Virus record (IMG/VR): IMGVR_UViG_3300006753_004675
Span: 5,887-69,886 of that record
Direction: 5' to 3' (one strand)
Origin: a virus
Length of the DNA stretch: 64,000 nucleotides
Part shown: one piece after another, positions 1 to 64,000 of the stretch
How positions within the stretch are numbered: position 1 is the stretch's first letter
How the letters are laid out: each line of letters opens with the position of its first letter
Notes under the pieces: generated by a model
The model's input: only the letters and a program-made list of their open reading frames with translations
Databases searched by the model: none
Told to the model about the DNA's origin: nothing
Made by a program: the position numbers and the translations under genes

Positions 1-1125
1 CACGATTTTAGAAAGGAAACATATCATCCATTTTTAAGAAGAATATGGGAAGAAAATCCAAAGCTTCTAGATATGAATGAGAAATATGGAAGAAGAAATA
101 TAGCTCTCACGACAACAGCACCGGCAGGGTCAGTTTCCGTATTGACGCAAACAACGTCTGGGATTGAGCCAGCTTATCTCTTGAAGTATACTAGAAGAAA
201 GAAGCTTACTGAAAGTGATGCAGGTGGCAGAGTAGATTTTATAGATGATGTTGGAGACCGGTGGCAGGAATATGATGTTTATCATCATGGATTTAAAAAA
301 TGGATGGACGCAACAGGAAAAACTGAGGTAGAAGATTCTCCCTATTGGAAGTCTACAACAGATGATATAGACTGGGTGTCTAAGGTTAAGCTGCAAGCAG
401 CAGCACAGAAGTGGGTCTGCCACGCAATATCAAATACAACAAATGTTCCTTCTGAGACATCTATTGACACAATTAAGGACATCTATATGCAAGGCTGGAG
501 GCTAGGATGCAAGGGAGTAACCGTCTATAGAGAGGGAAGCAGAACCGGAGTATTAGTCAGATCAGAAAAGAATGCCTTTAAAACTCATGATGCTCCTGTC
601 AGGCCTGGAGAATTGCCATGTCAAATCCATCATGCAACAATTAAAGGTGAGGCGTGGACAATTCTCGTAGGATTGATGGATGGTAGCCCCTATGAAGTGA
701 TGGGAGGCTTACAAAAATACATAGAGATCCCCAGGAAATATAGGAAAGGAACTATCATAAAACATCATTACAAGACCAAGAATTCTAGATATGATCTCCA
801 GATTGGAAAGAATGGTGAAGAGATTTTGATCAAGGACATAGTGTCAGTCTTTGATAATCCTAATCATGCTGGCTATACAAGGACGATATCCCTCGCCCTT
901 CGACATGGAGCGAGGATCAACTATGTGGTTGAACAGCTTCAAAAAGATGTAGAGATGGATATGTTTTCCTTCTCAAAGGTGATTGCTAGAGTTCTTAAAA
1001 ATTACATAAAAGATGGAACAGTCCCTGGAAAGACGTCATGTGGAAATTGTAGTGCAGAAGATACACTAAGATATCAGGAGGGCTGTGTAACATGCACAGC
1101 GTGTGGTTTTGGAAAGTGTGGATAA
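1..1125 (+). CDS. nrdJ: Class II (B12-dependent) ribonucleotide reductase, 5'-truncated by window edge
   Basis: Frame is open from base 1; TTAPAGSVS, TSGIEP, AISNTTN and GCKGVTVYREGSR motifs; C-terminal TSCPD-like domain and CxxC..CxxC zinc ribbon. Confidence 0.9.
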   Translation, partial: HDFRKETYHPFLRRIWEENPKLLDMNEKYGRRNIALTTTAPAGSVSVLTQTTSGIEPAYLLKYTRRKKLTESDAGGRVDFIDDVGDRWQEYDVYHHGFKKWMDATGKTEVEDSPYWKSTTDDIDWVSKVKLQAAAQKWVCHAISNTTNVPSETSIDTIKDIYMQGWRLGCKGVTVYREGSRTGVLVRSEKNAFKTHDAPVRPGELPCQIHHATIKGEAWTILVGLMDGSPYEVMGGLQKYIEIPRKYRKGTIIKHHYKTKNSRYDLQIGKNGEEILIKDIVSVFDNPNHAGYTRTISLALRHGARINYVVEQLQKDVEMDMFSFSKVIARVLKNYIKDGTVPGKTSCGNCSAEDTLRYQEGCVTCTACGFGKCG

Positions 1126-1148
1126 TACATAGATAAGGAGATAAAATA

Positions 1149-1250
1149 GTGTACTCAGATAAAGTTTTAGATCATTTTGAAAATCCAAGACACGAACGTG
1201 CGAGTGCGGCGAGTCTATTGCTTTCTAGGTGGTATAATGAAGTGGGTTAG
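1149..1250 (+). pseudogene. Remnant: IscU N-terminus joined to IscA/HesB C-terminus (deletion scar)
   Basis: AAGGAG RBS then GTG-YSDKVLDHFENPR (IscU start); another frame at 1193-1228 reads RTCECGESIAF* (IscA CxCGES end). Confidence 0.7.
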
Positions 1251-1839
1251 TAAAATATCTCCTCTTATTAAAGAGGTCGAATTAAGAAAGAATCCAGTTA
1301 TCATAACTGTTAATAAATTTGATGAAAAATCTGCAAAGGAATTTCAAGAGCACATTGCACTAGCTCATAATACGGGTCAGTCTGTAATTCCTGTCATTAT
1401 TGATTCATATGGAGGACAAGTTTATTCACTTATGTCCATGATAAGCGCAATCAATAATTCTGATATTCCTGTCGCCACAATTGTTGAAGGAAAGGCAATG
1501 TCTTGCGGAGCAATTTTATTTAGTTTTGGTAAACAGGGTCTTCGATTTATGGATCCAGACTCCACAGTAATGATTCATGATGTATCATCTATGGAGCGAG
1601 GAAAGGTAGAAGAGATAAAAGCCTCAGCTGAAGAAACAGAGAGATTAAATCAAAAAGTTTATACTATGATGGCTAGAAATTGTAGAAAAAGAGACAATTA
1701 TTTTTTAAAATTAGTTCATAAAAAGGGGCATGCTGACTGGTTTTTAGATGCAACAGAGTGTAAAAAGCATGGGTTGGCAAACCAGATTAGGGTTCCAAAA
1801 TTGAATATAAACATATCAGTAGATATAGACTTCGAATGA
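1237..1839 (+). CDS. clpP: ClpP-family serine protease
   Basis: IDSYGG, AMSCGA (catalytic Ser), MIHD (His), DWFLDA..GL; start moved to ATG 1237. Confidence 0.85.
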   Translation: MKWVSKISPLIKEVELRKNPVIITVNKFDEKSAKEFQEHIALAHNTGQSVIPVIIDSYGGQVYSLMSMISAINNSDIPVATIVEGKAMSCGAILFSFGKQGLRFMDPDSTVMIHDVSSMERGKVEEIKASAEETERLNQKVYTMMARNCRKRDNYFLKLVHKKGHADWFLDATECKKHGLANQIRVPKLNINISVDIDFE

Positions 1840-1852
1840 ATGGAGAGCATTA

Positions 1853-2812
1853 ATGGACAAGGATTTTTATAATAAATCAAGTGCAGATAGCCTTGGATGG
1901 GATCCTTCCTGGTTCGGCTGTGAAGAATTTGATTTTCTTTTGGTTAAAGCTGTTCAAAAATGGCAAAAAAATATGGGCCTTAAATCTGATGGATTGGTTG
2001 GTCCGGCTACATATCGCCGGGTATGGACAGAAAGAGAGACAAACATAACTGACTGGATGGACGCTCTTCCGCTTAAGAAGAGTTACAAGATGGGGGATAA
2101 GCATATAGTTCATAATGGCCATTTTATCCCTATCGAGTGGGATAAGGTTATTTTGTGGGATGAGTCGGGCGGATATAAATCGAAAGATGGGTGTTATACA
2201 AATTACGCAGGAAAGCCTGATAGAAAGCCCACGATGTTTGTAAATCACTGGGATGTCTGTCTAAGCGCAGGTTCCTGTGCCAAGGTCTTAAATAGGCGGG
2301 GAATATCTGTTCACTTTCTCATCGATAACGATGGGACAATTTTTCAAATGCTAGATACTCAGCACAAGGCATGGCATGCGGGAATTAGCAACGGTGTCGG
2401 AGGAAATGCAAAAGGTATTGGAGTAGAGATTTCTAATGCTTATTACACAAAATATCAAGACTGGTATGTTAAACACGGACATGGTGAACGACCTATTCAA
2501 GAGAACGGCCACATTCATGGAAGAAAACTCAAACCATTTTTAGATTTTTATCCAGTTCAGCTTGAAGCTTTAAGGTCTCTTTGGAAGGCAATTCATACTG
2601 GAATTGGAATTCCACTTGTGTGTCCATTAAATAGTGACGGAGAGCTGTGTACAACAGTTTACGATCAATGCGTAAAGGGTAAATATAATGGGTTTGTTAA
2701 TCACTATAATTTTGTTAAAACAAAAATTGATTGCGCCGGGCTAGATTTAAAGACTATGTTAGAAGATGTGAAAAAAACACTGGTTAATTATTGCCCAGAT
2801 AGGGAAAGATAA
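1853..2812 (+). CDS. Endolysin: peptidoglycan-binding domain + N-acetylmuramoyl-L-alanine amidase
   Basis: AVQKWQ..GLKSDGLVGPAT (PG_binding_1); SVHFLID.DG.I.Q, AWHAG, IGVEI, H...K.DC (Amidase_2). Confidence 0.85.
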   Translation: MDKDFYNKSSADSLGWDPSWFGCEEFDFLLVKAVQKWQKNMGLKSDGLVGPATYRRVWTERETNITDWMDALPLKKSYKMGDKHIVHNGHFIPIEWDKVILWDESGGYKSKDGCYTNYAGKPDRKPTMFVNHWDVCLSAGSCAKVLNRRGISVHFLIDNDGTIFQMLDTQHKAWHAGISNGVGGNAKGIGVEISNAYYTKYQDWYVKHGHGERPIQENGHIHGRKLKPFLDFYPVQLEALRSLWKAIHTGIGIPLVCPLNSDGELCTTVYDQCVKGKYNGFVNHYNFVKTKIDCAGLDLKTMLEDVKKTLVNYCPDRER

Positions 2813-2817
2813 AATAA

Positions 2818-4368
2818 ATGATAAGTGAAATAATTGAAGATGTCTTGACTGATGAAGCGGAGATTTTTTTACATGATCTTATAAGAGAATTTAGGGATCA
2901 ACTGGGTGACCTTTTACGCAGCAGGGATGGAAGACAAAATTTTTATGATGTAGGATATCTTCCGGACTTCTCACCTGATACAGCAGATACAAGAGACGAG
3001 AAGTGGAAAATATCTGAGATTCCTAGTTGCTTACTTGATAGAAGAGTTGAGATAACCGGTCCAACAGATAGAAAAATGGTTATAAATGCATTAAATTCTG
3101 GTGCAAATGTTTTTATGGCAGACTTCGAAGATTCACTTTCTCCAACGTGGGAAAATATCATAAATGGTCAGTTAAATTTGAAGGATGCTGTAAGAGAAAC
3201 AATATCTTATGAACATCCAACAAAGGGAACATATAGACTTAATTCAGATCATGCTGTTTTATTTGTCCGCCCTAGAGGGCTTCATTTAAAAGAATCTCAC
3301 TTTCTTGTAGACGGTAATCAAGTTCCAGCTTCACTTTTTGATTTTGGGCTATTTATGTTTCATAATGCTAAAATTCTTTTGGAAAGAAAAAGAGGTCCAT
3401 TTTTCTATCTTCCTAAACTAGAACATCATTCTGAAGCTGGGTGGTGGAATGACGTATTTAACTGGACACAGGATAGACTAAATATTCCTAGAAAATCAAT
3501 TAAGGCAACAGTTCTAATTGAAACTCTTCCTGCAGCATTTCAAATGGATGAGATTCTTTATGAGCTTAAAGATCACTCTGCGGGTCTTAACTGTGGAAGA
3601 TGGGATTATATTTTTAGCTTCATAAAAACAGTTAGAAATCATAACGAAAGAATCTTTCCTGATAGAGATCAGGTCACCATGACGTCTCACTGTATGAAAT
3701 CTTATTCTGAGCTTTTAGTTCATACATGTCACAAAAGGGGTGCACATGCTATGGGAGGAATGGCTGCGCAGATTCCAATTAAAAACGATGAAGATGGAAA
3801 TAGTGCAGCTATCAAAAAGGTTAGAGAGGACAAACTTAGGGAAGTTCTCTTAGGGCATGATGGAACATGGGTCGCTCACCCAGGACTAATACAGGTGGCA
3901 AAGGAAATTTTTGATTCGTATATGCCAAATTCAAATCAGATAAATAATTCAAAAGGACACAAGGCCTCTAGGGAAGATCTGCTTAGGGTGCCATTAGGAT
4001 CTATATCTGAGAAAGGTTTGTATCATAACCTAAGTGTTGGGATTCAATATATTGAATCTTGGCTAAGAGGAAATGGATGTGTTCCTCTTTATAATTTAAT
4101 GGAAGATGCAGCTACAGCAGAGATTTCAAGAACACAGGTGTGGCAATGGAGAAAACATAATTGCTCTGTAGAGTCTGGTGAGATAATAGATGTACACATG
4201 ATCAATAGAAAGATTTCAGAAGTCCTCGAGAACATAGAGAGAGAAGTTGGATCAGATAGATTTAATAGCGGAAAATTTGATGAATCTGTGAGTTTATTTA
4301 GAGAAATGGTATTTTTAGATGAATTACCTAAATTTTTAACAATAGATGCTTATGAACATATAAGGTGA
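2818..4368 (+). CDS. aceB: Malate synthase A
   Basis: DRRVEITGP, MADFEDS, LNCGRWDYIFS, GGMAAQIP, GHDGTWVAHPG, LMEDAATAEISR. Confidence 0.97.
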   Translation: MISEIIEDVLTDEAEIFLHDLIREFRDQLGDLLRSRDGRQNFYDVGYLPDFSPDTADTRDEKWKISEIPSCLLDRRVEITGPTDRKMVINALNSGANVFMADFEDSLSPTWENIINGQLNLKDAVRETISYEHPTKGTYRLNSDHAVLFVRPRGLHLKESHFLVDGNQVPASLFDFGLFMFHNAKILLERKRGPFFYLPKLEHHSEAGWWNDVFNWTQDRLNIPRKSIKATVLIETLPAAFQMDEILYELKDHSAGLNCGRWDYIFSFIKTVRNHNERIFPDRDQVTMTSHCMKSYSELLVHTCHKRGAHAMGGMAAQIPIKNDEDGNSAAIKKVREDKLREVLLGHDGTWVAHPGLIQVAKEIFDSYMPNSNQINNSKGHKASREDLLRVPLGSISEKGLYHNLSVGIQYIESWLRGNGCVPLYNLMEDAATAEISRTQVWQWRKHNCSVESGEIIDVHMINRKISEVLENIEREVGSDRFNSGKFDESVSLFREMVFLDELPKFLTIDAYEHIR

Positions 4369-4377
4369 GAAACTTTA

Positions 4378-5607
4378 ATGATGAATGATAAGAAAAACAC
4401 AATAAGAACGTGGAGTCAGTCAGATGTCGATAAGCTTAGGGGTAGAGTAAGAATAGAGTACTCTTTGGCAAAGGAGGGATCAGAAAAATTATGGGATCTT
4501 TTGCTTTCGAAAGAAAGTGTTTCTGCATTAGGAGCGCTGACTGGTAACCAGGCTGTTCAACAAGTTCGAGCTGGGCTTAAGGCTATTTATCTTTCTGGGT
4601 GGCAGGTCGCAGCAGATGCTAATCTGTCGGGTCATATGTATCCAGATCAGAGTTTATATCCTGCCAATAGTGTTCCAAGCGTGGTAAAGAGAATCAATCA
4701 GGCTCTTCAAAGGGCTGATCAGATTGAAAGCGTTGAAGGAGTTAGAAGCTGTGATTGGATGGTTCCAATTATAGCTGACGCAGAGGCTGGATTTGGAGGT
4801 CACTTAAACGCATATGAGTTAATGAAAGCAATGATAGAGTCAGGTGCCGCCGGAGTTCATTTTGAGGATCAGCTAAGCTCTGAAAAAAAGTGCGGCCATC
4901 TTGGAGGAAAAGTTCTTGTTCCGACATCTCAATTTATTAAAACTTTAAAAGCTGCCAGGCTCGCATCTGATGTCATGGGTGTTTCTACAGTGCTTATAGC
5001 TAGAACTGATGCAAATAGTGCTAAGCTTATGACATCTGATATAGACCCATATGATCATCAATTTATGTCAGGAGAAAGAACACGAGAGGGTTTCTATAGA
5101 ATTACTGGCGGAATAGATCAGGCTATATCTAGAGGTCTAGCATACGCTCCGTATGCTGATCTTCTTTGGTGTGAAACTTCCACACCAGATCTTGATGAAG
5201 CTAGAAAGTTTGCTAATGCTATTCATGAAAAATATCCTGGAAAACTACTTGCATATAATTGCTCTCCATCGTTTAACTGGAGAAAGAATCTTGACGAAGT
5301 TACTATATCAATATTTCAAGATGAGTTGAATAAGATGGGATATAAGTTTCAATTTGTAACACTCGCAGGGTTTCATTCCCTTAATCACTCTATGTTTGAA
5401 TTATCTAGAAAATATAAGGATTATGCGATGAGTGCATATGTAGAGCTCCAAGATAATGAGATGATGTCTGAGCACTTTGGGTATACAGCAACAAAGCACC
5501 AGAGAGAGGTTGGAACAGGATACTTTGATGCAGTTAGAGAGATAATTAGTGAAGGTGAATCTTCTACTTTAGCTTTAAACGAATCCACAGAAGAAGATCA
5601 GTTTTAA
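4378..5607 (+). CDS. aceA: Isocitrate lyase
   Basis: [32 protein letters not shown] catalytic motif, [21 protein letters not shown]. Confidence 0.97.
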
Positions 5608-5700
5608 TCTTTAGAAATTTTACAATCCTTATTATAGTTATAATAAGGGGACTATAGCATACTTAGGGCATTTAAACAGCAGCTAAGAAAAATAAAGATC

Positions 5701-6018
5701 GTGCATCTTTTATCGGGAATTCTAATAATGAATCTCATAGATGCCGTAGCAACAGCAATTTGGGTGTCGACTGGTATAGCTAGTGAGATCAACCCGCTTA
5801 TGGCTAGCCTTTTAGGGGTGGGGTCTTCATTCTTTATCATAGCTAAGCTAACGATTGTTTCACTGTGCGTTCTTTTAATATGGAGACTTAAAATGGCTAA
5901 GACAGCTAAGCTTTTTGTTCTGCCAGTCTTTATGGCTTATCTTTGTGTTGTTGCTATTCATATGTCAATTGGATTTGATTTATTTAAAAGCGAAATACCT
6001 ATTATTGAAGGAAGATAG
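5701..6018 (+). CDS. Membrane protein (DUF5658-like)
   Basis: NLIDAVAT..G.ASEINPLM motif; 3 hydrophobic segments. Confidence 0.6.
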   Translation: MHLLSGILIMNLIDAVATAIWVSTGIASEINPLMASLLGVGSSFFIIAKLTIVSLCVLLIWRLKMAKTAKLFVLPVFMAYLCVVAIHMSIGFDLFKSEIPIIEGR

Positions 6019-6022
6019 TAAT

Positions 6023-6409
6023 ATGATAGAGATGGACATTCTATTTTTAATTTCATTTTTATGTATTTTTTCGTGCATCTTTTTTACAATGGGAAGATTT
6101 ATCGAAAAGCCTCGCGCGATCAAAGATAGCAAGACAGATATAAAAGAATTGTCAATTATTAAGAGTAATTCAATAGATGTAGATTTTGTAGATGTAGAGT
6201 ATGAGGAAATTTATCCTGATGGGGTTGTTAATTTTCAAGAATTTAAGAAAAATAAACAAAAAGAAAAGAACGATGCAATTGATTCAGTAATCGGTTACGA
6301 GTGGATGTATTCTAAAAGAGATGAAACATACGTGAAAGTTCCTAGAGACATAGCGGACTTTATCAAGTACATCAAGGAAAATATAAATAATGAAAGACGT
6401 AACGGATGA
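6023..6409 (+). CDS. Hypothetical protein with N-terminal TM helix
   Basis: ORF tiles between neighbours; start set at ATG 6023. Confidence 0.55.
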   Translation: MIEMDILFLISFLCIFSCIFFTMGRFIEKPRAIKDSKTDIKELSIIKSNSIDVDFVDVEYEEIYPDGVVNFQEFKKNKQKEKNDAIDSVIGYEWMYSKRDETYVKVPRDIADFIKYIKENINNERRNG

Positions 6410-6677
6410 TCATTCTAGCGAACGTGTACAGCGGTTTTTGATAGGTTCATTATGTAAGGTCTTAATGGTCGCTATTGTTTGTTATAGCGTATCATATGTT
6501 ATTCTTAATAAAAAGATAGATCCACTAACCATAGAGTCATGTCAGTCTGCGTGTTTGTTTTCTATAGAGATTAAAAATGGAATGCTTGATTTTGGTGTAG
6601 TTAGAGAGGTCACACCAAATAGTTGTGTTTGCGGAGTTGAAAAATATGAAGATCTCTGGTTTAGAGACCTAAGATAG
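6390..6677 (+). CDS. Hypothetical membrane-anchored Cys-containing protein
   Basis: One TM segment, CxxxC and CxC. Confidence 0.5.
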   Translation: MKDVTDDHSSERVQRFLIGSLCKVLMVAIVCYSVSYVILNKKIDPLTIESCQSACLFSIEIKNGMLDFGVVREVTPNSCVCGVEKYEDLWFRDLR

Positions 6678-6682
6678 ACGAA

Positions 6683-6710
6683 TGTAAATTTCATTTTTAC
6701 AATGTATCCT
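6683..6710 (+). promoter_or_regulatory. TGTAAA-N16-TATCCT putative promoter
   Basis: Repeated intergenic motif; upstream of MBD4-like gene with GGAGG RBS. Confidence 0.55.
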
Positions 6711-6728
6711 TATTAAAATGGAGGATAG

Positions 6729-7154
6729 ATGAAATGGTCGCCGCCGAGATCACCGTTTAATTTAATTCAAGAGCATCTATGGCAAGATCCATGGAAAATA
6801 TTTGTCGCGTGTATATTTTGCAATCTTACTAGAAGGGTAGATGCAGAACCGTATATGTGGAAATTTTTTGAGAAATATCCAGATCCAGTATCTGCATCAA
6901 GTGCAGATCCTAGTGAAATAAGAGATATGATAAAGCCGTTAGGGCTATCAGAAAGACGATCTAAGTCTCTTATTAGAATGTCTGATGATTACATCAATAA
7001 GGATTGGAGATATAGTCCAGATGTTCTCTATGGGATCGGAAAGTATGGATCTGATGCCTATAGGATATTCTGCTTGGGAGAGTGGAGATCTGTTATGCCG
7101 TCTGATCATGCACTTAATGATTATCACGAATTTCTTAAGCGGGTGTTTTATTAG
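6729..7154 (+). CDS. MBD4-like HhH-GPD mismatch DNA glycosylase (catalytic domain only)
   Basis: KWSPPRSPFNLIQE..DPWK, KPLGL, GIGKYGSDAYRIFC, P.DHALN.Y; colinear with the eukaryotic MBD4 glycosylase domain. Confidence 0.85.
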   Translation: MKWSPPRSPFNLIQEHLWQDPWKIFVACIFCNLTRRVDAEPYMWKFFEKYPDPVSASSADPSEIRDMIKPLGLSERRSKSLIRMSDDYINKDWRYSPDVLYGIGKYGSDAYRIFCLGEWRSVMPSDHALNDYHEFLKRVFY

Positions 7155-7199
7155 CTTGATAATGTGTGCAGCTCTTAATAAATATAAGATGAGTATCAT

Positions 7200-8045
7200 A
7201 TGATTATCACAAAAAGAGCACTTAGATCTCTTATATCAGATATTGTATTGAGAGAATCCAAATATTTTGGAATGTCTATTTCAGACGTGCTATCATTTTT
7301 AGAAGGGTTTAGAGATAATACGTGGATTTTTTTCGATACAGAGACATTAGGGTTTAATCCAAAATATCAACAATTAACTGAAATAGGAGCTGTTGCTGTA
7401 AGCCCGGGAAATTGGAATACTGATCCTAAAATTCTTGGAACATTTAATGAGAAGGTAAAGCTGGAGCCTAAAAGTATTGAAAGACTATCCAAACATAAAG
7501 AGATGCCTCCTGAAGAGATAAAAGCTCGCCGCGGGAGGATGACTGCTCCTGAGATTCTTTCAATGACTCGCTATGGAGAAAGAGGGCGTGAGTATTTTGA
7601 AGAGCAGGATGTGATCGATGGATTCTTAGATTTCGTGGATTCATTTTCAAATCCCGTACTGGTGGCACAAAATGCATCGTTCGATATGAAGTTTGTAGCT
7701 GTTAGATCGGATAGACAACCAGATAGATATCCAGTAATAGATACTATGAGAATAATGCAATTATTTTTAATACCTCTTCTTAGAACACTAAAAGATCAGC
7801 ATGATGATCAGTCTGCAAGAGAGTTTTTAGAAAAGATTAAAAAGGGAAAATATTATTCTGCCTCTATGGGTGTCGTATCGTCTGCCTATGGAATATCTAC
7901 GGATGAGTGGCACAATGCTCTTGCAGATGTAAAGATGCTAATGAAATTATTGAGTCATGTTGTTAGAACATTGAGAGAAAATCCTGATATTGATATTAGA
8001 GATGAACATGCACGGGCTGCCTCTAGGCAAAAACGCAGGCGATGA
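7200..8045 (+). CDS. DEDDh 3'-5' exonuclease (DnaQ-like) with N-terminal amphipathic leader
   Basis: FDTETLG, AQNASFD, IDTM, HNALADV motifs. Confidence 0.85.
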   Translation: MIITKRALRSLISDIVLRESKYFGMSISDVLSFLEGFRDNTWIFFDTETLGFNPKYQQLTEIGAVAVSPGNWNTDPKILGTFNEKVKLEPKSIERLSKHKEMPPEEIKARRGRMTAPEILSMTRYGERGREYFEEQDVIDGFLDFVDSFSNPVLVAQNASFDMKFVAVRSDRQPDRYPVIDTMRIMQLFLIPLLRTLKDQHDDQSAREFLEKIKKGKYYSASMGVVSSAYGISTDEWHNALADVKMLMKLLSHVVRTLRENPDIDIRDEHARAASRQKRRR

Positions 8046-8705
8046 CTAGCCGTCGAATTTTTGTAATCTTGCTATGCCGTTTGAAACTGTAACATACGTT
8101 TGGTGTGTAACCCAATCTCCTGCGTTGATGTATGTCTTTATTTCTTGATCCTCGTTGATCCATATAATAGCTTCGGGTATGTGTGTGTGTCCCATAATAA
8201 AAACGTCAATCTTAGGGTGATGTCGTAAAATGTGGATGATGCTTCTTAGTTGGTGTTTTTTAATTTGCTTTTCTGTCCACCATGTCGTGAGATCAAAGTT
8301 AAATGTGAATTCCAGAATGCTCTGTATCACAGAGAGAATTTTAACAAATATTCTATTATGAAGAACACCTCTATCATATTCATCACCATGTTCGATTCTA
8401 AACTTTCTATCACCGTCTTCAAAATCATATCTTTTTAAAAACGTTACATTGAAGAATTTTTTTCCAACAAGCCCGACAAGGCTTTCATCATGGTTTCCTA
8501 CAACGTAGATGATATTCTTATCTACATCAATTGCATCAATAATCTCCATACATCTTTCTGTAAAGACGGGAATTTTTATGAAATCAATAATATCTCCAGC
8601 CAAAATGAGCTCATCATAAGACTCAGATTTTAGAAATTTTAATAGATCGTTTGATTTATAAAACTTACTACCAATATGCGTGTCAGATATTATGACTCTC
8701 TTCAT
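8046..8705 (-). CDS. LpxH/YbbF-like calcineurin metallophosphoesterase (UDP-2,3-diacylglucosamine hydrolase family)
   Basis: SDTH, GDIID, GNHD, EHGD, GHTH, YINAGDW motifs. Confidence 0.8.
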   Translation of the reverse strand: MKRVIISDTHIGSKFYKSNDLLKFLKSESYDELILAGDIIDFIKIPVFTERCMEIIDAIDVDKNIIYVVGNHDESLVGLVGKKFFNVTFLKRYDFEDGDRKFRIEHGDEYDRGVLHNRIFVKILSVIQSILEFTFNFDLTTWWTEKQIKKHQLRSIIHILRHHPKIDVFIMGHTHIPEAIIWINEDQEIKTYINAGDWVTHQTYVTVSNGIARLQKFDG

Positions 8706-8823
8706 TGAACATTTCTTCCTATATTATTATATTTTATATAGACAGGATGTTTTCCTGGTTTTAATAATAGGAATACAGCTTAGGATCTATTGTTTATAAT
8801 CAAGTGTAGATGTTGGAGAATAT

Positions 8824-9048
8824 ATGAAATCTTATAAACTATCAGATGAAGTCATTGCTCAAATTGCAAAACTAGTCCAGCTAGCAATAATAACTGGAAC
8901 AGATGTCGTTGACAACCTCAGAACGATTAGAGTAACAGAGTCAGAAAATAATAGTCAAAACTTAGCTTTGACACCCGAGTATAGAGAGGTTGGAGAAAAT
9001 CAACTTCAAGGTCTTTTAGAAAAAGCTGAGAATCTAGGAAAAAAATAG
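8824..9048 (+). CDS. Hypothetical protein
   Basis: GGAG RBS and TATAAT upstream; first gene of the nucleotide cluster. Confidence 0.6.
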   Translation: MKSYKLSDEVIAQIAKLVQLAIITGTDVVDNLRTIRVTESENNSQNLALTPEYREVGENQLQGLLEKAENLGKK

Positions 9049-9049
9049 A

Positions 9050-9514
9050 ATGGGAATCGCTGTCAAGGGAGAATCATTTATTAAAAACAGTGCTGTCGAA
9101 GAAGATAATAAATCTTTTTCTGGCTCCAGTGAAGAAGATAATGAAGACAGTCTAAGACATATGTTTGAGTTAAGAGAGTCATTTATGAATTCGCTTATTG
9201 AAAAATATCCGAATGATAACCTGGAATGGCCGGTTGATCTATCAAATAAAAATAGTCAGCAATATTGCAGAGATATAGCTCTAAGAGGCGTTGAAGAGAT
9301 GTTTGAGGCTCTTCAGCATCTTAAAAACTGGAAACCCCATAGATCAACAGAAAATATTGAATTTGACAAAGATGAGTTTTTAGAAGAAATTGTTGATGCA
9401 TTTAATTACTTTTTCTCTCTTATAATTCTTGCAGGATTTAATTCAACTGATCTTTATGAATCATATCTTAAAAAGGATGAAGTTATTCATGAAAGACTTA
9501 GGAACGGATATTAA
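9050..9514 (+). CDS. All-alpha NTP pyrophosphatase (dimeric dUTPase / T4 gp56 dCTPase-like)
   Basis: EEMFE..HLKNWKPH, EEIVDAFNY, Y.KK..VIH.RL..GY. Confidence 0.75.
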   Translation: MGIAVKGESFIKNSAVEEDNKSFSGSSEEDNEDSLRHMFELRESFMNSLIEKYPNDNLEWPVDLSNKNSQQYCRDIALRGVEEMFEALQHLKNWKPHRSTENIEFDKDEFLEEIVDAFNYFFSLIILAGFNSTDLYESYLKKDEVIHERLRNGY

Positions 9515-9755
9515 GCCAGGCTCCTTTTTTCATAAGGAATCTGATAAAGCTTTTACATTTGATTCTATTAAAGCGCTAATCGAGATCATAGAGTCTTTGA
9601 ACTTTGACAGTCATAGCGGAATAATAAGATTATCCATTTCATCTGGGTATATGGTTTTCAGTAACTGCGATACAGCGTCATTAATAGAGTCAATTAAAAA
9701 TTATAATAAAAATCAGCAAAGTGATGTTACAATTATTCATGATAAGAATAAATAA
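9489..9755 (+). CDS. Hypothetical protein
   Basis: Fills the gap between coupled genes; start uncertain. Confidence 0.45.
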   Translation: MKDLGTDIKPGSFFHKESDKAFTFDSIKALIEIIESLNFDSHSGIIRLSISSGYMVFSNCDTASLIESIKNYNKNQQSDVTIIHDKNK

Positions 9756-10690
9756 TGAATTTTGATTTAAAGAGATTATTTGAAAGGCAACAAGATTTTA
9801 ACAAAATATTTTATGATAGTAGTCTTTCTATAGAAGAAAAAGAAGAGATAACAAAATCTTTATCATTGGCCCTGCATTCTGAGGTTAGCGATCTTATTTC
9901 TGGAATTAACTTTAAAGATCATAGAAATATTAAAAAGGAAGTAGACTTAAATAAAATAACATATGAATCAGTTGACGCCTTCAGGTATCTTCTTGCAATT
10001 CTGAATTTATGGGATATTTCAAGTGAGACGTTTATGAGTGCATTCGAGGATAAGGATTTGTTTTTACACGCCAGACATAAATCAACACAAAATAAGTGGA
10101 ATGGTCAGCCAGTTATTATTTTTGACCTAGATGATGTAATTTCAGAGTTTAGATCAGGCTTTATTGACTGGCTAGATGAAAAATATGGTATCAAGGCTGA
10201 TAAAAATTCATCTGAATATTATACAACGACTGAAGTTAAAAATGCAGGATATAATCCTGAAGAAGTATTTTTAAGATTTATTGATCATAGAGGGCTTAGA
10301 GACATTGAAGCTAATAAAGAAATGATAAAGCTAATTAACTCTCTTTCAAATGATGGATTTTGGATTCAAATTTTAACTGCTAGACCTGATGAAAATCCCA
10401 TTTGTAGGTATGATACATATTTCTGGCTTGAAAAGTTGCAAGTGAATTATCACAGACTTGACTTTAGCGCCGAAAAGTATAGGTGGTTAACTCAGTCTGA
10501 ATATTTTGATTCTGGATCAGTTGTATGTGCTGTTGATGATTCTCCAAAGCATGCAGGAGAATATGCCAAGCATGGAATTCCTGTTTTACTTCCGAAGCTT
10601 TCTTATAATTCAGAAGTGTGGAATATAGAAAATATTCATGTATATGAAGATCCTAAAAATTTAAATGATATGATAAAAACACTTGTATAG
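9755..10690 (+). CDS. Fusion: all-alpha NTP-PPase-like domain + HAD 5'(3')-deoxynucleotidase (NT5C-like)
   Basis: N-term EVSDL..FKDH..ESVDAF; C-term FDLDDV, LTARP, T..WL, VDDSP. Confidence 0.7.
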   Translation: MNFDLKRLFERQQDFNKIFYDSSLSIEEKEEITKSLSLALHSEVSDLISGINFKDHRNIKKEVDLNKITYESVDAFRYLLAILNLWDISSETFMSAFEDKDLFLHARHKSTQNKWNGQPVIIFDLDDVISEFRSGFIDWLDEKYGIKADKNSSEYYTTTEVKNAGYNPEEVFLRFIDHRGLRDIEANKEMIKLINSLSNDGFWIQILTARPDENPICRYDTYFWLEKLQVNYHRLDFSAEKYRWLTQSEYFDSGSVVCAVDDSPKHAGEYAKHGIPVLLPKLSYNSEVWNIENIHVYEDPKNLNDMIKTLV

Positions 10691-10720
10691 CTTGGTATAA
10701 TATAGAAATAAGGAGAAAAA

Positions 10721-11695
10721 ATGCCAGTTAATTATGATCTCGAACCAATTATTCTTCCCATGGATTTGAAGTTTGGTCAAGATACAAACACAGAATTTTA
10801 CAATAATCTCAAGGCCTTAAAGGTCGAGTTAGTTGATCATCCTACAAGAGAGCAATCTCTTAATGTCGCCTGGCAATATGTGAAGGCAACATGGGCTGAT
10901 CATCATGATGAAACAAACCCAGTCGGAACATCTAGAAAAGATCTATCCAAAAATCTGGAAGATGTTTTATCATTCAGGGCACTGCCAACTCCCATGGAAT
11001 GTCTTAGCTTTACGTTTAAATTAAGTGGATTATCATTTCAAGAAGTGACACATATCATTAGGCATAGAGCAGGATCATTTGCTGCACAATGCACGGGAGA
11101 CAGAGACCTACGGGACGATCCTGCTGTGATTCCAGAGTCTGTTGAAAATTCTCCAGAATTTTTAGAAAGGTGGAAAAATCTAGTATTGGAATCAAAACAA
11201 CTATATGCAGACATGACGGATAGCAAAAGTGTATCAATGATGGATGCAAGAATGATCCTTCCTAAGTGTATGACATCATTTTATTTAATGAGAATGAATC
11301 TTAAAGATTTGATTGGATTTATAAGGCAACGGCAGGATGTTCAGATTCAACCTGCCGCTGATAATCTTCTTGCAGGCTATATGGCTAGAGAACTTATCAG
11401 GGTTCTTCCAGAGGCATCTGTAGCTATTGACTTTAACAAGCCGGATATGCATTATATAAAAACCTTTAGGGTTCAAGAAGGAGGAAAGTGGACTAGCAAG
11501 GGAACAAATCTATATTGGCCCGAGCCTAAAAATGATAAGTTTGATTATCATCCTGAGGATACAATTTATCAGTCTACTCGAGAAAAGATCAATGGAACAA
11601 ACAATCCCGGCGGCTATACAGTATTTGAAACACTATGGGCAAAAATACTTGATGACATTCACAGAATGAGATTTAAATATCAAAATGAAAGATAG
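10721..11695 (+). CDS. thyX: Flavin-dependent thymidylate synthase-like protein (variant ThyX)
   Basis: HIIRHR.GSF, DARMILP, FIRQR; the RHRx7S serine is replaced by Cys. Confidence 0.75.
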   Translation: MPVNYDLEPIILPMDLKFGQDTNTEFYNNLKALKVELVDHPTREQSLNVAWQYVKATWADHHDETNPVGTSRKDLSKNLEDVLSFRALPTPMECLSFTFKLSGLSFQEVTHIIRHRAGSFAAQCTGDRDLRDDPAVIPESVENSPEFLERWKNLVLESKQLYADMTDSKSVSMMDARMILPKCMTSFYLMRMNLKDLIGFIRQRQDVQIQPAADNLLAGYMARELIRVLPEASVAIDFNKPDMHYIKTFRVQEGGKWTSKGTNLYWPEPKNDKFDYHPEDTIYQSTREKINGTNNPGGYTVFETLWAKILDDIHRMRFKYQNER

Positions 11696-11730
11696 ATGTT
11701 TTTCATAGAATGTGAATAATATGTATCTAA

Positions 11731-12531
11731 GTGAAGCTATTAAAAGAATACATTAGAGAAATGCTACTCGAAGGTCGAAAGACACAGTCTAAAAGACTGC
11801 ATTCATTTACCAACATGATAACATCGGATATTATGAGAGTTATTCATGGAAAGGAAACAAGACTTCCTTCGTCTGCCCTAACTAGAGATGATTTTTCTTA
11901 TGATGTAGGTGGCGACGAGACATCTGAATTTGTTGAAATTGTTGCCGGAAATATTCCACTAAGCATGGATTGGAAGTCACAAGGTTTTTCACATGACATA
12001 TCTGATGATATAGTTGATACAACTGTCTATATAGTGGTTCAAGTTAATAGGGGCACAGAAGATTTTAATGTGAGCGGGGCTGACAAGGATGTGACGGGAA
12101 TCCATGACATAGGATTATATGTCTCAGTAGATATTCCTTCAGATTTGAATTTAAGTGAGTACTCTAAGCTAAGAGATGAGGTATCAAATACTGTGAGACA
12201 TGAGCTAGAGCATATAACGCAGGGTGAGGGATCCGATCAAATGTTTATAGCTCACGGAAGAGATGATGATTATTATGATTTTATAAACTCTCCCAGCTCT
12301 GTGGAGGGAGATTTTGCCAAATATCTTTTAGAACCAAAAGAGATTCCATCTCATGTAAGAGGGTACATTCAGAATTCTAAAGATTTGAAAGATTTTAATA
12401 TGAGAATTTATATATTGTTAAATAGATATCAGGATAAAGGTCTTATAAGCGACTATGAAAAGAATATTATCTTTGATACGTGGAAAGATTGGATGAGAAA
12501 AAAAGTTCATCAAAAGAAATTTAATGCATAA
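11731..12531 (+). CDS. Putative zincin metallopeptidase with N-terminal leader
   Basis: RHELEHITQ (HExxH) with downstream EPKE; MKLLKEYIREMLLE leader. Confidence 0.55.
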   Translation: MKLLKEYIREMLLEGRKTQSKRLHSFTNMITSDIMRVIHGKETRLPSSALTRDDFSYDVGGDETSEFVEIVAGNIPLSMDWKSQGFSHDISDDIVDTTVYIVVQVNRGTEDFNVSGADKDVTGIHDIGLYVSVDIPSDLNLSEYSKLRDEVSNTVRHELEHITQGEGSDQMFIAHGRDDDYYDFINSPSSVEGDFAKYLLEPKEIPSHVRGYIQNSKDLKDFNMRIYILLNRYQDKGLISDYEKNIIFDTWKDWMRKKVHQKKFNA

Positions 12532-12592
12532 CATTTTTAAAAATAGAAATACTATTGCATATAATTGATTTATTAACCCGCTCGGAGAAAAA

Positions 12593-13033
12593 ATGAAGGC
12601 ATATATTGCTAGTTCTTGGTTCACACCTGACGCATTTGAAGAAGTTGAAATGATTAAAAAGACTTTAACAAAGAATGAATTTGGATATTTTTCACCAAAA
12701 GATTTTTTTGTCTGTCCCCCAACAGCTGATCTTCAAACACAGAAGGATACGTTCGAAGGAAATGTCAAGCACATCCTTGGAAATGATTTTGTAATCTGTA
12801 ACACACGTGACAAAGATATGGGAAGCATCTTTGAAGCAGGAGTCGCATACAATTCAAATACGCCGCTAGTGTATTTTTGTGCAGGCCTGCCTGAAGGAGC
12901 TACGTTTAATCTCATGCTGGCACAGTCAGGTGTCAAGGTTTGCACATCTTTTGATGATCTCGATGATTATCTATCACGGTGCAAGGAGTCTGGTGAGCTT
13001 CTATTTGAACCGTATTATGGAAATATTGAATGA
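12593..13033 (+). CDS. Nucleoside 2-deoxyribosyltransferase / nucleotide N-glycosidase family
   Basis: YIASSWF, FSPK, D.GSIFEAG.A, NLML. Confidence 0.8.
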   Translation: MKAYIASSWFTPDAFEEVEMIKKTLTKNEFGYFSPKDFFVCPPTADLQTQKDTFEGNVKHILGNDFVICNTRDKDMGSIFEAGVAYNSNTPLVYFCAGLPEGATFNLMLAQSGVKVCTSFDDLDDYLSRCKESGELLFEPYYGNIE

Positions 13034-14094
13034 CAAAAAGTGGTCTAGTAAAGCTAAAGCTTGAGTATGTCTGGATAGATGGATTCAAGCCATGGGGTCT
13101 TAGGTCTAAGGTAAGGGTTCATACTTTACCTGAGTCTGATTTTTTAAAATTAAGAAATGATCTTGATCATAAGGTGTTTCCTGAGTGGGGGTTTGATGGA
13201 TCATCCACCGGCCAGGCAAGCGGATCTGATTCTGACTGCTTATTGTTACCAGTGAGAGTGGTTCCAGACGCTGTAAGAGGCGATAGCCTGGCATTCGTTG
13301 TACTGTGCGAGGTTTTGAATGGAGATGGTAGTCCCCATATTACGAATAATAGAAGTGATTTAGAGAAGATAGACGGGAAAACTCACGAATCAGAATCGTG
13401 GTTTGGAATTGAACAGGAATACACGGTTATAAAGAGTGAAAGACCTCTTGGGTTTCCAGAGGGCGGATATCCAAAGCCTCAAGGAATTTACTACTGTAGT
13501 GCTGGCGGGGATAGATCATTTGGTCGTGACATATCTGATGATCATATGAATGCGTGTCTATGGGCAGGACTGGATATAACGGGCACAAATGCTGAAGTAA
13601 TGCCTGGTCAGTGGGAATACCAAATAGGAGGTCCAGGTGTGGGTCCTGTTGATGTATCAGATCAGCTATGGATCTCTAGATGGTTCCTGCTAAAGATATC
13701 AGAAGCTTATGGACTAACAGTTACATTTGATCCAAAGCCAATGATGGGCGACTGGAATGGAGCCGGATGTCATACTAACTTTAGCACAGGGAAGATGAGA
13801 GCTCCCGGCGGAATAAAATATATAGAGCAGGCATGTAAAAAAATTGGAAACAATATACAGAAACATTTAGATGCATACGGCGATGGATTAGAGCTAAGGC
13901 TTACAGGATTGCATGAAACATGCTCGTATAAAGAGTTTAAATGGGGTGTTTCAGATAGAACAGCTAGTATTAGAATACCAAGACATGTGAACAATGATGG
14001 ATGTGGGTACCTTGAAGATCGTCGTCCCAATTCTAATTGTGACCCATACAATGTCACGCGTATTATTCTTGAAACAGTTTGTCTAGAAGATTAA
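13030..14094 (+). CDS. glnII: Glutamine synthetase type II
   Basis: EYVWIDG, WGFDGSST, WFGIEQEY, NAEVMPGQWEYQ, DWNGAGCHTNFS, RLTGLHET, YLEDRRP. Confidence 0.93.
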   Translation: MTKSGLVKLKLEYVWIDGFKPWGLRSKVRVHTLPESDFLKLRNDLDHKVFPEWGFDGSSTGQASGSDSDCLLLPVRVVPDAVRGDSLAFVVLCEVLNGDGSPHITNNRSDLEKIDGKTHESESWFGIEQEYTVIKSERPLGFPEGGYPKPQGIYYCSAGGDRSFGRDISDDHMNACLWAGLDITGTNAEVMPGQWEYQIGGPGVGPVDVSDQLWISRWFLLKISEAYGLTVTFDPKPMMGDWNGAGCHTNFSTGKMRAPGGIKYIEQACKKIGNNIQKHLDAYGDGLELRLTGLHETCSYKEFKWGVSDRTASIRIPRHVNNDGCGYLEDRRPNSNCDPYNVTRIILETVCLED

Positions 14095-14122
14095 TTTAAA
14101 ATTCTTAGTATTACTCATTTCG

Positions 14123-14150
14123 TGTAAATATCACAAAATCGTGGTACACT
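14123..14150 (+). promoter_or_regulatory. TGTAAA-N16-TACACT putative promoter of dnaE
   Basis: Repeated intergenic motif with extended TG. Confidence 0.6.
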
Positions 14151-14165
14151 AGGAATAGGTAATTA

Positions 14166-17100
14166 ATGTCAGATTTTAATAAATTTTCTATTCCCAAACA
14201 GTTTGTTGGATTGCATGCACATGATGGTTCAAGTGTATACGATGGGCTAGGTTATCCTAACCAGCATATCGATTTTATCTTGGAGAACGGTATGAATGCA
14301 TTTGCGTTGACAAATCATGGTAACATGAATTCAGCTGCTCATGCTCACACATATTCTAAAAAATTAAAAAATAAGGGTGTAGACTATCGACACATCTATG
14401 GATGTGAATTCTACTTCGTAGATTCATTAAGCGAGTGGAGAGATGACTATGAGGAACATAGAGAAAATGTCAGGCTTAAAAAGATAAATAAGAAGAGTTT
14501 AAAAACAGATGATTCTGGCGAAGAAACAGAAGGGCTTATTATTGAGAATGAGTCTGAGTCAAAGTCATCTAAAGGAAAAAGCTATCCCGAGTGGAAGAGA
14601 AGGTATCATCTGGTTGTCGTAGCTAAAAACTTTACTGGCCTTCAAAACTTATTCAAGCTCATAAAAAAATCATTTAAATATGGATTTTACAGATTTCCTA
14701 GAATAGATTTTAAGATGCTCAAGGAGCATAGTGAAGGGCTTGTTGTATCCACAGCATGTGTTGGCGGAAGGATGTCGGGATTAATTTTTCAACACTTTCC
14801 AGATAAGTCATTTGAAGATTTAGCTCCAGAGCTCGTTGATGATCCCGTTATTTTAAACAGCGTCATGAGAAAGCTTGAAAATTCCACAGACAGATTTATT
14901 GATGCTGTAGGAAAAGAAAACTTTTTTCTTGAAATTCAATTTAATAGATTTCCCGCGCAGGATCTCACAAATAGATGTCTTCTTCGACTATCTGAAAAAA
15001 CAGGCATTCCGCTCATAGCCACAGCTGATTCACATTATTGTCATCCAGACTTATGGGAGGCTAGAGAGCTATATAGACTTCTTGGAAGAATGGGTCAAAG
15101 AGGTGATGACATGCCAGAGCTTCCTAGTAAAGAAGATTTAAAATGTGAACTCTATCCTAAAAATTCATTCCAAATGTGGGATGCCTTCAAGGATCAGTGG
15201 GAAAAATATGACTTCTATAAGGACAGTGAAGAGATTGTTAAGGATGCGATTGAAAGAACTCATGACATAGCGTGGCAGATGTGTGAAGAGGTCTGGTTTG
15301 ATTCTTCAGCAAAACTTCCAGATTTCAGCACACCAGACGTTAGCGCAATTAATCAGCTTATAAAGCTTGTCAAGAAGAGAATGATTGAGCACGGCTTGCA
15401 TGAAAATCAAGAGTATATTAGTAGAGTCACAGAAGAGCTCTCTGTGATTAAAGCGCTAGGATTCGAGAACTACTTTTTGACTCTAACAAAGGTGTTTGAA
15501 AAGGCGGGAAATAGAACACTATTGGGCCCTGGAAGAGGATCAGGAAGCGGTAGCCTTGTGAATTATATTTTGGGTATCACGCACATAGATCCTCTTGAAT
15601 ATGGCCTACTATTTGAGAGATTTTTAGGTCTTCATAAGGTTGCATGGCCAGATATAGATTCCGATGTAGCGGATAGAGATGTTCTTATTGATGTTTCTAG
15701 GGAGCTTTTTGGAGAGGATTCTGTAATTCCAGTTTCAAACTTTAATACATTGAAACTAAAGTCTCTTATAAAGGATGTCTCTAAGTTCTATGGTATTCCC
15801 TTTGATGAGGTGAACGCAATGACAAATCCTCTTGAAAGAGAGGTCCAGCCTCTCGCAATGGGAGACCATGAGGAAAAGTCGACATATATTTTGACAAATG
15901 AAGATTGTGAAAAATATAGTGAATCGTACAGGGAGTTTATGAAAAAATATCCCAAAGTACAGGAGCATGTTAAAAATCTATTCATGGAGATTAGAAGTAT
16001 TGGAAGACATGCAGGTGGCGTGCTGGTGTGCCCAAATCTTGAAGACAACATGCCTGTCATCAAGGTGAGAGGTGATCTACAAACACCGTGGTCAGAGGGC
16101 ATGAACTTTAGACATCTTGAAGAGAATGGATTTCTTAAGTTTGATTTTCTCGGACTTGCTACCCTGAAGATGGTTGAGGACACAATAAGACTAATTCTTA
16201 GAAGCCAGGGAGTTGAAAATCCTAATTTTAATCAAATCAATAAATTTTTTGATGAGAATTTAAGCAGCAGATATCACAAGCTAGATGATCAAAAGGTCTG
16301 GGAGTATATCTATCATGCAGGTAGATTTGTTCAAATTTTTCAATTTACCAACACCGGCGCTAGAAAGTTTTGCATAGCTGCCAAGCCTAGATGTATTGAA
16401 GATCTGTCTGCTATCACAGCGATTTATAGACCAGGCCCACTCACAGCTAATGTTCACAGGAAGTATGTAAAGGTGGGCCAAAATCTTAATCTTATTAAAT
16501 ATGATCATCCAGTACTAGAGGAGATTCTTTCAGAAAGTAGAGGATTTGTTATATATCAGGAACAGTTTATGCTTATAGCACAGAAGCTATCCGGATTCGA
16601 CAAGGGTGCTTCTGACAAGATGAGAAAAACACTTGTTAAGAAGTCTCTTGACCAGAATGATAAGAAGGTAGGGGAGCGCATTAAACTTAGAAAGGACTTT
16701 ATTGATGGAGCAGTAACCGTCAGCAACATGGATAGAGAAAAAGCAACATCTCTTTATGAGACAATTGAGGCTTTTTCTGGGTATGGTTTCAATAAGAGTC
16801 ACGCAGTAGCGTATGCTATAGATTCTTATTATTCTGCATGGATGCATACACATTATGAAAAGGAGTGGCTAGCTACCTGTCTTCAGACGTGGAACGGCTC
16901 TCCAAAATTTGGAAAAATTATTTCTGAAATTAAATCAATTGGGTATAAAATTCTTCAGGCAGATATTAATACATCTTCTGATGTGTGGGTATTTTCTGAA
17001 GAAAGGGGCGGGTTTGTTCCGCCGTTAACAGCTATCAAGGGTGTGGGATCTGCTGCTGTGCAAGAAATTTTAGATCGGAGGCCATTCAAAGACATCGATC

Positions 17101-17756
17101 AGCTGCTGTTTACAGAGGACGGAAAGTGGAAGCCATCTAAGATGAATAAAACTTGTTTTGATTCTCTATGTAAGGTAGAGGCTTTTGGATCTTTAGAAGA
17201 GATGACGAATGGTACGATTAAAAATCACAGACAGCTTCACGAAATTATAGTTGGAAACTATGACCTTCTCAAGAAGGGCCGCCATGGAATCACAAAGACA
17301 GCTGCAAAAAAACTAATGAAAGAAACAGGAGCAGTTCCAGACTTCATACCTGAAAAGATAAGGGAGTCTTATGATTTACCTGACTGGCAAAGATCGTCTA
17401 AGATATCATTTGGGGTTGACTTGATGTCAGGAGTAGATTCAGAGATAATATTCCCGTCATCAATAATGAAAAAGATAAATGCTGCTCAAGTCAAACCTGT
17501 AAGTTCTCTTAAGGGAAATGAAAAAGGAATAGCTTGGTTTTGCATAGAGGAGATTATAGAAAAAAAGACCAAGAACGGAAAGACATTTTATAGACTGAGG
17601 GTTTGTGACGATAATTCTAGTAGTAAGTGGGTTCGTGTCTGGAGTAAGTTTAATCAAATTCCAGAGCTGTATACAATATGGCTGGCAGAGATATCCTCTA
17701 ATGAAACATGGGGATACTCAACTTCTACATATAAGATGAAAAAGATAGATGTTTAA
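14166..17756 (+). CDS. dnaE: DNA polymerase III alpha subunit (family C)
   Basis: PHP domain (LHAH, LTNHG, DSHY), GRGSGSGS, PDIDSD, GRHAGG, LKFDFLGL, YQEQ, GFNKSHA; no intein seen. Confidence 0.95.
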   Translation: MSDFNKFSIPKQFVGLHAHDGSSVYDGLGYPNQHIDFILENGMNAFALTNHGNMNSAAHAHTYSKKLKNKGVDYRHIYGCEFYFVDSLSEWRDDYEEHRENVRLKKINKKSLKTDDSGEETEGLIIENESESKSSKGKSYPEWKRRYHLVVVAKNFTGLQNLFKLIKKSFKYGFYRFPRIDFKMLKEHSEGLVVSTACVGGRMSGLIFQHFPDKSFEDLAPELVDDPVILNSVMRKLENSTDRFIDAVGKENFFLEIQFNRFPAQDLTNRCLLRLSEKTGIPLIATADSHYCHPDLWEARELYRLLGRMGQRGDDMPELPSKEDLKCELYPKNSFQMWDAFKDQWEKYDFYKDSEEIVKDAIERTHDIAWQMCEEVWFDSSAKLPDFSTPDVSAINQLIKLVKKRMIEHGLHENQEYISRVTEELSVIKALGFENYFLTLTKVFEKAGNRTLLGPGRGSGSGSLVNYILGITHIDPLEYGLLFERFLGLHKVAWPDIDSDVADRDVLIDVSRELFGEDSVIPVSNFNTLKLKSLIKDVSKFYGIPFDEVNAMTNPLEREVQPLAMGDHEEKSTYILTNEDCEKYSESYREFMKKYPKVQEHVKNLFMEIRSIGRHAGGVLVCPNLEDNMPVIKVRGDLQTPWSEGMNFRHLEENGFLKFDFLGLATLKMVEDTIRLILRSQGVENPNFNQINKFFDENLSSRYHKLDDQKVWEYIYHAGRFVQIFQFTNTGARKFCIAAKPRCIEDLSAITAIYRPGPLTANVHRKYVKVGQNLNLIKYDHPVLEEILSESRGFVIYQEQFMLIAQKLSGFDKGASDKMRKTLVKKSLDQNDKKVGERIKLRKDFIDGAVTVSNMDREKATSLYETIEAFSGYGFNKSHAVAYAIDSYYSAWMHTHYEKEWLATCLQTWNGSPKFGKIISEIKSIGYKILQADINTSSDVWVFSEERGGFVPPLTAIKGVGSAAVQEILDRRPFKDIDQLLFTEDGKWKPSKMNKTCFDSLCKVEAFGSLEEMTNGTIKNHRQLHEIIVGNYDLLKKGRHGITKTAAKKLMKETGAVPDFIPEKIRESYDLPDWQRSSKISFGVDLMSGVDSEIIFPSSIMKKINAAQVKPVSSLKGNEKGIAWFCIEEIIEKKTKNGKTFYRLRVCDDNSSSKWVRVWSKFNQIPELYTIWLAEISSNETWGYSTSTYKMKKIDV

Positions 17757-18662
17757 ATGCTAACATTTCCAACGCAAAATTTATTTATCGAAGGATCAGA
17801 TTGTGCAGGAAAGACAACTCTGATTAGGAAGATTCATGATATCACGGGCTATAGACGGCATATTCATGACAGATCACAGATCTCAAGAAAAATATTTGCA
17901 GATCTTTATCAAAGAAATCTAGATAACCTAGAGTCTGATTTTCATCTTGAGATATCAAATCTCAATAATAGGTTTGTATTTTTATATCCAGATTTTGAAA
18001 CTGTTAAGGATAGATTTTTAAAAAGGGGTGATGAAATTCACAAAGATATTTCATCAATAAAGAGAGTCTATGATGAGTTTTTAGATGCATATATTTTTTT
18101 ATCACAGTTTCCAAATATTTCCGGATATGGTGGTGATGATACAGGTGAAATAGCGGGCAAGCTGTCTGCATATCTAGATATCGTTGAAAGGTGCATGCTA
18201 AAAGAAGTCTCTGATCAAGTATCAGAATTTGTAAAAAATATCTCTAATGAGTCTTATCCGCTTTCATTCACACTTTATGATGATGGAAAGTTTGAAGAGT
18301 CTACAGAGTCTTCTATGTCCTATGGGCCAGAAAAAGAATATTATTTCATGATTCATGATAGTCTCATCCATAAAATTGAGATGGAGCTCTCTGGAGAAAA
18401 TGAGTATAATAGAGTGGAGGGTTTTGAATCCAGAAGGTTCGTATTCGCAGATAAATCATGTATATCTTTTATACAGGTAGCAGTAAGAAATAATATAATG
18501 GACTTTAATGTTGTTTTAAGATCAACAGATGTTGCAACGACATTTCCACATGATTTAAAATTTTTATACTATTTGGCATCAAAATGCTGGAAAGTAATTG
18601 GAATAGGATGTATTAAGTGTAGATTAAGATTTAATTTAAACTCTGCACACATTATTGGTTAA
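17757..18662 (+). CDS. Fusion: dNMP kinase (P-loop) + thymidylate-synthase/dCMP-hydroxymethylase-like domain
   Basis: EGSDCAGKTT and HDRS; C-term SRR..SCISFIQ..RSTDV..FPHDL. Confidence 0.65.
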   Translation: MLTFPTQNLFIEGSDCAGKTTLIRKIHDITGYRRHIHDRSQISRKIFADLYQRNLDNLESDFHLEISNLNNRFVFLYPDFETVKDRFLKRGDEIHKDISSIKRVYDEFLDAYIFLSQFPNISGYGGDDTGEIAGKLSAYLDIVERCMLKEVSDQVSEFVKNISNESYPLSFTLYDDGKFEESTESSMSYGPEKEYYFMIHDSLIHKIEMELSGENEYNRVEGFESRRFVFADKSCISFIQVAVRNNIMDFNVVLRSTDVATTFPHDLKFLYYLASKCWKVIGIGCIKCRLRFNLNSAHIIG

Positions 18663-18683
18663 AATGATAGAGGATGGTGTTTT

Positions 18684-19688
18684 ATGAATAAAAGAGCTTT
18701 GGTCACTGGGGGTTGTGGATTTATTGGTTCTAACCTATCAAAATCGCTTGTTAGTGATGGATGGGTAGTTGATATAGTAGATGACATGTCTAATGGTCAT
18801 CTTGAGCTATTAGAAGGTCTCAAGTTGAGAGTTATACCTGCAGATTTATTGCCCGCATTTTATGAAAAGACAAATAGGAGTGTTGATGATGTTCACGTCA
18901 TTCAGGGAGATTTTTCTCATCCCAATGTGCTAGGCAATATCATTAATCAAAGATACAATGTAATCTTTCATCAAGCTGCTGTTCCTCGTGTGTCTTATTC
19001 TGTTGAAAATCCATCTATTACGACTGATGTGAATATTTCATCGACAGTTCGATTATTTGAAGCATGTAGATCAAGTGTTGATAGGGTTGTTTGGGCATCT
19101 TCGTCTTCTGTCTATGGGGGCGCTGATACTCTCCCTACTCCTGAAACAAGCCCTAAGAATCCAAAGTCACCATACGCGTGGCAAAAAAGTTCAATTGAAG
19201 ATCTTGCAGAAATGTTTTATAATTTATATGATTTGGATATTGTATGTCTAAGATATTTTAATGTTTTTGGTCCAGGCCAGTACGGAGACTCACCATATTC
19301 AACAGCTGTTTCTTCATGGTGCCATAGAACAAAAGACATGAAGCCGCTTAGATCTGACGGCGACGGCACTCAATCGCGTGATTTATGCTACGTTGATAAC
19401 GTTGTTCATGCAAATATTCTTGCCGCTTCATCAGATCGTGTATTTGGTGGGAGATGTTATAATATTGCATGCGGAGATAGAACAACAAATAACGAAATAC
19501 TTGAATATTTTAAAAGTAAATTTTCACATACAGTTATACAGCATGCAGAGTGGAGATCAGGTGATGTGATGCATACAAAGGCTGATATTACAAGAGCGAG
19601 AGAGGAGCTCGGATATGAACCTCTAGTTAGATTCTGGGACGGTATTGAGAAAACAATTGAATGGTGGGAACTTGAAGATGGAGCATGA
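18684..19688 (+). CDS. NAD-dependent nucleotide-sugar epimerase/dehydratase (GalE/WbpP-like)
   Basis: TGGCGFIGS, HQAA, ASSSSVYG, YxxxK, RYFNVFGP. Confidence 0.9.
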   Translation: MNKRALVTGGCGFIGSNLSKSLVSDGWVVDIVDDMSNGHLELLEGLKLRVIPADLLPAFYEKTNRSVDDVHVIQGDFSHPNVLGNIINQRYNVIFHQAAVPRVSYSVENPSITTDVNISSTVRLFEACRSSVDRVVWASSSSVYGGADTLPTPETSPKNPKSPYAWQKSSIEDLAEMFYNLYDLDIVCLRYFNVFGPGQYGDSPYSTAVSSWCHRTKDMKPLRSDGDGTQSRDLCYVDNVVHANILAASSDRVFGGRCYNIACGDRTTNNEILEYFKSKFSHTVIQHAEWRSGDVMHTKADITRAREELGYEPLVRFWDGIEKTIEWWELEDGA

Positions 19689-20097
19689 CGATATCAAGAC
19701 AGCATGGGTTTCTAGGGGATGGAATATCAATAAAAAGCCGTGGGGCCGTGAGCATAGCTGGTCTTCATTTACGGCAGGGCATGGCAAGCTTCTTTTTATC
19801 GAACAGGGACACAGAACAAGTTTAAAATTCAATCCACAGAAATGTGAATCTTTAATAGTGATATCTGGAAGTATAGATGTAACTTATGGCGATGAGTTAT
19901 CGCTAGATTTTCCAGAATCTCACCCATTAAAGACAGAAAGATTAGGTGTAGGTGATAGTCTCAATGTTCAGTCTAGGTGCCCATATAGAATATCAGCTAT
20001 AGAAAACTCTAGAGTAGTAGAGATTGGAAATTTTTTAAATGATATTCCATTTAGAATAAAGGATGACTATGGAAGAGGTGATGAGAAGAGCTCCTGA
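19678..20097 (+). CDS. Cupin, mannose-6-phosphate isomerase type II-like
   Basis: KPWG.E, RTSL, K.E, R..DDYGR; metal-binding His residues degenerate. Confidence 0.7.
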   Translation: MEHDDIKTAWVSRGWNINKKPWGREHSWSSFTAGHGKLLFIEQGHRTSLKFNPQKCESLIVISGSIDVTYGDELSLDFPESHPLKTERLGVGDSLNVQSRCPYRISAIENSRVVEIGNFLNDIPFRIKDDYGRGDEKSS

Positions 20098-20641
20098 ATT
20101 TATAATTTTTACAGGCCCAATGTTTGGATCAAAAACTACGCGACTACTTGCTCACATAGATAGGTTCAAATATCAGAATAGAAGTGTTGCTGCGTTCAAG
20201 CCAAGACTAGATGATAGATATTCTAAGGGAGAAATTTGCACACATAGTGGTGGAACAATTGAGGCAAAAGTTGTTGGAACTGGATTAGATATATTGGAGA
20301 ATGTTCACAGTGACGTCGATGTTGTTGCTGTAGATGAGGCTTTTATGATAGACGGTGTTTCAGATGCTCTATTGAAGCTATTTAGAATGGGAAAGACGAT
20401 ACTTGTATCATCTTTGCAATTATCTGCTAGTGGTAATGTCTTTGAAGAAGTTCGTGACATGATGCCTTGGGCCACAAAGATTGAAGTTTGTCCTGCTGTC
20501 TGTACAGTTACTGGGCTAGATGCCTTTTATACACACAAAAAATTTGACGATCTAAATGAAATATCTATTGGTGGATCAGAACTTTATGAACCGAGATGCT
20601 GGTTTCATCATAGCTTTATGAATCAGTCCGAGGATAGCTAA
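20081..20641 (+). CDS. tdk: Thymidine kinase
   Basis: GPMFGSKTT, KP.LDDRY, VDEA, IGG.E.YEPRC. Confidence 0.9.
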   Translation: MRRAPEFIIFTGPMFGSKTTRLLAHIDRFKYQNRSVAAFKPRLDDRYSKGEICTHSGGTIEAKVVGTGLDILENVHSDVDVVAVDEAFMIDGVSDALLKLFRMGKTILVSSLQLSASGNVFEEVRDMMPWATKIEVCPAVCTVTGLDAFYTHKKFDDLNEISIGGSELYEPRCWFHHSFMNQSEDS

Positions 20642-21685
20642 ATGATCGAGCCAACCAGTGTCGACCTTATAATTTATCATGCAGATTGTTCTGATGGGTT
20701 TGGAGCTGCATATTCAGCATGGAAGTGTTTGGGGAAAAAAGCTGAATACTATCCTGCTAAGCACGGATCTCTACCACCAGACGTTACGGGTAAAACTGTT
20801 GCAATTCTTGATTTTTCATATGATAATACTACGATAAAGAATATGACTGAAGAGGCAGATGGCTTGATAGTGATTGATCATCATAAGTCCGCCATGATTG
20901 AGCTTCATGATATTTCTAATACTCATTTTGATATGACTAAGAGTGGCGCGATGCTAGCATGGGAATTTTTTCATCCTGGAAAAGAGCCCCCTAAGTTTAT
21001 TCGGTATATCGAAGATAGGGATCTTTGGAAGTGGGAACTTGAGTATTCAAAAGAGTTTTCTGCTGCGTTTGATATGGTCCCATTTGAATTTGAAGAATTT
21101 TTAAAGTTTGAGGATGACTCTGTTTTTGATGATGCAGTCAAGCGGGGATCATATATTTTGGCATACTCTAAGACTGTTGTTAAAAAAGTATGTGAAAAGG
21201 CGAAGCCTAGAAAGTTCAAGGGCATGGATGTTTTAGTTGTTAACTCATCTCACTGGATGTCTGAGATTGGAGCTAGACTTTCTCCAGATTGCGATTTTGC
21301 AGTGATATGGTATTATGATCATGAAAATAGAAATATAAAAGTCAGCCTGAGATCATTTCATGATTCAATTGATGTTTGTGAAATAGCTAAGGAATTTGGG
21401 GGAGGCGGCCATAAAAAGGCTGCAGGATTCTCTCTATCAGGAGAAACTATAGTTGATGATCTATTTGATGTAGTTGATGAGCCGATAGTTGATACAACAC
21501 CTGCAAGAGAGGCACTCAAGGAGATTCGACAGTCCCTAGAAGAAAAAGGAGATGTCGACAAGGAAGAGGCAGTCGATCAGATGGAGGCAATATTAGATGA
21601 GCTTGAGACAGACACAAAAGAAGATCAAGGACAAGAAGAGACAGATGACAGCGAGACTCAGCAAGCTGATGATAAAGAATCCTAA
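20642..21685 (+). CDS. DHH/DHHA1 phosphoesterase (NrnB-like) with acidic tail
   Basis: YHADCSDG, LDFS, IDHH, DRDLW, SLRS, GGGGHKKAAG. Confidence 0.85.
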   Translation: MIEPTSVDLIIYHADCSDGFGAAYSAWKCLGKKAEYYPAKHGSLPPDVTGKTVAILDFSYDNTTIKNMTEEADGLIVIDHHKSAMIELHDISNTHFDMTKSGAMLAWEFFHPGKEPPKFIRYIEDRDLWKWELEYSKEFSAAFDMVPFEFEEFLKFEDDSVFDDAVKRGSYILAYSKTVVKKVCEKAKPRKFKGMDVLVVNSSHWMSEIGARLSPDCDFAVIWYYDHENRNIKVSLRSFHDSIDVCEIAKEFGGGGHKKAAGFSLSGETIVDDLFDVVDEPIVDTTPAREALKEIRQSLEEKGDVDKEEAVDQMEAILDELETDTKEDQGQEETDDSETQQADDKES

Positions 21686-21706
21686 TTGTTATGAGAGAGT
21701 TTTTTA

Positions 21707-22462
21707 ATGTCGTATCAGGCGTTTGCAAAGCCAATAATGTCTTTTTTATCAGGAATAGATAATCCCAGAATTCTAGAGATAGGTGTGGATAAAGGTCAAA
21801 CTTCAATACCTTTGATTCACAACTTAACATTAGAGTGTAACAGATTTCTATACGAGGGAATTGATCTAGTTATTCAAGACTCTGTTATACAGTCTCTTAC
21901 AGCAATGCTCAATGTAAGTGTTAATCAGCTGGAAGATAGTCCTAATGTAAATCTGATAAAAGGAAATAGCTTATCCCTTTTACAAGTGCTAATAGAGGAG
22001 AATTTAAAATATGATCTAGTTCTTGTAGATGGTGATCACAATTATCACACAGTCTCCAAAGAATTAGAAATGATTCAAGACTTATGTCACCCAACATCTC
22101 TAATTATTTGTGATGATTATTTTGGAAAGTGGGAAAAAAAAGATCTATACTATAGCGAGTACGAGCACTATTCAGATGTATCAGACACAACACCTAGAAA
22201 GAATACAAAAAAACAAGGTGTAAGAAGTGCAGTAGATGATTTTGTGAAAAATTCAGACAGTAGATGGTCTTGCTATTCTATGCTGGTTGGCGATGGTGAT
22301 CAGGAAATCAAAGGCGCCGATTTCTGCATCTTACATCAGAAAAATTTTATAAAACTTACATGTGAACCAGGTGCGAATTACATGTATGAGACAAAATTAA
22401 AGATGGAGATTAATGGGAGCTTTTCACATAGATTTATAGATTCACCGCTTAGGAGTATGTGA
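21707..22462 (+). CDS. Class I SAM-dependent methyltransferase (Methyltransf_24-like)
   Basis: ILEIGV.KG, VDGDHNY, ICDDY, GV..AVD.F. Confidence 0.75.
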   Translation: MSYQAFAKPIMSFLSGIDNPRILEIGVDKGQTSIPLIHNLTLECNRFLYEGIDLVIQDSVIQSLTAMLNVSVNQLEDSPNVNLIKGNSLSLLQVLIEENLKYDLVLVDGDHNYHTVSKELEMIQDLCHPTSLIICDDYFGKWEKKDLYYSEYEHYSDVSDTTPRKNTKKQGVRSAVDDFVKNSDSRWSCYSMLVGDGDQEIKGADFCILHQKNFIKLTCEPGANYMYETKLKMEINGSFSHRFIDSPLRSM

Positions 22463-22465
22463 ATA

Positions 22466-22867
22466 ATGAGGCCTGAATGGGATGAAATCTGGATGCAGTT
22501 TGCACAGTCAATATCGCGAAGATCTTATGATCCTCGTCACCAAGTTGGAGCTATTGTTGTAACAGGTGATAACACACAGATTTTGGCAGTAGGATATAAT
22601 GGAAATCATTCTGGAGGACCCAATGAGGTTGAATCATATGTTCCCGGTGAATCTGGAATGCTACATGCAGAAATTAATGCGCTGTTAAAGATGGACTATA
22701 ACAACCCTAAGAGAAAAATACTTTATGTTACTCTTTCACCATGTAGAATGTGTGCAAAAGCCATTATAAATTCTGGAATTAGTGAAGTTGTCTATAATGA
22801 AGAATATAGAGACAGGTCAGGAGTAGATCTACTTTTAGAGTCTGAAGTCATTGTTAGAAAATATTAG
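22466..22867 (+). CDS. dCMP deaminase
   Basis: RP.WD, VGA, GYNG, HAEINA, PCRMC. Confidence 0.9.
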   Translation: MRPEWDEIWMQFAQSISRRSYDPRHQVGAIVVTGDNTQILAVGYNGNHSGGPNEVESYVPGESGMLHAEINALLKMDYNNPKRKILYVTLSPCRMCAKAIINSGISEVVYNEEYRDRSGVDLLLESEVIVRKY

Positions 22868-22879
22868 TTAATCTACATC

Positions 22880-22887
22880 ATATTTAA
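22880..22887 (+). promoter_or_regulatory. ATATTTAA putative late promoter box
   Basis: Same box recurs upstream of many leader-bearing genes. Confidence 0.4.
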
Positions 22888-22905
22888 TTTACGATAGAGA
22901 GATTT

Positions 22906-23772
22906 ATGCCTGTATACCAGAGAGATGACAAAAAGATTCACTTCATTCATATTCCTAAGACAGCAGGAATGTCTGTAAGAAAGCTGCTTGAATCTAACGG
23001 GTGGAATAGAATTAATGAGCCTCGGGAGTTTTGTCCAGGAGTTTCAGGCCACGGTCACGCACCTTATAAGTTTTGGAGTCTGTGGGACGAGACTAAAAAC
23101 GTAGATTTTGAATTTTCTATTGTTAGAAATCCAATGTCTAGAGTAGTTTCACATTTACAAATGACAATTCTTCATCAATTTGATCGAGCTGCTCAAGAAT
23201 TGTTAAGCCTGGGTGCTTCAATTGACCCTGAGGATTTTATTAGTTTTTTTGAAAAAATAGGCATTCATGACATTCGAGACATGCCAGAGGATCAGGTTTT
23301 AGATAAGATTGGAAGCATTTTTACATCTAGCTGGAGTGACTCCAACCTTATTGCAAAGATAAATTACGGGTATGTGTGGCTAGAAGAAAACCTTAATAAA
23401 GAGTTAGAGATGTCATCGTGGCCAGAATTGATAGACTTATATTTGAAAGACTGGATTAGAGAGGTGGGTGACGACTTTGAAACAATCGGTGCAGTTCCAT
23501 GCCCGATGCACCTATATAATTCTGATAATACGAATGTCTATAGGCTTGAAACAGATATAAAGAAAATGATATCTGACCTAAAGGATCTAAAAATCATTCA
23601 TCTGCTTGATACTATGCCCAAAATAAATAAAAATTATCATAATTTTACTCCAGGTAGAGAGTCTTCATGGGAAGACTTTCCAAATATCAAAGAAAGATTT
23701 TTTAATTTATATGATAAGGATTTTGAACTATTTGAATATGATAGGTCTACCTCCTTTCCTGAGGTCAGATAA
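22906..23772 (+). CDS. Sulfotransferase family 2 protein
   Basis: FIHIPKTAG.S, FSIVRNP..R..S, YRLE, Y.KDFELF.Y. Confidence 0.75.
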   Translation: MPVYQRDDKKIHFIHIPKTAGMSVRKLLESNGWNRINEPREFCPGVSGHGHAPYKFWSLWDETKNVDFEFSIVRNPMSRVVSHLQMTILHQFDRAAQELLSLGASIDPEDFISFFEKIGIHDIRDMPEDQVLDKIGSIFTSSWSDSNLIAKINYGYVWLEENLNKELEMSSWPELIDLYLKDWIREVGDDFETIGAVPCPMHLYNSDNTNVYRLETDIKKMISDLKDLKIIHLLDTMPKINKNYHNFTPGRESSWEDFPNIKERFFNLYDKDFELFEYDRSTSFPEVR

Positions 23773-24038
23773 TGAAAGTTTTTTCTGCAGAAGATATGAT
23801 TAAGATTATTGAAGGAATTCAACACGAAAACCTTGATGTTTCTATAGGAAAAGGTGATGAAAAAAGAATAATTATAAAGCCTGGCCTTAAGATAAGACAT
23901 AAAGAATCTAAATTGGTCTATACAGTGATAGCAATTTTATCTAATGATGGTGAATCTAATTTTAAGATTTTGTGCTTTAGGCCCGGTAAAAGAATACTTA
24001 TACCTAGTGAAGAATTTAAAGATTATGAGAGGCATTAA
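23772..24038 (+). CDS. Hypothetical protein (small beta-barrel-like)
   Basis: Translationally coupled on both sides. Confidence 0.55.
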   Translation: MKVFSAEDMIKIIEGIQHENLDVSIGKGDEKRIIIKPGLKIRHKESKLVYTVIAILSNDGESNFKILCFRPGKRILIPSEEFKDYERH

Positions 24039-24733
24039 TGTCAAGTTTTACGAATAAAGACCTTAAAGAAACAATAAGAAATTCTCTTCATTTAAATGAA
24101 GAAGATATTTTAAAAGAATCTTATGTAGCACAACTCAAGCAATTTAATCTTCCTACAGAGCTTTTGAGTGCAGCAAATAAGGCAAATCACATAGAGCTCT
24201 ATGAAAACTATGTAAAGGAATTCAATAGAATAAGTGCAGAGCTAGATACAGTAGATAGAGAAGCATCTAGTTCAAATCACTCTCGGTATAGATCTTTAAA
24301 GATAGATGAAACGTTTAACATGAATGCAATCTATTTGCATGAATTATATTTTTCCAATATTAGCGATCTTCATAGTGAAATTTCTATGGATTCAATTTCA
24401 TATATGAGACTAGCAAGAGATTTTGGAACATTCGATGAGTGGCAGGAAGACTTTATAGCGTGTTGCATGGCATCTAGATGCGGCTGGGCGATAACATATT
24501 TTAATGTTTATCTACAGTCATATATGAATTGTGCAATTGATCTTCATAGTCTTAATGTTCCTTTTGGATCCTACCCAGTAATAGTTATGGACATGTGGCA
24601 ACATGCATACTATAGAGATTATTTACGTGATGTAAAGACATATACGTTTGCAATGATGAAACAGCTTAACTGGAATGTCATTGGAGAGAGATTTAAAAAG
24701 GCAGAAGCCATACAATCTGTTTTGAGGTCATAA
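24038..24733 (+). CDS. Fe/Mn superoxide dismutase family protein with N-terminal leader
   Basis: H..LY..YV, N...LHELYF, GW, DMWQHAYY. Confidence 0.85.
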   Translation: MSSFTNKDLKETIRNSLHLNEEDILKESYVAQLKQFNLPTELLSAANKANHIELYENYVKEFNRISAELDTVDREASSSNHSRYRSLKIDETFNMNAIYLHELYFSNISDLHSEISMDSISYMRLARDFGTFDEWQEDFIACCMASRCGWAITYFNVYLQSYMNCAIDLHSLNVPFGSYPVIVMDMWQHAYYRDYLRDVKTYTFAMMKQLNWNVIGERFKKAEAIQSVLRS

Positions 24734-25381
24734 ATGAATAATGTAAACAGGCACATGATTAGAAGAATTATACTTGAGGAAGTCGAGGAGCTATTTGTAG
24801 CGTCTGATGCTGAAGAAGTTACAAGGCTATCAAAAGATTCTGCTGATGATCAAATAGACGCTTTTATTCTTAAGTTTGAAAAGGATTCAATTGAAGAAGA
24901 GGAAGGTGAAGATCTTCTTGAATCATTAAGAAATCTCTCACTAAGGGGAATTTTAAATGAACAGCCATCACCAGATGATCTTCCAGAGCCAGAAGATCTT
25001 GCCGCGCCGCCCGAAGAACCTGCTCCTGAAGCAGAGGAAGAAGTAGAAGTAGAGGATCCGGCTGGGAGTGAGGATGTGACAGTTACAGATGCAGAAGAAC
25101 TTCCAAAGCCACCGCTTAACATAGACGAATTTACAAAAAGAGTTGCAAGACTCGCAATGAACTATGAAACTCTACTAGATATAAAAACAATTATAGTTAA
25201 CAGGGCGATGAACTTTTTGGCAGATAACTACGACAAGGCACATGTCGATGAAATGAAAGAAATATTAGATTCTCAATTTGATTTTGATCTAGACGGATCA
25301 AAAGATATTCCAGAGCCTCCATACGCTGTTGGAGCATATGCCGGAGGAACAGGACAGATGGGTGGCGGCGGCGGTGTATAG
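24734..25381 (+). CDS. Acidic hypothetical protein with leader motif (putative virion/internal protein)
   Basis: MIRRIILEE, LRGILNE; Pro/Glu-rich linker. Confidence 0.55.
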   Translation: MNNVNRHMIRRIILEEVEELFVASDAEEVTRLSKDSADDQIDAFILKFEKDSIEEEEGEDLLESLRNLSLRGILNEQPSPDDLPEPEDLAAPPEEPAPEAEEEVEVEDPAGSEDVTVTDAEELPKPPLNIDEFTKRVARLAMNYETLLDIKTIIVNRAMNFLADNYDKAHVDEMKEILDSQFDFDLDGSKDIPEPPYAVGAYAGGTGQMGGGGGV

Positions 25382-25668
25382 TGCCTAAAAAAACATATAA
25401 AGATTTTGAGACAAAAAAGACAATTCACTTTAACATAACTCGTGAAGCTCATTCGAATCTTAGGATAATATGTTTTAAAAAAAGGGTATCTATGCAAGAA
25501 GTCTTTGAAGAAATATCTCAAAGAATAGCTGCAGAATCTCCAGATATGATGGATTTAATAAATGACCTTTCACAAAGAAAAAGAGATGGTATAATTAAAA
25601 AGTTATCCAAGTCCGATGTCGAGTCATTGTTTAATGTTATAGAAAAAGAAAATCCACTGGCAGAATAA
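25381..25668 (+). CDS. Hypothetical protein, ribbon-helix-helix-like
   Basis: KKTIHFNIT..AH..LR..C.....SMQEV pattern. Confidence 0.45.
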   Translation: MPKKTYKDFETKKTIHFNITREAHSNLRIICFKKRVSMQEVFEEISQRIAAESPDMMDLINDLSQRKRDGIIKKLSKSDVESLFNVIEKENPLAE

Positions 25669-25669
25669 G

Positions 25670-25933
25670 ATGAAAAAATTTCTAAAGATTTTTGGTTTTA
25701 AAAATAAAAAGCTGTCACGTATTGAAAATAGAATCGCTGACATAGAGGTTCAGCTAAATGAATCCCTTTTAATTATTTCCAAACAAGCAGAGATGATAGC
25801 TATACTTGCTAAAATACAGGGTGATCTTGTTTCATATATCCACGATAATGAAATCATAAATGATAAAAATAAAAAATTATCTTCAGGAATAATTCTTCTA
25901 GAGACAGTTGATGATGACGGTTTTATAAATTAA
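25670..25933 (+). CDS. Hypothetical coiled-coil protein
   Basis: ORF tiling. Confidence 0.5.
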   Translation: MKKFLKIFGFKNKKLSRIENRIADIEVQLNESLLIISKQAEMIAILAKIQGDLVSYIHDNEIINDKNKKLSSGIILLETVDDDGFIN

Positions 25934-25967
25934 GAATACTTATAGTTGACTTTTACATGGAGACTGT

Positions 25968-26162
25968 ATGAAAGCTGGAATCATAGATAGAATTTTAGGA
26001 AAGATTATTTCTAGAAAATTCACAGTATTCTTAACTGCAACAGGTTTGATGATATTTTCTGATCTAACATCAGACACATGGGGCATGATAGCCATAGTAT
26101 ATATAGGAAGCCAAGGCGTCATAGATGCAGCTTTATCATGGAAGCATGGTCCGGGTCAGTAG
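25968..26162 (+). CDS. Putative holin
   Basis: 64 aa, SRKF followed by two TM segments, YIGSQG..D. Confidence 0.55.
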   Translation: MKAGIIDRILGKIISRKFTVFLTATGLMIFSDLTSDTWGMIAIVYIGSQGVIDAALSWKHGPGQ

Positions 26163-26166
26163 TTAA

Positions 26167-26571
26167 ATGACTTGGCTTGGTTTTAAATTATGTGCAAAAA
26201 AGTTCTGGCTTTGGTGCAAGAAAAATTGGAAGTTTTTCATCGGTCTAATGATTCCAATTGTTTTATCAATCATAGCGAGAAAGCAAATTAATCCTCAAAA
26301 GCTTTTAGATAAGATTAAAGATGATCATGAAAAAGAAGTTGATATATTAAATCGTTCTCATCAAAAAGAGATAGAAGATAGAGAGAAGGCTAAAAAAAGA
26401 TATGATAGTGCTATCAAAGAACTAGAAGAAAAGTATAAAGATGCAGAGCATGAGCTTGATAAGAAAAAGAAAAAAGAAGTTGAAAAAGTTTTAAAGAATC
26501 ACTCCTCTGACCCAGATGAAATCACTAGAAGAATATCAGAAATAACAGGGTTCGAAATACACATTTCATAA
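26167..26571 (+). CDS. Putative i-spanin-like protein (N-terminal TM + coiled coil)
   Basis: TM anchor then a charged heptad helix; follows the holin-like gene. Confidence 0.45.
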   Translation: MTWLGFKLCAKKFWLWCKKNWKFFIGLMIPIVLSIIARKQINPQKLLDKIKDDHEKEVDILNRSHQKEIEDREKAKKRYDSAIKELEEKYKDAEHELDKKKKKEVEKVLKNHSSDPDEITRRISEITGFEIHIS

Positions 26572-26617
26572 ACTATCAAATATATCTGTGTATGATTGAT
26601 CTTGAAAGGATGTGAAA

Positions 26618-27082
26618 ATGAAAAATCCAATATTGCATTATTTTACAATTGTTTGTTTTTTAACAAACATATTAATCATTCCTTCTACTGCACATGCTGA
26701 CGAACAGGTCGCAACAGTTATAGAAGGACAGGCAGCACCGTTTAATGGGACACTATTTAGTACGGAGGCGGCAGCTAGACTTCTATCTGATCTGACATTT
26801 TCAGAAGAGGCCTGTCAAATAAAACTTGAGCAATCAAATGAAGAACAGCAGGCTCAATGTCAATTACAGCTAGATATACTACAAGCCTCTAAAGATGCCA
26901 TACAGATGAGGTATGAAGAAACGATTGTAGTTAGAAATGATCACATACAATATTTAGAAAAACAGCTGACGAAGCCAAAGATTCCCCAGGAGCTTTCATT
27001 TGTCCTGGGTGTCGTCGCGGGAATAGGTCTCACTCTTGGAGCAACATTTGCAATGAGTGAGATTGTAAAATCAACAAATTGA
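26618..27082 (+). CDS. Exported coiled-coil protein with C-terminal TM (spanin partner candidate)
   Basis: Signal peptide AHA-DE, APFNGTL, coiled coil, C-terminal GxxxG TM. Confidence 0.45.
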   Translation: MKNPILHYFTIVCFLTNILIIPSTAHADEQVATVIEGQAAPFNGTLFSTEAAARLLSDLTFSEEACQIKLEQSNEEQQAQCQLQLDILQASKDAIQMRYEETIVVRNDHIQYLEKQLTKPKIPQELSFVLGVVAGIGLTLGATFAMSEIVKSTN

Positions 27083-27093
27083 TCATAAGCAAG

Positions 27094-27101
27094 ATATTTA
27101 T
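27094..27101 (+). promoter_or_regulatory. ATATTTAT putative late promoter box
   Basis: Intergenic, just upstream of GAGGAG RBS. Confidence 0.45.
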
Positions 27102-27116
27102 CATTGAGGAGCTATT

Positions 27117-29075
27117 ATGAAGGTCGTCGTTGATAGAGTTGCACTTAAAAATGTTATTCAAAAATTAGTTTCAGAAGATAGAAGTATTCACACAACAAGA
27201 ATAGATGTGATTGCCGGAAACTCTGAAGATGTTGAAATGTCTGATGAGAATGAAGATCAGCCAATTCATCCAAATCCACAAATGGCGACACAGCTTTCTG
27301 TAGACAGGCCACCCGTAGAGGACCCTGATTTCGTACCGGGAACAATTGAAGAGCTATCTAGATCCGCATCAGTTTTAGCAATGGAGGTGCCCGATGATCA
27401 AATAGACTTTTTCTATAGAAGCCTTCATGAATTACTAGATAGAGCTTTAGATGAACATGATAAAAAGAAGTATGACATATCAGAAAACTTTATTAGATCA
27501 AGAATAAAGAGAGTATTAAAAGAAGTAGAAGAGATGACAGACGAAGATGAGGAAAGAATCTTTTCTTCTATAGCAAATACTGATCCTATAGATACAGTTC
27601 TTAACTCGATGAGAGAGTTTGAAGATAGAATCTTCAAAGCTAGAAAAGAAGCAGTCTTCAGTGTCAGCCCTGATGTCTTAGATCATATAGACGAACTTTA
27701 TGACTGGATGTTCTATCCCAAAGACAGTGAGCAATTTATGCTTCCTCAAAAAGTTCTTAAAATAATTGAAAGACCAGAAGTCAAGGGAGCTTTTAGAGAT
27801 GCACTAAAAGCCACTAATATGAGTGAAGAGGAGCTTAAGCGAGAAATTATAAGAAGATATCGAGCCCTCCAGCCTGCACCTGAAAAATCTCTACAAGAAA
27901 CTCCAAGTGTTGCAGCTGAGATGTATTCAAACGTTCAAGCAGATAAGATAATGAAAAGTGTGGAGGGAGATGCTGATAAATTTATTTCAAAATTTGATGA
28001 TCTCATAAGAGCCACAAAAGAATCTAATATGTCTACAATAACAGTTAAGTTTGCTGAGAGGACTGGAGAGCCTCCATTAAAGATAGATATTCCGATAGAC
28101 ATGTATATATCTGCTCTTGAAAGTGTAAGAGAAGAAAGGGCAAGTGAGTTTCAAAAGGCCAGGGAAAAAGAGGAGGAAGTAGAGGTAGAACCAGAAGTTG
28201 ATGTAAAGCTTCTTCAAAAACAGGCTAGAGAGAGAGAAAAGACTGAAAGGCAACAGCTCGCTGATGAGCTTGGAACGACATATGGTGCGCTCACAAATAT
28301 CGAACAAGATATGGCAGTAGCGTTAGGTCCCAGAATAGCTGGTGCAAAAATGAGAGCACCCAGAAGAGCAGATCCAGATAAGCTTGGAATGTTAAAGAAG
28401 ATATACGTCGCTATCTTTGATAAATTAAGTAGTGAGATATCTAGAGAGGTCGTAGCTCCCAAATTCGCTGAGATGCACAACCTAACAGGAAAACTATCAC
28501 CAGAAGAGAGAAAGATAATAAATCAGACAGCATCTGAGATCACGTCGGAAATCTTTGGATTTGATAAGGAAAATCTTTCTTTTACAAACAAAGATGCTGC
28601 AGAGATAGCAAGACAGTTTGTAACAGATTTTGTTAAGCAGCTCGATAAAGATTTAACGGGACCATTCTTTGATGCGCTTCCTGATTACGCTGATTTTAAA
28701 ACAGGAGATATGGAGTTTGAAGCAAGAACAGATTTTACACCGAAGGACCTTAGAGAGACTAGAAGCACTGCTAAAAATATTGCATATTTGATAAGAAACA
28801 TATTTAATGTAGGCTATGAATTAGAAGCCATGTCACAAAAACTTAAAATGGATGCCAGACAGGCGGGTCGATCAGGTGATTCAAAAGCAAGTAAAAGACT
28901 GAGAATGGAGGCAGAAGAATATGAAAATGAATCATCGAAATATATGACCAGGCCTCTTGAAATACTTGCCGCGCTCAAAGAGACAGAGGTGTCTCCGAAG
29001 GTATTAAGGAAGTATATTTCACCAATGGAAGCGATAGTGAATAGCCTATATTCAGCAACGGAAGAGGCACAATAG
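27117..29075 (+). CDS. Large helical hypothetical protein with leader motifs
   Basis: ALKNVIQKLVSE and FIRSRIKRVLKE. Confidence 0.65.
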   Translation: MKVVVDRVALKNVIQKLVSEDRSIHTTRIDVIAGNSEDVEMSDENEDQPIHPNPQMATQLSVDRPPVEDPDFVPGTIEELSRSASVLAMEVPDDQIDFFYRSLHELLDRALDEHDKKKYDISENFIRSRIKRVLKEVEEMTDEDEERIFSSIANTDPIDTVLNSMREFEDRIFKARKEAVFSVSPDVLDHIDELYDWMFYPKDSEQFMLPQKVLKIIERPEVKGAFRDALKATNMSEEELKREIIRRYRALQPAPEKSLQETPSVAAEMYSNVQADKIMKSVEGDADKFISKFDDLIRATKESNMSTITVKFAERTGEPPLKIDIPIDMYISALESVREERASEFQKAREKEEEVEVEPEVDVKLLQKQAREREKTERQQLADELGTTYGALTNIEQDMAVALGPRIAGAKMRAPRRADPDKLGMLKKIYVAIFDKLSSEISREVVAPKFAEMHNLTGKLSPEERKIINQTASEITSEIFGFDKENLSFTNKDAAEIARQFVTDFVKQLDKDLTGPFFDALPDYADFKTGDMEFEARTDFTPKDLRETRSTAKNIAYLIRNIFNVGYELEAMSQKLKMDARQAGRSGDSKASKRLRMEAEEYENESSKYMTRPLEILAALKETEVSPKVLRKYISPMEAIVNSLYSATEEAQ

Positions 29076-29482
29076 TGGAAAAACCTCTTTTAAGCTATAT
29101 TGATAAAAGATTTATTCAAGAAGGATCTGATAACATCAGCTCACTTAGGAGAATTTTTGGAACTGACACAACAATTCCAAGTGATAGTCTTCCAGTTGAA
29201 GCAGAGACATCTCTGTGGGAAACACTTGAAGATCCTGAGCGTCTTATTCGTACCTATGTTTTTCAAGAATTTAGAATGCTGAAGTATTTTATAGATGAGC
29301 TTCTGATATTTCAAGAGGAGATTCAGCATCATGCGCTCGTTACGGTTGATCATTTGAGTGTAACAGTTGAGACATACACTCGAGATCTAAACGCGGTATC
29401 ATATCAAGACATAAAGCTCACAAAGTTTTGTGATGAAATTTATGGTGATACGAGATATTTTATGGAGGAAGATAGTGAATAA
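29075..29482 (+). CDS. Pterin-4-alpha-carbinolamine dehydratase-like protein with N-terminal extension
   Basis: W......L.RTY.F..F...F, QHHA, V.V.TYT.D...VS..D..L. Confidence 0.75.
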   Translation: MEKPLLSYIDKRFIQEGSDNISSLRRIFGTDTTIPSDSLPVEAETSLWETLEDPERLIRTYVFQEFRMLKYFIDELLIFQEEIQHHALVTVDHLSVTVETYTRDLNAVSYQDIKLTKFCDEIYGDTRYFMEEDSE

Positions 29483-29849
29483 TTCTGAATCAGATAGTCA
29501 GATCATGATGAGTGACTCTCTCATAGGTGAGGTAGACATGTCTCAGTTTTATCAGGATTCAGATTTAAAATCTGATCTATTGATAACGATGTGGGTTGGA
29601 GGAATTATAATAACTCAGCCAATTACATCTATAAGAATTTCAAAAAAAAGAATGAATGCTAGATTTTATTGCGAACCCGCACAGGCATTTCAAATAATAT
29701 TAAACGAAGAAGTAGATTCTGTTCAGGTATGTCAGTCATCAGGAAATACATCATTAGATTTATCAGCTTGTGAAATTTTGTCCAAGTCAATTTCTATTTC
29801 AAGTTCTGATTTTTATGAATGTAGATTGGTTGTTAAGTTGGCATCATGA
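29475..29849 (+). CDS. Hypothetical protein
   Basis: GGAGG RBS, GTG start overlapping the previous stop. Confidence 0.5.
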   Translation: MNNSESDSQIMMSDSLIGEVDMSQFYQDSDLKSDLLITMWVGGIIITQPITSIRISKKRMNARFYCEPAQAFQIILNEEVDSVQVCQSSGNTSLDLSACEILSKSISISSSDFYECRLVVKLAS

Positions 29850-29874
29850 TATTTAATTTTATGGAGAAGTAACA

Positions 29875-30057
29875 ATGGAAGAGAAAAATTTTTCATTTGA
29901 TAAGTTTATCAATGATATCTGTAAAAGAGAAGAAGACGGAAGACAAAGAGTCTTAGAGCATCAACAGGGTCAGGAAGATCTACCACAGAGAAAGTATAAT
30001 AAGTTATACAGAGAGCTATGGCAAAATTCAGTGAGGTTCGTAAAGAGAGATGAGTAA
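29875..30057 (+). CDS. Small hypothetical protein
   Basis: ATATTTAA box and GGAG RBS upstream. Confidence 0.55.
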   Translation: MEEKNFSFDKFINDICKREEDGRQRVLEHQQGQEDLPQRKYNKLYRELWQNSVRFVKRDE

Positions 30058-30760
30058 GATAAAGCTTAAGTCAGAAGACGACATTTTAACATTTCTAAAG
30101 ATTCTAGCAGAGGAAAGTGTTTTAGAGGCACAAAAGTATCTTGATCCCAAGCAGGAATATTTTATCAATATGATGAAAAGTGATACAAGCGTGTATGGCG
30201 GGCTTAATGAGGTAGAAGCAGGTGAGGATTCGCCAGAAGATATTGAGGTAGAGGCAGAGGAAGAGATAGATGTCGAAGAGCCTGTATCGGATGAGCCACT
30301 GGACGTAGAAGAGCTAGAGGCTGAAACCCCTGAGGAACACCTGGAAGTGTCACTAGATAGCATTACAGACAGCATAAAGCAGCTTAGAAGCGGTAGGTCT
30401 GTTGATGATAGCCAGATTAAAATGCAAATCAGAACATATTATGACAGGCTGTCAGAAATAGAAAGACAGGCACTTCTAACATTCTTAAAATCATTTTCAG
30501 GCATTTTAACTGGTGCATTTGATGGATCTGAGGCACCTGATCCAAGCGAGCCACCGTCTAATATCACTATGTCATTAGGTGGATCTGGAGAAGCTAGTGA
30601 TGTTGAAGCAGAAGAGGAAGTCCTGGATGAGCCAGAAGGGATTGATGTAGAAGAGGAAGAAGAAGAAGAGATCGAAGACACATCTCCCCCAATTAGGGCT
30701 GGTGCACCCGCAGCCATGGCAGAGATGAGAGAAAGAGTTAGAAACTTGATGAACCTATAG
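30050..30760 (+). CDS. Acidic hypothetical protein with terminal amphipathic motifs
   Basis: ILTFLKILAEE, GGLNE, C-term MRERVRNLM. Confidence 0.6.
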   Translation: MSKIKLKSEDDILTFLKILAEESVLEAQKYLDPKQEYFINMMKSDTSVYGGLNEVEAGEDSPEDIEVEAEEEIDVEEPVSDEPLDVEELEAETPEEHLEVSLDSITDSIKQLRSGRSVDDSQIKMQIRTYYDRLSEIERQALLTFLKSFSGILTGAFDGSEAPDPSEPPSNITMSLGGSGEASDVEAEEEVLDEPEGIDVEEEEEEEIEDTSPPIRAGAPAAMAEMRERVRNLMNL

Positions 30761-30800
30761 TTTTCCTGTATTATTCTTTTGTATATGGTATAATTTAGAT

Positions 30801-31028
30801 ATGGAAAAAAGAATAATTAAATTACCATTAGGCGGAGAATTAGAGGTTGATTTTTCTCTAGACTTTGAATCAATCATCAAAAAGAACTTTGACCTTAAAG
30901 ATAATGAAGACATTAGCGATGATCACATAAGAATGTTTATTTATGGAAGCACAAGGTCAGCAGTAGAAAAGGCTGAAATAGATCTTGAAGATAATACTTT
31001 CTTTCAAGATCAAAATTCAAAAAGTTAG
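30801..31028 (+). CDS. Hypothetical protein
   Basis: TGTATT-N16-TATAAT upstream (30767-30794). Confidence 0.55.
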   Translation: MEKRIIKLPLGGELEVDFSLDFESIIKKNFDLKDNEDISDDHIRMFIYGSTRSAVEKAEIDLEDNTFFQDQNSKS

Positions 31029-31040
31029 CTAGATGAATTC

Positions 31041-31048
31041 ATATTTAT
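31041..31048 (+). promoter_or_regulatory. ATATTTAT putative late promoter box
   Basis: Intergenic, upstream of GGAG RBS. Confidence 0.45.
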
Positions 31049-31066
31049 ATTCGCTCGGAGTTAAAA

Positions 31067-32368
31067 ATGAATTCGGAATCTTTTTTAAGAATTCTTATAA
31101 GAGAGATAAATCATACTCGAAAGGTGCTGCCTGAGTATGGTTCTCAGGAACACCTTGAAGAGCTAGATAGAATTTTAGATGATATTCAAAATCTAAAACA
31201 GACGCTAAAGAAGGGCCCTAATAGACACAAGAATAGAAAAGAAGTGAATCAGCTTCAAAGTGCTGTCCAGGCTCTTAGGTTTCTTAGAAGAAGAGCTCAT
31301 AAAGAAGGTATAAAGAGTGGCCTTATTAAGGAGCATCTTTATTCTAAGTTTCATTTATTTGAAGGCGGTCTCAAAGCTCCGCACTTAACAGGTCACGTGA
31401 ACCTTAATCAAGAGACAGTTGCTGCTGCCATAGATGTCTATAAAAAAGTAATGGAAATGTGGAATGAACATCTTAGTTCAGATAACATGAAGAACGTTAG
31501 TGTAATAGGGCCAGTAGGGTCTTCTGCATATTATCTTAAGGATGAACCAGGAACTGAATATGGAGATGTGGATTTTCTTGTTTCCTTTCCAGTAAAAACT
31601 GATGATACAATGGGACCTGCAGATATTAGAAAAGCAGAAAATGAAGCGAAAAGAAATTATGAAAATTCACTTAGAGATTTTCTAAACACTTCAGTTGACG
31701 TTGAAGATTATGTCAATACAGCTGCTTCAAATAAGGGATCACCGTTCTTATTGATCGTGCGGCTACCTAGCGGGGACCATGTTCAGGTGGATACAATCGT
31801 AACATACCCACAATACTCTGATCCCGGGGAAGAAGAAGAGTCTCAGTGGATGCCGTATAGATGGATTCCTGAACAAGGGTTCAAAGGATATACTATAGGA
31901 AATCTCTATATGGCACTGGGAAATTATTTTAATATGTCAATAGGTGATAGAGGAGTTACTGCTCGTGTGGTAGGTGATCAAAGAGTTTCATCTCGAAAGA
32001 CTAGTGCTGATCTTGTGATGATAAGCAAGAATATTCGAACATTTCTTAGAGACATAGCTAGAGAAGTTGCAGGAGAAGACATCGCAGAAGATGATCTATT
32101 ATTAAGATACCCTGGAGTAAATCCAGATAATATTAAAATAAGTGACCTTGCTAATGGAATAAAAGGTCTTGCACTAACATTGGGTAATTTAGAAATTATA
32201 AATTCTCCTAAAGTAATGCTAGATTCTGTATTTGAATCATACAAGGAGGGTCTTCAAAGAAATGTTAAAAGTAAGCTTTCGAAAGGTCTTGATAAAGAAA
32301 GTCATAACAAGCTTTTAAATTTAAATGATAAAGTTTTAGGCATAGTAAAATCAGTATTTGAGTCGTAA
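31067..32368 (+). CDS. Pol-beta superfamily nucleotidyltransferase with N-terminal pro-region
   Basis: GPVGSS...YGDVD, QVD, G.KG...GNLY; FLRILIRE leader and LFE-GG site. Confidence 0.6.
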   Translation: MNSESFLRILIREINHTRKVLPEYGSQEHLEELDRILDDIQNLKQTLKKGPNRHKNRKEVNQLQSAVQALRFLRRRAHKEGIKSGLIKEHLYSKFHLFEGGLKAPHLTGHVNLNQETVAAAIDVYKKVMEMWNEHLSSDNMKNVSVIGPVGSSAYYLKDEPGTEYGDVDFLVSFPVKTDDTMGPADIRKAENEAKRNYENSLRDFLNTSVDVEDYVNTAASNKGSPFLLIVRLPSGDHVQVDTIVTYPQYSDPGEEEESQWMPYRWIPEQGFKGYTIGNLYMALGNYFNMSIGDRGVTARVVGDQRVSSRKTSADLVMISKNIRTFLRDIAREVAGEDIAEDDLLLRYPGVNPDNIKISDLANGIKGLALTLGNLEIINSPKVMLDSVFESYKEGLQRNVKSKLSKGLDKESHNKLLNLNDKVLGIVKSVFES

Positions 32369-32376
32369 TATAAACA

Positions 32377-33015
32377 ATGGATTTTTTCACATCAGATCTA
32401 CATTTTGGTCATTTTAATGTAATTAAGTGGTGCAATAGACCTTTTTCATCTGTTGATGAGATGAATGAGGAACTTATAAAAAGATGGAATGAGACCGTAA
32501 AAGATACAGACACAGTGTATGTTGTTGGGGATATGTGTCTATGTAGATCTAATATCGCGGAAACCTATGTTAAAAGATTGAATGGGTATAAGATATTAAT
32601 AAAGGGAAATCATGATCGAGGAGAAAAAACAATGCTCAAAATGGGATTCGATGAATTTCATAAAAAACTTACGTATGAGATGCCAGACGGAAGAAGAGCA
32701 TTGATTCAGCATAGGCCCGTTTCCAAATGTCTAATAGGGGATCATGATCTTTTAATTCATGGTCACATACACATAACAGAGAATTTTAAAGATAGAGTTA
32801 ATGTTAGCTGTGATATGTGGGATTTTAAACCCGTTTCTATAGAAGAGATTACGATCTTAGGCCTTGATAAAATTAATGACATTGATGCAGTAGACATTTC
32901 TTTTGACGGCAATAGAGTTATTATAAATGCAGATATCACAACTGAAAATTTTTCTGGTGTGGTAGATCATATTTATACTCAGATAATTGATATCTGGCCT
33001 GGAGGCAAAAAGTGA
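32377..33015 (+). CDS. Calcineurin-like metallophosphoesterase
   Basis: TSDLHFGH, RPF, VGD, GNHD, HGHIH, NVSCD. Confidence 0.85.
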   Translation: MDFFTSDLHFGHFNVIKWCNRPFSSVDEMNEELIKRWNETVKDTDTVYVVGDMCLCRSNIAETYVKRLNGYKILIKGNHDRGEKTMLKMGFDEFHKKLTYEMPDGRRALIQHRPVSKCLIGDHDLLIHGHIHITENFKDRVNVSCDMWDFKPVSIEEITILGLDKINDIDAVDISFDGNRVIINADITTENFSGVVDHIYTQIIDIWPGGKK

Positions 33016-33746
33016 AGATAGGAATTTTTGCAGGGGGCTTTAAACCTTTCCACACAGGTCACTTTGGAAAGGTTGCTCTTGCTCTTGAGGAAAATGATAA
33101 AGTATATCTTTTTTATGGTGTCCAGAGTGAGAAAGCTAAAAACCCCACTATGAGAAAGATAGGCTCCAGAGAATTTACGCCCAGAATGTCAAAGAGAATC
33201 TTTGACATTATTAAGCCTGCTCTTGAGAGAGAGTATGGAGATAGAATACGAGTTTTTGATGTGCATAGGCCAGTTGGCGCTGTCGTAGACAAGATACGCC
33301 AATTAAAGGACGACCCATTAGAAAAGCTCAAGGTGTATGGAAGAATCGAAGACTTGAGAAGATACTATATCAACAATAGGCACCTAATGAGAGACGTGCA
33401 AGATCTTTATGATAGCGGCGTGCTAGAGTTTGGAACCATATCCCCAAATGAATCAGAGGGGCTATCTGCAGAGGAGCTTTCAGATCTTGAAGTAGATAGA
33501 ATTTCAAAAGCATTGAGTGGAACCTATCCAGAAGCATCTGACGAGGAATTAAGAGATTATTCTGGTGTAAGTGCTACGGCAGTTAGAAACATGATAGATT
33601 CTAAAGATGTAGACGCCTTAAAGAGATATCTTCCTAACTTTTTATCTTCTGAGGAAGAGGATCAAATAATAGACGTGCTTTTAGAAAGAGATGTGCAGGC
33701 AGAAGCATATCTCAGATACTTAATACGTGGAATCATTAGAGGATAA
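33012..33746 (+). CDS. HIGH-family nucleotidyltransferase (cytidyltransferase/NMNAT-like)
   Basis: GGFKPFHTGH, VSATAVR; C-term YLRYLIRGII motif. Confidence 0.7.
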   Translation: MKIGIFAGGFKPFHTGHFGKVALALEENDKVYLFYGVQSEKAKNPTMRKIGSREFTPRMSKRIFDIIKPALEREYGDRIRVFDVHRPVGAVVDKIRQLKDDPLEKLKVYGRIEDLRRYYINNRHLMRDVQDLYDSGVLEFGTISPNESEGLSAEELSDLEVDRISKALSGTYPEASDEELRDYSGVSATAVRNMIDSKDVDALKRYLPNFLSSEEEDQIIDVLLERDVQAEAYLRYLIRGIIRG

Positions 33747-33747
33747 G

Positions 33748-36700
33748 ATGGCCATATTACCAGTTCATAAGCAATACATCTCAGTAGCTGCAAAAATTGT
33801 CGCAGAACAGATAGCTTCTAAGAGCGATGGGCCTGGCTCAGAGTCACACATATATAATATCTATGAACAGCTAGGAATGCCACTCTCTGACATAGAAGAG
33901 ATAATGGACGCAGCTCTTGCAGGGCGGCTAGAGAATGTTCAGGAAAAGGTTGACGGACAGAATATCACGTTCACAGTTGTCAACGGTGTTGTTCAATTTT
34001 TCTCCAAGATGGATCTCAATGATCAAAGGAGCAGAGATCGTGCAAGAGATAGGATATTAAGAGGAGATGGAGCGACACCAGACGATATAGCTAGAAAATA
34101 TACAGATGATAAAGGAATGGGTGCACTAAGGGAGACGTATACAATGGCATATGAAGCGCTCACTCCAATAGCGTCAAAATATTCAGATTCTTTATTTCAA
34201 AATGGAAACGTTGTAGTTGTTTCATCTTTGGCAACTCCTAGAAATCCCAATACTATTTTGTATGAGGAGGATAATTTTATTTTTATAAAGCCTATAGCTC
34301 TTCAAGAGGGAACATTTGTTGATGAGTCTGCATACTCGAATTTTTTAAGCGACGCAGAAAAAGAAAAAGAAAGCGTTTTCAATATGAGCAGTGTTCCCAC
34401 AGCAAAGCTGATAAAGGAGCTTGAAGAGGATGACGATAAAATCGAAGAGCTCAAGTCAGACTTTAGAGATGTGGTAGGTGAAGCAGGTCTTTCTGTTGGT
34501 TCAGATACTGTTGGTGATTATGTTCTTGAAAGAGTTGAGGATCTAATATATTCTAAGTATAAGTTTATACCTGATGATATGGTAAGGCCTGTTGCTCTTA
34601 GATTTGTTACAGGGAGGGGTGCTGTTGCAAATGCTCTTAAAAAATCTATTTCTTCAGATGACTATAGGAAGTATCAAGATCTGGATAAAAGAAAGTCACA
34701 GATAGTAGATGAGGCAATAATTCCTCTTGAAGAGATAGTACAGCGGCTAGGAGTTATGGTTGCCGACAGGCTTGATCTTGCACTAAGGGCAACAAACTCT
34801 AATGAATTATTATCTCTAGTAAAAACAGTACGATCTGAATTTGAAAGAGGCGCTAGCTTTATTGATAATAGCATGGATCCACAAAAGGCAAAGCGTGTCT
34901 CTGAGGGTATCAGGGTCGCTCTTGAAAGATTGAAGTCAAATGAAGATCTCTTTAGAACTGCAACTGAGGGCATAGTCTTTACATGGAAGGATGGAAAGAC
35001 ATATAAGCTCACTGGTTTATTCACACCCATTAATAAGCTAAGAGGATTTTTTGCATATAGTGGAGCACAATCACCTTCCCATCCAGAGACATCTGAGAGT
35101 GAAACAGTTAGAGAGAGGGTTCGGAGAAGATGGAAAAAGCATCAGCTAGTAGAAGGTGGGTCGGCATTTAAAGATTCCTCTGGTAGTGTTCTTACAAGAA
35201 AGGAAAGGATACCTAGAAGAGATGTAGATATAATATTGAAGTCATTTGAAGATGAGGTTCTTAAACCTCTTGGAATTAATTACATGCCAGTAGGAAGTAC
35301 GGCCACCAACACAGGTGCTGTGGGTGACATAGACATCGCTGTTGACATAGCTTCAAGAAATGTTCTTGCAGATGTTCTAATGGGCCACATAGATAGGGAA
35401 AAGGTTAAAAAATTACCTGGATTGGTTGCAGTGATGTTTAAGGTGCCGGACTCAGATCCTGAGGAGTTTGTTCAGATCGACGTGGTTCCAAGCTCTAATA
35501 TATCAGACACACAGTGGCTAATGATGGGGGCACAAGAAGGCGGGGTAAAGGGTGTTTATAGAAATCTTCTTTTAGCCTACCTGGCAAAGACTAAAAGCGA
35601 CAAAGAGTCTAGTACACTTCAGTCTGTTAAATATACGATAACATTTCCTGGCGGGCTATTAAAGAAGGTAAATGGGTCTGCTATTGGAGAAAGAGAACAT
35701 GATCCCGACGTATTCCTGCCAGTTCTTGGATTTCCTAAAGATCTATCAAAGGATAATATTGAAAGCTTTGAGCAGCTAGTTGACTATATGAGGGGAGATC
35801 CTAGCATGTCAACAATCCTGCCAGGGTTCAAGGACTATATTGATAATAATAGGTATTTAAGGAACTCAAACAAGATGATAAGTGATGAGGCTAAAATGGC
35901 CGCAGATTATATAGATGAAAAATCACTAATGGAATCCATGATAAAAAAGAGAATCACGGAGCTACTGACAGAAGCAGAACAGTTTTCGCTGCCAGGTATT
36001 CTATCAGATCCCGAGCCTGGATCATCGGTGTCAAGGATCGATCACGCGTGGCTAAACGCTCACGCCGTAACAGATCCGCTATATACAGGTGGAAATGGAG
36101 AGGGAGGAGTTTTACATCCAGCCGGGTTCAGCGGTCTAGCTCTTGGAATAAGAGAAAGCACTCAGCGAAACGATGGCGAGAGATTTGAAGATGGAATGGT
36201 CGGATATGCTGACGAGCTGGTAGAGCTGGGTGGGTATAATGCAGTCCCCCTTAAGAGAGAGGGGCTTCCTGGAACAGATTTATCACAGCTTGTAGAGAAG
36301 GGTGGAAAGGGAAGGACCTACGAGCTTAAGAAGTCAACACAGAATTCTCCGAATCTTATGCTCAATGCATCATTCCCAAAATCAGATCCAAATCACTATT
36401 ATGTTTTTGTTGTAAATCTTCCAAATCTCCAGATTATGACGCGTGCGTGGGAACAGCTAGAGTCACAATCAGGCGGTGATTTAAATAAAGCATGGGCTGA
36501 CTTAGAGGCAGAGGTTCAGAAAAGAGTAGACGTAGATCGTGAATTAACATTCTTTATAAACGATAGCAAAGCAAGAGATTCGGCTGCAGATGAGATTGAG
36601 TCTGGTGAAATTAATCCCGATTCAGAATCTTCAGCTCTGGTGGTTCCCTTGGGGGTAATGTCATCAGCTCAGCGATTTATAAAGATGTACGAAGCATACG

Positions 36701-37206
36701 GAGAGTTAAATAATATTTCGAAAGAAGATGCACTTGATTACATGAAATCAAAGACGGGAAAAATTACATCTGGCTCTCTGAAAGGTGTAAGAACTGAGCT
36801 TAGGGCACAATACAGCGAGACTAAGTCGGGAGCAGCCGCCGGAACCCGAGGCGAATTATTCAAGAACGTTTTAGGAAATGTAAAGTTATGGGTTGTTCCA
36901 AGTAGAGATCTTAGGATCGAGATACTAAGCTCGAATGAAGCACTACGATCTGCAATTGATATGGAGACGGGTGAGCTTATTAAAGGCGGAAGGGAGGTGA
37001 TTGCAGCAGCACTAAGGAGTGAGCTTACAAATCTTAAAATAGAGGATAAGATAGTTGAAAAGATTGCGCCACTAGTAGAGGATCAGGTGCTAGACGGTGT
37101 ATCTCCATCTCAGTCCAAAGAAGACAAAGACCCAGCATTTGATATTAGACTTGGACTATTAAAGGTTAGGATAAGCCTAAAGATAGAGCCTCCAAAGGGT
37201 GTGTGA
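33748..37206 (+). CDS. Multidomain protein: ATP-dependent ligase-like + pol-beta nucleotidyltransferase + possible PD-(D/E)xK nuclease
   Basis: QEKVDGQN/EGIVF/YKLTG; VGS...GDID/QID/GVKG; TDL...YELKKS; domains separated by LVE-GG and LLTE-A motifs. Confidence 0.6.
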   Translation: MAILPVHKQYISVAAKIVAEQIASKSDGPGSESHIYNIYEQLGMPLSDIEEIMDAALAGRLENVQEKVDGQNITFTVVNGVVQFFSKMDLNDQRSRDRARDRILRGDGATPDDIARKYTDDKGMGALRETYTMAYEALTPIASKYSDSLFQNGNVVVVSSLATPRNPNTILYEEDNFIFIKPIALQEGTFVDESAYSNFLSDAEKEKESVFNMSSVPTAKLIKELEEDDDKIEELKSDFRDVVGEAGLSVGSDTVGDYVLERVEDLIYSKYKFIPDDMVRPVALRFVTGRGAVANALKKSISSDDYRKYQDLDKRKSQIVDEAIIPLEEIVQRLGVMVADRLDLALRATNSNELLSLVKTVRSEFERGASFIDNSMDPQKAKRVSEGIRVALERLKSNEDLFRTATEGIVFTWKDGKTYKLTGLFTPINKLRGFFAYSGAQSPSHPETSESETVRERVRRRWKKHQLVEGGSAFKDSSGSVLTRKERIPRRDVDIILKSFEDEVLKPLGINYMPVGSTATNTGAVGDIDIAVDIASRNVLADVLMGHIDREKVKKLPGLVAVMFKVPDSDPEEFVQIDVVPSSNISDTQWLMMGAQEGGVKGVYRNLLLAYLAKTKSDKESSTLQSVKYTITFPGGLLKKVNGSAIGEREHDPDVFLPVLGFPKDLSKDNIESFEQLVDYMRGDPSMSTILPGFKDYIDNNRYLRNSNKMISDEAKMAADYIDEKSLMESMIKKRITELLTEAEQFSLPGILSDPEPGSSVSRIDHAWLNAHAVTDPLYTGGNGEGGVLHPAGFSGLALGIRESTQRNDGERFEDGMVGYADELVELGGYNAVPLKREGLPGTDLSQLVEKGGKGRTYELKKSTQNSPNLMLNASFPKSDPNHYYVFVVNLPNLQIMTRAWEQLESQSGGDLNKAWADLEAEVQKRVDVDRELTFFINDSKARDSAADEIESGEINPDSESSALVVPLGVMSSAQRFIKMYEAYGELNNISKEDALDYMKSKTGKITSGSLKGVRTELRAQYSETKSGAAAGTRGELFKNVLGNVKLWVVPSRDLRIEILSSNEALRSAIDMETGELIKGGREVIAAALRSELTNLKIEDKIVEKIAPLVEDQVLDGVSPSQSKEDKDPAFDIRLGLLKVRISLKIEPPKGV

Positions 37207-37487
37207 TAGATATGGACTCACATGACAAATCAATAATTATTGAGTGCACAAACTTTGTTTCAAGCTATTCTGGTGACTGCGATGACTGGGTTACAATTAA
37301 AAAACAAATAATGCTCAATCTCGCACCCAGGCTCAGAAGAAATTTTTCTACAAGGGATTCTAAAACTAAAGAGCAATGTCTTAATGATTTTGAGAAGGAG
37401 CTGATTAATTATTATAGAGATGCGACTGGCATAGAGCTAGTCCTAAGATCTCTTGATGAGAGAAGAGAACTATTTGATGTCCTATAG
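37203..37487 (+). CDS. Hypothetical protein
   Basis: GTGA overlap with the upstream gene. Confidence 0.55.
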   Translation: MIDMDSHDKSIIIECTNFVSSYSGDCDDWVTIKKQIMLNLAPRLRRNFSTRDSKTKEQCLNDFEKELINYYRDATGIELVLRSLDERRELFDVL

Positions 37488-38385
37488 CAACGAAATACTT
37501 TTGAGAGAGTTTGTAAAAGACAGTCTTAGAGTAGATAATAGCTCACTATTGTTAGAGAAATTGCAATCAGTTTATACAACCACAGATCAAGCTATTGATG
37601 CAGAGAGGGGAGCGCTACAAAGTCGTGAAGATGTATATGGAATCTGGGGGCGACGAGCTGAGGGGATCCTGGGATGGCTCGGAGCAACCGCAGGAATGAT
37701 GGCGTTGTGGGAGGCTTTATTTGGAACATCTGCAACAGCACGACGAAAAGGGCGTGCTGGACTTCTATGGGCACAGGGAGACCTACAGGGCTCTGCTAAA
37801 GGTGCTTCAATTGGAAACTTTCTCAAATCATTTTTCCTTGGTAATATTAGAAATCCTGCTAGAAAGATAGGAGACATGTTTCCTTCTGTGAGAAGATTTC
37901 TATCTCGGGGCTCATCAGTAAACGAGTCTTATTCTATGATTAATGAGGGAGGGCTCTGGGATTTTGTAAAGAGAGCTACCGCACGCGGCGCTAGCAATGT
38001 TAGAGATGCTGGTGTAGAAGGCATGGGTGAAGAAGACTTTGTTAATCTTATTTCAGCTGTTGCAACTGACTTAGAGTCTATTGCAGATAGCATCGATGAG
38101 ATAGCAGCTAATGAAGATATAATATCTATGATGCAGGAGTGGTCTGACTTTATTGGAGCGACATTCTCGTCTGCTGAAACATCAAGCGGACTCTCACACG
38201 TGATAGAGATGGTAGGGGGCGAAGACGTCGTAACAGAACACTTCTATAGTGAGATTATGAAACCATTTATTTCTTATCAGATCGACGTCTTGGGAAACCA
38301 ATTGATGGATATAGGGCTATCAGGGGAGCAGAAAGAATTAATTGAAGGCATTTTTTCTGAAGCATCGACCTCTGTATCACGGTAA
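37477..38385 (+). CDS. Hypothetical protein with leader, hydrophobic segment and INE-GG site
   Basis: LLREFVKDSL, LLLE, INEGG. Confidence 0.6.
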   Translation: MSYSNEILLREFVKDSLRVDNSSLLLEKLQSVYTTTDQAIDAERGALQSREDVYGIWGRRAEGILGWLGATAGMMALWEALFGTSATARRKGRAGLLWAQGDLQGSAKGASIGNFLKSFFLGNIRNPARKIGDMFPSVRRFLSRGSSVNESYSMINEGGLWDFVKRATARGASNVRDAGVEGMGEEDFVNLISAVATDLESIADSIDEIAANEDIISMMQEWSDFIGATFSSAETSSGLSHVIEMVGGEDVVTEHFYSEIMKPFISYQIDVLGNQLMDIGLSGEQKELIEGIFSEASTSVSR

Positions 38386-38441
38386 GTATAATAAATAGTT
38401 TATTGTGTTATAATGTAGATTAATAGCTGAAGGAGATTGTT

Positions 38442-38807
38442 ATGTCTATTGCAGGAGAATCTAGTTGGATTCCTGAGATTGTTTATGAGGATTCTGAAGA
38501 GGGCGGCTCAAGTATTCCGTTTGTTATGGTTCCTAGTGATGAGGAGATGCCAAATCTTCTTTATATCTTTGAGAGCAGGGAGACAGGAGATGTTGAGCCT
38601 GGATCAGATGGTGAGGAAGTTCCTGTTTTACAGTGGGACCTCCACCAATATGCTGATATGGGCGTGCTTAAGCAAAGATTAGATCCTCTAACTTTTGATC
38701 TTGTGAGGGCATCACTTGGGCTGGAAAGCCTATCATCTGCGACAGAGAAGGGACAAAAGCTTACAAGTAAGATTAGAGAAAATATTGATTCTGGTGAATC
38801 TCATTAA
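38442..38807 (+). CDS. Hypothetical acidic protein
   Basis: AAGGAG RBS; TGnTATAAT upstream. Confidence 0.6.
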   Translation: MSIAGESSWIPEIVYEDSEEGGSSIPFVMVPSDEEMPNLLYIFESRETGDVEPGSDGEEVPVLQWDLHQYADMGVLKQRLDPLTFDLVRASLGLESLSSATEKGQKLTSKIRENIDSGESH

Positions 38808-38861
38808 GTTTTTGTTTTTTTTGTTTTATCGGTATATTTAATAACGTGCGGAGGAAATATA

Positions 38862-39446
38862 ATGAATTTTGATGTTAACAGACTTGCTCGGCTGGCTGGG
38901 TTGGGTTCTCCTGAGAGTGGTCAGCTAAATGAGGCTGGTAATAGAAGTCAAAGAGAAGATCCAGGAAAGCCTGATGATGTTGACCATCGCTGGGGCAAGA
39001 ACCAGATAAGCGAACGAGGAGACAAGAAAGATGACCAGTCTGCTTCTCATAGAGACTATGAGCCCGTAGATGAGGATCTCGATGAGCTACGCGGAGACAA
39101 GAAAGGTGATCAGTCTGCTTCTCATAGAGATTATATGGATGAAGAAGAGATGTATGAAAAAGAAGTTCACGTTGATAAGCCGGGCCGGGGCAAGGGCAAG
39201 GCTGGGACCGATGAAGATGTCATGCTTGAGATAGATGAGAATATGCTTCGCAGAGAGATCAGAAAAATGAGACAGGAGCGCCTGGAAGAGAACAGGCTCC
39301 GGGTGGCAATCCGCGGTGAGATACAAAACGTTTTAGAGGATCTTGGTGTTGAATCTGATAGTAGCTGGGTTTATGGAGATAATAAACCATCAAACAGTAG
39401 AAGCGGCTTCGTAAACATGGCATTTCCTGGAATTGGATTTAAGTAG
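38862..39446 (+). CDS. Charged hypothetical protein with internal repeat (putative head/internal protein)
   Basis: RLARLAGL, LRREIRKM, LRVAIRGEI; ATATTTAA box at 38834. Confidence 0.6.
   Translation: MNFDVNRLARLAGLGSPESGQLNEAGNRSQREDPGKPDDVDHRWGKNQISERGDKKDDQSASHRDYEPVDEDLDELRGDKKGDQSASHRDYMDEEEMYEKEVHVDKPGRGKGKAGTDEDVMLEIDENMLRREIRKMRQERLEENRLRVAIRGEIQNVLEDLGVESDSSWVYGDNKPSNSRSGFVNMAFPGIGFK
39015..39134 (+). repeat. Two 45-bp in-frame repeats encoding RGDKK(D/G)DQSASHRDY, 75 bp apart
   Basis: Copies at 39015-39059 and 39090-39134 with mostly synonymous differences. Confidence 0.85.
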
Positions 39447-39475
39447 AAATAAATACTTTCCCACGTTATTTATTT

Positions 39476-39506
39476 AAGCGGATCAGCTATGCTGATCCGC
39501 TTTTTT
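39476..39506 (+). terminator. Rho-independent terminator
   Basis: AAGCGGATCAGC-TAT-GCTGATCCGCTT perfect 12-bp stem followed by a T tract. Confidence 0.85.
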
Positions 39507-39558
39507 GTATATACTCTCTAATATTTGTGATATAATTTACTGTTAGAGGTATTGTTAT

Positions 39559-39939
39559 ATGAAACTAAATGTGGGTCAGATAGTCTTTCTATTGTCTCAA
39601 AATGATTTAAAAATATTCCCTGCTCAGGTTGTAGAGGAAATCAAGAGGAAAACAATTGAGGGAGAGACTATCTCTCATACCATTAGACTTCCTGATCAAA
39701 ATTTGACAGAAGTTTCTTTAAGTGAAGTTAAGGCTAGTATTTTTTCTTCTCTAGGCGATCTTGAATCCAAGATGATAGAAGACTCTAAAAATAAAATAAG
39801 TGAAATGATCAAGGGTGTAGAGAAAATGTCAGAAGTGTTTGGCTCACCGAGCGTAGCACCTGAGAATGAAGAAGAAGTCATGAAGGTGGATTTGGGTGGT
39901 GGTGTTCAAGGAAAGATTAATTTAGCTGATATACCATAA
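39559..39939 (+). CDS. Hypothetical protein
   Basis: GAGG RBS; TGATATAAT upstream. Confidence 0.6.
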   Translation: MKLNVGQIVFLLSQNDLKIFPAQVVEEIKRKTIEGETISHTIRLPDQNLTEVSLSEVKASIFSSLGDLESKMIEDSKNKISEMIKGVEKMSEVFGSPSVAPENEEEVMKVDLGGGVQGKINLADIP

Positions 39940-39950
39940 GGAGAGACAAA

Positions 39951-41736
<1,786 letters not shown>

Positions 41737-41791
41737 AATAATTGCACATAAAAACGCTACCGTGTAGGATATTTATCTACAGGTGCATCTT

Positions 41792-42175
41792 ATGTCAGTA
41801 GAAGAAAACAAGATAAGAGAAGCTGTACGGGCTCTTTTAGAACAAGACACAGATCTTCGTCTCAATAGAGATCTTGTCAATGTTACACTCAGACTTATAA
41901 TGGAACCAGAGGCACATGTTCCTGATACACTTACGCGAATAAGAGTTTTGCCAACAGTATCTGTTGTTGGACAAAAGGAGCCTGTAGAGAGAACACCAAA
42001 GGGTAGCACATTTTTAGTCATATATGTAAAATTTCTTCCTTCGACAGGAGACAATTATAAAAATGTTTTGCATCTTGGAAAGCTAATAAAGTCTCTTCCT
42101 GGAATAAAGATAGTACGTGTTCTTTCTATAGGCGGGAGACCGACGCTGTATAAGGGTGAACCAATAGTTATATGA
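41792..42175 (+). CDS. Hypothetical protein with leader
   Basis: EENKIREAVRALLE; ATATTTAT at 41769. Confidence 0.6.
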   Translation: MSVEENKIREAVRALLEQDTDLRLNRDLVNVTLRLIMEPEAHVPDTLTRIRVLPTVSVVGQKEPVERTPKGSTFLVIYVKFLPSTGDNYKNVLHLGKLIKSLPGIKIVRVLSIGGRPTLYKGEPIVI

Positions 42176-42402
42176 GTGTTAAAAAGCCCAGATCAAAGAG
42201 GGCGACAATAGCCGCAACGTATAGGGCAGATTTAGGCCTTATTCTTAGCTGGCTTAAATTAAACAAGGCAATAACAGCACATGGAGAAATTAGAGCGCTA
42301 AGAAATGATTCATATGCTGTAAGTGTAAAATCAAAAGTAAACAAAGCGTCTCTTAATGATCTTGTAAAAGACAAGTTTGGTATTTTTGCAAAGGTTATTT
42401 AA
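42172..42402 (+). CDS. Small basic hypothetical protein
   Basis: ATGA overlap. Confidence 0.5.
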   Translation: MSVKKPRSKRATIAATYRADLGLILSWLKLNKAITAHGEIRALRNDSYAVSVKSKVNKASLNDLVKDKFGIFAKVI

Positions 42403-42409
42403 ATTTTCG

Positions 42410-42437
42410 TGTAAACTATTGCTAGCTGATATATAAT
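42410..42437 (+). promoter_or_regulatory. TGTAAA-N16-TATAAT putative promoter
   Basis: Repeated intergenic motif. Confidence 0.6.
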
Positions 42438-42476
42438 AAATCATAATCCTATAAATCATCTTGAGAAGGAGATTCA

Positions 42477-42734
42477 ATGAGAAAGAATAGGATGGAAGAC
42501 CTTGCAGTGATGCCTGATGATGAGTTTTTTTCACTGCTTTATAAAACAAAGAGAAGCGTATCAAGCGCACAGAGAAAGCTAGACAGGACACATCATAAAG
42601 ATGATAAGTCTTATCTAGATGATCTTGAAGTAGAGATGTGCTACATTCAACGTGAAGCAGAGGTGCGTGAAAAAAGAAGGGAGATGCATACAGAGTATCT
42701 TTCATCTTTGCGTAAAAAGTTTGCAGTCGCTTAA
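42477..42734 (+). CDS. Hypothetical protein
   Basis: AAGGAG RBS. Confidence 0.6.
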   Translation: MRKNRMEDLAVMPDDEFFSLLYKTKRSVSSAQRKLDRTHHKDDKSYLDDLEVEMCYIQREAEVREKRREMHTEYLSSLRKKFAVA

Positions 42735-42795
42735 TTTTTTTCCTTTCCTTTTAAAAAACAGTGTCTATATTAATAACGACAACTAGGAGAATAGT

Positions 42796-43560
42796 TTGAA
42801 AAGCTCAATTGATGCTTATTTTAAAGATGTTGGCAGAACTTCACTGCTTACTAGAGAACAAGAGGTCTCTCTTTCTAAGAGAATTGAAAAAGGAGATCTC
42901 GTAGCTAGAAGTGTTATGATTGAATCAAATCTTCGTCTTGCAATAAGCATAGCGAAAAGATACTATAAGAGCGGATGCTCTATGGAGGATTTAATCCAAG
43001 AATCAAATATTGGCCTAATTAAGGCAGTTGAAAAATTTGATTGGAGAAGAGGGTTCAAGTTTTCAACATACGCTAGCTGGTGGATCAAGCAGTCTGTGTG
43101 TCGTCACATCAGCTCTCATAGAAACACTGTAAAGGTTCCAGCTCACACAAATAGTCTATCTCTTAAAATATCGAGACTAAGAGATGAGTACAAGAAGGAA
43201 TTTAGACAAGAGCCTAGTATATCTGAAATATCTGAAATCTTGAGCGTTACAGAAAATATGGTCAAGGCCAGCTTAAGCTCTATTAAGTTTCAAAATATAC
43301 TATCTGTAGACGGAGCGATGGGCAGAGGTGATAATAGTAGAACTATCTTAGAAACCATTGCAGATGATGACTTTCCAGATCTTGATGAAATGATTGATAG
43401 GGAAAAGATGGTTAAGGTGATATCATCATCGCTATCACGCCTTACAAAGAGAGAAGAACAGGTTATGAGGCTTAGATTTGGTCTTTGTGAAATAGATGAT
43501 GAAGAAGAGTTTGTCTTGGATGAAGAAGAATTAGGAATCATTTTAAAGGGAGCACTATAA
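42796..43560 (+). CDS. RpoD/SigA-family sigma factor lacking regions 1.1 and 4.2
   Basis: LLTREQE, NLRLAISIAKRY, DLIQESNIGLIKAVEKFD, KFSTYASWWIKQ, RE..V.RLRFGL then stop; AGGAG RBS, TTG start. Confidence 0.9.
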   Translation: MKSSIDAYFKDVGRTSLLTREQEVSLSKRIEKGDLVARSVMIESNLRLAISIAKRYYKSGCSMEDLIQESNIGLIKAVEKFDWRRGFKFSTYASWWIKQSVCRHISSHRNTVKVPAHTNSLSLKISRLRDEYKKEFRQEPSISEISEILSVTENMVKASLSSIKFQNILSVDGAMGRGDNSRTILETIADDDFPDLDEMIDREKMVKVISSSLSRLTKREEQVMRLRFGLCEIDDEEEFVLDEEELGIILKGAL

Positions 43561-43561
43561 T

Positions 43562-43849
43562 ATGTCAATGCCAAAGGGACATAAGTCTAGACATGGGTAT
43601 GCAACGGTAGCGTCAATAGAGGGCGGATTCGGATATAGAGAGATAGCAGAGCACATGTCGGAGAAAGGAATCAAAATGAATCACTCTACAGCTCGAAACA
43701 TCTTTCTGTCAGCTATGAGGAAGATAGCAAGGGATGCGTGTCTGTTCTATGATATAGAACCTACAAAGGAGAATCTTAAGAAGGTATCATCTGATCCTAG
43801 ATTTCAATCTGGAATTATTGACTTCTTACAGGATAGTAATGTTCGATAA
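43562..43849 (+). CDS. HTH protein resembling sigma region 4.2
   Basis: GYREIAEHMS...MNHSTARNIFLSAMRKIA; starts 1 nt after the sigma stop. Confidence 0.55.
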   Translation: MSMPKGHKSRHGYATVASIEGGFGYREIAEHMSEKGIKMNHSTARNIFLSAMRKIARDACLFYDIEPTKENLKKVSSDPRFQSGIIDFLQDSNVR

Positions 43850-44135
43850 CATTTTTCAAGGTCTTTTCGGCCTTGCGTGTGAAACAAAATTGCTAGAGGC
43901 TTGTGAATGGGACGAAGATAGAGCTCAGATTGTATCTGAGCTTTTTTCTAAAACACTTGAAGAGATGTCTGAAGGTGAAGACTTAAAGTCACTAGATGAT
44001 GTAAGTGATAAAATTAGATCAAAATTAGAGGGTTCGATGTCTGAAAACGAAATAGTTATATTGTTAGAGATATTATCGGACAGTATAGATCATTTTGTGA
44101 CTTTTAGCGGGCAAGAAGAAAAGTATGACAATTAA
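43839..44135 (+). CDS. Hypothetical acidic protein
   Basis: Coupled ORF. Confidence 0.5.
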   Translation: MFDNIFQGLFGLACETKLLEACEWDEDRAQIVSELFSKTLEEMSEGEDLKSLDDVSDKIRSKLEGSMSENEIVILLEILSDSIDHFVTFSGQEEKYDN

Positions 44136-44164
44136 ATTTTTCTTCGATGCACTAAGGATTAATA

Positions 44165-44386
44165 ATGGAAGATCGGAGAGATTTAGAGAAAAATAAACTG
44201 CCAGGTTGTCTTGTAAGAAACATAAGAGATGATGCTGTTGGGGTTGTTGTTTGTAAAGATAACCCCCATAGTGATTATTGGAAAGTCCTCTCTGAGGGAG
44301 AGATAGTTTCCTGGTTTGAAACAAATATTGTGGGAATCGACGATGAGCAATTCAACGGAATTGATGTTAGACATATTTCTAGATGA
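44165..44386 (+). CDS. Small SH3-like hypothetical protein
   Basis: G.LV....GVVV....WKVL..GE..W pattern. Confidence 0.45.
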   Translation: MEDRRDLEKNKLPGCLVRNIRDDAVGVVVCKDNPHSDYWKVLSEGEIVSWFETNIVGIDDEQFNGIDVRHISR

Positions 44387-44588
44387 AGAAACTGAGACAG
44401 TAGTAATAACAATTGGAAGAGCGACATTTGCACTGGACATGAGTGAGTTTATGGAGCTGTGCAGTGAAATAGATGCTGTAAGAGACGAGGTGGTTAGAAA
44501 TTCAGGCATCGTTAAGAAGTATAGCTCTGTCGGTGCGTTTGGAAGCTTATTCTTTAAGTCACAATCAATTGATGACGATGTAAATTAA
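44343..44588 (+). CDS. Hypothetical protein
   Basis: ORF tiling. Confidence 0.45.
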   Translation: MSNSTELMLDIFLDEETETVVITIGRATFALDMSEFMELCSEIDAVRDEVVRNSGIVKKYSSVGAFGSLFFKSQSIDDDVN

Positions 44589-44668
44589 TCTAATATTTAC
44601 TATATCAGAAAATGAAATAAATTACTGTTGATGACCCATATTTATTACATGAGACTTAGGAGTTAATA

Positions 44669-45145
44669 GTGGCACTTAAAAATTTTCAAGGGCAAGGACC
44701 AAACTGGGTCGGCTCATATCAAACAGCTGGGACACCATATGTCACAAGCTCTAATGCAACGGGAACAACAGCGGGCCCTAACAGAATTCAATTTCCATAT
44801 GTCACAAAGACATTAACGGTTCGAAATCACGGAGCCGTAGATCTACGAGTCGCTTTTTCAATGTCTGGATCTTATGCAGTTGGAGAGACAGTAAAGGGCG
44901 GTCAGACAAAACCTCAGAGCTCTGCTACAAACGACCAAGGAAATAACTTTTTTACTCTTCCTGCAATAGCGGCAACCGTTGCTCCGTCTCAGGTAACACT
45001 TGATGTAAGGTGCAAGGAGATTTTCCTCATGTCAGCTCACAGTACAACTGAGACAGCATATAGCTTATACGCAGGTCTTACTGGAATTTCCACAGATCAG
45101 TTCCCAGTCTTATCAGCCAGTAATGAATTTAAGGGAATCGGATAA
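44669..45145 (+). CDS. Putative virion structural protein (beta-rich, Gly/Ser/Thr-rich)
   Basis: Composition; ATATTTAT box at 44638; AGGAG RBS. Confidence 0.5.
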   Translation: MALKNFQGQGPNWVGSYQTAGTPYVTSSNATGTTAGPNRIQFPYVTKTLTVRNHGAVDLRVAFSMSGSYAVGETVKGGQTKPQSSATNDQGNNFFTLPAIAATVAPSQVTLDVRCKEIFLMSAHSTTETAYSLYAGLTGISTDQFPVLSASNEFKGIG

Positions 45146-45146
45146 T

Positions 45147-45365
45147 ATGCCAGTGTCTGAAAATGTACGAGAGCTTGTTGAAAAATTAACAAGCGTAGAG
45201 AATGAGTTAAAGCTACTTCAAGATGATAGAAGGGAGCTTCTCTTAGAATATAAAGATAAAATTGATATGAAGGCGTTTAGAGCGGCGTGGTCTATAGCTA
45301 AGCGACGTGAGGGCGTTAACGAAATAGAATTAGATAATATCTTAGATATCATAAGGGAAAACTAA
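45147..45365 (+). CDS. GapR/DUF2312-like small DNA-binding protein
   Basis: VRELVEKL..VENE.K.L..D.RE...EYK..ID.KA.R....I.KR pattern. Confidence 0.55.
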   Translation: MPVSENVRELVEKLTSVENELKLLQDDRRELLLEYKDKIDMKAFRAAWSIAKRREGVNEIELDNILDIIREN

Positions 45366-45371
45366 GATGCT

Positions 45372-45578
45372 ATGCGCCGAGGCTCTCTAATAAAGATATC
45401 TGAATCAGGAATGTTATCTGCTGGCATAGATTCGCAGATGCCTAATCTTGGTGTAGTTGTTGATTCAGATGACATCTTTTTAAGACTGGCAGAGATTCCT
45501 GGAAAGGAAAAATGCTGGAAGGTTTTAATCAATAAAAAGATTGAAACATTTTATGAGCAAGACCTTACAATCTTATAG
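45372..45578 (+). CDS. Small SH3-like hypothetical protein
   Basis: G.L.K..GVVV..WKVL pattern similar to 44165. Confidence 0.45.
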   Translation: MRRGSLIKISESGMLSAGIDSQMPNLGVVVDSDDIFLRLAEIPGKEKCWKVLINKKIETFYEQDLTIL

Positions 45579-45585
45579 ATTAATT

Positions 45586-46074
45586 ATGAAAAATAAAAAG
45601 ACAGTAGCCGTGAGCGGTGGATTTGATCCTATTCATGCTGGACATGTTAGGATGATTTTGGATGCATCCAAGCTGGGTGATGTCGTAGTGATAATAAACA
45701 GTGATGAGTGGCTCTCAAGAAAAAAGGGATATGTTTTCATGCCCTGGGATGAGAGAGCTGAAATCGTTAAAGGCATCAGAGGAGTGACTAGAGTCGTTCA
45801 TGCAACAGATGACGATGAAACAGTTTGTGAAACTCTTAAAGATTTAAAGAGAGATATCGATTTAGATATATTTGCAAACGGTGGAGATAGAATTGTTACA
45901 AATACACCAGAGATGAATGTTTGTGAAGATCTGGGAATAGAGATGGTGTGGAACTGTGGTGGGTCTAAGATTCAAAGCAGTTCTGAATTAGTTAACAAAA
46001 GGGTTTGGAGCCAAGACGGACTCTGGAATAAGACTCATAAAAAATCAAAGACAAAAACAGGAGATATAAAATGA
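45586..46074 (+). CDS. Cytidylyltransferase (RfaE domain II / TagD-like)
   Basis: SGGFDPIHAGH, NSDEWL.RKKG, ER, NGGDR, K.QSSS. Confidence 0.85.
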   Translation: MKNKKTVAVSGGFDPIHAGHVRMILDASKLGDVVVIINSDEWLSRKKGYVFMPWDERAEIVKGIRGVTRVVHATDDDETVCETLKDLKRDIDLDIFANGGDRIVTNTPEMNVCEDLGIEMVWNCGGSKIQSSSELVNKRVWSQDGLWNKTHKKSKTKTGDIK

Positions 46075-46328
46075 ACTTAGGAAGACTTGTGTTAGTCGAG
46101 AACTCAGCTCATAGAGGTGATTCTCACTATAATCAATTAACATTTGTTAAAAAAAATGGAGTAGTTGAGCAGGTGTTATTCACAGATAGAGAGCTTAATG
46201 TTGCAAGAGACAGAGCAGTAAAAAACTTTAATGATGTATCAGGTGTTAGTTGGCTGGATCGAATAGCTGCATTTAAGATTAGTGTTTTTTCAAAGCTTCT
46301 TTCCGTATGGGCAAAATTTCGTGCCTAA
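46071..46328 (+). CDS. Hypothetical protein
   Basis: AGGAG RBS, ATGA overlap. Confidence 0.5.
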   Translation: MNLGRLVLVENSAHRGDSHYNQLTFVKKNGVVEQVLFTDRELNVARDRAVKNFNDVSGVSWLDRIAAFKISVFSKLLSVWAKFRA

Positions 46329-46731
46329 TGTGTGGAGTGATCCATCGATACTTAAATGCATCAAGAACCCAGCATCAGCTGGCTATGAGATAAAGATCAA
46401 GTGCCCAGAGATAACCTTCGAGGGTGTTCGCAGCCAGCCTGATTTTGCATCGTTATTCATAACATTTTTCCCCAATAAAGATGTTGTTGAGCTTAAGTCT
46501 CTTAAGGAATATTTCTATCAGTTTAGAAGTAAAACATTCTCTTATGAAAGACTTGTGAATGTAATTTATAAAGATATGATGTCAGTTTATAAACCCACTA
46601 GGTTGAGACTTGTTATGATTTGTAACGCTCGAGGAGGGATCAGTAGCAAGCTAACGATAGATTCAGACTGGTCAATCCGAGGTGGAAAGGAAGAGTTTCG
46701 TGACTGGCTCGGGCAGGAAGATGAGTGGTAA
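46321..46731 (+). CDS. QueF-like T-fold protein lacking the catalytic Cys
   Basis: PEITFEG...QPDFA, VELKSLKEY...FR, SYE, RGGI. Confidence 0.75.
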   Translation: MPNVWSDPSILKCIKNPASAGYEIKIKCPEITFEGVRSQPDFASLFITFFPNKDVVELKSLKEYFYQFRSKTFSYERLVNVIYKDMMSVYKPTRLRLVMICNARGGISSKLTIDSDWSIRGGKEEFRDWLGQEDEW

Positions 46732-46749
46732 TCATTAATATTTATTATT

Positions 46750-47010
46750 ATGGATCAGCGTAATAAGCTTTATTACATGTGCCCTGAGTGTTCAGCTTCT
46801 GTTGTTTGGTCACTTATAAGTGGGAAAAATGGAGCTTCATCTAGAATAATATGCACAAACAATCCTGAAGTTTCTAAAGCCGACTGGAACAAGCACAAGG
46901 CAGTTTTTTGTTTCTGGATTGGTGTAGCTGTTAGACAGAGAGACGGTAGTGTAAGGTTATTTGACAGAGATGGAATAAGTCACATTAAAGGGGTCTTTCG
47001 AAATACCTAA
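46750..47010 (+). CDS. Putative zinc-binding hypothetical protein
   Basis: CPEC..C..C; ATATTTAT box at 46738. Confidence 0.5.
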   Translation: MDQRNKLYYMCPECSASVVWSLISGKNGASSRIICTNNPEVSKADWNKHKAVFCFWIGVAVRQRDGSVRLFDRDGISHIKGVFRNT

Positions 47011-47021
47011 TACTTAATTGT

Positions 47022-47396
47022 ATGGGAAGACGTAGAAAAAAACTATGGAGCAAGAGATCTATATATGAAACTTCTGAAGGTAAAAAAGTTTCAATGGATA
47101 GCACGTGGGAAGTCGCAATGGCAAAGAGGCTCGATGATTTAGGGGTGAGGTGGGTTAGAGATGATACACTCAAGCTATCGTACTTAACACGGGGCAGGCG
47201 CAAAAGAAAATATATTCCTGATTTCTATTTGCCAGAGTATGACCTCTATATTGAAGTTAAGGGTTACTGGACTGATGCGGCACGCCACAAGATGAAAGAT
47301 GTCCAGAAGAGGAATCCTGTCAAGATTCTCATAGTGGAATCTCTATCAGAGATATCAGATGTAAATCTTGAAATCTTGAAATATACTTCACGATAG
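47022..47396 (+). CDS. PD-(D/E)xK endonuclease (T7 endonuclease I/TnsA-like)
   Basis: DSTWE...A..LD, YIPDFYL, YIEVKGY. Confidence 0.8.
   Translation: MGRRRKKLWSKRSIYETSEGKKVSMDSTWEVAMAKRLDDLGVRWVRDDTLKLSYLTRGRRKRKYIPDFYLPEYDLYIEVKGYWTDAARHKMKDVQKRNPVKILIVESLSEISDVNLEILKYTSR
47360..47387 (+). promoter_or_regulatory. TGTAAA-N16-TATACT putative promoter of tRNA-Thr
   Basis: Motif ends 11 nt before the tRNA 5' end. Confidence 0.6.
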
Positions 47397-47398
47397 AC

Positions 47399-47471
47399 GC
47401 CATTGTAGCTCAGTTGGTAGAGCAGTGCTCTTGTAAAGCACCGGTCGGAGGTTCGAGTCCTCTCAATGGCT
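47399..47471 (+). tRNA. tRNA-Thr(UGU), CCA not fully encoded
   Basis: GCCATTG/CAATGGC acceptor, GTGCT-CT TGT AA-AGCAC anticodon arm, GGTTCGAGTCC T arm. Confidence 0.95.
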
Positions 47472-47511
47472 CCGCACCTATAATTTTTATAGAGCTTAGA
47501 TATAATGATAC

Positions 47512-47901
47512 ATGAAACTTATATTTTTTGGAATGTTTGGTCTCTTTTTGGAGATAATATTTACATCATTTCGTAATCTTATATGCAACAAGGATGTATC
47601 TTTGATAGGGCATACGTCACTGTGGATGTTTCCTGTCTATGCTATTGGACTAACATTTGGGTTAGACTTTATTAGATCCTTGATATTGACAGATGTTATT
47701 AGATGGGCTTCCTATCCTATATGGATATGGACTGTTGAGATCATTTTTGGATCATTACTATTAATTTTCGGTATCAGGGCATGGGATTATCACTATCTAC
47801 AGGATAAGTTTCATTGGAGAGGATTAATAAGCTATGTTCATGCTCCTGTCTGGATCATGTTTGGCTTAATGGTGGAGACAATAGATGGAAAATTATTTTA
47901 G
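47512..47901 (+). CDS. Membrane protein (DUF1113/TMEM229-like)
   Basis: GHTSLWMFPVY, E...G, WDY, G.I. Confidence 0.65.
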   Translation: MKLIFFGMFGLFLEIIFTSFRNLICNKDVSLIGHTSLWMFPVYAIGLTFGLDFIRSLILTDVIRWASYPIWIWTVEIIFGSLLLIFGIRAWDYHYLQDKFHWRGLISYVHAPVWIMFGLMVETIDGKLF

Positions 47902-47966
47902 CTGCATATTAGTTTTTTATACATTTGAGAAAAATCATGTATAATTCTCTCTTATACGAGAAATAT

Positions 47967-48182
47967 ATGAAGCCAATAATACTAACTTCACTTTTACTAT
48001 TAGGGACAATTGACGCTATAGAGGATAAAATAGCAGTAGTTGAAATAACTGATAGCGACCACGGTGTAATCACAACAACACTTCCCACCTCAATATTCCC
48101 ATGCCAGATTTCTGAGGGAGACATGTTCTATTTTGAGTATTCAAATGGTGTTACGGAAATTAGGTGTGGAGATCCAGAATAG
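47967..48182 (+). CDS. Small hypothetical protein (DUF3006-like)
   Basis: ID.IE..IAVVE, P....EGD. Confidence 0.5.
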   Translation: MKPIILTSLLLLGTIDAIEDKIAVVEITDSDHGVITTTLPTSIFPCQISEGDMFYFEYSNGVTEIRCGDPE

Positions 48183-48226
48183 CTGTTGCTTATATACAAT
48201 GACATAAATTTGCAGTACATTTCTTT

Positions 48227-48619
48227 ATGAAGAAATTTTTAATTGTTTTTTCTATTTTAATGTGTGGGTGCTCCACACATAATCTCAAGTTCAATTCCAC
48301 AAGCAGCCTTTGCCTTGATGGAATGTTTGCTAATTTTATAGATGCAAGATGCAAAGACGTCAGAGAGAATGGATCTTGGGGAAAATATACTGATGAAGAT
48401 ACACTGGCTTGGGAATTTCAATGTGTAGAGCCCAGGGTTGAAACAGAGTGGACATCTATAAGATATATCATTGTTCAACCCGGAGCAGGTGTCACTGATA
48501 GATCTCTTATGCCTATATGTGGAGATATGTCAGTTATTGTTTTAACTCCTCATGTGAGTCTTGGAAGTGAGTTTGATGATACAAATTCATCAAGCTCTTC
48601 GCCAAGGAGAGGAAGATGA
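48227..48619 (+). CDS. Putative lipoprotein
   Basis: MKK + hydrophobic stretch + CGC lipobox-like. Confidence 0.55.
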   Translation: MKKFLIVFSILMCGCSTHNLKFNSTSSLCLDGMFANFIDARCKDVRENGSWGKYTDEDTLAWEFQCVEPRVETEWTSIRYIIVQPGAGVTDRSLMPICGDMSVIVLTPHVSLGSEFDDTNSSSSSPRRGR

Positions 48620-49440
48620 GGCGTAAAAAGTTTAACGCTCTCTTAGAAAATGATGATGAGTTTGGTCTTCCGTTAAAATTAGTAAAAAAATATTTTGATC
48701 CATATTATATTGAACGATCAGTAAAGATAGAAAATAATTCGATAAACTTTAAGCGGTATGCGTGTGGGTATGTCATGGGAAATGGGCTTCAGCATAGATC
48801 AGCTATGCTTGACTTTTGTTCTGATTTTGGTGTTCCAGATGATTGTTATAAATTTGTGGATCAAAAGTGCAAAGAGATGGGAACTAATTCTGTTCACTTT
48901 GGAGCTGGTTCACAGAAAAAGGGCGATAAGACATTTTATAAAGCTTATTTGGGACACGCAGAAGAGAATAAATTTGATCGACAAGAATTTGCATATGAGT
49001 GGGAAAGTGGATCAGGTGACTATTTTTCAAGAAAATATTTGACAAAGACAGACTTAGAAAAAGAAGAATTTTCAATTCTAATTGAAACAACATTTAATAA
49101 TTATGAAATGATAGAATACTCTAATAATATCTTAAACGATGCCTTCAAAAGTGTGGAAAAAATAACAAGCTTCATTTGTCTGGGAGATCATGATGACGAT
49201 AGAGCAACAGCTGGAATCAAGCTGTATGATACAGACCGCCAGGTCTCATCAGTTCAATCTAATCTACGGCCCATATTTGAAGAGTTTGGATTATCATGGA
49301 ATCAGTTGATGCAATTAAGCCACGGAGAGTTTAACTCTCTAAGAGCACACTGGGTTACGTGGGGAATAGATAGGGACAAAAATAAATTTTTAAACATCTA
49401 TGTAGATGGAAAACATGAGAAAAACTATGAAAAAAAATGA
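48616..49440 (+). CDS. Hypothetical protein
   Basis: 274-aa ORF; KFNALLE leader-like start. Confidence 0.6.
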   Translation: MRRKKFNALLENDDEFGLPLKLVKKYFDPYYIERSVKIENNSINFKRYACGYVMGNGLQHRSAMLDFCSDFGVPDDCYKFVDQKCKEMGTNSVHFGAGSQKKGDKTFYKAYLGHAEENKFDRQEFAYEWESGSGDYFSRKYLTKTDLEKEEFSILIETTFNNYEMIEYSNNILNDAFKSVEKITSFICLGDHDDDRATAGIKLYDTDRQVSSVQSNLRPIFEEFGLSWNQLMQLSHGEFNSLRAHWVTWGIDRDKNKFLNIYVDGKHEKNYEKK

Positions 49441-49624
49441 TATAGATAAATTAGTAAGCTTAAGAGCATTTGTAATACACCAGTACAATAGGCTAGATGG
49501 AAGATTAAATCCGTCCGGTGCTGTTATGAAACAAATAGATGCAGCTTTGACCTATGAGGAAATAGTGAAGAAGCTAGATTTAGTTCTTTCTGAGCACGTA
49601 TCTTTTGAAAAAGATAGCAAATGA
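49427..49624 (+). CDS. Small hypothetical protein
   Basis: Coupled ORF. Confidence 0.5.
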   Translation: MKKNDIDKLVSLRAFVIHQYNRLDGRLNPSGAVMKQIDAALTYEEIVKKLDLVLSEHVSFEKDSK

Positions 49625-49694
49625 TCTAGCATAGCGCTATTGCGCTTGATGAAATCATAATTTCTCACCTATGTATTATTGGGTGAGAAGTTTT

Positions 49695-50597
49695 ATGATG
49701 TCGCAATTGTGTAGCTTCGTTAAAGAAATAGCAGCTTTATCTTTATTGATACTGCTGCCGCTTTCTTTGTCTTGTCAAGGCGATGTGATGATAGCTGATA
49801 AGAGCGAGACTCGCGTTGTTGTTGATTCGTTTGTTCAAGTAGATATGATCGACGAGCTAGACATTCTTGTAGTTGTAGACACGTCTGGGTCAATGAGAGA
49901 TAACTTTGACGATGTCGGACTTGGGATGGAGACGCTCAGAATAGATATTGAGAATTTAACTTTAGATTATCAATTTGGATTTATCACCGCCGACCCGACT
50001 AATTCTTCATTTGTGGGACCCTATAGTTCAACATCATCTTCAATTGATATCTTATTAGCTGCTTCATTATTAAATAATACATTTTATGAAGAGGGATTTG
50101 CTGCCACACACGAATTTTTAAGATCAGAAGCTGGTCTATCTTTTTCAAGACCACAATCCGATTTCTTGTTATTTCTTATATCAGATGAAGACGAGCAAAG
50201 TAGTATTTCTTCAGAACTATTTCAAGAGTTTTTACAATCTGAGTTCTCTGAAGTCAATCATGATGTTGTAGCTATAACAACTATTATGGATGGGCTGTGC
50301 GGACATTCATATGATATTGGGTGGAAATATACAGAATTAGCTAGCCTATACGGAAAAAATTCAATCGATATATGCGGAGATTGGACCGTCTGGTTATCAG
50401 AATCTTCTTTTATAACTCAGCAAAAAGACCATATTGATTTAAGTGAGTCTGATCCCATTGTAAGTTCAATTGTCGTGTATGTTGATAACAGCTTCACATA
50501 TGAGTGGGAGTACATAGAAGAATTTAATAGAGTTCAACTTGATTCAGTTCCTGATTACGGATCTCTTATCGAGGTGGGATACAAGGTAAACATATAG
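49695..50597 (+). CDS. vWA-domain lipoprotein
   Basis: LSC lipobox; DILVVVDTSGSM MIDAS; SDEDEQS; start uncertain. Confidence 0.75.
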   Translation: MMSQLCSFVKEIAALSLLILLPLSLSCQGDVMIADKSETRVVVDSFVQVDMIDELDILVVVDTSGSMRDNFDDVGLGMETLRIDIENLTLDYQFGFITADPTNSSFVGPYSSTSSSIDILLAASLLNNTFYEEGFAATHEFLRSEAGLSFSRPQSDFLLFLISDEDEQSSISSELFQEFLQSEFSEVNHDVVAITTIMDGLCGHSYDIGWKYTELASLYGKNSIDICGDWTVWLSESSFITQQKDHIDLSESDPIVSSIVVYVDNSFTYEWEYIEEFNRVQLDSVPDYGSLIEVGYKVNI

Positions 50598-50606
50598 GAG
50601 GATCAT

Positions 50607-52238
50607 ATGAATCGTTGTATAGTATTATTTTCTACATTATTTTTAATGTTGACATTTGGTTGCAGCGATTATACTGTTAGTAAAGTTATAGAGTATGCTC
50701 CAGAGATAGAAGTGAGTCCAGTAAATCACGACTTCGGAGCTTTAAATGCCGGTGTAGAGACAAGAAATGTAGAGATAGTTATCTCAAATATCGGTAATGA
50801 GAAATTGTCTATCTCTTCTGTCTCTTTAGGAGTGGGATCTTCTAATTTTTCATTGAGCACATTATTAGATGATAGCTTAGAACCTGCAGAGTCTACTAGC
50901 TTATTTGTCACATATGACCCTGTGACATACGAGACAAATAGCAATTCTGTCATAATTCAGTCTAATGATGAAGATGAGCCAGAAGTCGTAGTTGATTTAG
51001 ACGGATCGGGAGATGCGCCAGTTATTGATATCGATCCTATGTACCATGACTTTGGAACTGTTCTGATAGGGTGTGAAGAGCAGATCGATATCAAAATTAG
51101 CAATATAGGAAATGCTAATTTAGAAATTTCTGATATAGAGTACTTTGTATCTGTTCCTGTTGACTTTGATCTGTATGCAAATTATGATAGTGTGTACGGT
51201 GAACTGCCATGGACAATAGCTCCTTCTGACTCTACAATAGTGACTGTTTTTTATACTCCTCTAGATCTGCTAGATGATGCTGCTTATGTTGAAGTGACTT
51301 CAAGTGATCCCGTGAATGTAAATGTTCAATCAGATCAATTAGGGCTGGGAGATTATGAAGGGTGGGTGCTGGATAGCTTCACGCAGGATGGAGAGGTTTC
51401 AGTAGATATTCTATTTGTCGTCGATAACTCTGGGTCCATGTCATCTAACCAGACAAATTTAAAAAATAATTTTGATGATTTTATCGCCGTGTATGTGGGT
51501 GCTGGTGTAGATTATCATATCGCTTTAATAACTACAGATGACGCTAGTTTTGTTGGAAGCATCATAACACCCGCCGATTCAGACCCAGCTGGATCATTTA
51601 ATGATCAAGTTGATTTAATTGGGTATGGAGGAAATCCACATGAAAAAGGGCTGTGGTATTCTTATGTATCAACTGATTCTGGCGGTGATGCATCACCTGG
51701 TTCATCAATAGGATTCTTTAGAGAATCTGCAAAGCTAGTAATTGTTTATGTATCTGATGAGCCTGATTTCTCTCATTCAACTTCAGCAGGCGGTGGGTCT
51801 ACATCGATGGTTCCATCAGATTATTCATCACATCTTTTAGCGCTAAAGAGCTCGTCAGATCTTGTTGTCGCTCATGCAGTAGCTGGTGATCACCCTTCAG
51901 GATGCACAGGCAACGGCAGCGCACAATTTGGAGATGGATATTATGATGTAGTTTCAGATCTAGGAGGTACATTTATGTCAATTTGTGCATCTGACTGGAG
52001 CGTCACAATGGACACACTAGCTAGAGAATCCATGGCCATAATGACCTTTCCGCTTTCTAATAATCCAATTGAAGACACCATTCAGGTTGAAGTAGACGGA
52101 TCTCTATCAACGGACTGGTCCTACGATAGCTCAGCCAATTCTATTTCTTTTACAGTTGCTCCAGCGGATGGAAGCAATATTGACATCACATATGCTATAT
52201 GGGCAGACTGTGAAAAGGATACGGGAGATTCGGGATAG
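50607..52238 (+). CDS. Lipoprotein with two Ig-like (ASH/choice-of-anchor D) domains + vWA domain
   Basis: FGC lipobox; two HDFG..ISNIG..L.I repeats; DILFVVDNSGSM; SDEPD; ends DTGDSG. Confidence 0.75.
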   Translation: MNRCIVLFSTLFLMLTFGCSDYTVSKVIEYAPEIEVSPVNHDFGALNAGVETRNVEIVISNIGNEKLSISSVSLGVGSSNFSLSTLLDDSLEPAESTSLFVTYDPVTYETNSNSVIIQSNDEDEPEVVVDLDGSGDAPVIDIDPMYHDFGTVLIGCEEQIDIKISNIGNANLEISDIEYFVSVPVDFDLYANYDSVYGELPWTIAPSDSTIVTVFYTPLDLLDDAAYVEVTSSDPVNVNVQSDQLGLGDYEGWVLDSFTQDGEVSVDILFVVDNSGSMSSNQTNLKNNFDDFIAVYVGAGVDYHIALITTDDASFVGSIITPADSDPAGSFNDQVDLIGYGGNPHEKGLWYSYVSTDSGGDASPGSSIGFFRESAKLVIVYVSDEPDFSHSTSAGGGSTSMVPSDYSSHLLALKSSSDLVVAHAVAGDHPSGCTGNGSAQFGDGYYDVVSDLGGTFMSICASDWSVTMDTLARESMAIMTFPLSNNPIEDTIQVEVDGSLSTDWSYDSSANSISFTVAPADGSNIDITYAIWADCEKDTGDSG

Positions 52239-52399
52239 TGAAGGTTTTAAAAAACAAGACGTTCTGGTCAGTTCTTTCAGGAGTAAATGCTACATCCGCC
52301 TTGTTTTGTGCAGCTATGGGAAGCGCTGAGGGAGTTTTATTTAGCGGAATAGGATTCTTAAGCTCTACATATATTCTTCTCTTTGTTTGTGAAAAATAG
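52238..52399 (+). CDS. Small membrane protein (53 aa, not in ORF track)
   Basis: GTG overlapping the previous stop; MKVLKNKTFWSVLSG...LLFVCEK, two hydrophobic segments. Confidence 0.45.
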   Translation: MKVLKNKTFWSVLSGVNATSALFCAAMGSAEGVLFSGIGFLSSTYILLFVCEK

Positions 52400-52410
52400 A
52401 TCCTACTACG

Positions 52411-52438
52411 TGTAAATTAATGAATATTGTATTATACT
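52411..52438 (+). promoter_or_regulatory. TGTAAA-N16-TATACT putative promoter of tRNA-Leu
   Basis: Repeated motif upstream of the tRNA. Confidence 0.6.
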
Positions 52439-52455
52439 TTATTCATGATTAATAT

Positions 52456-52541
52456 GCCGGGTTGGTGGAATTGGTATACACAACAGACTTAAAATCTGTC
52501 ACCCTGTGGGTTTGCGGGTTCGAGTCCCGCACCCGGTACCA
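52456..52541 (+). tRNA. tRNA-Leu(UAA)
   Basis: GCCGGGT/ACCCGGT acceptor, ACAGA-CT TAA AA-TCTGT, long variable arm, GGTTCGAGTCC, CCA. Confidence 0.95.
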
Positions 52542-52565
52542 ATTGAACTTATATACTGGAAAAAA

Positions 52566-52847
52566 GTGAATAGAAAACAAAGAAGAGCTGCAGCAAAGAT
52601 GGCGCAAAAGGCGGGACATGATGACCTGTCTAAAAAGATAATGCTATTTAATGAAATTGGAGATGAGTGTACTTGCTGTGAATCTCCTTTCGATAAGACA
52701 GATGCAGAGATGCTCAATAGTTGGATGGTCATAGTTCGAGAAGAAAAGAATTTAGTTAATATATACTGTCCGGAATGCTGGGAAAGAGCAAGAGATGCAA
52801 TTGCTACCCTAAAAAAGGATGAAGAATCCGAAAGAGAAGAGGAGTAA
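52566..52847 (+). CDS. Hypothetical zinc-finger protein
   Basis: NRKQRR start (GTG 52566); CTCC..YCPECW. Confidence 0.6.
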   Translation: MNRKQRRAAAKMAQKAGHDDLSKKIMLFNEIGDECTCCESPFDKTDAEMLNSWMVIVREEKNLVNIYCPECWERARDAIATLKKDEESEREEE

Positions 52848-52853
52848 TTTGTC

Positions 52854-53141
52854 ATGGAAGGTTTTGCTTTTGGTGCTATTGATAATGGTATTGTGCTAAT
52901 TGGCATGTATATGGGTGTGGACATTGAAGGATGGCTTTCAAAAAGGCTTGGAAAAGATGCCAATCCTATTCTTGGCGCAGTTGTAGGAGCAACAGGCTTT
53001 AATTCAGTTTCAGATGGTGCAGCTGCAGCGCTTGATCCCTCTATGACTGGAATGACAACTGGAATAGTCCTGGGCTGTTTGTCTATAATGTTATTCATCC
53101 CCATCATAGAGAAGATTAAGAGAAAGCCAGGCGCTAAATGA
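52854..53141 (+). CDS. Small Gly-rich membrane protein
   Basis: 3 hydrophobic segments; AGGAG RBS. Confidence 0.6.
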   Translation: MEGFAFGAIDNGIVLIGMYMGVDIEGWLSKRLGKDANPILGAVVGATGFNSVSDGAAAALDPSMTGMTTGIVLGCLSIMLFIPIIEKIKRKPGAK

Positions 53142-53404
53142 AATTAGGAGATGAAGGGTCTTTAAGCTACAAATTCATAGTCAAAAAGGAAAGGCTCGGT
53201 AGGGTTTGTCCAGGATCTCCATTTTATTACAAGGGCAGGTTGTGGGTAAGCCTAAACAGAGCAGATGGTGGAGGAAAGCTCATTAGATCTCTTGAGGGTG
53301 GTGAGCATGAAATTCAGATACTTCCATCAACTACAATAGTTTTATATTTGCTTTCAGGAAAAAAAATAAAAAAAGCCCCTGTTCGCACACAATATGGTGA
53401 TTAA
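53138..53404 (+). CDS. Hypothetical protein
   Basis: ATGA overlap. Confidence 0.45.
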   Translation: MKLGDEGSLSYKFIVKKERLGRVCPGSPFYYKGRLWVSLNRADGGGKLIRSLEGGEHEIQILPSTTIVLYLLSGKKIKKAPVRTQYGD

Positions 53405-53438
53405 ATTATTTATGACACAAACATAGGAGTTTTAAAAG

Positions 53439-55307
53439 ATGTCAAAAGTTATAGGAATTGATTTAGGAACTACAAATTCTGCTGTTTCAGTTATGGAATC
53501 AGGAGGAGCAAAAGTTATTAATAATGAGGAGGGTGCAAGAACAACGCCTTCTGTTGTTGCATACACTAGGGAGGGAGACAGATTAGTTGGTGTTACAGCC
53601 AGACGACAAGCTATCACAAATCCTGAAGATACAGTGTATTCTGTCAAGAGGTTTATGGGAATGAAGATGAATGATGTAAAGAGTGAATCTGAAAAAGTTC
53701 CATATAAGGTCGTTACAAGCAAGGGTGGGATGTGCAAAATATCTGTAGGGGGAAAGAAACTTTCACCTCAAGAGATTAGTGCACAAATTCTTATCAAGCT
53801 TAAAAGAGATGCTGAAAGATATCTGGGACATGAAGTTAGTGATGCAGTCATCACTGTTCCTGCATACTTTAATGACGCACAGCGACAGGCAACAAAGGAT
53901 GCCGGCAAGATTGCTGGGCTAGAAGTCAAACGGATTATCAATGAGCCAACAGCAGCAGCACTAGCGTATGGTCTAGATAAGACTGATGAGCAGAAGGTTG
54001 CTGTGTATGACCTTGGCGGAGGAACATTCGATATATCAATTCTCGATATATCTGATGGTGTTGTAGAGGTTATGAGCACTAATGGAGATACTCATCTCGG
54101 TGGTGATGATGTTGATCAAATAATCATGGATTGGATGCTATCTGAGTTTAAGAGCAACACTGGAATAGATGTGGGATCTGATACCATGGTTCTTCAAAGA
54201 GTGAAGGATGCTGCTGAAAAGGCAAAGATCGAGCTATCAAGCACACAGAAGACAGATGTTAATCTTCCATTTCTCACAGCAGACTCATCTGGACCAAAGC
54301 ATTTAGCTCTCACACTTACTCGTGCGAAGTTTGAGCAGATGATCGAGTCTTTTGTAAAGAGCACACTGACACCGGTGAAGAACGCTCTAAAGGACGCTGG
54401 ACTTAAGCCTTCAGATATCGATGATGTAATTCTTGTTGGTGGTTCTACTAGAACACCCTCAGTGAGAGATGCAGTCGAGAAATACTTTGGAAAGAGTGCA
54501 AATTCATCTGTCAACCCAGATGAAGTCGTCGCGATGGGAGCAGCTGTTCAAGGTGGAGTCTTTTCAGGAGATGTGAATGATATCTTGCTCTTAGATGTCA
54601 CTCCGCTTTCTTTGGGAATCGAGACGCTGGGCGGCGTATGTACGAGGCTTATTAATAGAAATACTACCATCCCGTGCTCAAAGAGCGAGGTATTTTCTAC
54701 AGCAGCGGATAATCAGCTTGCAGTTGACATACACGTGCTTCAGGGTGAAAGAGAGTTTGCATCTGACAATCGGACTCTGGGACAGTTTCAGTTAACTGAA
54801 ATTCCCCCAGCACCAAGAGGTATGCCTCAAGTAGAAGTCACATTTGATATTGATGCTAACGGAATTGTCAGTGTTTCTGCAAAGGATAAGGCTACCGGAA
54901 AGGAGCAATCTATTACAATCACTGCCGGCGAGACATTGACAGATGAAGAAGTTAGCGAGATGGTGGAAAATGCTAAATCTCACGAAGAGGAAGATAGACT
55001 TCGAAGAAAGATGATAGAGTCTAAAAACAAGCTAGATTCTATGGTATATCAGTCCAAAAAGATTGTAAGTGAGCATGGCGAAAATCTCTCAGATGAGACA
55101 AAGACTGAGCTTAATAGCAAGTTAGAAGATGCAACAAGCGCGCTTTTATCTGATGATATCACGTCTATTGATAGCGCATACTCATCTCTTGAGTCAGTAC
55201 TTCATGCAGCTGGAGCAGAGATGTATAGCACATCTCAAGAGCCTTCTCAGACAGCTGATGAGAATGACGATATCATCGATGCCGAATATCAAGAGGCATC
55301 TCCTTGA
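53439..55307 (+). CDS. dnaK: Chaperone DnaK (Hsp70)
   Basis: [50 protein letters not shown]. Confidence 0.97.
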
Positions 55308-55825
55308 GAATTAGGGAGAGAAGCAGGAGAGAGAGATATGATGCCAAAAAGCCTAGCTCTAAGAATTATCCTATCAGTCTTTGCTGTGTTAATTTCCAGT
55401 GCGATGGTAACCTTGGTTATCTTATCCGGAGTGCCGCTTGCTTTGGTGCAAGCGGCATTCATGTAATTGGATCAGTTCCGGAGAGATCTCAGTTAAACTC
55501 TTTATCAGGAAGCTTATTTGATTATGTTCAGATTAAACAATATACATCACCAGATAAGTTTATTGATTACGCAAAAAATACAGGAACTAAACTCATATCT
55601 GCGGAAGTTTGTGAAAATTCAGAATCCCTTACTTCTTATGTTTTCGATTTTTCTAGCCCTGTGTGTCTGGTTGTGGGTCAAGAGGAATGTGGTGTCCCAA
55701 TAGGAATTCTTATGAATGGTGATATTATACATATTCCTATGCCTGGTGTTGGATATTGTTTAAACACATCACAGGCTGCGAATATAATCCTATATGAAGC
55801 TGTGAGGCAATATGAGCAACGATGA
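55304..55825 (+). CDS. SpoU/TrmH-family RNA 2'-O-methyltransferase
   Basis: [20 protein letters not shown]...CLN.S.A..I.LYE. Confidence 0.85.
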
Positions 55826-56084
55826 AAAATATAAAGAAAATAAACTATCAAAAGATGAAGTTATTGATCTACTAAGTGTAAAGCTGTTTGATATTACAAA
55901 TGATCCTTTTGAAACAAGGATGAGAAAGGATTCTGATGGATCGATACTCAGAATATACGTCGAGGGAGATAGCTCCAAGACAGTGAGAAAAAAAATTCCA
56001 CCCAGATTTCATGGATTTACAACTATCATCTACAATGTTCCAGATGGGTTTATACATGAAAAATTTTATCGCGGGCGGGAGTAA
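55812..56084 (+). CDS. Hypothetical protein (stop codon lies inside tRNA-Gly)
   Basis: Coupled ORF. Confidence 0.5.
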   Translation: MSNDEKYKENKLSKDEVIDLLSVKLFDITNDPFETRMRKDSDGSILRIYVEGDSSKTVRKKIPPRFHGFTTIIYNVPDGFIHEKFYRGRE

Positions 56085-56150
56085 CTCAGCTGGTAGAGTC
56101 ACAGCCTTCCAAGCTGTTGGTCGCGGGTTCGAGTCCCGTCTCCCGCTCCA
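56075..56150 (+). tRNA. tRNA-Gly(UCC)
   Basis: GCGGGAG/CTCCCGC acceptor, ACAGC-CT TCC AA-GCTGT, GGTTCGAGTCC, U73-CCA. Confidence 0.95.
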
Positions 56151-56200
56151 CTTATTTGTCTTATTCTAGAATATTTAATTATGTAACAGGGGAAATAGTC

Positions 56201-56674
56201 ATGAATAAGAAGGGCTGGATAACAGGTTCAGGAAGAGAGATAATATTTAAAGACATTCTCATAGAAATTGAGAGGTATGTGTCACACGGTGGAAAGATAT
56301 TTATAGGATCAGATAGCCAGCTTTGTGATAATACATGTATATTTGCAACAGCTATCTGTCTACATGGAGCAAAAGGATCTCGCGGCGGAAAATACTTCTT
56401 TAAGAGATTTAAGGACACAGGGCCGCAATATTCAAACCTAAGATTAAGAATAATGAGTGAGGTCACACACTCTCTAGAGGTTGCTCTTGACATGATGGAG
56501 AGGTTTCCTGATGCGGAAATAGAGGTTCACGTGGATATAGGAAGAGGCCCAAAATCTAAGACAAGTGTTTATGTGGATCAGATACAAGGGTGGGCCACAT
56601 CCACTGGGCTATCATGTAAGGTTAAGCCTAATGCGTGGGCGTCTGCATCAGTTGCTGATAAGCATACAAAATGA
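56201..56674 (+). CDS. RNase H-like YkuK (DUF458) protein
   Basis: IGSDSQ, RIM.EV..S, EVHVDI, KP..WA.SVAD. Confidence 0.8.
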   Translation: MNKKGWITGSGREIIFKDILIEIERYVSHGGKIFIGSDSQLCDNTCIFATAICLHGAKGSRGGKYFFKRFKDTGPQYSNLRLRIMSEVTHSLEVALDMMERFPDAEIEVHVDIGRGPKSKTSVYVDQIQGWATSTGLSCKVKPNAWASASVADKHTK

Positions 56675-56713
56675 TCGCAAGCGTAATAGTTATACATGAA
56701 TGGAGATCCACCA

Positions 56714-57793
56714 ATGAGAATTAAAGAAAGTCAGCTACGATTATTAATAAGAAGAGAGCTTATTAGAGAGTCTAATAGGCGGAGGCGGGCCCTAAGAGAG
56801 CAGGCTGATGCCGCAGAAGAGTTTGAGGTTGCCGCCCGAGACATGGATGATGACTTTAATTTTGATGAAGAGGAGGCGGCAATAAGAGCATCAGACCCCG
56901 GTGAGCTGGTGCTGGCTGACAACATAAAGGATTACGTTCAGGTACAGTTTGGGAATGCTAGAGACGGAACTCCAGAGGAAAGGCAGGACGCAGATAGAAT
57001 TCTTTCAACAGTTGCTGTGGTCCACATTAATAACATAGCTAAGTATCGCAGCAGAGATCAGGGAATAATCAGAACCTGGAAAGAGACGATTGAAGACACG
57101 AGGGGTGGTGGATACCCAGTGTCTCTGGCAGCCCTAGCTGCTCCATCGACACCTGAGCAGCGACAACAGCTAGCTAGAGGAGAATCTGTCTATGAGTATC
57201 CACACGACAGGAAGTGGGAGTACACGGTCAAGGATGAAATGTGGCATACTAGAAAGAAGGGAACTGATGGAAGGTGGATCTCTCTATCAGCTACAAAATT
57301 TGCAAAATCTCGAGGAAATCTAGATAAGGAATTTCCAGACGCAAGAGAGGCAGATGAATCTGGAGAGGCCGGTCTGGTGCGATCCGCGGCTTCTCAAGAG
57401 GCTTCCAGGCTCGCCGCTCTCGCACTCGCCAAATCTGAGGAATCCAGCGACGACGAGGCACAGATCGACGACGAGGAAGCCGCCGCGGAAGGTCAATCGG
57501 AATACGAGGTGGGGGATGTGGTGGCCACCTTCCTCTACGGTGATAGGAGGGACTGGGAGAAAATAGAGGACACAACGGGCAAGGGCAAGGGTAGAGCGGG
57601 ATGGACACACGACGCCGAAATAGTCGGCAATGAGGGGACACCATTTTCAAGAGTCACTATATGGGATGATGATACTGTGGAATTTATGGATGAAGATGGA
57701 AGAACCGAGGTATCAACAACCTCAGGATCGGAAGACACACTATTGCCAACATACAGCGAGATTGAGACAGGGGCGACTTCGACCTGGCGATGA
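56714..57793 (+). CDS. Acidic hypothetical protein with leader; GC-rich internal segment
   Basis: MRIKESQLRLLIRRELIRE leader. Confidence 0.65.
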   Translation: MRIKESQLRLLIRRELIRESNRRRRALREQADAAEEFEVAARDMDDDFNFDEEEAAIRASDPGELVLADNIKDYVQVQFGNARDGTPEERQDADRILSTVAVVHINNIAKYRSRDQGIIRTWKETIEDTRGGGYPVSLAALAAPSTPEQRQQLARGESVYEYPHDRKWEYTVKDEMWHTRKKGTDGRWISLSATKFAKSRGNLDKEFPDAREADESGEAGLVRSAASQEASRLAALALAKSEESSDDEAQIDDEEAAAEGQSEYEVGDVVATFLYGDRRDWEKIEDTTGKGKGRAGWTHDAEIVGNEGTPFSRVTIWDDDTVEFMDEDGRTEVSTTSGSEDTLLPTYSEIETGATSTWR

Positions 57794-57821
57794 TCTACCC
57801 CTTCCTAGGGAAGGATACGGG

Positions 57822-58037
57822 CTAAACAGTGCTGAGAAGATAGAACATGAGAAAAGATATCACCATTCCCAGACAGAATGATGACAGTATGTAGAGACTC
57901 ATCTTTGATTTTTGGCTTCTAGTCTTCATGATGTCTACTTCTAGTCGGTGCCTGTCCATTCTAATTTCATGCTCAAGCCTAGCGAGCTCTCTTTGTTTTT
58001 CTATTATGAATGTAGGAAATTGTACTAAATTGTCCAT
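57822..58037 (-). CDS. Small protein with C-terminal TM
   Basis: Fills the gap; coiled coil + hydrophobic tail. Confidence 0.45.
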   Translation of the reverse strand: MDNLVQFPTFIIEKQRELARLEHEIRMDRHRLEVDIMKTRSQKSKMSLYILSSFCLGMVISFLMFYLLSTV

Positions 58038-58079
58038 AATGACATAATTAATTATATACATCAATGAGACACAGTATAA

Positions 58080-58823
58080 ATGGCTTTAAATAAAAATATA
58101 GATAAGATTAGTATAAGGTCTATTATTCAAGACTTTATCTATGAGAATGTTAGAGACGAACCGTCTAAGCTTCGAGTCCTTGACTTTGATGACACACTGG
58201 CTGAGACTGAGGAACAGGTCAGGGTTACGACGGATTACGGAGCTGGATCAAAGATGATAAGCTCGCAGGAATTTGCCATCTATGATCTTCAGCCAGGTGA
58301 GTCAATTGATCCAGACATCGCATTTGAGGAGTTCAGTACGGTCGATGTTGAAAAAGCAGCACCTATGCCATTTATCTCAGACCTCTTTAAGCGATTTGTT
58401 GATGCTCAGGGAAGTAGGAAGATTCTAATCTTAACTGCAAGAGATCAGGGAGTTGAACCGTTTGTCATGAACTTTCTTGAAAGGCGGCTTGGAATAATCG
58501 ATCCCGCTAGTAAGGTTGATTTTAGGGGAGTTGGTGATAAGGATCCTATGCGAAAGGTTGATGTGATAGATGAGTATCTTGAATCTCATCCTTCAATAAA
58601 CTTTGTGTCATTTTATGATGACTCAGGAAAGAATGTCAAGGCCGTGTCAGAATATCTTTCATCCAGAGGATTGAGAAGTGATGTAAGACAGGTTGTAAAG
58701 GATGAAGAGGGGAATGTTAGTCTCGTATCTCCGGAGGATGGAGATCTTGAGGTAGATATCAATGAGAGAATTGATGAGAGAGCTGTGACTCGAGAGTTTT
58801 TAAGAGGTTTAATTTGTGAATAA
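58080..58823 (+). CDS. HAD-superfamily phosphatase (polynucleotide 3'-phosphatase-like) with terminal motifs
   Basis: LDFDDTL, ILTAR, K, FYDDS..N; ISIRSIIQDFIYE and TREFLRGLICE. Confidence 0.7.
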   Translation: MALNKNIDKISIRSIIQDFIYENVRDEPSKLRVLDFDDTLAETEEQVRVTTDYGAGSKMISSQEFAIYDLQPGESIDPDIAFEEFSTVDVEKAAPMPFISDLFKRFVDAQGSRKILILTARDQGVEPFVMNFLERRLGIIDPASKVDFRGVGDKDPMRKVDVIDEYLESHPSINFVSFYDDSGKNVKAVSEYLSSRGLRSDVRQVVKDEEGNVSLVSPEDGDLEVDINERIDERAVTREFLRGLICE

Positions 58824-58836
58824 TAAAGGTGTTAAC

Positions 58837-59541
58837 ATGCAGACTATAAAAAAAATAATGATTCTTTTTATGATGATAGTTTTATCACCTCATGCACGAG
58901 CGACACCGGAAATAAACACATTAGAGTTTGTTGTTGAAAGATCGTCTCTCTCTAACCTGGAGTCTGACGTTAGAGACTCTGCTGTCTTGGTTAGATCGCC
59001 TGATAGAAAATCTTATGGATCAGGAACATATACAATAATTTCAAGAAAGAAGGTCGTTATAACAGCACTTCACGTGGTAGATGATAATAACTTCATGATA
59101 GTAGAGGGAAGAGTTGGAGAGAACGTTCTTGGAAGAGTTATCTATAGAAGTGTTGAAAACGATCTAGCTATTCTCAGCGTTTCAAACATAAGGTCTAGAA
59201 GACCCGTTAGGTTTAGACCCACACGAAAAAGCATCGATGATCTTATTGGAGAAAATATCACATACACTGGGTTTCCAAATGAGCATGATCTATTAACTGT
59301 GAGAGGATCAGTTGCTGGTCTTGAAAGAGGAAGGCTTATTCTTCAGTCATACACATGGATGGGAGCTTCCGGTGCCGGCGTATTTGATCAATTTGGAAAC
59401 TATCTGGGTGTGCTTGTTGCAGTTGATATAGGCACATTTAGAGAAAGACCCCAGGTAATTGAAAATATAGTCTGGGTGATGCCTGCATCAGGATTTAACT
59501 TGAGTGGCATGAGAGAGGCTGTCAAGATACACGGGCAGTAG
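58837..59541 (+). CDS. Secreted trypsin-like serine protease
   Basis: Signal peptide; GSG, TALHV, NDLA, G.P, GASGAG. Confidence 0.8.
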   Translation: MQTIKKIMILFMMIVLSPHARATPEINTLEFVVERSSLSNLESDVRDSAVLVRSPDRKSYGSGTYTIISRKKVVITALHVVDDNNFMIVEGRVGENVLGRVIYRSVENDLAILSVSNIRSRRPVRFRPTRKSIDDLIGENITYTGFPNEHDLLTVRGSVAGLERGRLILQSYTWMGASGAGVFDQFGNYLGVLVAVDIGTFRERPQVIENIVWVMPASGFNLSGMREAVKIHGQ

Positions 59542-59543
59542 AT

Positions 59544-59571
59544 TGTAAATATTCTAGTTTTTGTGTAATAT
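59544..59571 (+). promoter_or_regulatory. TGTAAA-N16-TAATAT putative promoter
   Basis: Repeated intergenic motif with extended TG. Confidence 0.5.
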
Positions 59572-59625
59572 TTCTATATTAAATATTCAATCATTCCACT
59601 GGTTAAATACACATGTCTGTTAAAA

Positions 59626-60048
59626 ATGACAACTAAGAGTGATAAACCTCGTTCTAGAAAATTAAAGCCTGGAAGGGTTTATGAAGTTAAAAGCTTTGCC
59701 GGTGTAAACGTTCATATGAAGGTACTCAAGCTTGACAACGAGAAGCTTGGAATCTACATGGGCACGCTTGTAAGAAAAATAGACCTAGACAGCTTGATAA
59801 AGGCGGGTGTGCCATACTCTAAGGATGACAATCCAGAGGACTGTAAGTCAGTGATATATGACTGGCAGGTGGTAAAGGAGATAAGATCGGGTGAGAAAAG
59901 ATCAGGTAAGAATAGTAGAAATAAGAGAGGCAAAGGAAGGAATGGCAGAGATAGAGGTAAAGATATCACCCAAGTTCAGACGGTGGTTTATAAAAAAAGA
60001 AGGCCTAAAAAGGTGGAGCCAGAAAAGATTTCAAAAAAGATTTCTTGA
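59626..60048 (+). CDS. Basic hypothetical protein
   Basis: ORF downstream of promoter motif. Confidence 0.5.
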   Translation: MTTKSDKPRSRKLKPGRVYEVKSFAGVNVHMKVLKLDNEKLGIYMGTLVRKIDLDSLIKAGVPYSKDDNPEDCKSVIYDWQVVKEIRSGEKRSGKNSRNKRGKGRNGRDRGKDITQVQTVVYKKRRPKKVEPEKISKKIS

Positions 60049-60088
60049 GGAGATATCTAGGCGAAATAGATCAAGGAGAGATAGGTGA
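59942..60088 (+). CDS. Small Arg/Lys-rich protein (overlaps upstream ORF)
   Basis: AAGGA RBS + ATG; GTGA overlap with the helicase. Confidence 0.35.
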   Translation: MAEIEVKISPKFRRWFIKKEGLKRWSQKRFQKRFLEEISRRNRSRRDR

Positions 60089-61707
60089 TGTTTAGATATA
60101 ATTCACTTTTTCCGCACGTAGAGATTAGAGAGAGTCAATCAGAAGCAATAGACTTTGCGCTTGATGCTCTTATAAATAAGAAAAAGAAATACGTTATAGT
60201 TGAGGCAGGAACGGGTGTTGGAAAAAGTGCAATAGCTGTGACTGTTTCTAGATATATGAATAATCTGAGATCAGAGCCTGATGATTACAGTCCGGGTTCA
60301 TACTTTGTAACGACACAAAAGCTTCTTCAGGAGCAGTATGTAAAAGATTTTGGTAATACAAGAGGCTGTATGAAATCAATCAAGTCTTCTTCTAACTATA
60401 GATGCTCGTATCATAGAGGAAATACATGTAAGATATCACAGCAGCTTCTTAGAAATGCAGATAGATCATCTAAGTTTTTTAAACGGTGCACATTTAATTG
60501 CTCCTATAAGAACGATAAGAAAGATTTTTTAGAATCTTCGGAGTCTGTGACAAACTTTCCTTATCTTTTAACTGAAGCAACTTATTCTAAAAAAATAACA
60601 CCCAGAGACCTACTGATAATTGATGAAGCTCATAATATTGAGGCAGAACTTAGTAAGTTTATAGAGGTGACGATATCAGAAAGATTTGTCAAACATGCAC
60701 TCAAACTTCACTGGACAGATGTAAATACTCAGTTCAAGGCTATGAAATGGATTCAAGAGGTGTATTACCCAAAAGTAAAGTCTCAGCTAAAGCATGTTGA
60801 AAAATCTCTTGAAAAGATGGGAATGGTAGATAGACTTAAGGAATTTGAATCTTTGTCTAAGCAACATGACCTTTTAAGATCTCACGTAAAAAAGGTGGGA
60901 ACGTTTCTCTCTGTGTACGACAAAGATAATTGGGTGTTTGATCTTATTCCTGGGTATGGGAGATCTATGAGAAAGTTTACATTTAAACCTATTGATATTT
61001 CTCCGTTTGCTGATGAATACCTCTTTAGGCTTGGAAAACAGGTAATAATGATGTCTGCAACAATTCTAGATATGGGAACTTTTTGTGAGTCTTTGGGAAT
61101 AAGAGAAGAAGATGTAGAGGCTATCTCTCTTCCTTCTCCGTTTCCTGTTGAAAATCACCCGGTCCTTATTTCTCCAATTGGATCGATGAGTGCAAAAATG
61201 ATAGATCAGACACTTCCGAGGATGTCTGCGGCAATATCAGAGATACTGGATCAACACAAAGATGAGAAAGGCATCATACATTGTCACACGTATAAGATAG
61301 CAAAATTTTTAAAGAATAATATTAAAAACAGCAGGTTACTGATTCACAATACAGAAAATAGAGAAAAGATATTAAAGAGACATCTAAACACAAAGGAGCC
61401 GACGGTGTTATTATCACCATCCATGTCAGAGGGTGTTGATCTAAAGGATGATCTTTCAAGATTTCAAGTTCTTGTAAAGATACCATATCCTTACCTTGGA
61501 GACCCGCTTGTTAAAAAGAGAATGAATAAATGGGAAGGGTGGTATTCATTACAGACTGCTAAGAAAATAGTTCAGGCAATTGGTAGAAGTGTTAGATCTT
61601 ATGATGATAACGCAACATCATATGTTCTTGATTCAGATTGGAATAGATTTTATGGAAGAAATCGAAAGATATTTCCAGACACGTTTAAAAAGAGTTTAAT
61701 GAGCTAA
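60085..61707 (+). CDS. DinG/XPD-family SF2 DNA helicase
   Basis: EAGTGVGKS, Cys cluster, DEAH, MSAT, EGVD, K.PYP, QAIGR.VR..DD. Confidence 0.9.
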   Translation: MMFRYNSLFPHVEIRESQSEAIDFALDALINKKKKYVIVEAGTGVGKSAIAVTVSRYMNNLRSEPDDYSPGSYFVTTQKLLQEQYVKDFGNTRGCMKSIKSSSNYRCSYHRGNTCKISQQLLRNADRSSKFFKRCTFNCSYKNDKKDFLESSESVTNFPYLLTEATYSKKITPRDLLIIDEAHNIEAELSKFIEVTISERFVKHALKLHWTDVNTQFKAMKWIQEVYYPKVKSQLKHVEKSLEKMGMVDRLKEFESLSKQHDLLRSHVKKVGTFLSVYDKDNWVFDLIPGYGRSMRKFTFKPIDISPFADEYLFRLGKQVIMMSATILDMGTFCESLGIREEDVEAISLPSPFPVENHPVLISPIGSMSAKMIDQTLPRMSAAISEILDQHKDEKGIIHCHTYKIAKFLKNNIKNSRLLIHNTENREKILKRHLNTKEPTVLLSPSMSEGVDLKDDLSRFQVLVKIPYPYLGDPLVKKRMNKWEGWYSLQTAKKIVQAIGRSVRSYDDNATSYVLDSDWNRFYGRNRKIFPDTFKKSLMS

Positions 61708-61731
61708 CTTTTATAATAGCTTAATTTTATG

Positions 61732-61759
61732 TGCAAATTATTGTTATGTGTGTTACAAT
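61732..61759 (+). promoter_or_regulatory. TGCAAA-N16-TACAAT putative promoter of tilS-guaB
   Basis: Variant of the repeated motif. Confidence 0.5.
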
Positions 61760-61783
61760 AAAGTATGTGGTGGCATTTCTTCT

Positions 61784-62389
61784 ATGATTAGGATTTTGGG
61801 AAAAATTCCAAAGAAAGTTACACTAGCATGTAGCGGTGGGCTAGACTCTATGGCAGCGCTTGATTTCTTGATAAAAGGAAGAAAGGAAGTTAGTGTGGCT
61901 TATTTTAATCATGGAACTGATCATGGAGACATCGCAGAAAAATTTGTTCAAGGATACTGTAAAGATAATAGTATTCCGTTTACAGCCGGGCTTATTTCTA
62001 GAGAGAGAAGTATTGATGAATCTCCTGAGGAACACTGGAGAAATGAGAGATACTCATTTTTTAATTCACTAGATGGAAAGATTGTGACTGCACATCACCT
62101 AGACGATGTTGTAGAATGGTGGGTATTTACCTCTCTTCACGGAGATCCGAGGCTAATGCCATCAAGCAATGGAAAAATCATTAGGCCGTTTTTATCCACA
62201 AGAAAGTCAGACTTGCTAGACTGGGTTAGTAGAAAATTTGTTCCATTTGTATCTGATCCATCTAATGATGAAGTAAGATATTCAAGAAATAGGATTAGGC
62301 ATAATATTATTCCAGAAATGATTGAGATTAATCCTGGATTAAGCAAGGTGATTAGAAAGAAAATTGAATCTAGAGAGGCTATCACATAA
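61784..62389 (+). CDS. tilS: tRNA(Ile)-lysidine synthetase (short form, catalytic domain)
   Basis: SGGLDS, NHG, E..R..RY, TAHHLDD..E, RP.L, DPSN, RNRIR. Confidence 0.88.
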   Translation: MIRILGKIPKKVTLACSGGLDSMAALDFLIKGRKEVSVAYFNHGTDHGDIAEKFVQGYCKDNSIPFTAGLISRERSIDESPEEHWRNERYSFFNSLDGKIVTAHHLDDVVEWWVFTSLHGDPRLMPSSNGKIIRPFLSTRKSDLLDWVSRKFVPFVSDPSNDEVRYSRNRIRHNIIPEMIEINPGLSKVIRKKIESREAIT

Positions 62390-63402
62390 TGAAAAATACA
62401 GTATGTTTTGATGATGTACTTCTTGTTCCAGGGTTTAGTGATATTACATCAAGAAAAGATATTGATCTATCTATGGAGCTAGAAAGTGAGATGGTTTTTG
62501 AACTTCCACTAATATCCTCTCCAATGGACACAGTTACTGAACTAGACATGTGTGTTGCTATGAACAGCGCTGGCGGGTTAGGAGTGGTTCACAGGTATAA
62601 TTCTATAGAGGACCAGTCAAACATTGTTCGCTCTTCGTCAGAGATCGGATTCTTCACCGCCGCCGCTGTGGGAGTTACTGGGGATTATATAGATCGGGCG
62701 ACTGCACTTTATGATGCTGGTGCTCGCATACTGTGTGTGGATATTGCTCATGGTCATCATATTCTTATGAAGAAGGCACTGATTTCTTTACGTGAAATTT
62801 TTGGCGATGTTGTTCATATCATGGCAGGAAATGTTGCTACACTTGAAGGGTTTAATGCTCTATCAGACTGGGGCGCAGACAGTGTTAGAGTAGGAATTGG
62901 GGGCGGATCTATTTGTTCAACAAGAATTCAAACAGGACACGGTGTTCCAACTCTTCAGTCTATTATTGACTGCTCTTATTCGGATAGAGAAGCTACACTT
63001 ATTGCTGATGGTGGAATTAAAACAAGCGGTGATATTGTTAAGGCGCTGGCCGCCGGAGCAGACTTTGTAATGCTTGGGTCACTACTAGCAGGAACGTTCG
63101 AAGCACCAGGAGAGATAATCTATCTTAATGGTCACGCAGAAAAGGTGTATCGTGGAATGGCAAGCAAAAATGCTCAGATAGATTGGAGAGGTCACACATC
63201 ATCTGTAGAGGGAGTTTCATCAACAGTTCCAGTTAAGGGTGCTGTTTCAGATGTAATTAAGACTCTAGAGGTGGGCATTAGAAGCGGTCTATCATATTCA
63301 GGAGCATATTGTATTTCTGATCTGCAAGCAAAATCAAATTTTATTATCCAGTCATCAGCAGGAGCACTAGAAAGCTCAACTCATATTGATAGGCTATATT
63401 AG
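62389..63402 (+). CDS. guaB: IMP dehydrogenase / GMP reductase (no CBS domain)
   Basis: [47 protein letters not shown]. Confidence 0.88.
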
Positions 63403-63413
63403 TTATGCTGGCA

Positions 63414-63441
63414 TGTAAAGCAATGGGGGTAATGGTATAAT
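63414..63441 (+). promoter_or_regulatory. TGTAAA-N16-TATAAT putative promoter of tRNA(CAU)
   Basis: Motif with extended TG, ends 9 nt before the tRNA. Confidence 0.65.
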
Positions 63442-63450
63442 AAACTATAT

Positions 63451-63528
63451 AGGGCTATAGCTCAATCAGGTTAGAGCGTCGGTCTCATAAACCGCAGGTT
63501 CCCGGTTCGAGTCCGGGTAGCCCTACCA
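63451..63528 (+). tRNA. tRNA with CAU anticodon, probably tRNA-Ile2 (elongator Met not excluded)
   Basis: AGGGCTA/TAGCCCT acceptor (paired 1-72, so not fMet), CT CAT AA loop, GGTTCGAGTCC, ACCA; tilS 1 kb upstream. Confidence 0.9.
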
Positions 63529-63603
63529 TTTTTAAATGAGTATTTTTAGTCCACCAAGGTCAATTCCAGAAAGAACTTTCAGAACACGGATAAGGAGAAT
63601 AAG

Positions 63604-64000
63604 ATGAATGAAGAGCTAGATAAGAAGCTCGTTAAGGCATTTCCCCTCCTCTATGGAGACAGGAACGCACCGATGCAATCAACACTCATGTGCTGGGGAT
63701 TCCCCCGTGATGGTTGGTTTGATATCATCTGGGATCTGTCCTCAAAACTTGAACCTCTCATTCAGAAGTTTATTGACGACAATCCTAATATGTCTTGCTA
63801 CGGATGTGGTTGTGCCAAGGAGCGTCATTACGGATGGAAGAGTCGGAATCCTGGTAAGTGTCTAGCGATACACGTCAACCCCGAATCAAAAGAAGAGCCT
63901 CCCAATAACTACTTTGCCTGTTTTTGTGATGGGTACAGATCATCCCACCCAAAGGCATCTCAGGTAAAGGAAAAGTACGGTGGACTCAGGTTTTATATGA
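63604..64000 (+). CDS. Conserved phage hypothetical protein, 3'-truncated by window edge
   Basis: AAGGAG RBS; MNEELDKKL..CWGF..DGW..QVKEKYGGLRFY motif; frame open to the end. Confidence 0.7.
   Translation, partial: MNEELDKKLVKAFPLLYGDRNAPMQSTLMCWGFPRDGWFDIIWDLSSKLEPLIQKFIDDNPNMSCYGCGCAKERHYGWKSRNPGKCLAIHVNPESKEEPPNNYFACFCDGYRSSHPKASQVKEKYGGLRFYM

Follow-up and report, generated by a model that had tools for sequence, protein, structure and literature searches.

Does the gene that directly follows dnaE in this virus help to modify cytosine before it is built into DNA? We analyzed a 64,000-nucleotide stretch (the window) of the IMG/VR virus record IMGVR_UViG_3300006753_004675, in which an earlier note had proposed a pathway to a C5-modified dCTP around a nucleotide kinase fused to a thymidylate synthase (TS)-like domain. 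An ORF check recovered all the listed genes where they had been placed (Table 1), and the motifs quoted for the 301-aa fusion product lie at residues 234–240 (SCISFIQ), 255–259 (RSTDV), and 263–267 (FPHDL). The fusion does come directly after dnaE: its ATG at 17757 adjoins the dnaE stop codon (17754–17756), with no base in between. The phage is an uncultured giant marine phage of a jumbo-phage lineage, and the fusion enzyme most likely alters cytosine building blocks prior to their entry into DNA, as in phages T4 and XP12. The fusion, the Asp at position 177 (E. coli ThyA numbering), and the T4-like gene set speak for the modified-cytosine reading as a whole, but the HAD nucleotidase, the deoxyribosyltransferase, and the variant ThyX, also assigned to it, were not tied to cytosine.

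Table 1. Coordinates of the features discussed, in window positions
Feature	Coordinates	Strand	Basis or remark
Stand-alone MBD4-type HhH-GPD DNA glycosylase	6729..7154	+	phmmer to MBD4
All-alpha NTP pyrophosphatase (NTP-PPase), T4 gp56 dCTPase/dUTPase homologue	9050..9514	+	Pfam dUTPase_2
Second all-alpha NTP-PPase fused to HAD (NT5C) 5'-deoxynucleotidase	9755..10690	+	Pfam, PHROGs
Divergent ThyX paralogue (predicted)	10721..11695	+	Pfam Thy1/ThyX 70.8 bits
Nucleoside 2-deoxyribosyltransferase-like protein	12593..13033	+	Pfam Nuc_deoxyrib_tr 40.6 bits
DnaE-type replicative polymerase	14166..17756	+	Pfam PHP, pol3 alpha, finger, HHH_6
Kinase + TS-fold fusion gene	17757..18662	+	301-aa product
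P-loop nucleotide kinase domain, residues 1–146	17757..18194	+	YorR/thymidylate-kinase-like
Minimal thymidylate-synthase-fold domain, residues 147–301	18195..18662	+	cytosine-type active site
NDP-sugar epimerase/dehydratase (SDR)	18684..19688	+	Pfam Epimerase 158 bits
Thymidine kinase, TK1 type	20063..20641	+	Pfam 112 bits
dCMP deaminase	22466..22867	+	Pfam 81.2 bits

Pfam returned a sole sub-threshold match for the whole fusion (AAA_28, 17.8 bits) and none for its last 155 aa, although the limit was relaxed to E ≤ 1, with PF00303 silent. Structure prediction and Foldseek, which had been suggested as a check, gave a TS fold for the C-terminal domain: the top matches of the AF2 model (pLDDT 95.2, pTM 0.90) were TS-family chains at a probability of 1.00. 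When the C-domain family was aligned with ThyA-family sequences, hhalign gave 95.4% (E = 1.9e-8) and also 96.8% (E = 2.7e-10 over 139 columns), and the PHROG thymidylate-synthase profile matched residues 231–299 (E = 3.3e-4). Together, the AF2 model, Foldseek, VIA, and hhalign uphold the fusion of a kinase to a TS-fold domain, and the TS relationship of the latter is far above chance.

The TS-like domain had been called short, and so it is, with 155 aa compared with 238–264 aa in the fetched ThyA, gp42, and RB69 gp48 sequences and 217–234 aa in the AfhB-type chains 9iqu and 9iqc. The putative catalytic domain is far smaller than that of any such enzyme studied to date. Because it stops 3 residues past the His207 equivalent, the folate-closing C-terminal tail of ThyA is missing, and no counterparts of the ThyA Trp80/Trp83 region or Arg21 were identified in it. 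With these folate-binding parts gone there is no evident cofactor site.

To what extent the active site is kept was assessed across 78 related phage loci, in a family whose members diverge to 26–60% identity. The Cys146 equivalent was kept in 77/78 loci, together with the equivalents of Arg126 (78/78), Arg127 (77/78), Ser167 and His207 (76/78 each), and Arg166 (A1, 47/47; A2, 59/60), while that of Tyr94 was found in 63/78 and that of Tyr209 was not conserved. Position 177 was Asp in 77 loci and a gap in the remaining one; in the window protein, Asp266 aligns with Asn177 of E. coli ThyA, so that Asp does stand where dUMP enzymes have Asn. Asp177 is the dCMP determinant (PMC13326640), as passages in the MilA paper also state; there, 2'-deoxy-specific enzymes are characterized by Arg at 126' and Ser at 167 (PMC5175136), and the fusion family carries both. 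In MetaGPA, positions 177 and 147 best separated modified-cytosine from unmodified contigs, the modified set having Asp177 (PMC8670742). Position 147 of the fusion family was Ile in 72 loci, Leu in 6, and His in none.

We then turned to the flanking genes. Both all-alpha NTP-PPase domains reported earlier matched Pfam dUTPase_2, the 9050 product with 23.8 bits (cut-off 22.9; residues 98–154) and the 9755 product with 26.6 bits (residues 4–101). The 9050 product, which matches phrog_12184 (E = 7e-18) and has homologues in 5/5 large related records, is homologous to T4 gp56 by BLASTP (E = 7e-6), with an NGY terminus common to both, and by hhalign (95%, E = 4e-8, residues 86–154 on gp56 96–171). 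According to its GenBank annotation, gp56 removes dCTP/dCDP/dUTP/dUDP, and this homology supports the proposed T4-like logic of a TS homologue, a kinase, a gp56-type NTP-PPase, and a dCMP deaminase. No homology was detectable between the 9755 product and gp56 (hhalign 5%) or between either product and the XP12 PRA-PH protein (hhalign ≤1%). The HAD nucleotidase is present as an NT5C match in the 9755 product, exactly at the cut-off (24.8 bits, residues 119–241).

The ThyX had fairly been described as variant, since the NCBIfam thyX equivalog, with a cut-off of 87.9, gave it just 43.9 bits. Judged by its sequence, it would be a second ThyX paralogue; it gave Foldseek ThyX/PolB matches at E = 1e-9 (AF2 pLDDT 81.7) and, in a PDB profile alignment, showed an invariant Cys in place of T. 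maritima ThyX Ser88. It retains the Arg aligned with T. maritima Arg174, which we take to read uracil O4. The protein encoded at 12593, previously labeled a deoxyribosyltransferase/N-glycosidase, has an invariant Glu81, and its family profile matched the N-deoxyribosyltransferase 6evs at E = 1.4e-14 but DNPH1 at merely E = 0.69; the profile favors the first half of the label over a dNMP N-glycosidase. With a transferase profile of the true type and a ThyX that keeps its Arg174 equivalent, the placement of these two genes in a cytosine pathway was not borne out, nor was that of the HAD nucleotidase.

In 78/78 loci, DnaE was encoded no farther than 10 kb from the fusion, and in 40/76 mapped loci it was the ORF directly before it. 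The fusion belongs to the core genes of this uncultured lineage of marine jumbo phages and was found in no cultured phage. A dCMP deaminase lay within 10 kb in 66/78 loci, and TK1 was found in 65/78. The SDR, whose NCBIfam matches were TviC/GalE/RmlB-like and all below cut-off, occurred in 57/78 loci and followed the fusion directly more often than any other gene (40/73); further NDP-sugar enzymes nearby were a cupin and, in 25 loci, an RmlD-like reductase. No glycosyltransferase was seen among the 20 commonest of 24 listed unlabeled neighbor clusters, and genes for arabinose or UDP-sugar transferases were likewise not found. The five large relatives all encode a canonical ThyX (158–174 bits) elsewhere in the genome and no PF00303 ThyA, so that dTMP synthesis can do without the TS-like domain. 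No DHFR was found in them either (0/5), which weakens the case for ThyA-type reductive methylation.

The glycosylase encoded at 6729 matched MBD4 glycosylase-domain chains over its full length (phmmer E = 3e-50, ~54% identity counted on the alignment). MBD4-like genes form 395 metagenomic clusters at E ≤ 1e-10 but were seen in no more than 14 of the 50,697 records of cultured phages, namely 13 XP12-like phages and S-TIM54. All three MBD4-like phages tested (XP12, Donnerlittchen, and S-TIM54) had an Asp177 TS homologue, and in XP12 and Donnerlittchen the MBD4-like gene is two genes away from it. Comparison with these cultured phages supports the proposed tie between this gene and modified cytosine. 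Against the reading, the gene was present in only 3/5 large relatives and lay no more than 10 kb from the fusion in just 4/78 loci. An MBD4-type glycosylase suits deaminated 5mC or 5hmC better than deaminated 5-hydroxy-C.

We consider it somewhat more probable than otherwise that the fusion is a two-function enzyme in a pathway that modifies cytosine pre-replicatively and is fed by the flanking genes; that the pathway is of this type is probable. In such a scheme, dCMP would be bound by the minimal TS-fold domain, the Cys235 thiolate would attack C6 while Asp266 reads cytosine N3/N4, and a one-carbon or oxygen substituent, with methyl or hydroxymethyl favored, would be placed at C5. The fused thymidylate-kinase-like domain would then phosphorylate the modified dCMP, presumably a poor substrate for host kinases, and the modified dCTP would pass to the adjacent DnaE polymerase and into virion DNA. 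The gp56-like NTP-PPase could provide dCMP while shrinking the dCTP pool; dTTP could be fed by dCMP deaminase, ThyX, and TK; and the MBD4-type glycosylase may excise T or 5-hydroxymethyl-U opposite G, arising from deaminated 5-substituted cytosines. Lee et al. required co-expression of the cognate dNMP kinase for UV-visible 5hodC in E. coli plasmid DNA, and the TS homologue without the kinase gave merely an ion-trace signal (PMC13326640), which provides a rationale for a kinase–TS fusion.

Alternatively, the TS-like domain could be a non-transferring, pyrimidine-nucleotide-binding module with a regulatory or assembly role in a dNMP (dTMP/dCMP) kinase, with flanking genes that reshape the dNTP pool and DNA that stays canonical. 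The kinase might then work within a replication/dNTP-supply complex, the pool being shifted towards an AT-rich genome (GC 34–38%). Such a module would agree with the lack of recognizable cofactor-binding elements, the free variation at position 169, the GC content of 0.34–0.38 across the region, and neighbors that include general nucleotide-salvage genes and, among those scanned, no glycosyltransferase or other partner specific to modification; the true-nucleoside type of the transferase profile also fits a route from dNTP via dNMP and dN to base swap and TK. We nevertheless regard it as unlikely, since a Cys and pyrimidine-activating set kept in 76–78 of the 78 loci at such divergence is unexpected for a binding module, invariant Asp177 with a non-His residue at 147 is the signature of modified-cytosine contigs, and a gp56 homologue occurs together with an MBD4-type glycosylase.

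Rather improbable, in our assessment, is a flavin-dependent dCMP hydroxylase like RB69 gp48 or HY126 AfhB, yielding DNA with 5-hydroxycytosine that is possibly glycosylated later. The two best Foldseek matches were AfhB with dCMP (9iqu, E = 1e-6) and a riboflavin-dependent monooxygenase with dCMP and FAD (9iqc, E = 5e-6), the shortest solved TS-fold enzymes, whose short C-terminus recalls the fusion; the VIA Z values were nevertheless tied within about 1, at 11.9 for MilA (5b6e, 143 residues aligned), 11.4 for 9iqc, 11.2 for 9iqu, and 10.7 for ThyA. Asp169 marks folate enzymes and Asn169 the flavin-dependent 5-hydroxy-dCMP synthases (PMC13326640). The fusion family had Asn in 37 loci, as a flavin enzyme should, but Asp in 30, including the window protein (RSTDV), and Glu in 10, mixed at every identity level, and position 169 does not act as a cofactor determinant in it. 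The NDP-sugar enzymes nearby would suit later glycosylation, but no glycosyltransferase accompanied them among the common neighbors scanned, and the MBD4-type glycosylase better fits deaminated 5mC/5hmC.

The order of steps depends on the kinase domain, in which Walker Lys19 and Asp38-Arg39 were conserved in 78/78 loci. Its VIA Z was 14.2 for SPbeta YorR (3kb2; PDB profile match E = 2.5e-7), followed by deoxyadenosine kinases (13.0–13.2) ahead of thymidylate kinases (~11.4), and two distant family members gave weak Pfam dNK matches; tied structurally to deoxynucleoside kinases and without most of the thymidylate-kinase NMP-binding segment (the Pfam alignment begins at profile position 85), it may precede the TS-like step instead of following it. 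The N-domain would then be a deoxycytidine (deoxynucleoside) kinase that turns salvaged dC into dCMP for the TS-like domain, with another kinase phosphorylating the product, and the HAD 5'-nucleotidase and deoxyribosyltransferase of the module would yield deoxynucleosides. Against this order, which we hold to be distinctly improbable, the distant member P0258 scores 41.4 bits with Pfam Thymidylate_kin, above the cut-off of 27, guanylate kinases are what the lid motif aligns to, and characterized systems need a dedicated kinase for modified dCMP (PMC13326640). The domain also matches phrog_761 thymidylate kinase (E = 2.9e-10). A plain thymidylate synthase–thymidylate kinase fusion acting on dUMP/dTMP is highly improbable, as Asp rather than Asn at 177, the canonical ThyX of the large relatives, and the lack of visible folate-site elements outweigh the PHROG names, the automatic name of a ~437-aa ESM Atlas viral cluster (thymidylate kinase/thymidylate synthase), and TK and dCMP deaminase neighbors that serve dTTP supply.

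Finally, we compared the proposed cytosine-modifying fusion with known systems. With the hydroxymethylcytosine precursor route of T4 (the dCMP hydroxymethylase gp42, the dNMP kinase gp1, the dCTPase/dUTPase gp56, and the dCMP deaminase Cd) it shares a TS fold bearing Cys146, Arg126/127/166, Ser167, His207, and Asp177, a dedicated kinase, a gp56 homologue, a dCMP deaminase, and a location next to the replicative polymerase gene, like that of gene 42 in T4. It differs in that both domains form one polypeptide, the TS domain has 155 rather than 246 aa and is without the Trp80 region and C-terminal part, the polymerase is DnaE rather than family B, and no glucosyltransferase was found in the window phage. 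XP12, which has a dCMP methyltransferase of the ThyA family, replaces C wholly by 5mC and induces a 5-methyl-dCMP kinase. A single module of XP12 likewise brings together the MBD4-like glycosylase, the Asp177 TS homologue, a protein with an all-alpha NTP-PPase domain, and dCMP deaminase. The XP12 homologue, however, has the full TS length of 289 aa (138 bits with PF00303) and adjoins a DHFR, whereas none was found in 5/5 relatives of the window phage. The flavin 5-hydroxy-dCMP synthases (RB69 gp48, DLP3 gp80, and HY126 AfhB) resemble the fusion in their short TS fold, Asp177, and Ser at 205 (SAH motif), whereas the window protein has Asp in place of their diagnostic Asn169 and a domain that is 60–80 aa shorter. 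The CMP hydroxymethylases MilA/BcmA, from nucleoside antibiotic pathways with MilB-type N-glycosidases, include the match with the highest VIA Z (MilA), share Asp at 177, and likewise have a deoxyribosyltransferase-fold protein encoded in the same region; however, MilA has Lys and Ala (PMC5175136) where the fusion family has the deoxy-type Arg226 and Ser256, and the 12593 protein resembles true transferases rather than MilB/DNPH1. The ESM Atlas cluster (62 members) has, by its description, the same two domain types in identical order but full-length PF00303 TS domains, whereas the 301-aa family is PF00303-negative. Pelagiphage HTVC119P encodes a stand-alone kinase homologue, gp15, directly upstream of the ThyA-family protein gp16 (Asp177 and Asp143), whose full-length TS domain matches PF00303, unlike the 301-aa family; the gp15–gp16 pair is the unfused counterpart of the fusion.

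We consider pre-replicative cytosine modification the best-supported explanation of the region around dnaE, and hold it with modest confidence: the TS-fold domain of a putative 301-aa enzyme, a kinase-TS fusion encoded directly behind dnaE, would modify C5 of dCMP, and the same protein would phosphorylate the nucleotide. The window spans bases 5887-69886 of a 69,886-bp IMG/VR record rated 26% complete by CheckV, so the whole genome would be roughly 270 kb. GC content varies between 0.32 and 0.46, and nearly all genes lie on the plus strand. Pfam searches recovered a block for replication and nucleotide supply (gp32-like SSB, RecA, 5'-3' exonuclease, DnaB, ribonucleotide reductase and DnaE), surrounded by host-like genes for ClpP, malate synthase, isocitrate lyase, GlnII, SOD, GroEL, DnaK and sigma-70; further host-like genes encode QueF, a TilS-like PP-loop protein and a GMP reductase/IMPDH homologue. 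The genes that an earlier note, made by reading the sequence, had assigned to a modified-cytosine pathway were all found where that note had placed them. Since the best matches of DnaE among 50,697 cultured phage records fall below 30% identity, the lineage is known from metagenomes only. The fusion gene starts with an ATG directly after the dnaE stop codon.

Features of the window, with window coordinates and the matches behind each name
Feature	Coordinates	Evidence
Malate synthase (aceB) and isocitrate lyase (aceA), side by side	2818-5607	Pfam
HhH-GPD (MBD4-type)	6729-7154	Pfam
dUTPase_2 (9050 gene)	9050-9514	Pfam 23.8 bits
dUTPase_2 + NT5C (9755 gene)	9755-10690	Pfam 26.6 bits, residues 4-101; 24.8 bits, residues 119-241
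Thy1 (variant ThyX)	10721-11695	Pfam 70.8 bits
266-aa ORF with HExxH-like motif (HELEH)	11731-12531	no family match
Nuc_deoxyrib_tr	12593-13033	Pfam 40.6 bits
GlnII, type II glutamine synthetase	13030-14094	451 bits, cut-off 500
DnaE	14166-17756	Pfam
Kinase-TS fusion, 301 aa	17757-18662	
RmlB/GalE-like SDR, then small cupin	18684-20097	
DHH/DHHA1 phosphoesterase	20642-21685	weak NrnA-like match
dCMP deaminase	22466-22867	Pfam
Sulfotransfer_2 protein	22906-23772	
Pterin-4a-carbinolamine dehydratase	29075-29482	
QueF-II preQ1 synthase	46282-46731	88.2 bits, above cut-off
TilS-like PP-loop ATPase	61748-62389	
GMP reductase/IMPDH homologue	62389-63402	

For the fusion itself, Pfam yielded a single sub-threshold AAA_28 match, and PHROGs gave a thymidylate kinase (E 2.9e-10, residues 10-73) and a thymidylate synthase (PHROG 160, E 3.3e-4, residues 231-299). 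At E<=0.001, 160 related proteins were found, nearly all of them 296-305 aa long and matching over their full length; an exhaustive search, clustered at 50% identity, gave 218 representatives of the family, and the contigs that carry it reach 284 kb. Longer fused forms, sought over 528-2000 aa, were not found, and the ESM Atlas holds a viral cluster of 437-aa proteins under the name 'thymidylate kinase/thymidylate synthase'. The 50,697 cultured phage records contained two weak matches, both to the kinase half. Our literature search returned no description of this kinase-TS fusion; the supplements of Lee et al. (PMC13326640) and of the MetaGPA study (PMC8670742) may list related metagenomic TS homologues.

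An AF2 model was built from an alignment of the window protein with 46 of 120 listed matches, picked to span 40-87% identity (pLDDT 95.2, pTM 0.90). Residues 1-146 form a P-loop kinase, with VIA Z scores of 14.2 to SPbeta YorR, 13.0-13.2 to deoxyadenosine kinase and about 11.4 to thymidylate kinases. A profile of the whole family likewise reached YorR in the PDB at E 2.5e-7, in a search that returned kinases only and no TS match at E<=10. The hallmarks of the thymidylate kinase/deoxynucleoside kinase P-loop family are present (kinase fold, Walker A GxxGxGKT, Asp-Arg motif, Arg-rich lid), and Gly13, Gly18, Lys19, Asp38, Arg39, Arg86, Gly91 and Asp92 are invariant in the alignment used for the model. 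Conservation was also counted over 78 distinct IMG/VR loci, taken from the best 80 of 132 confirmed relatives and 26-60% identical to the window protein; all 78 keep the Walker Lys19 as well as Asp38-Arg39. The window protein lies under the Pfam cut-offs, and a distant family member (P0258) passes Pfam Thymidylate_kin.

The C-terminal 155 residues (147-301), which the earlier note had read as a TS-fold domain, do adopt the TS alpha/beta fold, with its central five/six-stranded sheet, in the model, as judged by both Foldseek and VIA, and the motifs quoted there lie at residues 234-240, 255-259 and 263-267. The top Foldseek matches were the dCMP hydroxylase AfhB of phage HY126 (9iqu, E 1e-6) and the riboflavin-dependent dCMP monooxygenase 9iqc, followed by human TS and T4 dCMP hydroxymethylase, all with probability 1.00. 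VIA Z scores, over 139-148 aligned residues, were 11.9 for MilA with hmCMP, 11.4 for 9iqc, 11.2 for 9iqu and 10.7 for ThyA; we treat all four as tied, within about 1. Sequence homology to TS shows only in profile-profile comparison and through PHROG 160, with no match to PF00303 or any other Pfam family in residues 147-301 even at E<=1. Against a reference set of E. coli ThyA, T4 gp42, RB69 gp48, HTVC119P gp16 and the XP12 TS homologue, hhalign aligned the family domain to ThyA-family sequences at 95.4% (E 1.9e-8) and, in a second run, at 96.8% (E 2.7e-10, 139 columns).

Active-site positions of the TS-fold domain and their conservation in the 78 loci
Window protein	E. coli ThyA	Conservation
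Tyr217	Tyr94	63/78
Arg226-Arg227	Arg126-Arg127	Arg126 78/78, Arg127 77/78
Cys235	Cys146, catalytic nucleophile position	77/78
Ile236	His147	Ile 72, Leu 6
Arg255-Ser256	Arg166-Ser167	Ser167 76/78
Asp258	Asp169	N 37, D 30, E 10
Asp266	Asn177	Asp 77/78, 1 gap
Ser296	Asp205	
His298	His207	76/78

The Asp that the earlier note had taken for the mark of a dCMP enzyme aligns with Asn177 of ThyA, and is kept in 47/47 and 60/60 sequences of two family alignments; this exchange characterises the cytosine-specific branch (T4 gp42, XP12 dCMP methylase, MilA and the 5hodCMP synthases). Of the positions that bind phosphate in ThyA (Arg126', Arg127', Arg166 and Ser167), the Arg166 equivalent, Arg255, is kept in 47/47 and 59/60. 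A Ser-Arg-Arg motif is also conserved in the family, an indirect hint that the domain may pair like the TS enzymes, which are obligate homodimers whose active site is shared across the interface. Extracts from Lee et al. (2026, PMC13326640) link Asn177Asp to dCMP preference, those from MetaGPA (PMC8670742) name positions 177 and 147 as the two TS positions that best part modified-cytosine from unmodified contigs, and those from the MilA paper (PMC5175136) place Arg and Ser, in deoxy-specific enzymes, where MilA has Lys133' and Ala176. Thus, with Asp at 177, a residue other than His at 147, and Arg226 together with Ser256, the fusion family reads as a dCMP-type enzyme. The same text of Lee et al. 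reports that, in an E. coli assay, a UV-visible product peak in plasmid DNA appeared only when the cognate dNMP kinase was co-expressed, and that a TS homologue without kinase gave an extracted-ion signal only.

For the rest of the ThyA active site, no such counterpart was recognised. The protein stops 3 residues after the His207 equivalent, and a stretch of only about 74 aa corresponds to residues 1-120 of ThyA; in the hhalign alignment, the folate-binding elements of ThyA (the Trp80/Trp83 region and the C-terminal tail that closes the site) and Arg21 found no confidently aligned equivalent in the domain. By alignment, the pyrimidine-activating half of the active site appears intact and the cofactor half is not recognisable. 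The main rival explanation builds on a domain of this kind: without a cofactor it would transfer no group, and the region would serve ordinary dNTP-pool management for an AT-rich genome. Set beside the dCMP-type residues kept across the family, we consider this reading unlikely.

If the fusion does modify dCMP, the added group can be narrowed only in part. According to the available text of Lee et al. (PMC13326640), an acidic residue at position 143 accompanies hydroxymethyl, not methyl, products, and Asp169Asn marks flavin-dependent 5-hydroxy-dCMP synthases (section 28). Leu143 of ThyA, which in T4-type dCMP hydroxymethylases gives way to an acidic residue that provides water access, falls in an alignment gap of the fusion domain; the residue three before the Cys is Asp232 in the window protein (D 41, S 10, Q 8, G 7, N 6, E 3 and H 3 in the 78 loci). 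The window protein is without the Asn169 marker, having Asp258 there, and the residue at 169 is mixed at all identity levels among the 78 loci, which counts against a simple assignment of the domain. We lean towards methyl or hydroxymethyl, to which Asp169, the MBD4-type glycosylase and the parallel with phage XP12 point; the structural neighbours and the family members with Asn169 keep 5-hydroxylation open. More speculatively, the alternation of Asp, Asn and Glu at this position could reflect C5 groups that differ from one sister phage to another.

The product of the 9050 gene, a predicted NTP-PPase, matched T4 gp56 by BLASTP (E 7e-6), and both proteins end in NGY; hhalign aligned the two at 95% (E 4e-8) over the C-terminal 69 residues only. 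Judged from sequence, 9050 is homologous to T4 gp56, which the T4 record annotates as clearing dCTP, dCDP, dUTP and dUDP from the pool, across its C-terminal half. The 9755 PPase-HAD fusion as a further gp56 homologue was unsupported (hhalign 5%). Single-sequence PDB searches with 9050, 9755 and the variant ThyX returned nothing useful. The family profile of the deoxyribosyltransferase-like protein matched true nucleoside deoxyribosyltransferases (6evs, E 1.4e-14), and DNPH1 at E 0.69 only.

The variant ThyX has the ThyX fold in its predicted structure (Foldseek E 7e-10 to 1e-9) and scores 43.9 against the NCBIfam thyX cut-off of 87.9. In a profile alignment with T. maritima ThyX, whose residue numbers are used here, the RHR motif and two later Arg are kept, and Ala, Cys, Gly and Asp replace Glu86, Ser88, Arg90 and Tyr91, so that the substrate loop Ser88-x-Arg90-Tyr91 becomes Cys-Thr-Gly-Asp; the loop Cys is invariant in 32/32 sequences. 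Speculatively, this Cys-bearing paralogue may modify pyrimidines as well, in a flavin-dependent reaction. The variant and its relatives (loci L089-L091) also carry an extension of about 90 aa. For three of the proteins that the earlier note had drawn into a cytosine pathway (HAD nucleotidase, deoxyribosyltransferase and variant ThyX), nothing cytosine-specific supports such a role.

As the earlier note had proposed, the predicted glycosylase encoded at 6729 resembles the HhH-GPD domain of MBD4, and does so over its full length (E 3e-50 to MBD4 glycosylase-domain chains, residues 1-136 on 2-136 of 4ew4_A), with about 54% identity to the solved domain (74/136 aligned positions, counted by eye); its sequence identifies it as a close homologue of that domain. 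MBD4 itself excises T, U or 5-hydroxymethyl-U when the base stands opposite G. Stand-alone marine homologues of the window protein form a large family (395 clusters at E<=1e-10), and only 14 of the 50,697 cultured phage records have such a gene: 13 XP12-like phages of Xanthomonas, Stenotrophomonas and Janthinobacterium, and cyanophage S-TIM54. In the DNA of XP12, all cytosine is reported to be replaced by 5-methylcytosine. XP12 and Donnerlittchen share the gene order MBD4-like protein, PRA-PH-type NTP-PPase protein, ThyA-family gene, dCMP deaminase and DHFR. Three of the 14 records were tested, and in all three the ThyA-family gene carries Asp177 (XP12, Donnerlittchen and S-TIM54; MT664984, ON529854 and OP053362). 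Extracts from the MilA paper (PMC5175136) name a 'dCMP methylase from phage Xp12'.

The likeness between XP12 and the window is one of kind, not of orthology. The XP12 PRA-PH protein has no detectable homology to 9050 or 9755; between the two modules, phmmer connected the glycosylases and the deaminases and no other proteins. Together, the XP12 group, S-TIM54 and the window lineage suggest that an MBD4-type glycosylase plus an Asp177 TS homologue may be a simple genomic marker of phage DNA with 5-substituted cytosine. In S-TIM54 (L105, OP053362, 145421-146233), the sole ThyA-family gene has Asp177, His147 and Cys143, and the MBD4-like gene is also present.

An unfused counterpart of the 301-aa protein was found in the Pelagibacter phage HTVC119P (L083, MH598806, 2995-4279), one of the two cultured matches to the kinase half. 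Its gp15, a stand-alone homologue of the fusion's kinase domain (157 aa), overlaps the start of gp16, a ThyA-family protein annotated 'thymidylate synthase' with Asp177, Asp143 and Asp169; the first two of these residues make gp16 gp42-like. This cultured pelagiphage may itself make a modified cytosine.

Within 10 kb of the fusion, the 78 loci carried DnaE (78), dCMP deaminase (66), TK (65), SDR (57), SOD (56), DHH/DHHA1 (50), the deoxyribosyltransferase-like gene (47), the variant ThyX (39), the 9050-type PPase (26), the PPase-HAD gene (25), cupin (24) and the MBD4-like gene (4). On a non-overlapping ORF map, from which L069 and L070 dropped out, DnaE directly precedes the fusion in 40/76 loci, and an SDR directly follows it in 40 of the 73 with a following ORF. 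Five large related records of 202-284 kb, of which one is rated 100% complete, all contain a gp56-like PPase and two ThyX genes, a canonical one scoring 158-174 bits and a second, of the variant type, scoring 65-70 bits; three have an MBD4-like gene, and PF00303 ThyA and DHFR each occur in 0/5. With no DHFR in these five, reductive methylation of the ThyA type becomes less likely. A glutamine synthetase acting as base-modifying ligase was rejected, since the window protein is a near-complete GlnII and occurs in none of the 78 loci. The GlnII gene sits between the deoxyribosyltransferase gene and dnaE, a place taken in some related loci by a DnaJ/DnaK or RmlD-like gene.

A wider and more doubtful proposal, worth stating all the same, is that an abundant uncultured marine jumbo-phage lineage replaces its DNA cytosine by means of a TS-fold catalyst of a kind not described before, a 'core-only' domain of 155 aa joined to the kinase for its own product, the one-carbon or oxygen donor being bound unlike that of folate-type ThyA/gp42 and flavin-type AfhB; the kinase domain possibly forms part of the donor site. 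If active, the fusion would be the smallest known TS-superfamily catalyst and a natural covalent link of base modification and phosphorylation, and would help to define the minimal TS core for C5 chemistry. Its presence would also identify jumbo phages that are widespread in the ocean as carriers of non-canonical cytosine, which affects restriction and CRISPR evasion, virome sequencing bias and host-prediction methods.

Several other neighbours bear mention. The 756 unlabelled neighbour ORFs of the 78 loci were clustered, and 20 of the 24 largest clusters listed were scanned with Pfam; those identifiable were DnaJ, DnaK, RmlD-like reductase, Fpg glycosylase, trimeric dUTPase, phosphoribosyltransferase and pterin-4a dehydratase, with no glycosyltransferase in the 20 scanned. 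The fusion is immediately followed by the SDR and the cupin, and 25 related loci have an RmlD-like reductase (L067, 5445-6431); together these genes look like a 6-deoxyhexose-type NDP-sugar pathway, its transferase not being among the genes identified. The pterin-4a-carbinolamine dehydratase, about 10 kb downstream of the fusion, is conserved in 25 related loci, and the HELEH-containing ORF is found in 2/78 only. In the block that holds the DHH phosphoesterase and the Sulfotransfer_2 protein, a PAPS-using sulfotransferase paired with a pAp phosphatase is conceivable, and the QueF-II, TilS-like and GMP reductase/IMPDH genes may be a sign of purine chemistry, of the 7-deazaguanine kind or another. 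A phage aceBA operon is noted once in the text available from PMC5332604, in a 179-kb Tara viral genome. In many relatives (L007, L008, L010-L012, L030-L034, L061-L064), DnaE is split, or ORFs of 250-1000 aa are inserted between it and the fusion; these may be inteins or homing elements.

Follow-up and report, generated by a model that had tools for sequence, protein, structure and literature searches.

In a giant marine phage of the T4 type, one open reading frame encodes a chain whose three modules fold separately. The first is an RNA-ligase-type adenylyltransferase, the second a polymerase module of the family-X (Pol beta/lambda-like) kind, and the third a nuclease module of PD-(D/E)xK type that includes a helical insert. 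The joints between them carry a helical tag that behaves as an autonomous element. We see about an even chance that the chain is a variant of the T4 capsid-targeting and cargo theme, in which repair enzymes would be loaded in the capsid and cut apart at the tags. We infer the targeting, cleavage, and injection of the chain, and likewise the DNA or RNA substrate of its enzymes.

The frame is open on the + strand over 33727..37206 of the window, by which we mean the whole 64,000-nucleotide stretch analysed. A start at GTG 33727 gives 1,159 amino acids; the ATG at 33748 (33748..37206) gives 1,152, the form found in public gene calls (P0004, 100% identity). Residue numbers follow P0001, which uses the GTG start, and ATG-start numbers are lower by 7. 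The earlier note's picture of a three-domain chain with tagged joints was borne out, both joint glutamates lying at the codons it named (35152 and 35971). In the predicted full-length chain, domain pLDDT is 80 to 96, yet pTM is only 0.44, and the stretches below pLDDT 50 (452-478 and 749-768) fall at the joints. These values support a chain built of independent modules.

Three enzyme modules and their relatives by fold

The ligase module (33838..35076, +; residues ~38 to 450) carries a large helical insert and is assigned, as an adenylyltransferase domain, to the ATP-dependent RNA-ligase type; its earlier description as ligase-like was correct. In a 40-sequence alignment, E73, K74, D76, G77, E414, G415, V417, F418, and K427 vary little or not at all, the first four containing the motif I lysine (K-x-D-G); in a ligase-only alignment of 26 sequences, E66, K67, D69, and G70 are invariant. 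The distal motifs E-G-h-V-h and K-x-K, which we take to be ligase motifs IV and V, are also present, with E414, G415, V417, F418, T425, K427, L428, T429, and G430 invariant. Pfam RNA_ligase (PF09414) weakly matched 19 of 26 homologues (best E, 3.7e-5); the chain protein itself stayed below the gathering score (12.6 to 15.3 bits against a cutoff of 27), and hhalign against T4 Rnl2 gave a probability of only 6%. All ligase-domain matches from VIA-align were RNA ligases, though every Z fell below the noise guide of 8: NgrRnl 5cot (Z 7.6, 183 residues), T4 Rnl2 2hvq (Z 7.5, 178 residues), 1s68 (Z 7.1), 6n0t (Z 7.0), and T4 Rnl1 9do4 (Z 6.7). A BFVD search found phage RNA ligases at E values of 1e-4 to 1e-3.

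The polymerase (NT) module (35155..35925, +; residues 477 to 733), whose first residues are GGSAFK, has a family-X polymerase-like palm and thumb, which sharpens the earlier and correct assignment as an NTase. Foldseek returned 187 matches at E ≤ 1e-3, led by Pol lambda 4fo6 (E 2.3e-5, probability 1.0), and the best 50 of these 187 were all Pol lambda or Pol beta. The ten best VIA-align matches were all family X (Z 10.8 to 8.7, 160 to 187 residues aligned), among them Pol beta 3k75_D (Z 10.8, rmsd 4.7, 187 aligned), Thermus PolX 3au2 (Z 10.7), and ASFV PolX 5hr9 (Z 8.7, 160 aligned; chain 176). Non-family-X NTases reached a Z of at most 7.7, and palm-only matches aligned about 95 to 105 residues. 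The family-X alignment begins at residues 472-490, directly after the tag, so that an 8-kDa domain would not fit on its N-terminal side. Near-invariant positions in the 40-sequence alignment are G523, T525, G533, D534, D536, Q583, and D585, and in stand-alone homologues G47, S48, D58, D60, Q107, and D109 are invariant. Judging from their position, the conserved acidic residues D534, D536, and D585 would be the Pol X catalytic carboxylate triad (G-[GS] ... D-x-D ... D). Membership in a sequence family was not found by Pfam: only 1 of 18 homologues matched DNA_pol_B_palm (E 0.046). P0172 matched NTP_transf_2 at E 0.038, and one Atlas cluster carries PF01909 on 33% of its members.

The C-terminal (C) module, of type A (35974..37203, +; residues 750 to 1159), comprises a linker and an alpha/beta core resembling that of PD-(D/E)xK enzymes, with a helical bundle as an insert. 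A small subdomain at its C-terminal end also exists alone (P0145). The predicted structure of the module has a pLDDT of 79.4 and a pTM of 0.72. The module contains the TDL...YELKKS string and an E ... D ... (D/E)-x-K motif in which E821, D851, E866, K868, and K869 are near-invariant in 18 sequences (C-domain numbers plus 749). The first four of these residues support the PD-(D/E)xK-like call made earlier. The fold matches are weak: VIA-align scores all lie below the noise guide (RecU 1y1o, Z 5.6; Hjc 2wcw, Z 5.3, rmsd 3.1, 89 aligned; 1gef, Z 5.1; NhoI and HinP1I, Z 4.9 each), and the top Foldseek matches, PvuII (E 0.47), DpnI, and EcoRV, span E values of 0.47 to 1.6. Other C modules replace type A in at least 22 relatives.

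LigD-type bacterial end joining and ASFV, with its Pol X and ligase, bring together a small polymerase of Pol X or gap-filling type, a ligase that depends on ATP, and enzymes that clean DNA ends, such as a nuclease or phosphoesterase. The enzyme mix of the chain resembles these sets, with ASFV PolX 5hr9 among the family-X alignments above. However, the ligase here is nearer to RNA ligases (Rnl2, Rnl5, and Rnl1) than to DNA ligases, and the LigD and ASFV sets are not known to have a modular tag system.

The helical tag and the shuffling of modules

Both joints of the chain share a conserved amphipathic helix of about 15 residues, E-x-x-[LIF]-[RK]-x-x-[IV]-[RK]-x-x-[LI]-L-x-E. Tag 1 (35101..35154, +; residues 459 to 476) reads ETVRERVRRRWKKHQLVE, with the string VRERVRRRWKKHQLVE-GG at the joint, and its proposed cut lies after E476 (codon 35152). 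Tag 2 (35926..35973, +; residues 734 to 749) reads MESMIKKRITELLTE, present at the joint as MESMIKKRITELLTE-A, and its proposed cut lies after E749 (codon 35971). The chain also has an N-terminal leader (33748..33807, +; P0001 residues 8 to 27), MAILPVHKQYISVAAKIVAE/Q, which the model shows, with low confidence, as an isolated helix; here and below, a slash marks the proposed cut. The hydrophobic-x-Glu endings, IVAE/Q at the N terminus and LVE/GG and LTE/A at the joints, are kept in relatives. In the model, tag 1 forms a helix over 459-472 (pLDDT 39 to 45) within the low-confidence stretch 452-478, tag 2 a helix over 734-752 (pLDDT 55 to 59) followed by the disordered stretch 749-768, and the leader a helix over 15-32 (pLDDT 46 to 49), with stretches 1-17 and 26-39 below 50. 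P0001 was aligned with 39 of 45 database relatives, excluding the identical P0004 and five near-duplicates. Glutamate ends joint 1 in 39 of the 39 rows having a residue there, followed by near-invariant G477, G478, A480, and F481, and ends joint 2 in 36 of 37.

A motif HMM run on 187 related proteins gave 94 matches of at least 2 bits, with 88 at module boundaries or linkers, 6 C-terminal, and none within a recognised domain; 32 of the 94 were in proteins absent from the motif-building set. The chain's own two tags score weakly (1.8 and 3.6 bits). The motif is enriched over shuffled proteins (16 observed against 6.8 ± 2.5), but as a control this is weak, since no helix survives the shuffling. 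The tag with its [LIM]-x-E ending is supported as a real, portable element.

The earlier proposal that domains are swapped as cassettes was also borne out. At least 20 architectures occur among the 187 related proteins, every module is also found alone, and gene splits in relatives fall exactly at the tags; homologues as separate ORFs and in other domain combinations, both of which the note had suggested looking for, exist. At such splits, the tag stays with either neighbour. The stand-alone C module P0089 begins MRITEKHLRKFIRGQLME/DYQ, the stand-alone ligases of relatives begin MMIRQLIREMLMLE/NGPEAHILNFYED (NGPE after the cut point), and stand-alone NT modules and X0, described below, carry the tag at their end. 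The proposed cut E/G-G corresponds to a natural N terminus: 16 of 22 stand-alone NT homologues begin M-G-G, and four more have a short E-ending leader ahead of the GG. It is very improbable that the chain is an ordinary fixed multidomain enzyme whose junction helices belong to the flanking domains and are alike by chance. Amphipathic helices are common and single motif matches are weak, those of the chain's tags included, but the stand-alone modules, the number of architectures, the tag's travel with either neighbour, and the positions of the motif matches all contradict this reading, and model confidence is low at the tags.

Directly upstream of the chain lies a fourth module of the set, X0 (33012..33746, +), which is like a HIGH-motif adenylyl/cytidylyltransferase (GGFKPFHTGH) and is a separate ORF here. 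It matches Pfam CTP_transf_like and NCBIfam NMNAT/cyt_tran_rel weakly, always under the cutoffs. In its final 14 residues (33702..33743, EAYLRYLIRGIIRG), X0 has the tag again, as a C-terminal copy, and its TAA stop (33744-33746) is separated by one base from the chain's ATG at 33748. In L001, L002, L003, L005, L010, P0016, P0035, P0053, and others, X0 is fused to the N terminus of the ligase. The earlier note overlooked both this ORF and the chain's own N-terminal leader.

Next to X0 is a metallophosphoesterase gene (32377..33015, +; Pfam Metallophos, E 2.1e-5), which adjoins the cluster in 5 related loci and resembles NCBIfam ligase-associated PdeM weakly (E 1.3e-4, below cutoff). Before it, ORF 31067..32368 (+) encodes a protein with its own leader (MNSESFLRILIRE), an N-terminal region of ~85 residues, and then HLFE/GG; its L010 orthologue reads EENRLRKAIRMIAE/GGLKAP. 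The first joint of the chain had been likened to an LFE-GG preceding a paralogous NTase in this ORF and to an INE-GG near 37477. HLFE-GG is indeed present, though the paralogy with the NT module is only distant (hhalign probability 62.6%, E 7e-5). MINE-GG is present as well (ORF 37453..38385), but within the tests made no tag helix precedes it and no NTase follows.

Across the lineage, many unrelated proteins have the same tag as a leader; it occurs at N termini, at joints, and at some C termini. Orthologues of ORFs 24734 and 41783 bear it, as do proteins of ~100 amino acids such as MKEDLLREAIRKEIRKMLKE/GP (13.5 bits). Judged by eye, it heads about 10 to 13 of the 95 contig genes, including a DnaQ-like "DNA polymerase exonuclease subunit" (phrog_192), which is odd as cargo. 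The tag also closes stand-alone proteins, where cutting is unneeded, often as ...h-h-x-G-stop instead of L-x-E.

Such a replisome-type exonuclease, and a gene cluster that sits amid metabolic and replication genes, would suit tags that act as linkers or docking helices in a multienzyme repair complex of the cytoplasm, holding modules together or recruiting separately encoded ones to each other or to a common hub, with the chain never cut or packaged. We consider this possible, if doubtful. Split genes do put the tag at the C terminus of one module and the N terminus of the next, as in docking pairs, whereas the precise M-G-G start seen in NT modules that stand alone suits a free N terminus. 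The fusion of ligase and HIGH-NTase in both orders (P0126 and P0169) argues for a functional partnership; the leader, however, is shared with many small unrelated proteins that have no link to repair. Nor is there an obvious docking role for the near-invariant terminal glutamate and the hydrophobic residue two or three before it, and in the model the tag helices, its least confident parts, pack neither on one another nor on the domains.

Head protease, virion evidence, and known systems

No head genes lie on this 69,886-bp contig, and the head protease is known only from relatives: among five records from close relatives, two have PF03420, for a gp21-type protease, and PF07068, for a gp23-type capsid protein, and among five more distant related records, four have PF03420. 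In L043 and L051, an X0-ligase fusion and a leader protein lie on the same strand between a tail-fibre-like gene and a TerL-portal-protease block. The small head-module proteins of relatives resemble the leader by eye only; the leader HMM did not single them out (3.1, 2.0, and 0.6 bits against a shuffle 95th percentile of 4.5). The T4 late-promoter word was not enriched (5 observed against 6.1 expected).

The sole match of the NT profile in the genome of the Agrobacterium jumbo phage Atu_ph07, gp65 (E 1.2e-13), is in the published virion ESI-MS/MS table of that phage with 10 unique peptides and 36.8% coverage. Its identity in the table rests on an exact mass match (32.16 kDa), and the virions had PEG purification only. 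Gp65 begins MGG and has no tag; the neighbouring virion proteins gp60-63 begin MRWDQLTE, MKWHQLTE, MRWHQLIE, and MRLFQLLE. Directly upstream of gp65, gp66 is an RNA-ligase-like gene (Pfam E 0.002), which repeats the ligase-to-NT order seen here, in two separate genes without the helical tag as against one chain; gp66 is missing from the virion table. The virion homologue and the gp21-type protease in relatives are consistent with packaging of the chain and its cutting by a prohead protease.

We imagine the chain as beads on a string, three nucleic-acid end-repair enzymes in which the ligase module would be an RNA-ligase-type sealing enzyme, the NT module a polymerase of Pol X type that fills gaps or adds tails, and the C module a PD-(D/E)xK nuclease, each bounded by the portable amphipathic helix ending [L/I/M]-x-E. 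This helix may be an enlarged T4 capsid-targeting propeptide that addresses the protein to the prohead core. Subsequent cleavage by a gp21-type head protease on the C-terminal side of E27, E476, and E749 would release separate ligase, polymerase, and nuclease. The freed enzymes, a repair kit prepared in advance, would ride in the capsid until they entered the host along with the DNA.

One can also envision the tag as another sorting or regulatory signal, such as a degron for a phage ClpP, a handle for DnaK or GroEL, or an address for a membrane or phage-made compartment, with [LIM]-x-E incidental. The window does code for ClpP, GroEL, and DnaK homologues, the tag is on more than 10% of genes, and degrons and membrane-targeting helices are allowed at either terminus, as the tag is. 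Still, a terminal degron or membrane anchor leaves the internal copies at every joint unexplained, and the helix has a polar face of mixed charge and no long hydrophobic run. With no protease family other than that of the head protease found to be linked to the clade, and one homologue virion associated, we regard such a signal as unlikely.

The closest parallel to the proposed capsid cargo is T4 itself. Its internal proteins and Alt carry, as here, a short amphipathic propeptide that lies at the N terminus of otherwise unrelated cargo and ends in hydrophobic-x-Glu, and the propeptides of gp24, gp22, and gp21 are in the same style (gp24, MAKINELLRE/S; gp22, MLKEQLIAE/A). The protease gp21 is of the Peptidase_S77 family, which is present in relatives of this phage. 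The available portion of one account states that gp21 and its giant-phage homologues cleave C-terminal to Glu; it gives the capsid-targeting sequence of T4 as a propeptide of 10 residues and describes processing of Alt at both of its ends (PMC9026906). The tag here, in contrast to those 10 residues, has 15 to 20 with its own consensus, E-x-x-L-R-x-x-I-R-x-x-L-x-E, and is also found internally at every module joint and at C termini. Unlike in T4, too, the cargo would be large enzymes in one chain. In the giant phages phiKZ, 201phi2-1, and SPN3US, a gp21-related protease cleaves many virion and ejection proteins on the C-terminal side of Glu, some of them at several sites; these are other phage lineages with another motif, and the same portion of that account describes no repeated intermodule helical tag (PMC9026906).

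The polyvalent proteins of phages and conjugative elements, as presented in the accessible part of Iyer et al. 2017 (PMC5512222), likewise combine many enzymatic effector domains per polypeptide in variable architectures; their predicted fate is delivery together with the DNA, in some cases with processing by a peptidase. According to that part, they have an MPTase-type peptidase of their own, or else are fused to MuF or portal domains, and their 2H phosphoesterase domains are never seen with RNA ligases. A Pfam search of P0001 and 18 relatives of varied architecture found no MPTase-type peptidase, MuF, or portal family, although divergent versions could escape such a search. The joints here instead bear a repeated tag that would serve for addressing and for cutting by a separate head protease.

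New relative to the earlier note are the lineage-wide tag, the architectures with splits at tags, the MGG starts, the fourth module, the gp21 and gp23 types in relatives, and the virion presence of gp65. More tentatively than for the chain itself, and at somewhat below an even chance, we propose that this large marine T4-related clade loads at least a tenth of its gene products into the capsid through one portable helical address of ~18 residues. Enzyme pathways would be made as polyproteins, the head protease would cut every tag, and the virion would inject a kit of ligase, Pol X, and nuclease, with the tags as break points for the shuffling, fusion, and splitting of cargo. If this is true, the virion of this clade would deliver a working repair kit together with its DNA.

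The enzyme chain and its modules

The frame of the chain runs from a GTG at 33727 to 37206 on the + strand; public gene calls (P0004) begin at the ATG at 33748, and residues are numbered here from the GTG. The earlier note had read it as a polyprotein of three enzyme domains separated by cleavable tags, and the strings it quoted are all present, the glutamates before the two proposed cuts being E476 (codon 35152; joint 1) and E749 (codon 35971; joint 2). We aligned the protein (P0001) with 39 of 45 database relatives, after removing P0004, which is identical, and five near-duplicates. The ligase motifs of the first module, LIG (K74-x-D76-G77, E414-G-x-V-F, and K427), the nucleotidyltransferase motifs of the second, NT (G523, G533-D534-x-D536, and Q583-x-D585), and E476-G-G-x-A-F at joint 1 are invariant or nearly so. 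Sequence searches with the whole protein gave no matches in the PDB (phmmer), PHROGs, NCBIfam, or PADLOC, and a tblastn search of 50,697 phage records gave one match, uncultured LR756508, at 25% identity in the ligase part only.

A full-length AlphaFold model, built from a 40-sequence alignment, had a mean pLDDT of 78.5 and a pTM of 0.44, with domain blocks at 80 to 96 and values below 50 at residues 1-17, 26-39, 452-478, and 749-768. The tag helices (15-32, 459-472, and 734-752) are its least confident helices and adjoin disorder. The NT module (residues 472-691) matches family-X polymerases: Pol lambda and Pol beta filled the top 50 Foldseek rows (best E 2.3e-5), and VIA-align gave Z scores of 10.8 for Pol beta (3k75_D), 10.7 for Thermus PolX, 9.8 for TdT, 9.6 for Pol mu, 9.3 for Pol lambda, and 8.7 for ASFV PolX (160 residues aligned, from a chain of 176); nucleotidyltransferases outside family X reached at most 7.7, with palm-only rows aligning about 100 residues. 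RNA ligases were the sole matches for LIG (residues 38-440), all below the VIA-align noise guide (NgrRnl Z 7.6, T4 Rnl2 7.5, Trl1 7.0, T4 Rnl1 6.7), and Pfam RNA_ligase matched weakly in 19 of 26 LIG homologues. NT and LIG domain profiles run against PDB sequences returned spurious PPR and coiled-coil rows only. The C module (CA), modelled alone (pLDDT 79.4, pTM 0.72), has near-invariant E821, D851, and E866-x-K868 and an alpha/beta core with weak matches to RecU, Hjc, NhoI, and HinP1I (Z 4.9-5.6) and to PvuII (E 0.47); its four-helix-bundle insert takes up most of the structural match list, and the leads from an Atlas look-up were all below 0.9.

As to substrate, the ligase resembles RNA ligases and the polymerase resembles DNA gap-fillers; the metallophosphoesterase encoded next to them weakly matches the ligase-associated PdeM. 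A role in DNA-end or RNA-DNA hybrid repair is our guess.

Module shuffling and gene splits

An exhaustive HMMER search found 786 relatives, 150 of them listed, and we classified 187 proteins with local HMMs, some of the short entries possibly being contig-end fragments. The architecture seen in the window, LIG-NT-CA, accounts for 14 of the 187. Single modules are common for LIG (n=47) and NT (n=20) and occur for CA (n=2), and a different C module, CB, gives LIG-NT-CB (n=22), X0-LIG-NT-CB (n=3), and LIG-?-NT-CB (n=2), where ? is an unclassified region and X0 the product of the ORF upstream of the chain. The remainder comprises LIG-? (n=26), LIG-NT (n=11), X0-LIG and ?-LIG (n=8 each), LIG-NT-? 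(n=6), X0-LIG-NT-?, NT-CA, and NT-? (n=3 each), X0-LIG-NT (n=2), and single cases including NT-LIG-?, LIG-X0-?, LIG-CB, and NT-CB. Homologues thus exist both as separate ORFs and in other domain combinations, as the suggestion that domains are swapped as cassettes had anticipated.

Gene order around the chain is conserved in the close IMG/VR relatives (loci L001-L010). X0 (33012..33746) is a nucleotidyltransferase with a HIGH motif, whose NMNAT-like matches are weak and below threshold. In L001, L002, L003, L005, and L010 it forms one protein with the ligase, and it is separate on this contig and at eight other loci. The boundary here consists of a TAA stop, one base, and an ATG. We rejected a programmed frameshift from ORF 33012 into the ligase ORF, because at least five relatives (L004 and L006-L009) conserve this split arrangement; the clean fusion in other relatives argues further against it.

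Gene splits fall at tags, with the tag staying with either neighbour. Stand-alone X0 terminates in SENTLRRAIRAMIMVG, and the X0 of the window in EAYLRYLIRGIIRG; at the related loci L011-L014, the stand-alone ligase begins MMIRQLIREMLMLE/NGPEAHILNFYED (a slash marks a proposed cut), and the stand-alone NT module starts MGG and ends in LREAVRRALRSL. A stand-alone C module, P0089, begins MRITEKHLRKFIRGQLME/DYQ. M-G-G opens 16 of 22 stand-alone NT proteins inspected, residue 2 corresponding to the G after E476 of the chain, and in four more GG is preceded by a short leader with a terminal E. Once the initiator Met is removed, stand-alone NT proteins and a chain cleaved after E476 would have an identical free Gly-Gly N terminus, a pointed inference. 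At L014, a frame ending MRITESQLRKIVREEYR-stop (12343..12537) runs directly up to the ATG that opens a stand-alone NT gene (12537..13340, MGGEAFKG), and a 72- to 73-aa leader protein ending in EEYR occupies its place at L012 and L013; the leader seems to have split off from the NT module at these three loci.

The tag, its distribution, and the T4 comparison

At both joints, the 15 to 18 residues before E476 and E749 follow E-x-x-[LIF]-[RK]-x-x-[IV]-[RK]-x-x-[LI]-L-x-E, as in LKESLKKIIMKMLSE/GG and ENNLRLAIRQMLHE/I; the terminal E is kept in 39/39 rows at joint 1 and 36/37 at joint 2. An HMM of the motif made 94 matches of at least 2 bits in the 187 related proteins (32 of them in proteins outside the training set): 88 at a boundary or linker, 6 C-terminal, and 0 inside a recognised domain, "boundary" meaning outside the interior of a domain envelope and so including regions of unknown fold. 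Against shuffled proteins, 16 matches of at least 0 bits compare with 6.8 +/- 2.5, and 0 of 200 shuffles reach 16; this is a weak control because shuffling destroys helices. A fixed enzyme whose helices are alike by chance is contradicted and highly improbable. The protein motif is degenerate, and we set aside a DNA-level recombination repeat. In P0133 (LIG plus a 501-aa tail), residues 654-689 hold a tandem tag pair, EIKLRKAIRKIITE/NKKKELNEEQRLRKVIRRMLTE/A.

The tag also heads the orthologue families of ORF 24734 (MRSLRNEIRKIILE/Q and MEINKKMIRRLILE/Q, among others) and ORF 41783, small ORFs (MRITESQLRRIVREEA), the paralogous NTase ORF 31067, and, on more distant contigs, a protein of about 100 aa adjoining the ligase (MKEDLLREAIRKEIRKMLKE/GP, 13.5 bits). 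The 16-kb T4 head region had no match to the tag motif. By eye, about 10 to 13 of 95 genes on the contig bear such a leader. The tag is a lineage-wide leader. One of the genes on the contig, at 7200..8045, encodes an exonuclease of the DnaQ/RNase T type, matching phrog_192 ("DNA polymerase exonuclease subunit," E 1.8e-19), with a leader-like start, MIITKRALRSLISDIVLRE/S, that sits oddly with the idea of the leader as a capsid-loading signal. A Fe/Mn superoxide dismutase homologue (24038..24733) matches Pfam from residue 124 onward only, and its N-terminal extension begins MSSFTNKDLKETIRNSLHLNE, leader-like by eye. Two proteins of unknown family have clear leaders, MRIKESQLRLLIRRELIRE/S at 56696..57793 (8.8 bits, leader HMM) and ISIRSIIQDFIYE/N at 58080..58823; a trypsin-like peptidase gene follows at 58816..59541. 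A PHROGs search with 19 leader-bearing and head-module proteins left 17 without a family.

The 69,886-bp contig has a G+C content of about 37%, nearly all of its genes on the + strand, and no head or tail genes. It encodes ribonucleotide reductase and a cell-like housekeeping set for a T4-related phage: ClpP (1177..1839), a Pol III alpha-type replicase (14166..17756), GroEL (40141..41736), a sigma-70 family factor (42796..43560), and DnaK (53439..55307). Malate synthase (Pfam E 1e-110) adjoins isocitrate lyase (E 2e-100) at 2818..5607; together they make up the entire glyoxylate shunt, here encoded by a phage. The dUTPase_2 domain is halved over adjoining ORFs in permuted order (9050..9514, profile positions 108-162; 9755..10690, positions 1-90), the second also fused to a 5'-nucleotidase domain. 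Two of five close-relative records searched carry PF03420 (T4 gp21-type prohead protease, E 1e-26) and PF07068 (gp23-type capsid protein, E 5e-68); they are 115 and 118 kb and 37-38% complete by CheckV, so the whole genome would be roughly 300 kb. By their capsid protein, the nearest isolates are Microcystis phage Mel-JY01 and Flavobacterium phage immuto, along with huge uncultured phages. From these genes, this size, and this kinship, the source phage is a large, distant T4 relative.

According to the accessible part of PMC9026906, the cut made by gp21 and its giant-phage homologues follows a short motif and lies C-terminal to Glu; in the T4 protein IPIII the first 10 residues are enough for capsid targeting, residues 4 and 7 serving targeting and residues 8 and 10 processing, and Alt is processed at both ends. 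Other T4 N termini are of similar form (gp24, MAKINELLRE/S; gp22, MLKEQLIAE/A), and the relatives' gp21-type protease begins MNNSDMKLLTE/WT, compared with MNEPQLLIE/TW in T4 gp21. PF03420 is also present in four of five more distant tag-bearing records, and at L043 and L051 an X0-ligase fusion and a leader protein are flanked by a tail-fibre-like gene on one side and a TerL-portal-protease block on the other, on one strand. We regard as best supported, as a candidate with about an even chance of being right, the reading of the tag in the chain as a T4-style addressing and cutting tag, placed at N termini and at the joints of a chain of repair enzymes.

Two results count against a link to the head protease. 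The leader HMM stayed within shuffle noise on the small head-module proteins of relatives' records G001 and G002, so that our claim for the tag does not extend to head proteins, and the T4 late-promoter word TATAAATA was not enriched (5 found versus 6.1 expected). MAFFT failed to locate a counterpart of the T4 gp23 cleavage site in the capsid protein of the relatives, and LLRE/S, from a local alignment, is a positional guess only. We consider it unlikely, if worth keeping in mind, that the tags are docking helices acting in the cytoplasm, and less likely still that they are another sorting or regulatory signal.

Foldseek against viral models turned up a protein of Atu_ph07, a 490-kb T4-core Agrobacterium phage in which the NT profile matched one gene (E 1.2e-13). 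Its product, AUZ94877.1 (277 aa, MGGRAFDG start), has a computed mass of 32.16 kDa. Supplementary Table S5 of PMC6102473, as far as that source was accessible, gives gp65 a mass of 32,16 kDa and reports 10 unique peptides, covering 36.8% of it; for eight genes around it, the masses we computed agree to two decimal places with the entries for gp60-64 and gp67-69. Upstream, gp66 is RNA-ligase-like by a weak Pfam match only (E 0.002, below the cut-off; the LIG profile found nothing in Atu_ph07), and the LIG-to-NT order is therefore that of the chain. The accessible table does not include gp66, and the virions were PEG-purified. Unlike the NT module of the chain, gp65 has no tag. This shows that an NT module can associate with the virions of a T4-core giant phage and does not show that the tag works as proposed. 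A row of virion proteins of about 30 kDa, at least gp56-gp64 in the accessible Table S5, is encoded nearby (L084, 47215..50592 of Atu_ph07). Four of them, gp60-63, begin MRWDQLTE, MKWHQLTE, MRWHQLIE, and MRLFQLLE, a common start M-[RK]-[WL]-x-Q-L-x-E that looks like a short T4-style capsid-targeting propeptide; the accessible part of PMC6102473 does not mention it.

Implications for a possible enzyme delivery by phages

Literature on T4 capsid-targeting sequences, giant-phage head proteolysis, and polyvalent proteins, with few subscription journals covered, contained no description of the tag or of a ligase-PolX-nuclease chain. If the addressing and cutting tag is real, uncultured ocean phages would have scaled up a trick that T4 plays with 10-residue propeptides on a few internal proteins. 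Large enzymes would be delivered in modular form, with protease-cut joints doubling as evolutionary recombination points, and nucleic-acid repair at entry would serve as counter-defence, which could act on DNA ends of the phage itself or on RNA cut by the host. A sequence rule would then predict the injected proteins of metagenomic phages, and the tag would be a natural, portable means of loading foreign proteins into capsids. Even as a docking or sorting helix, it remains a conserved, undescribed signal at the module boundaries of hundreds of unannotated phage proteins.
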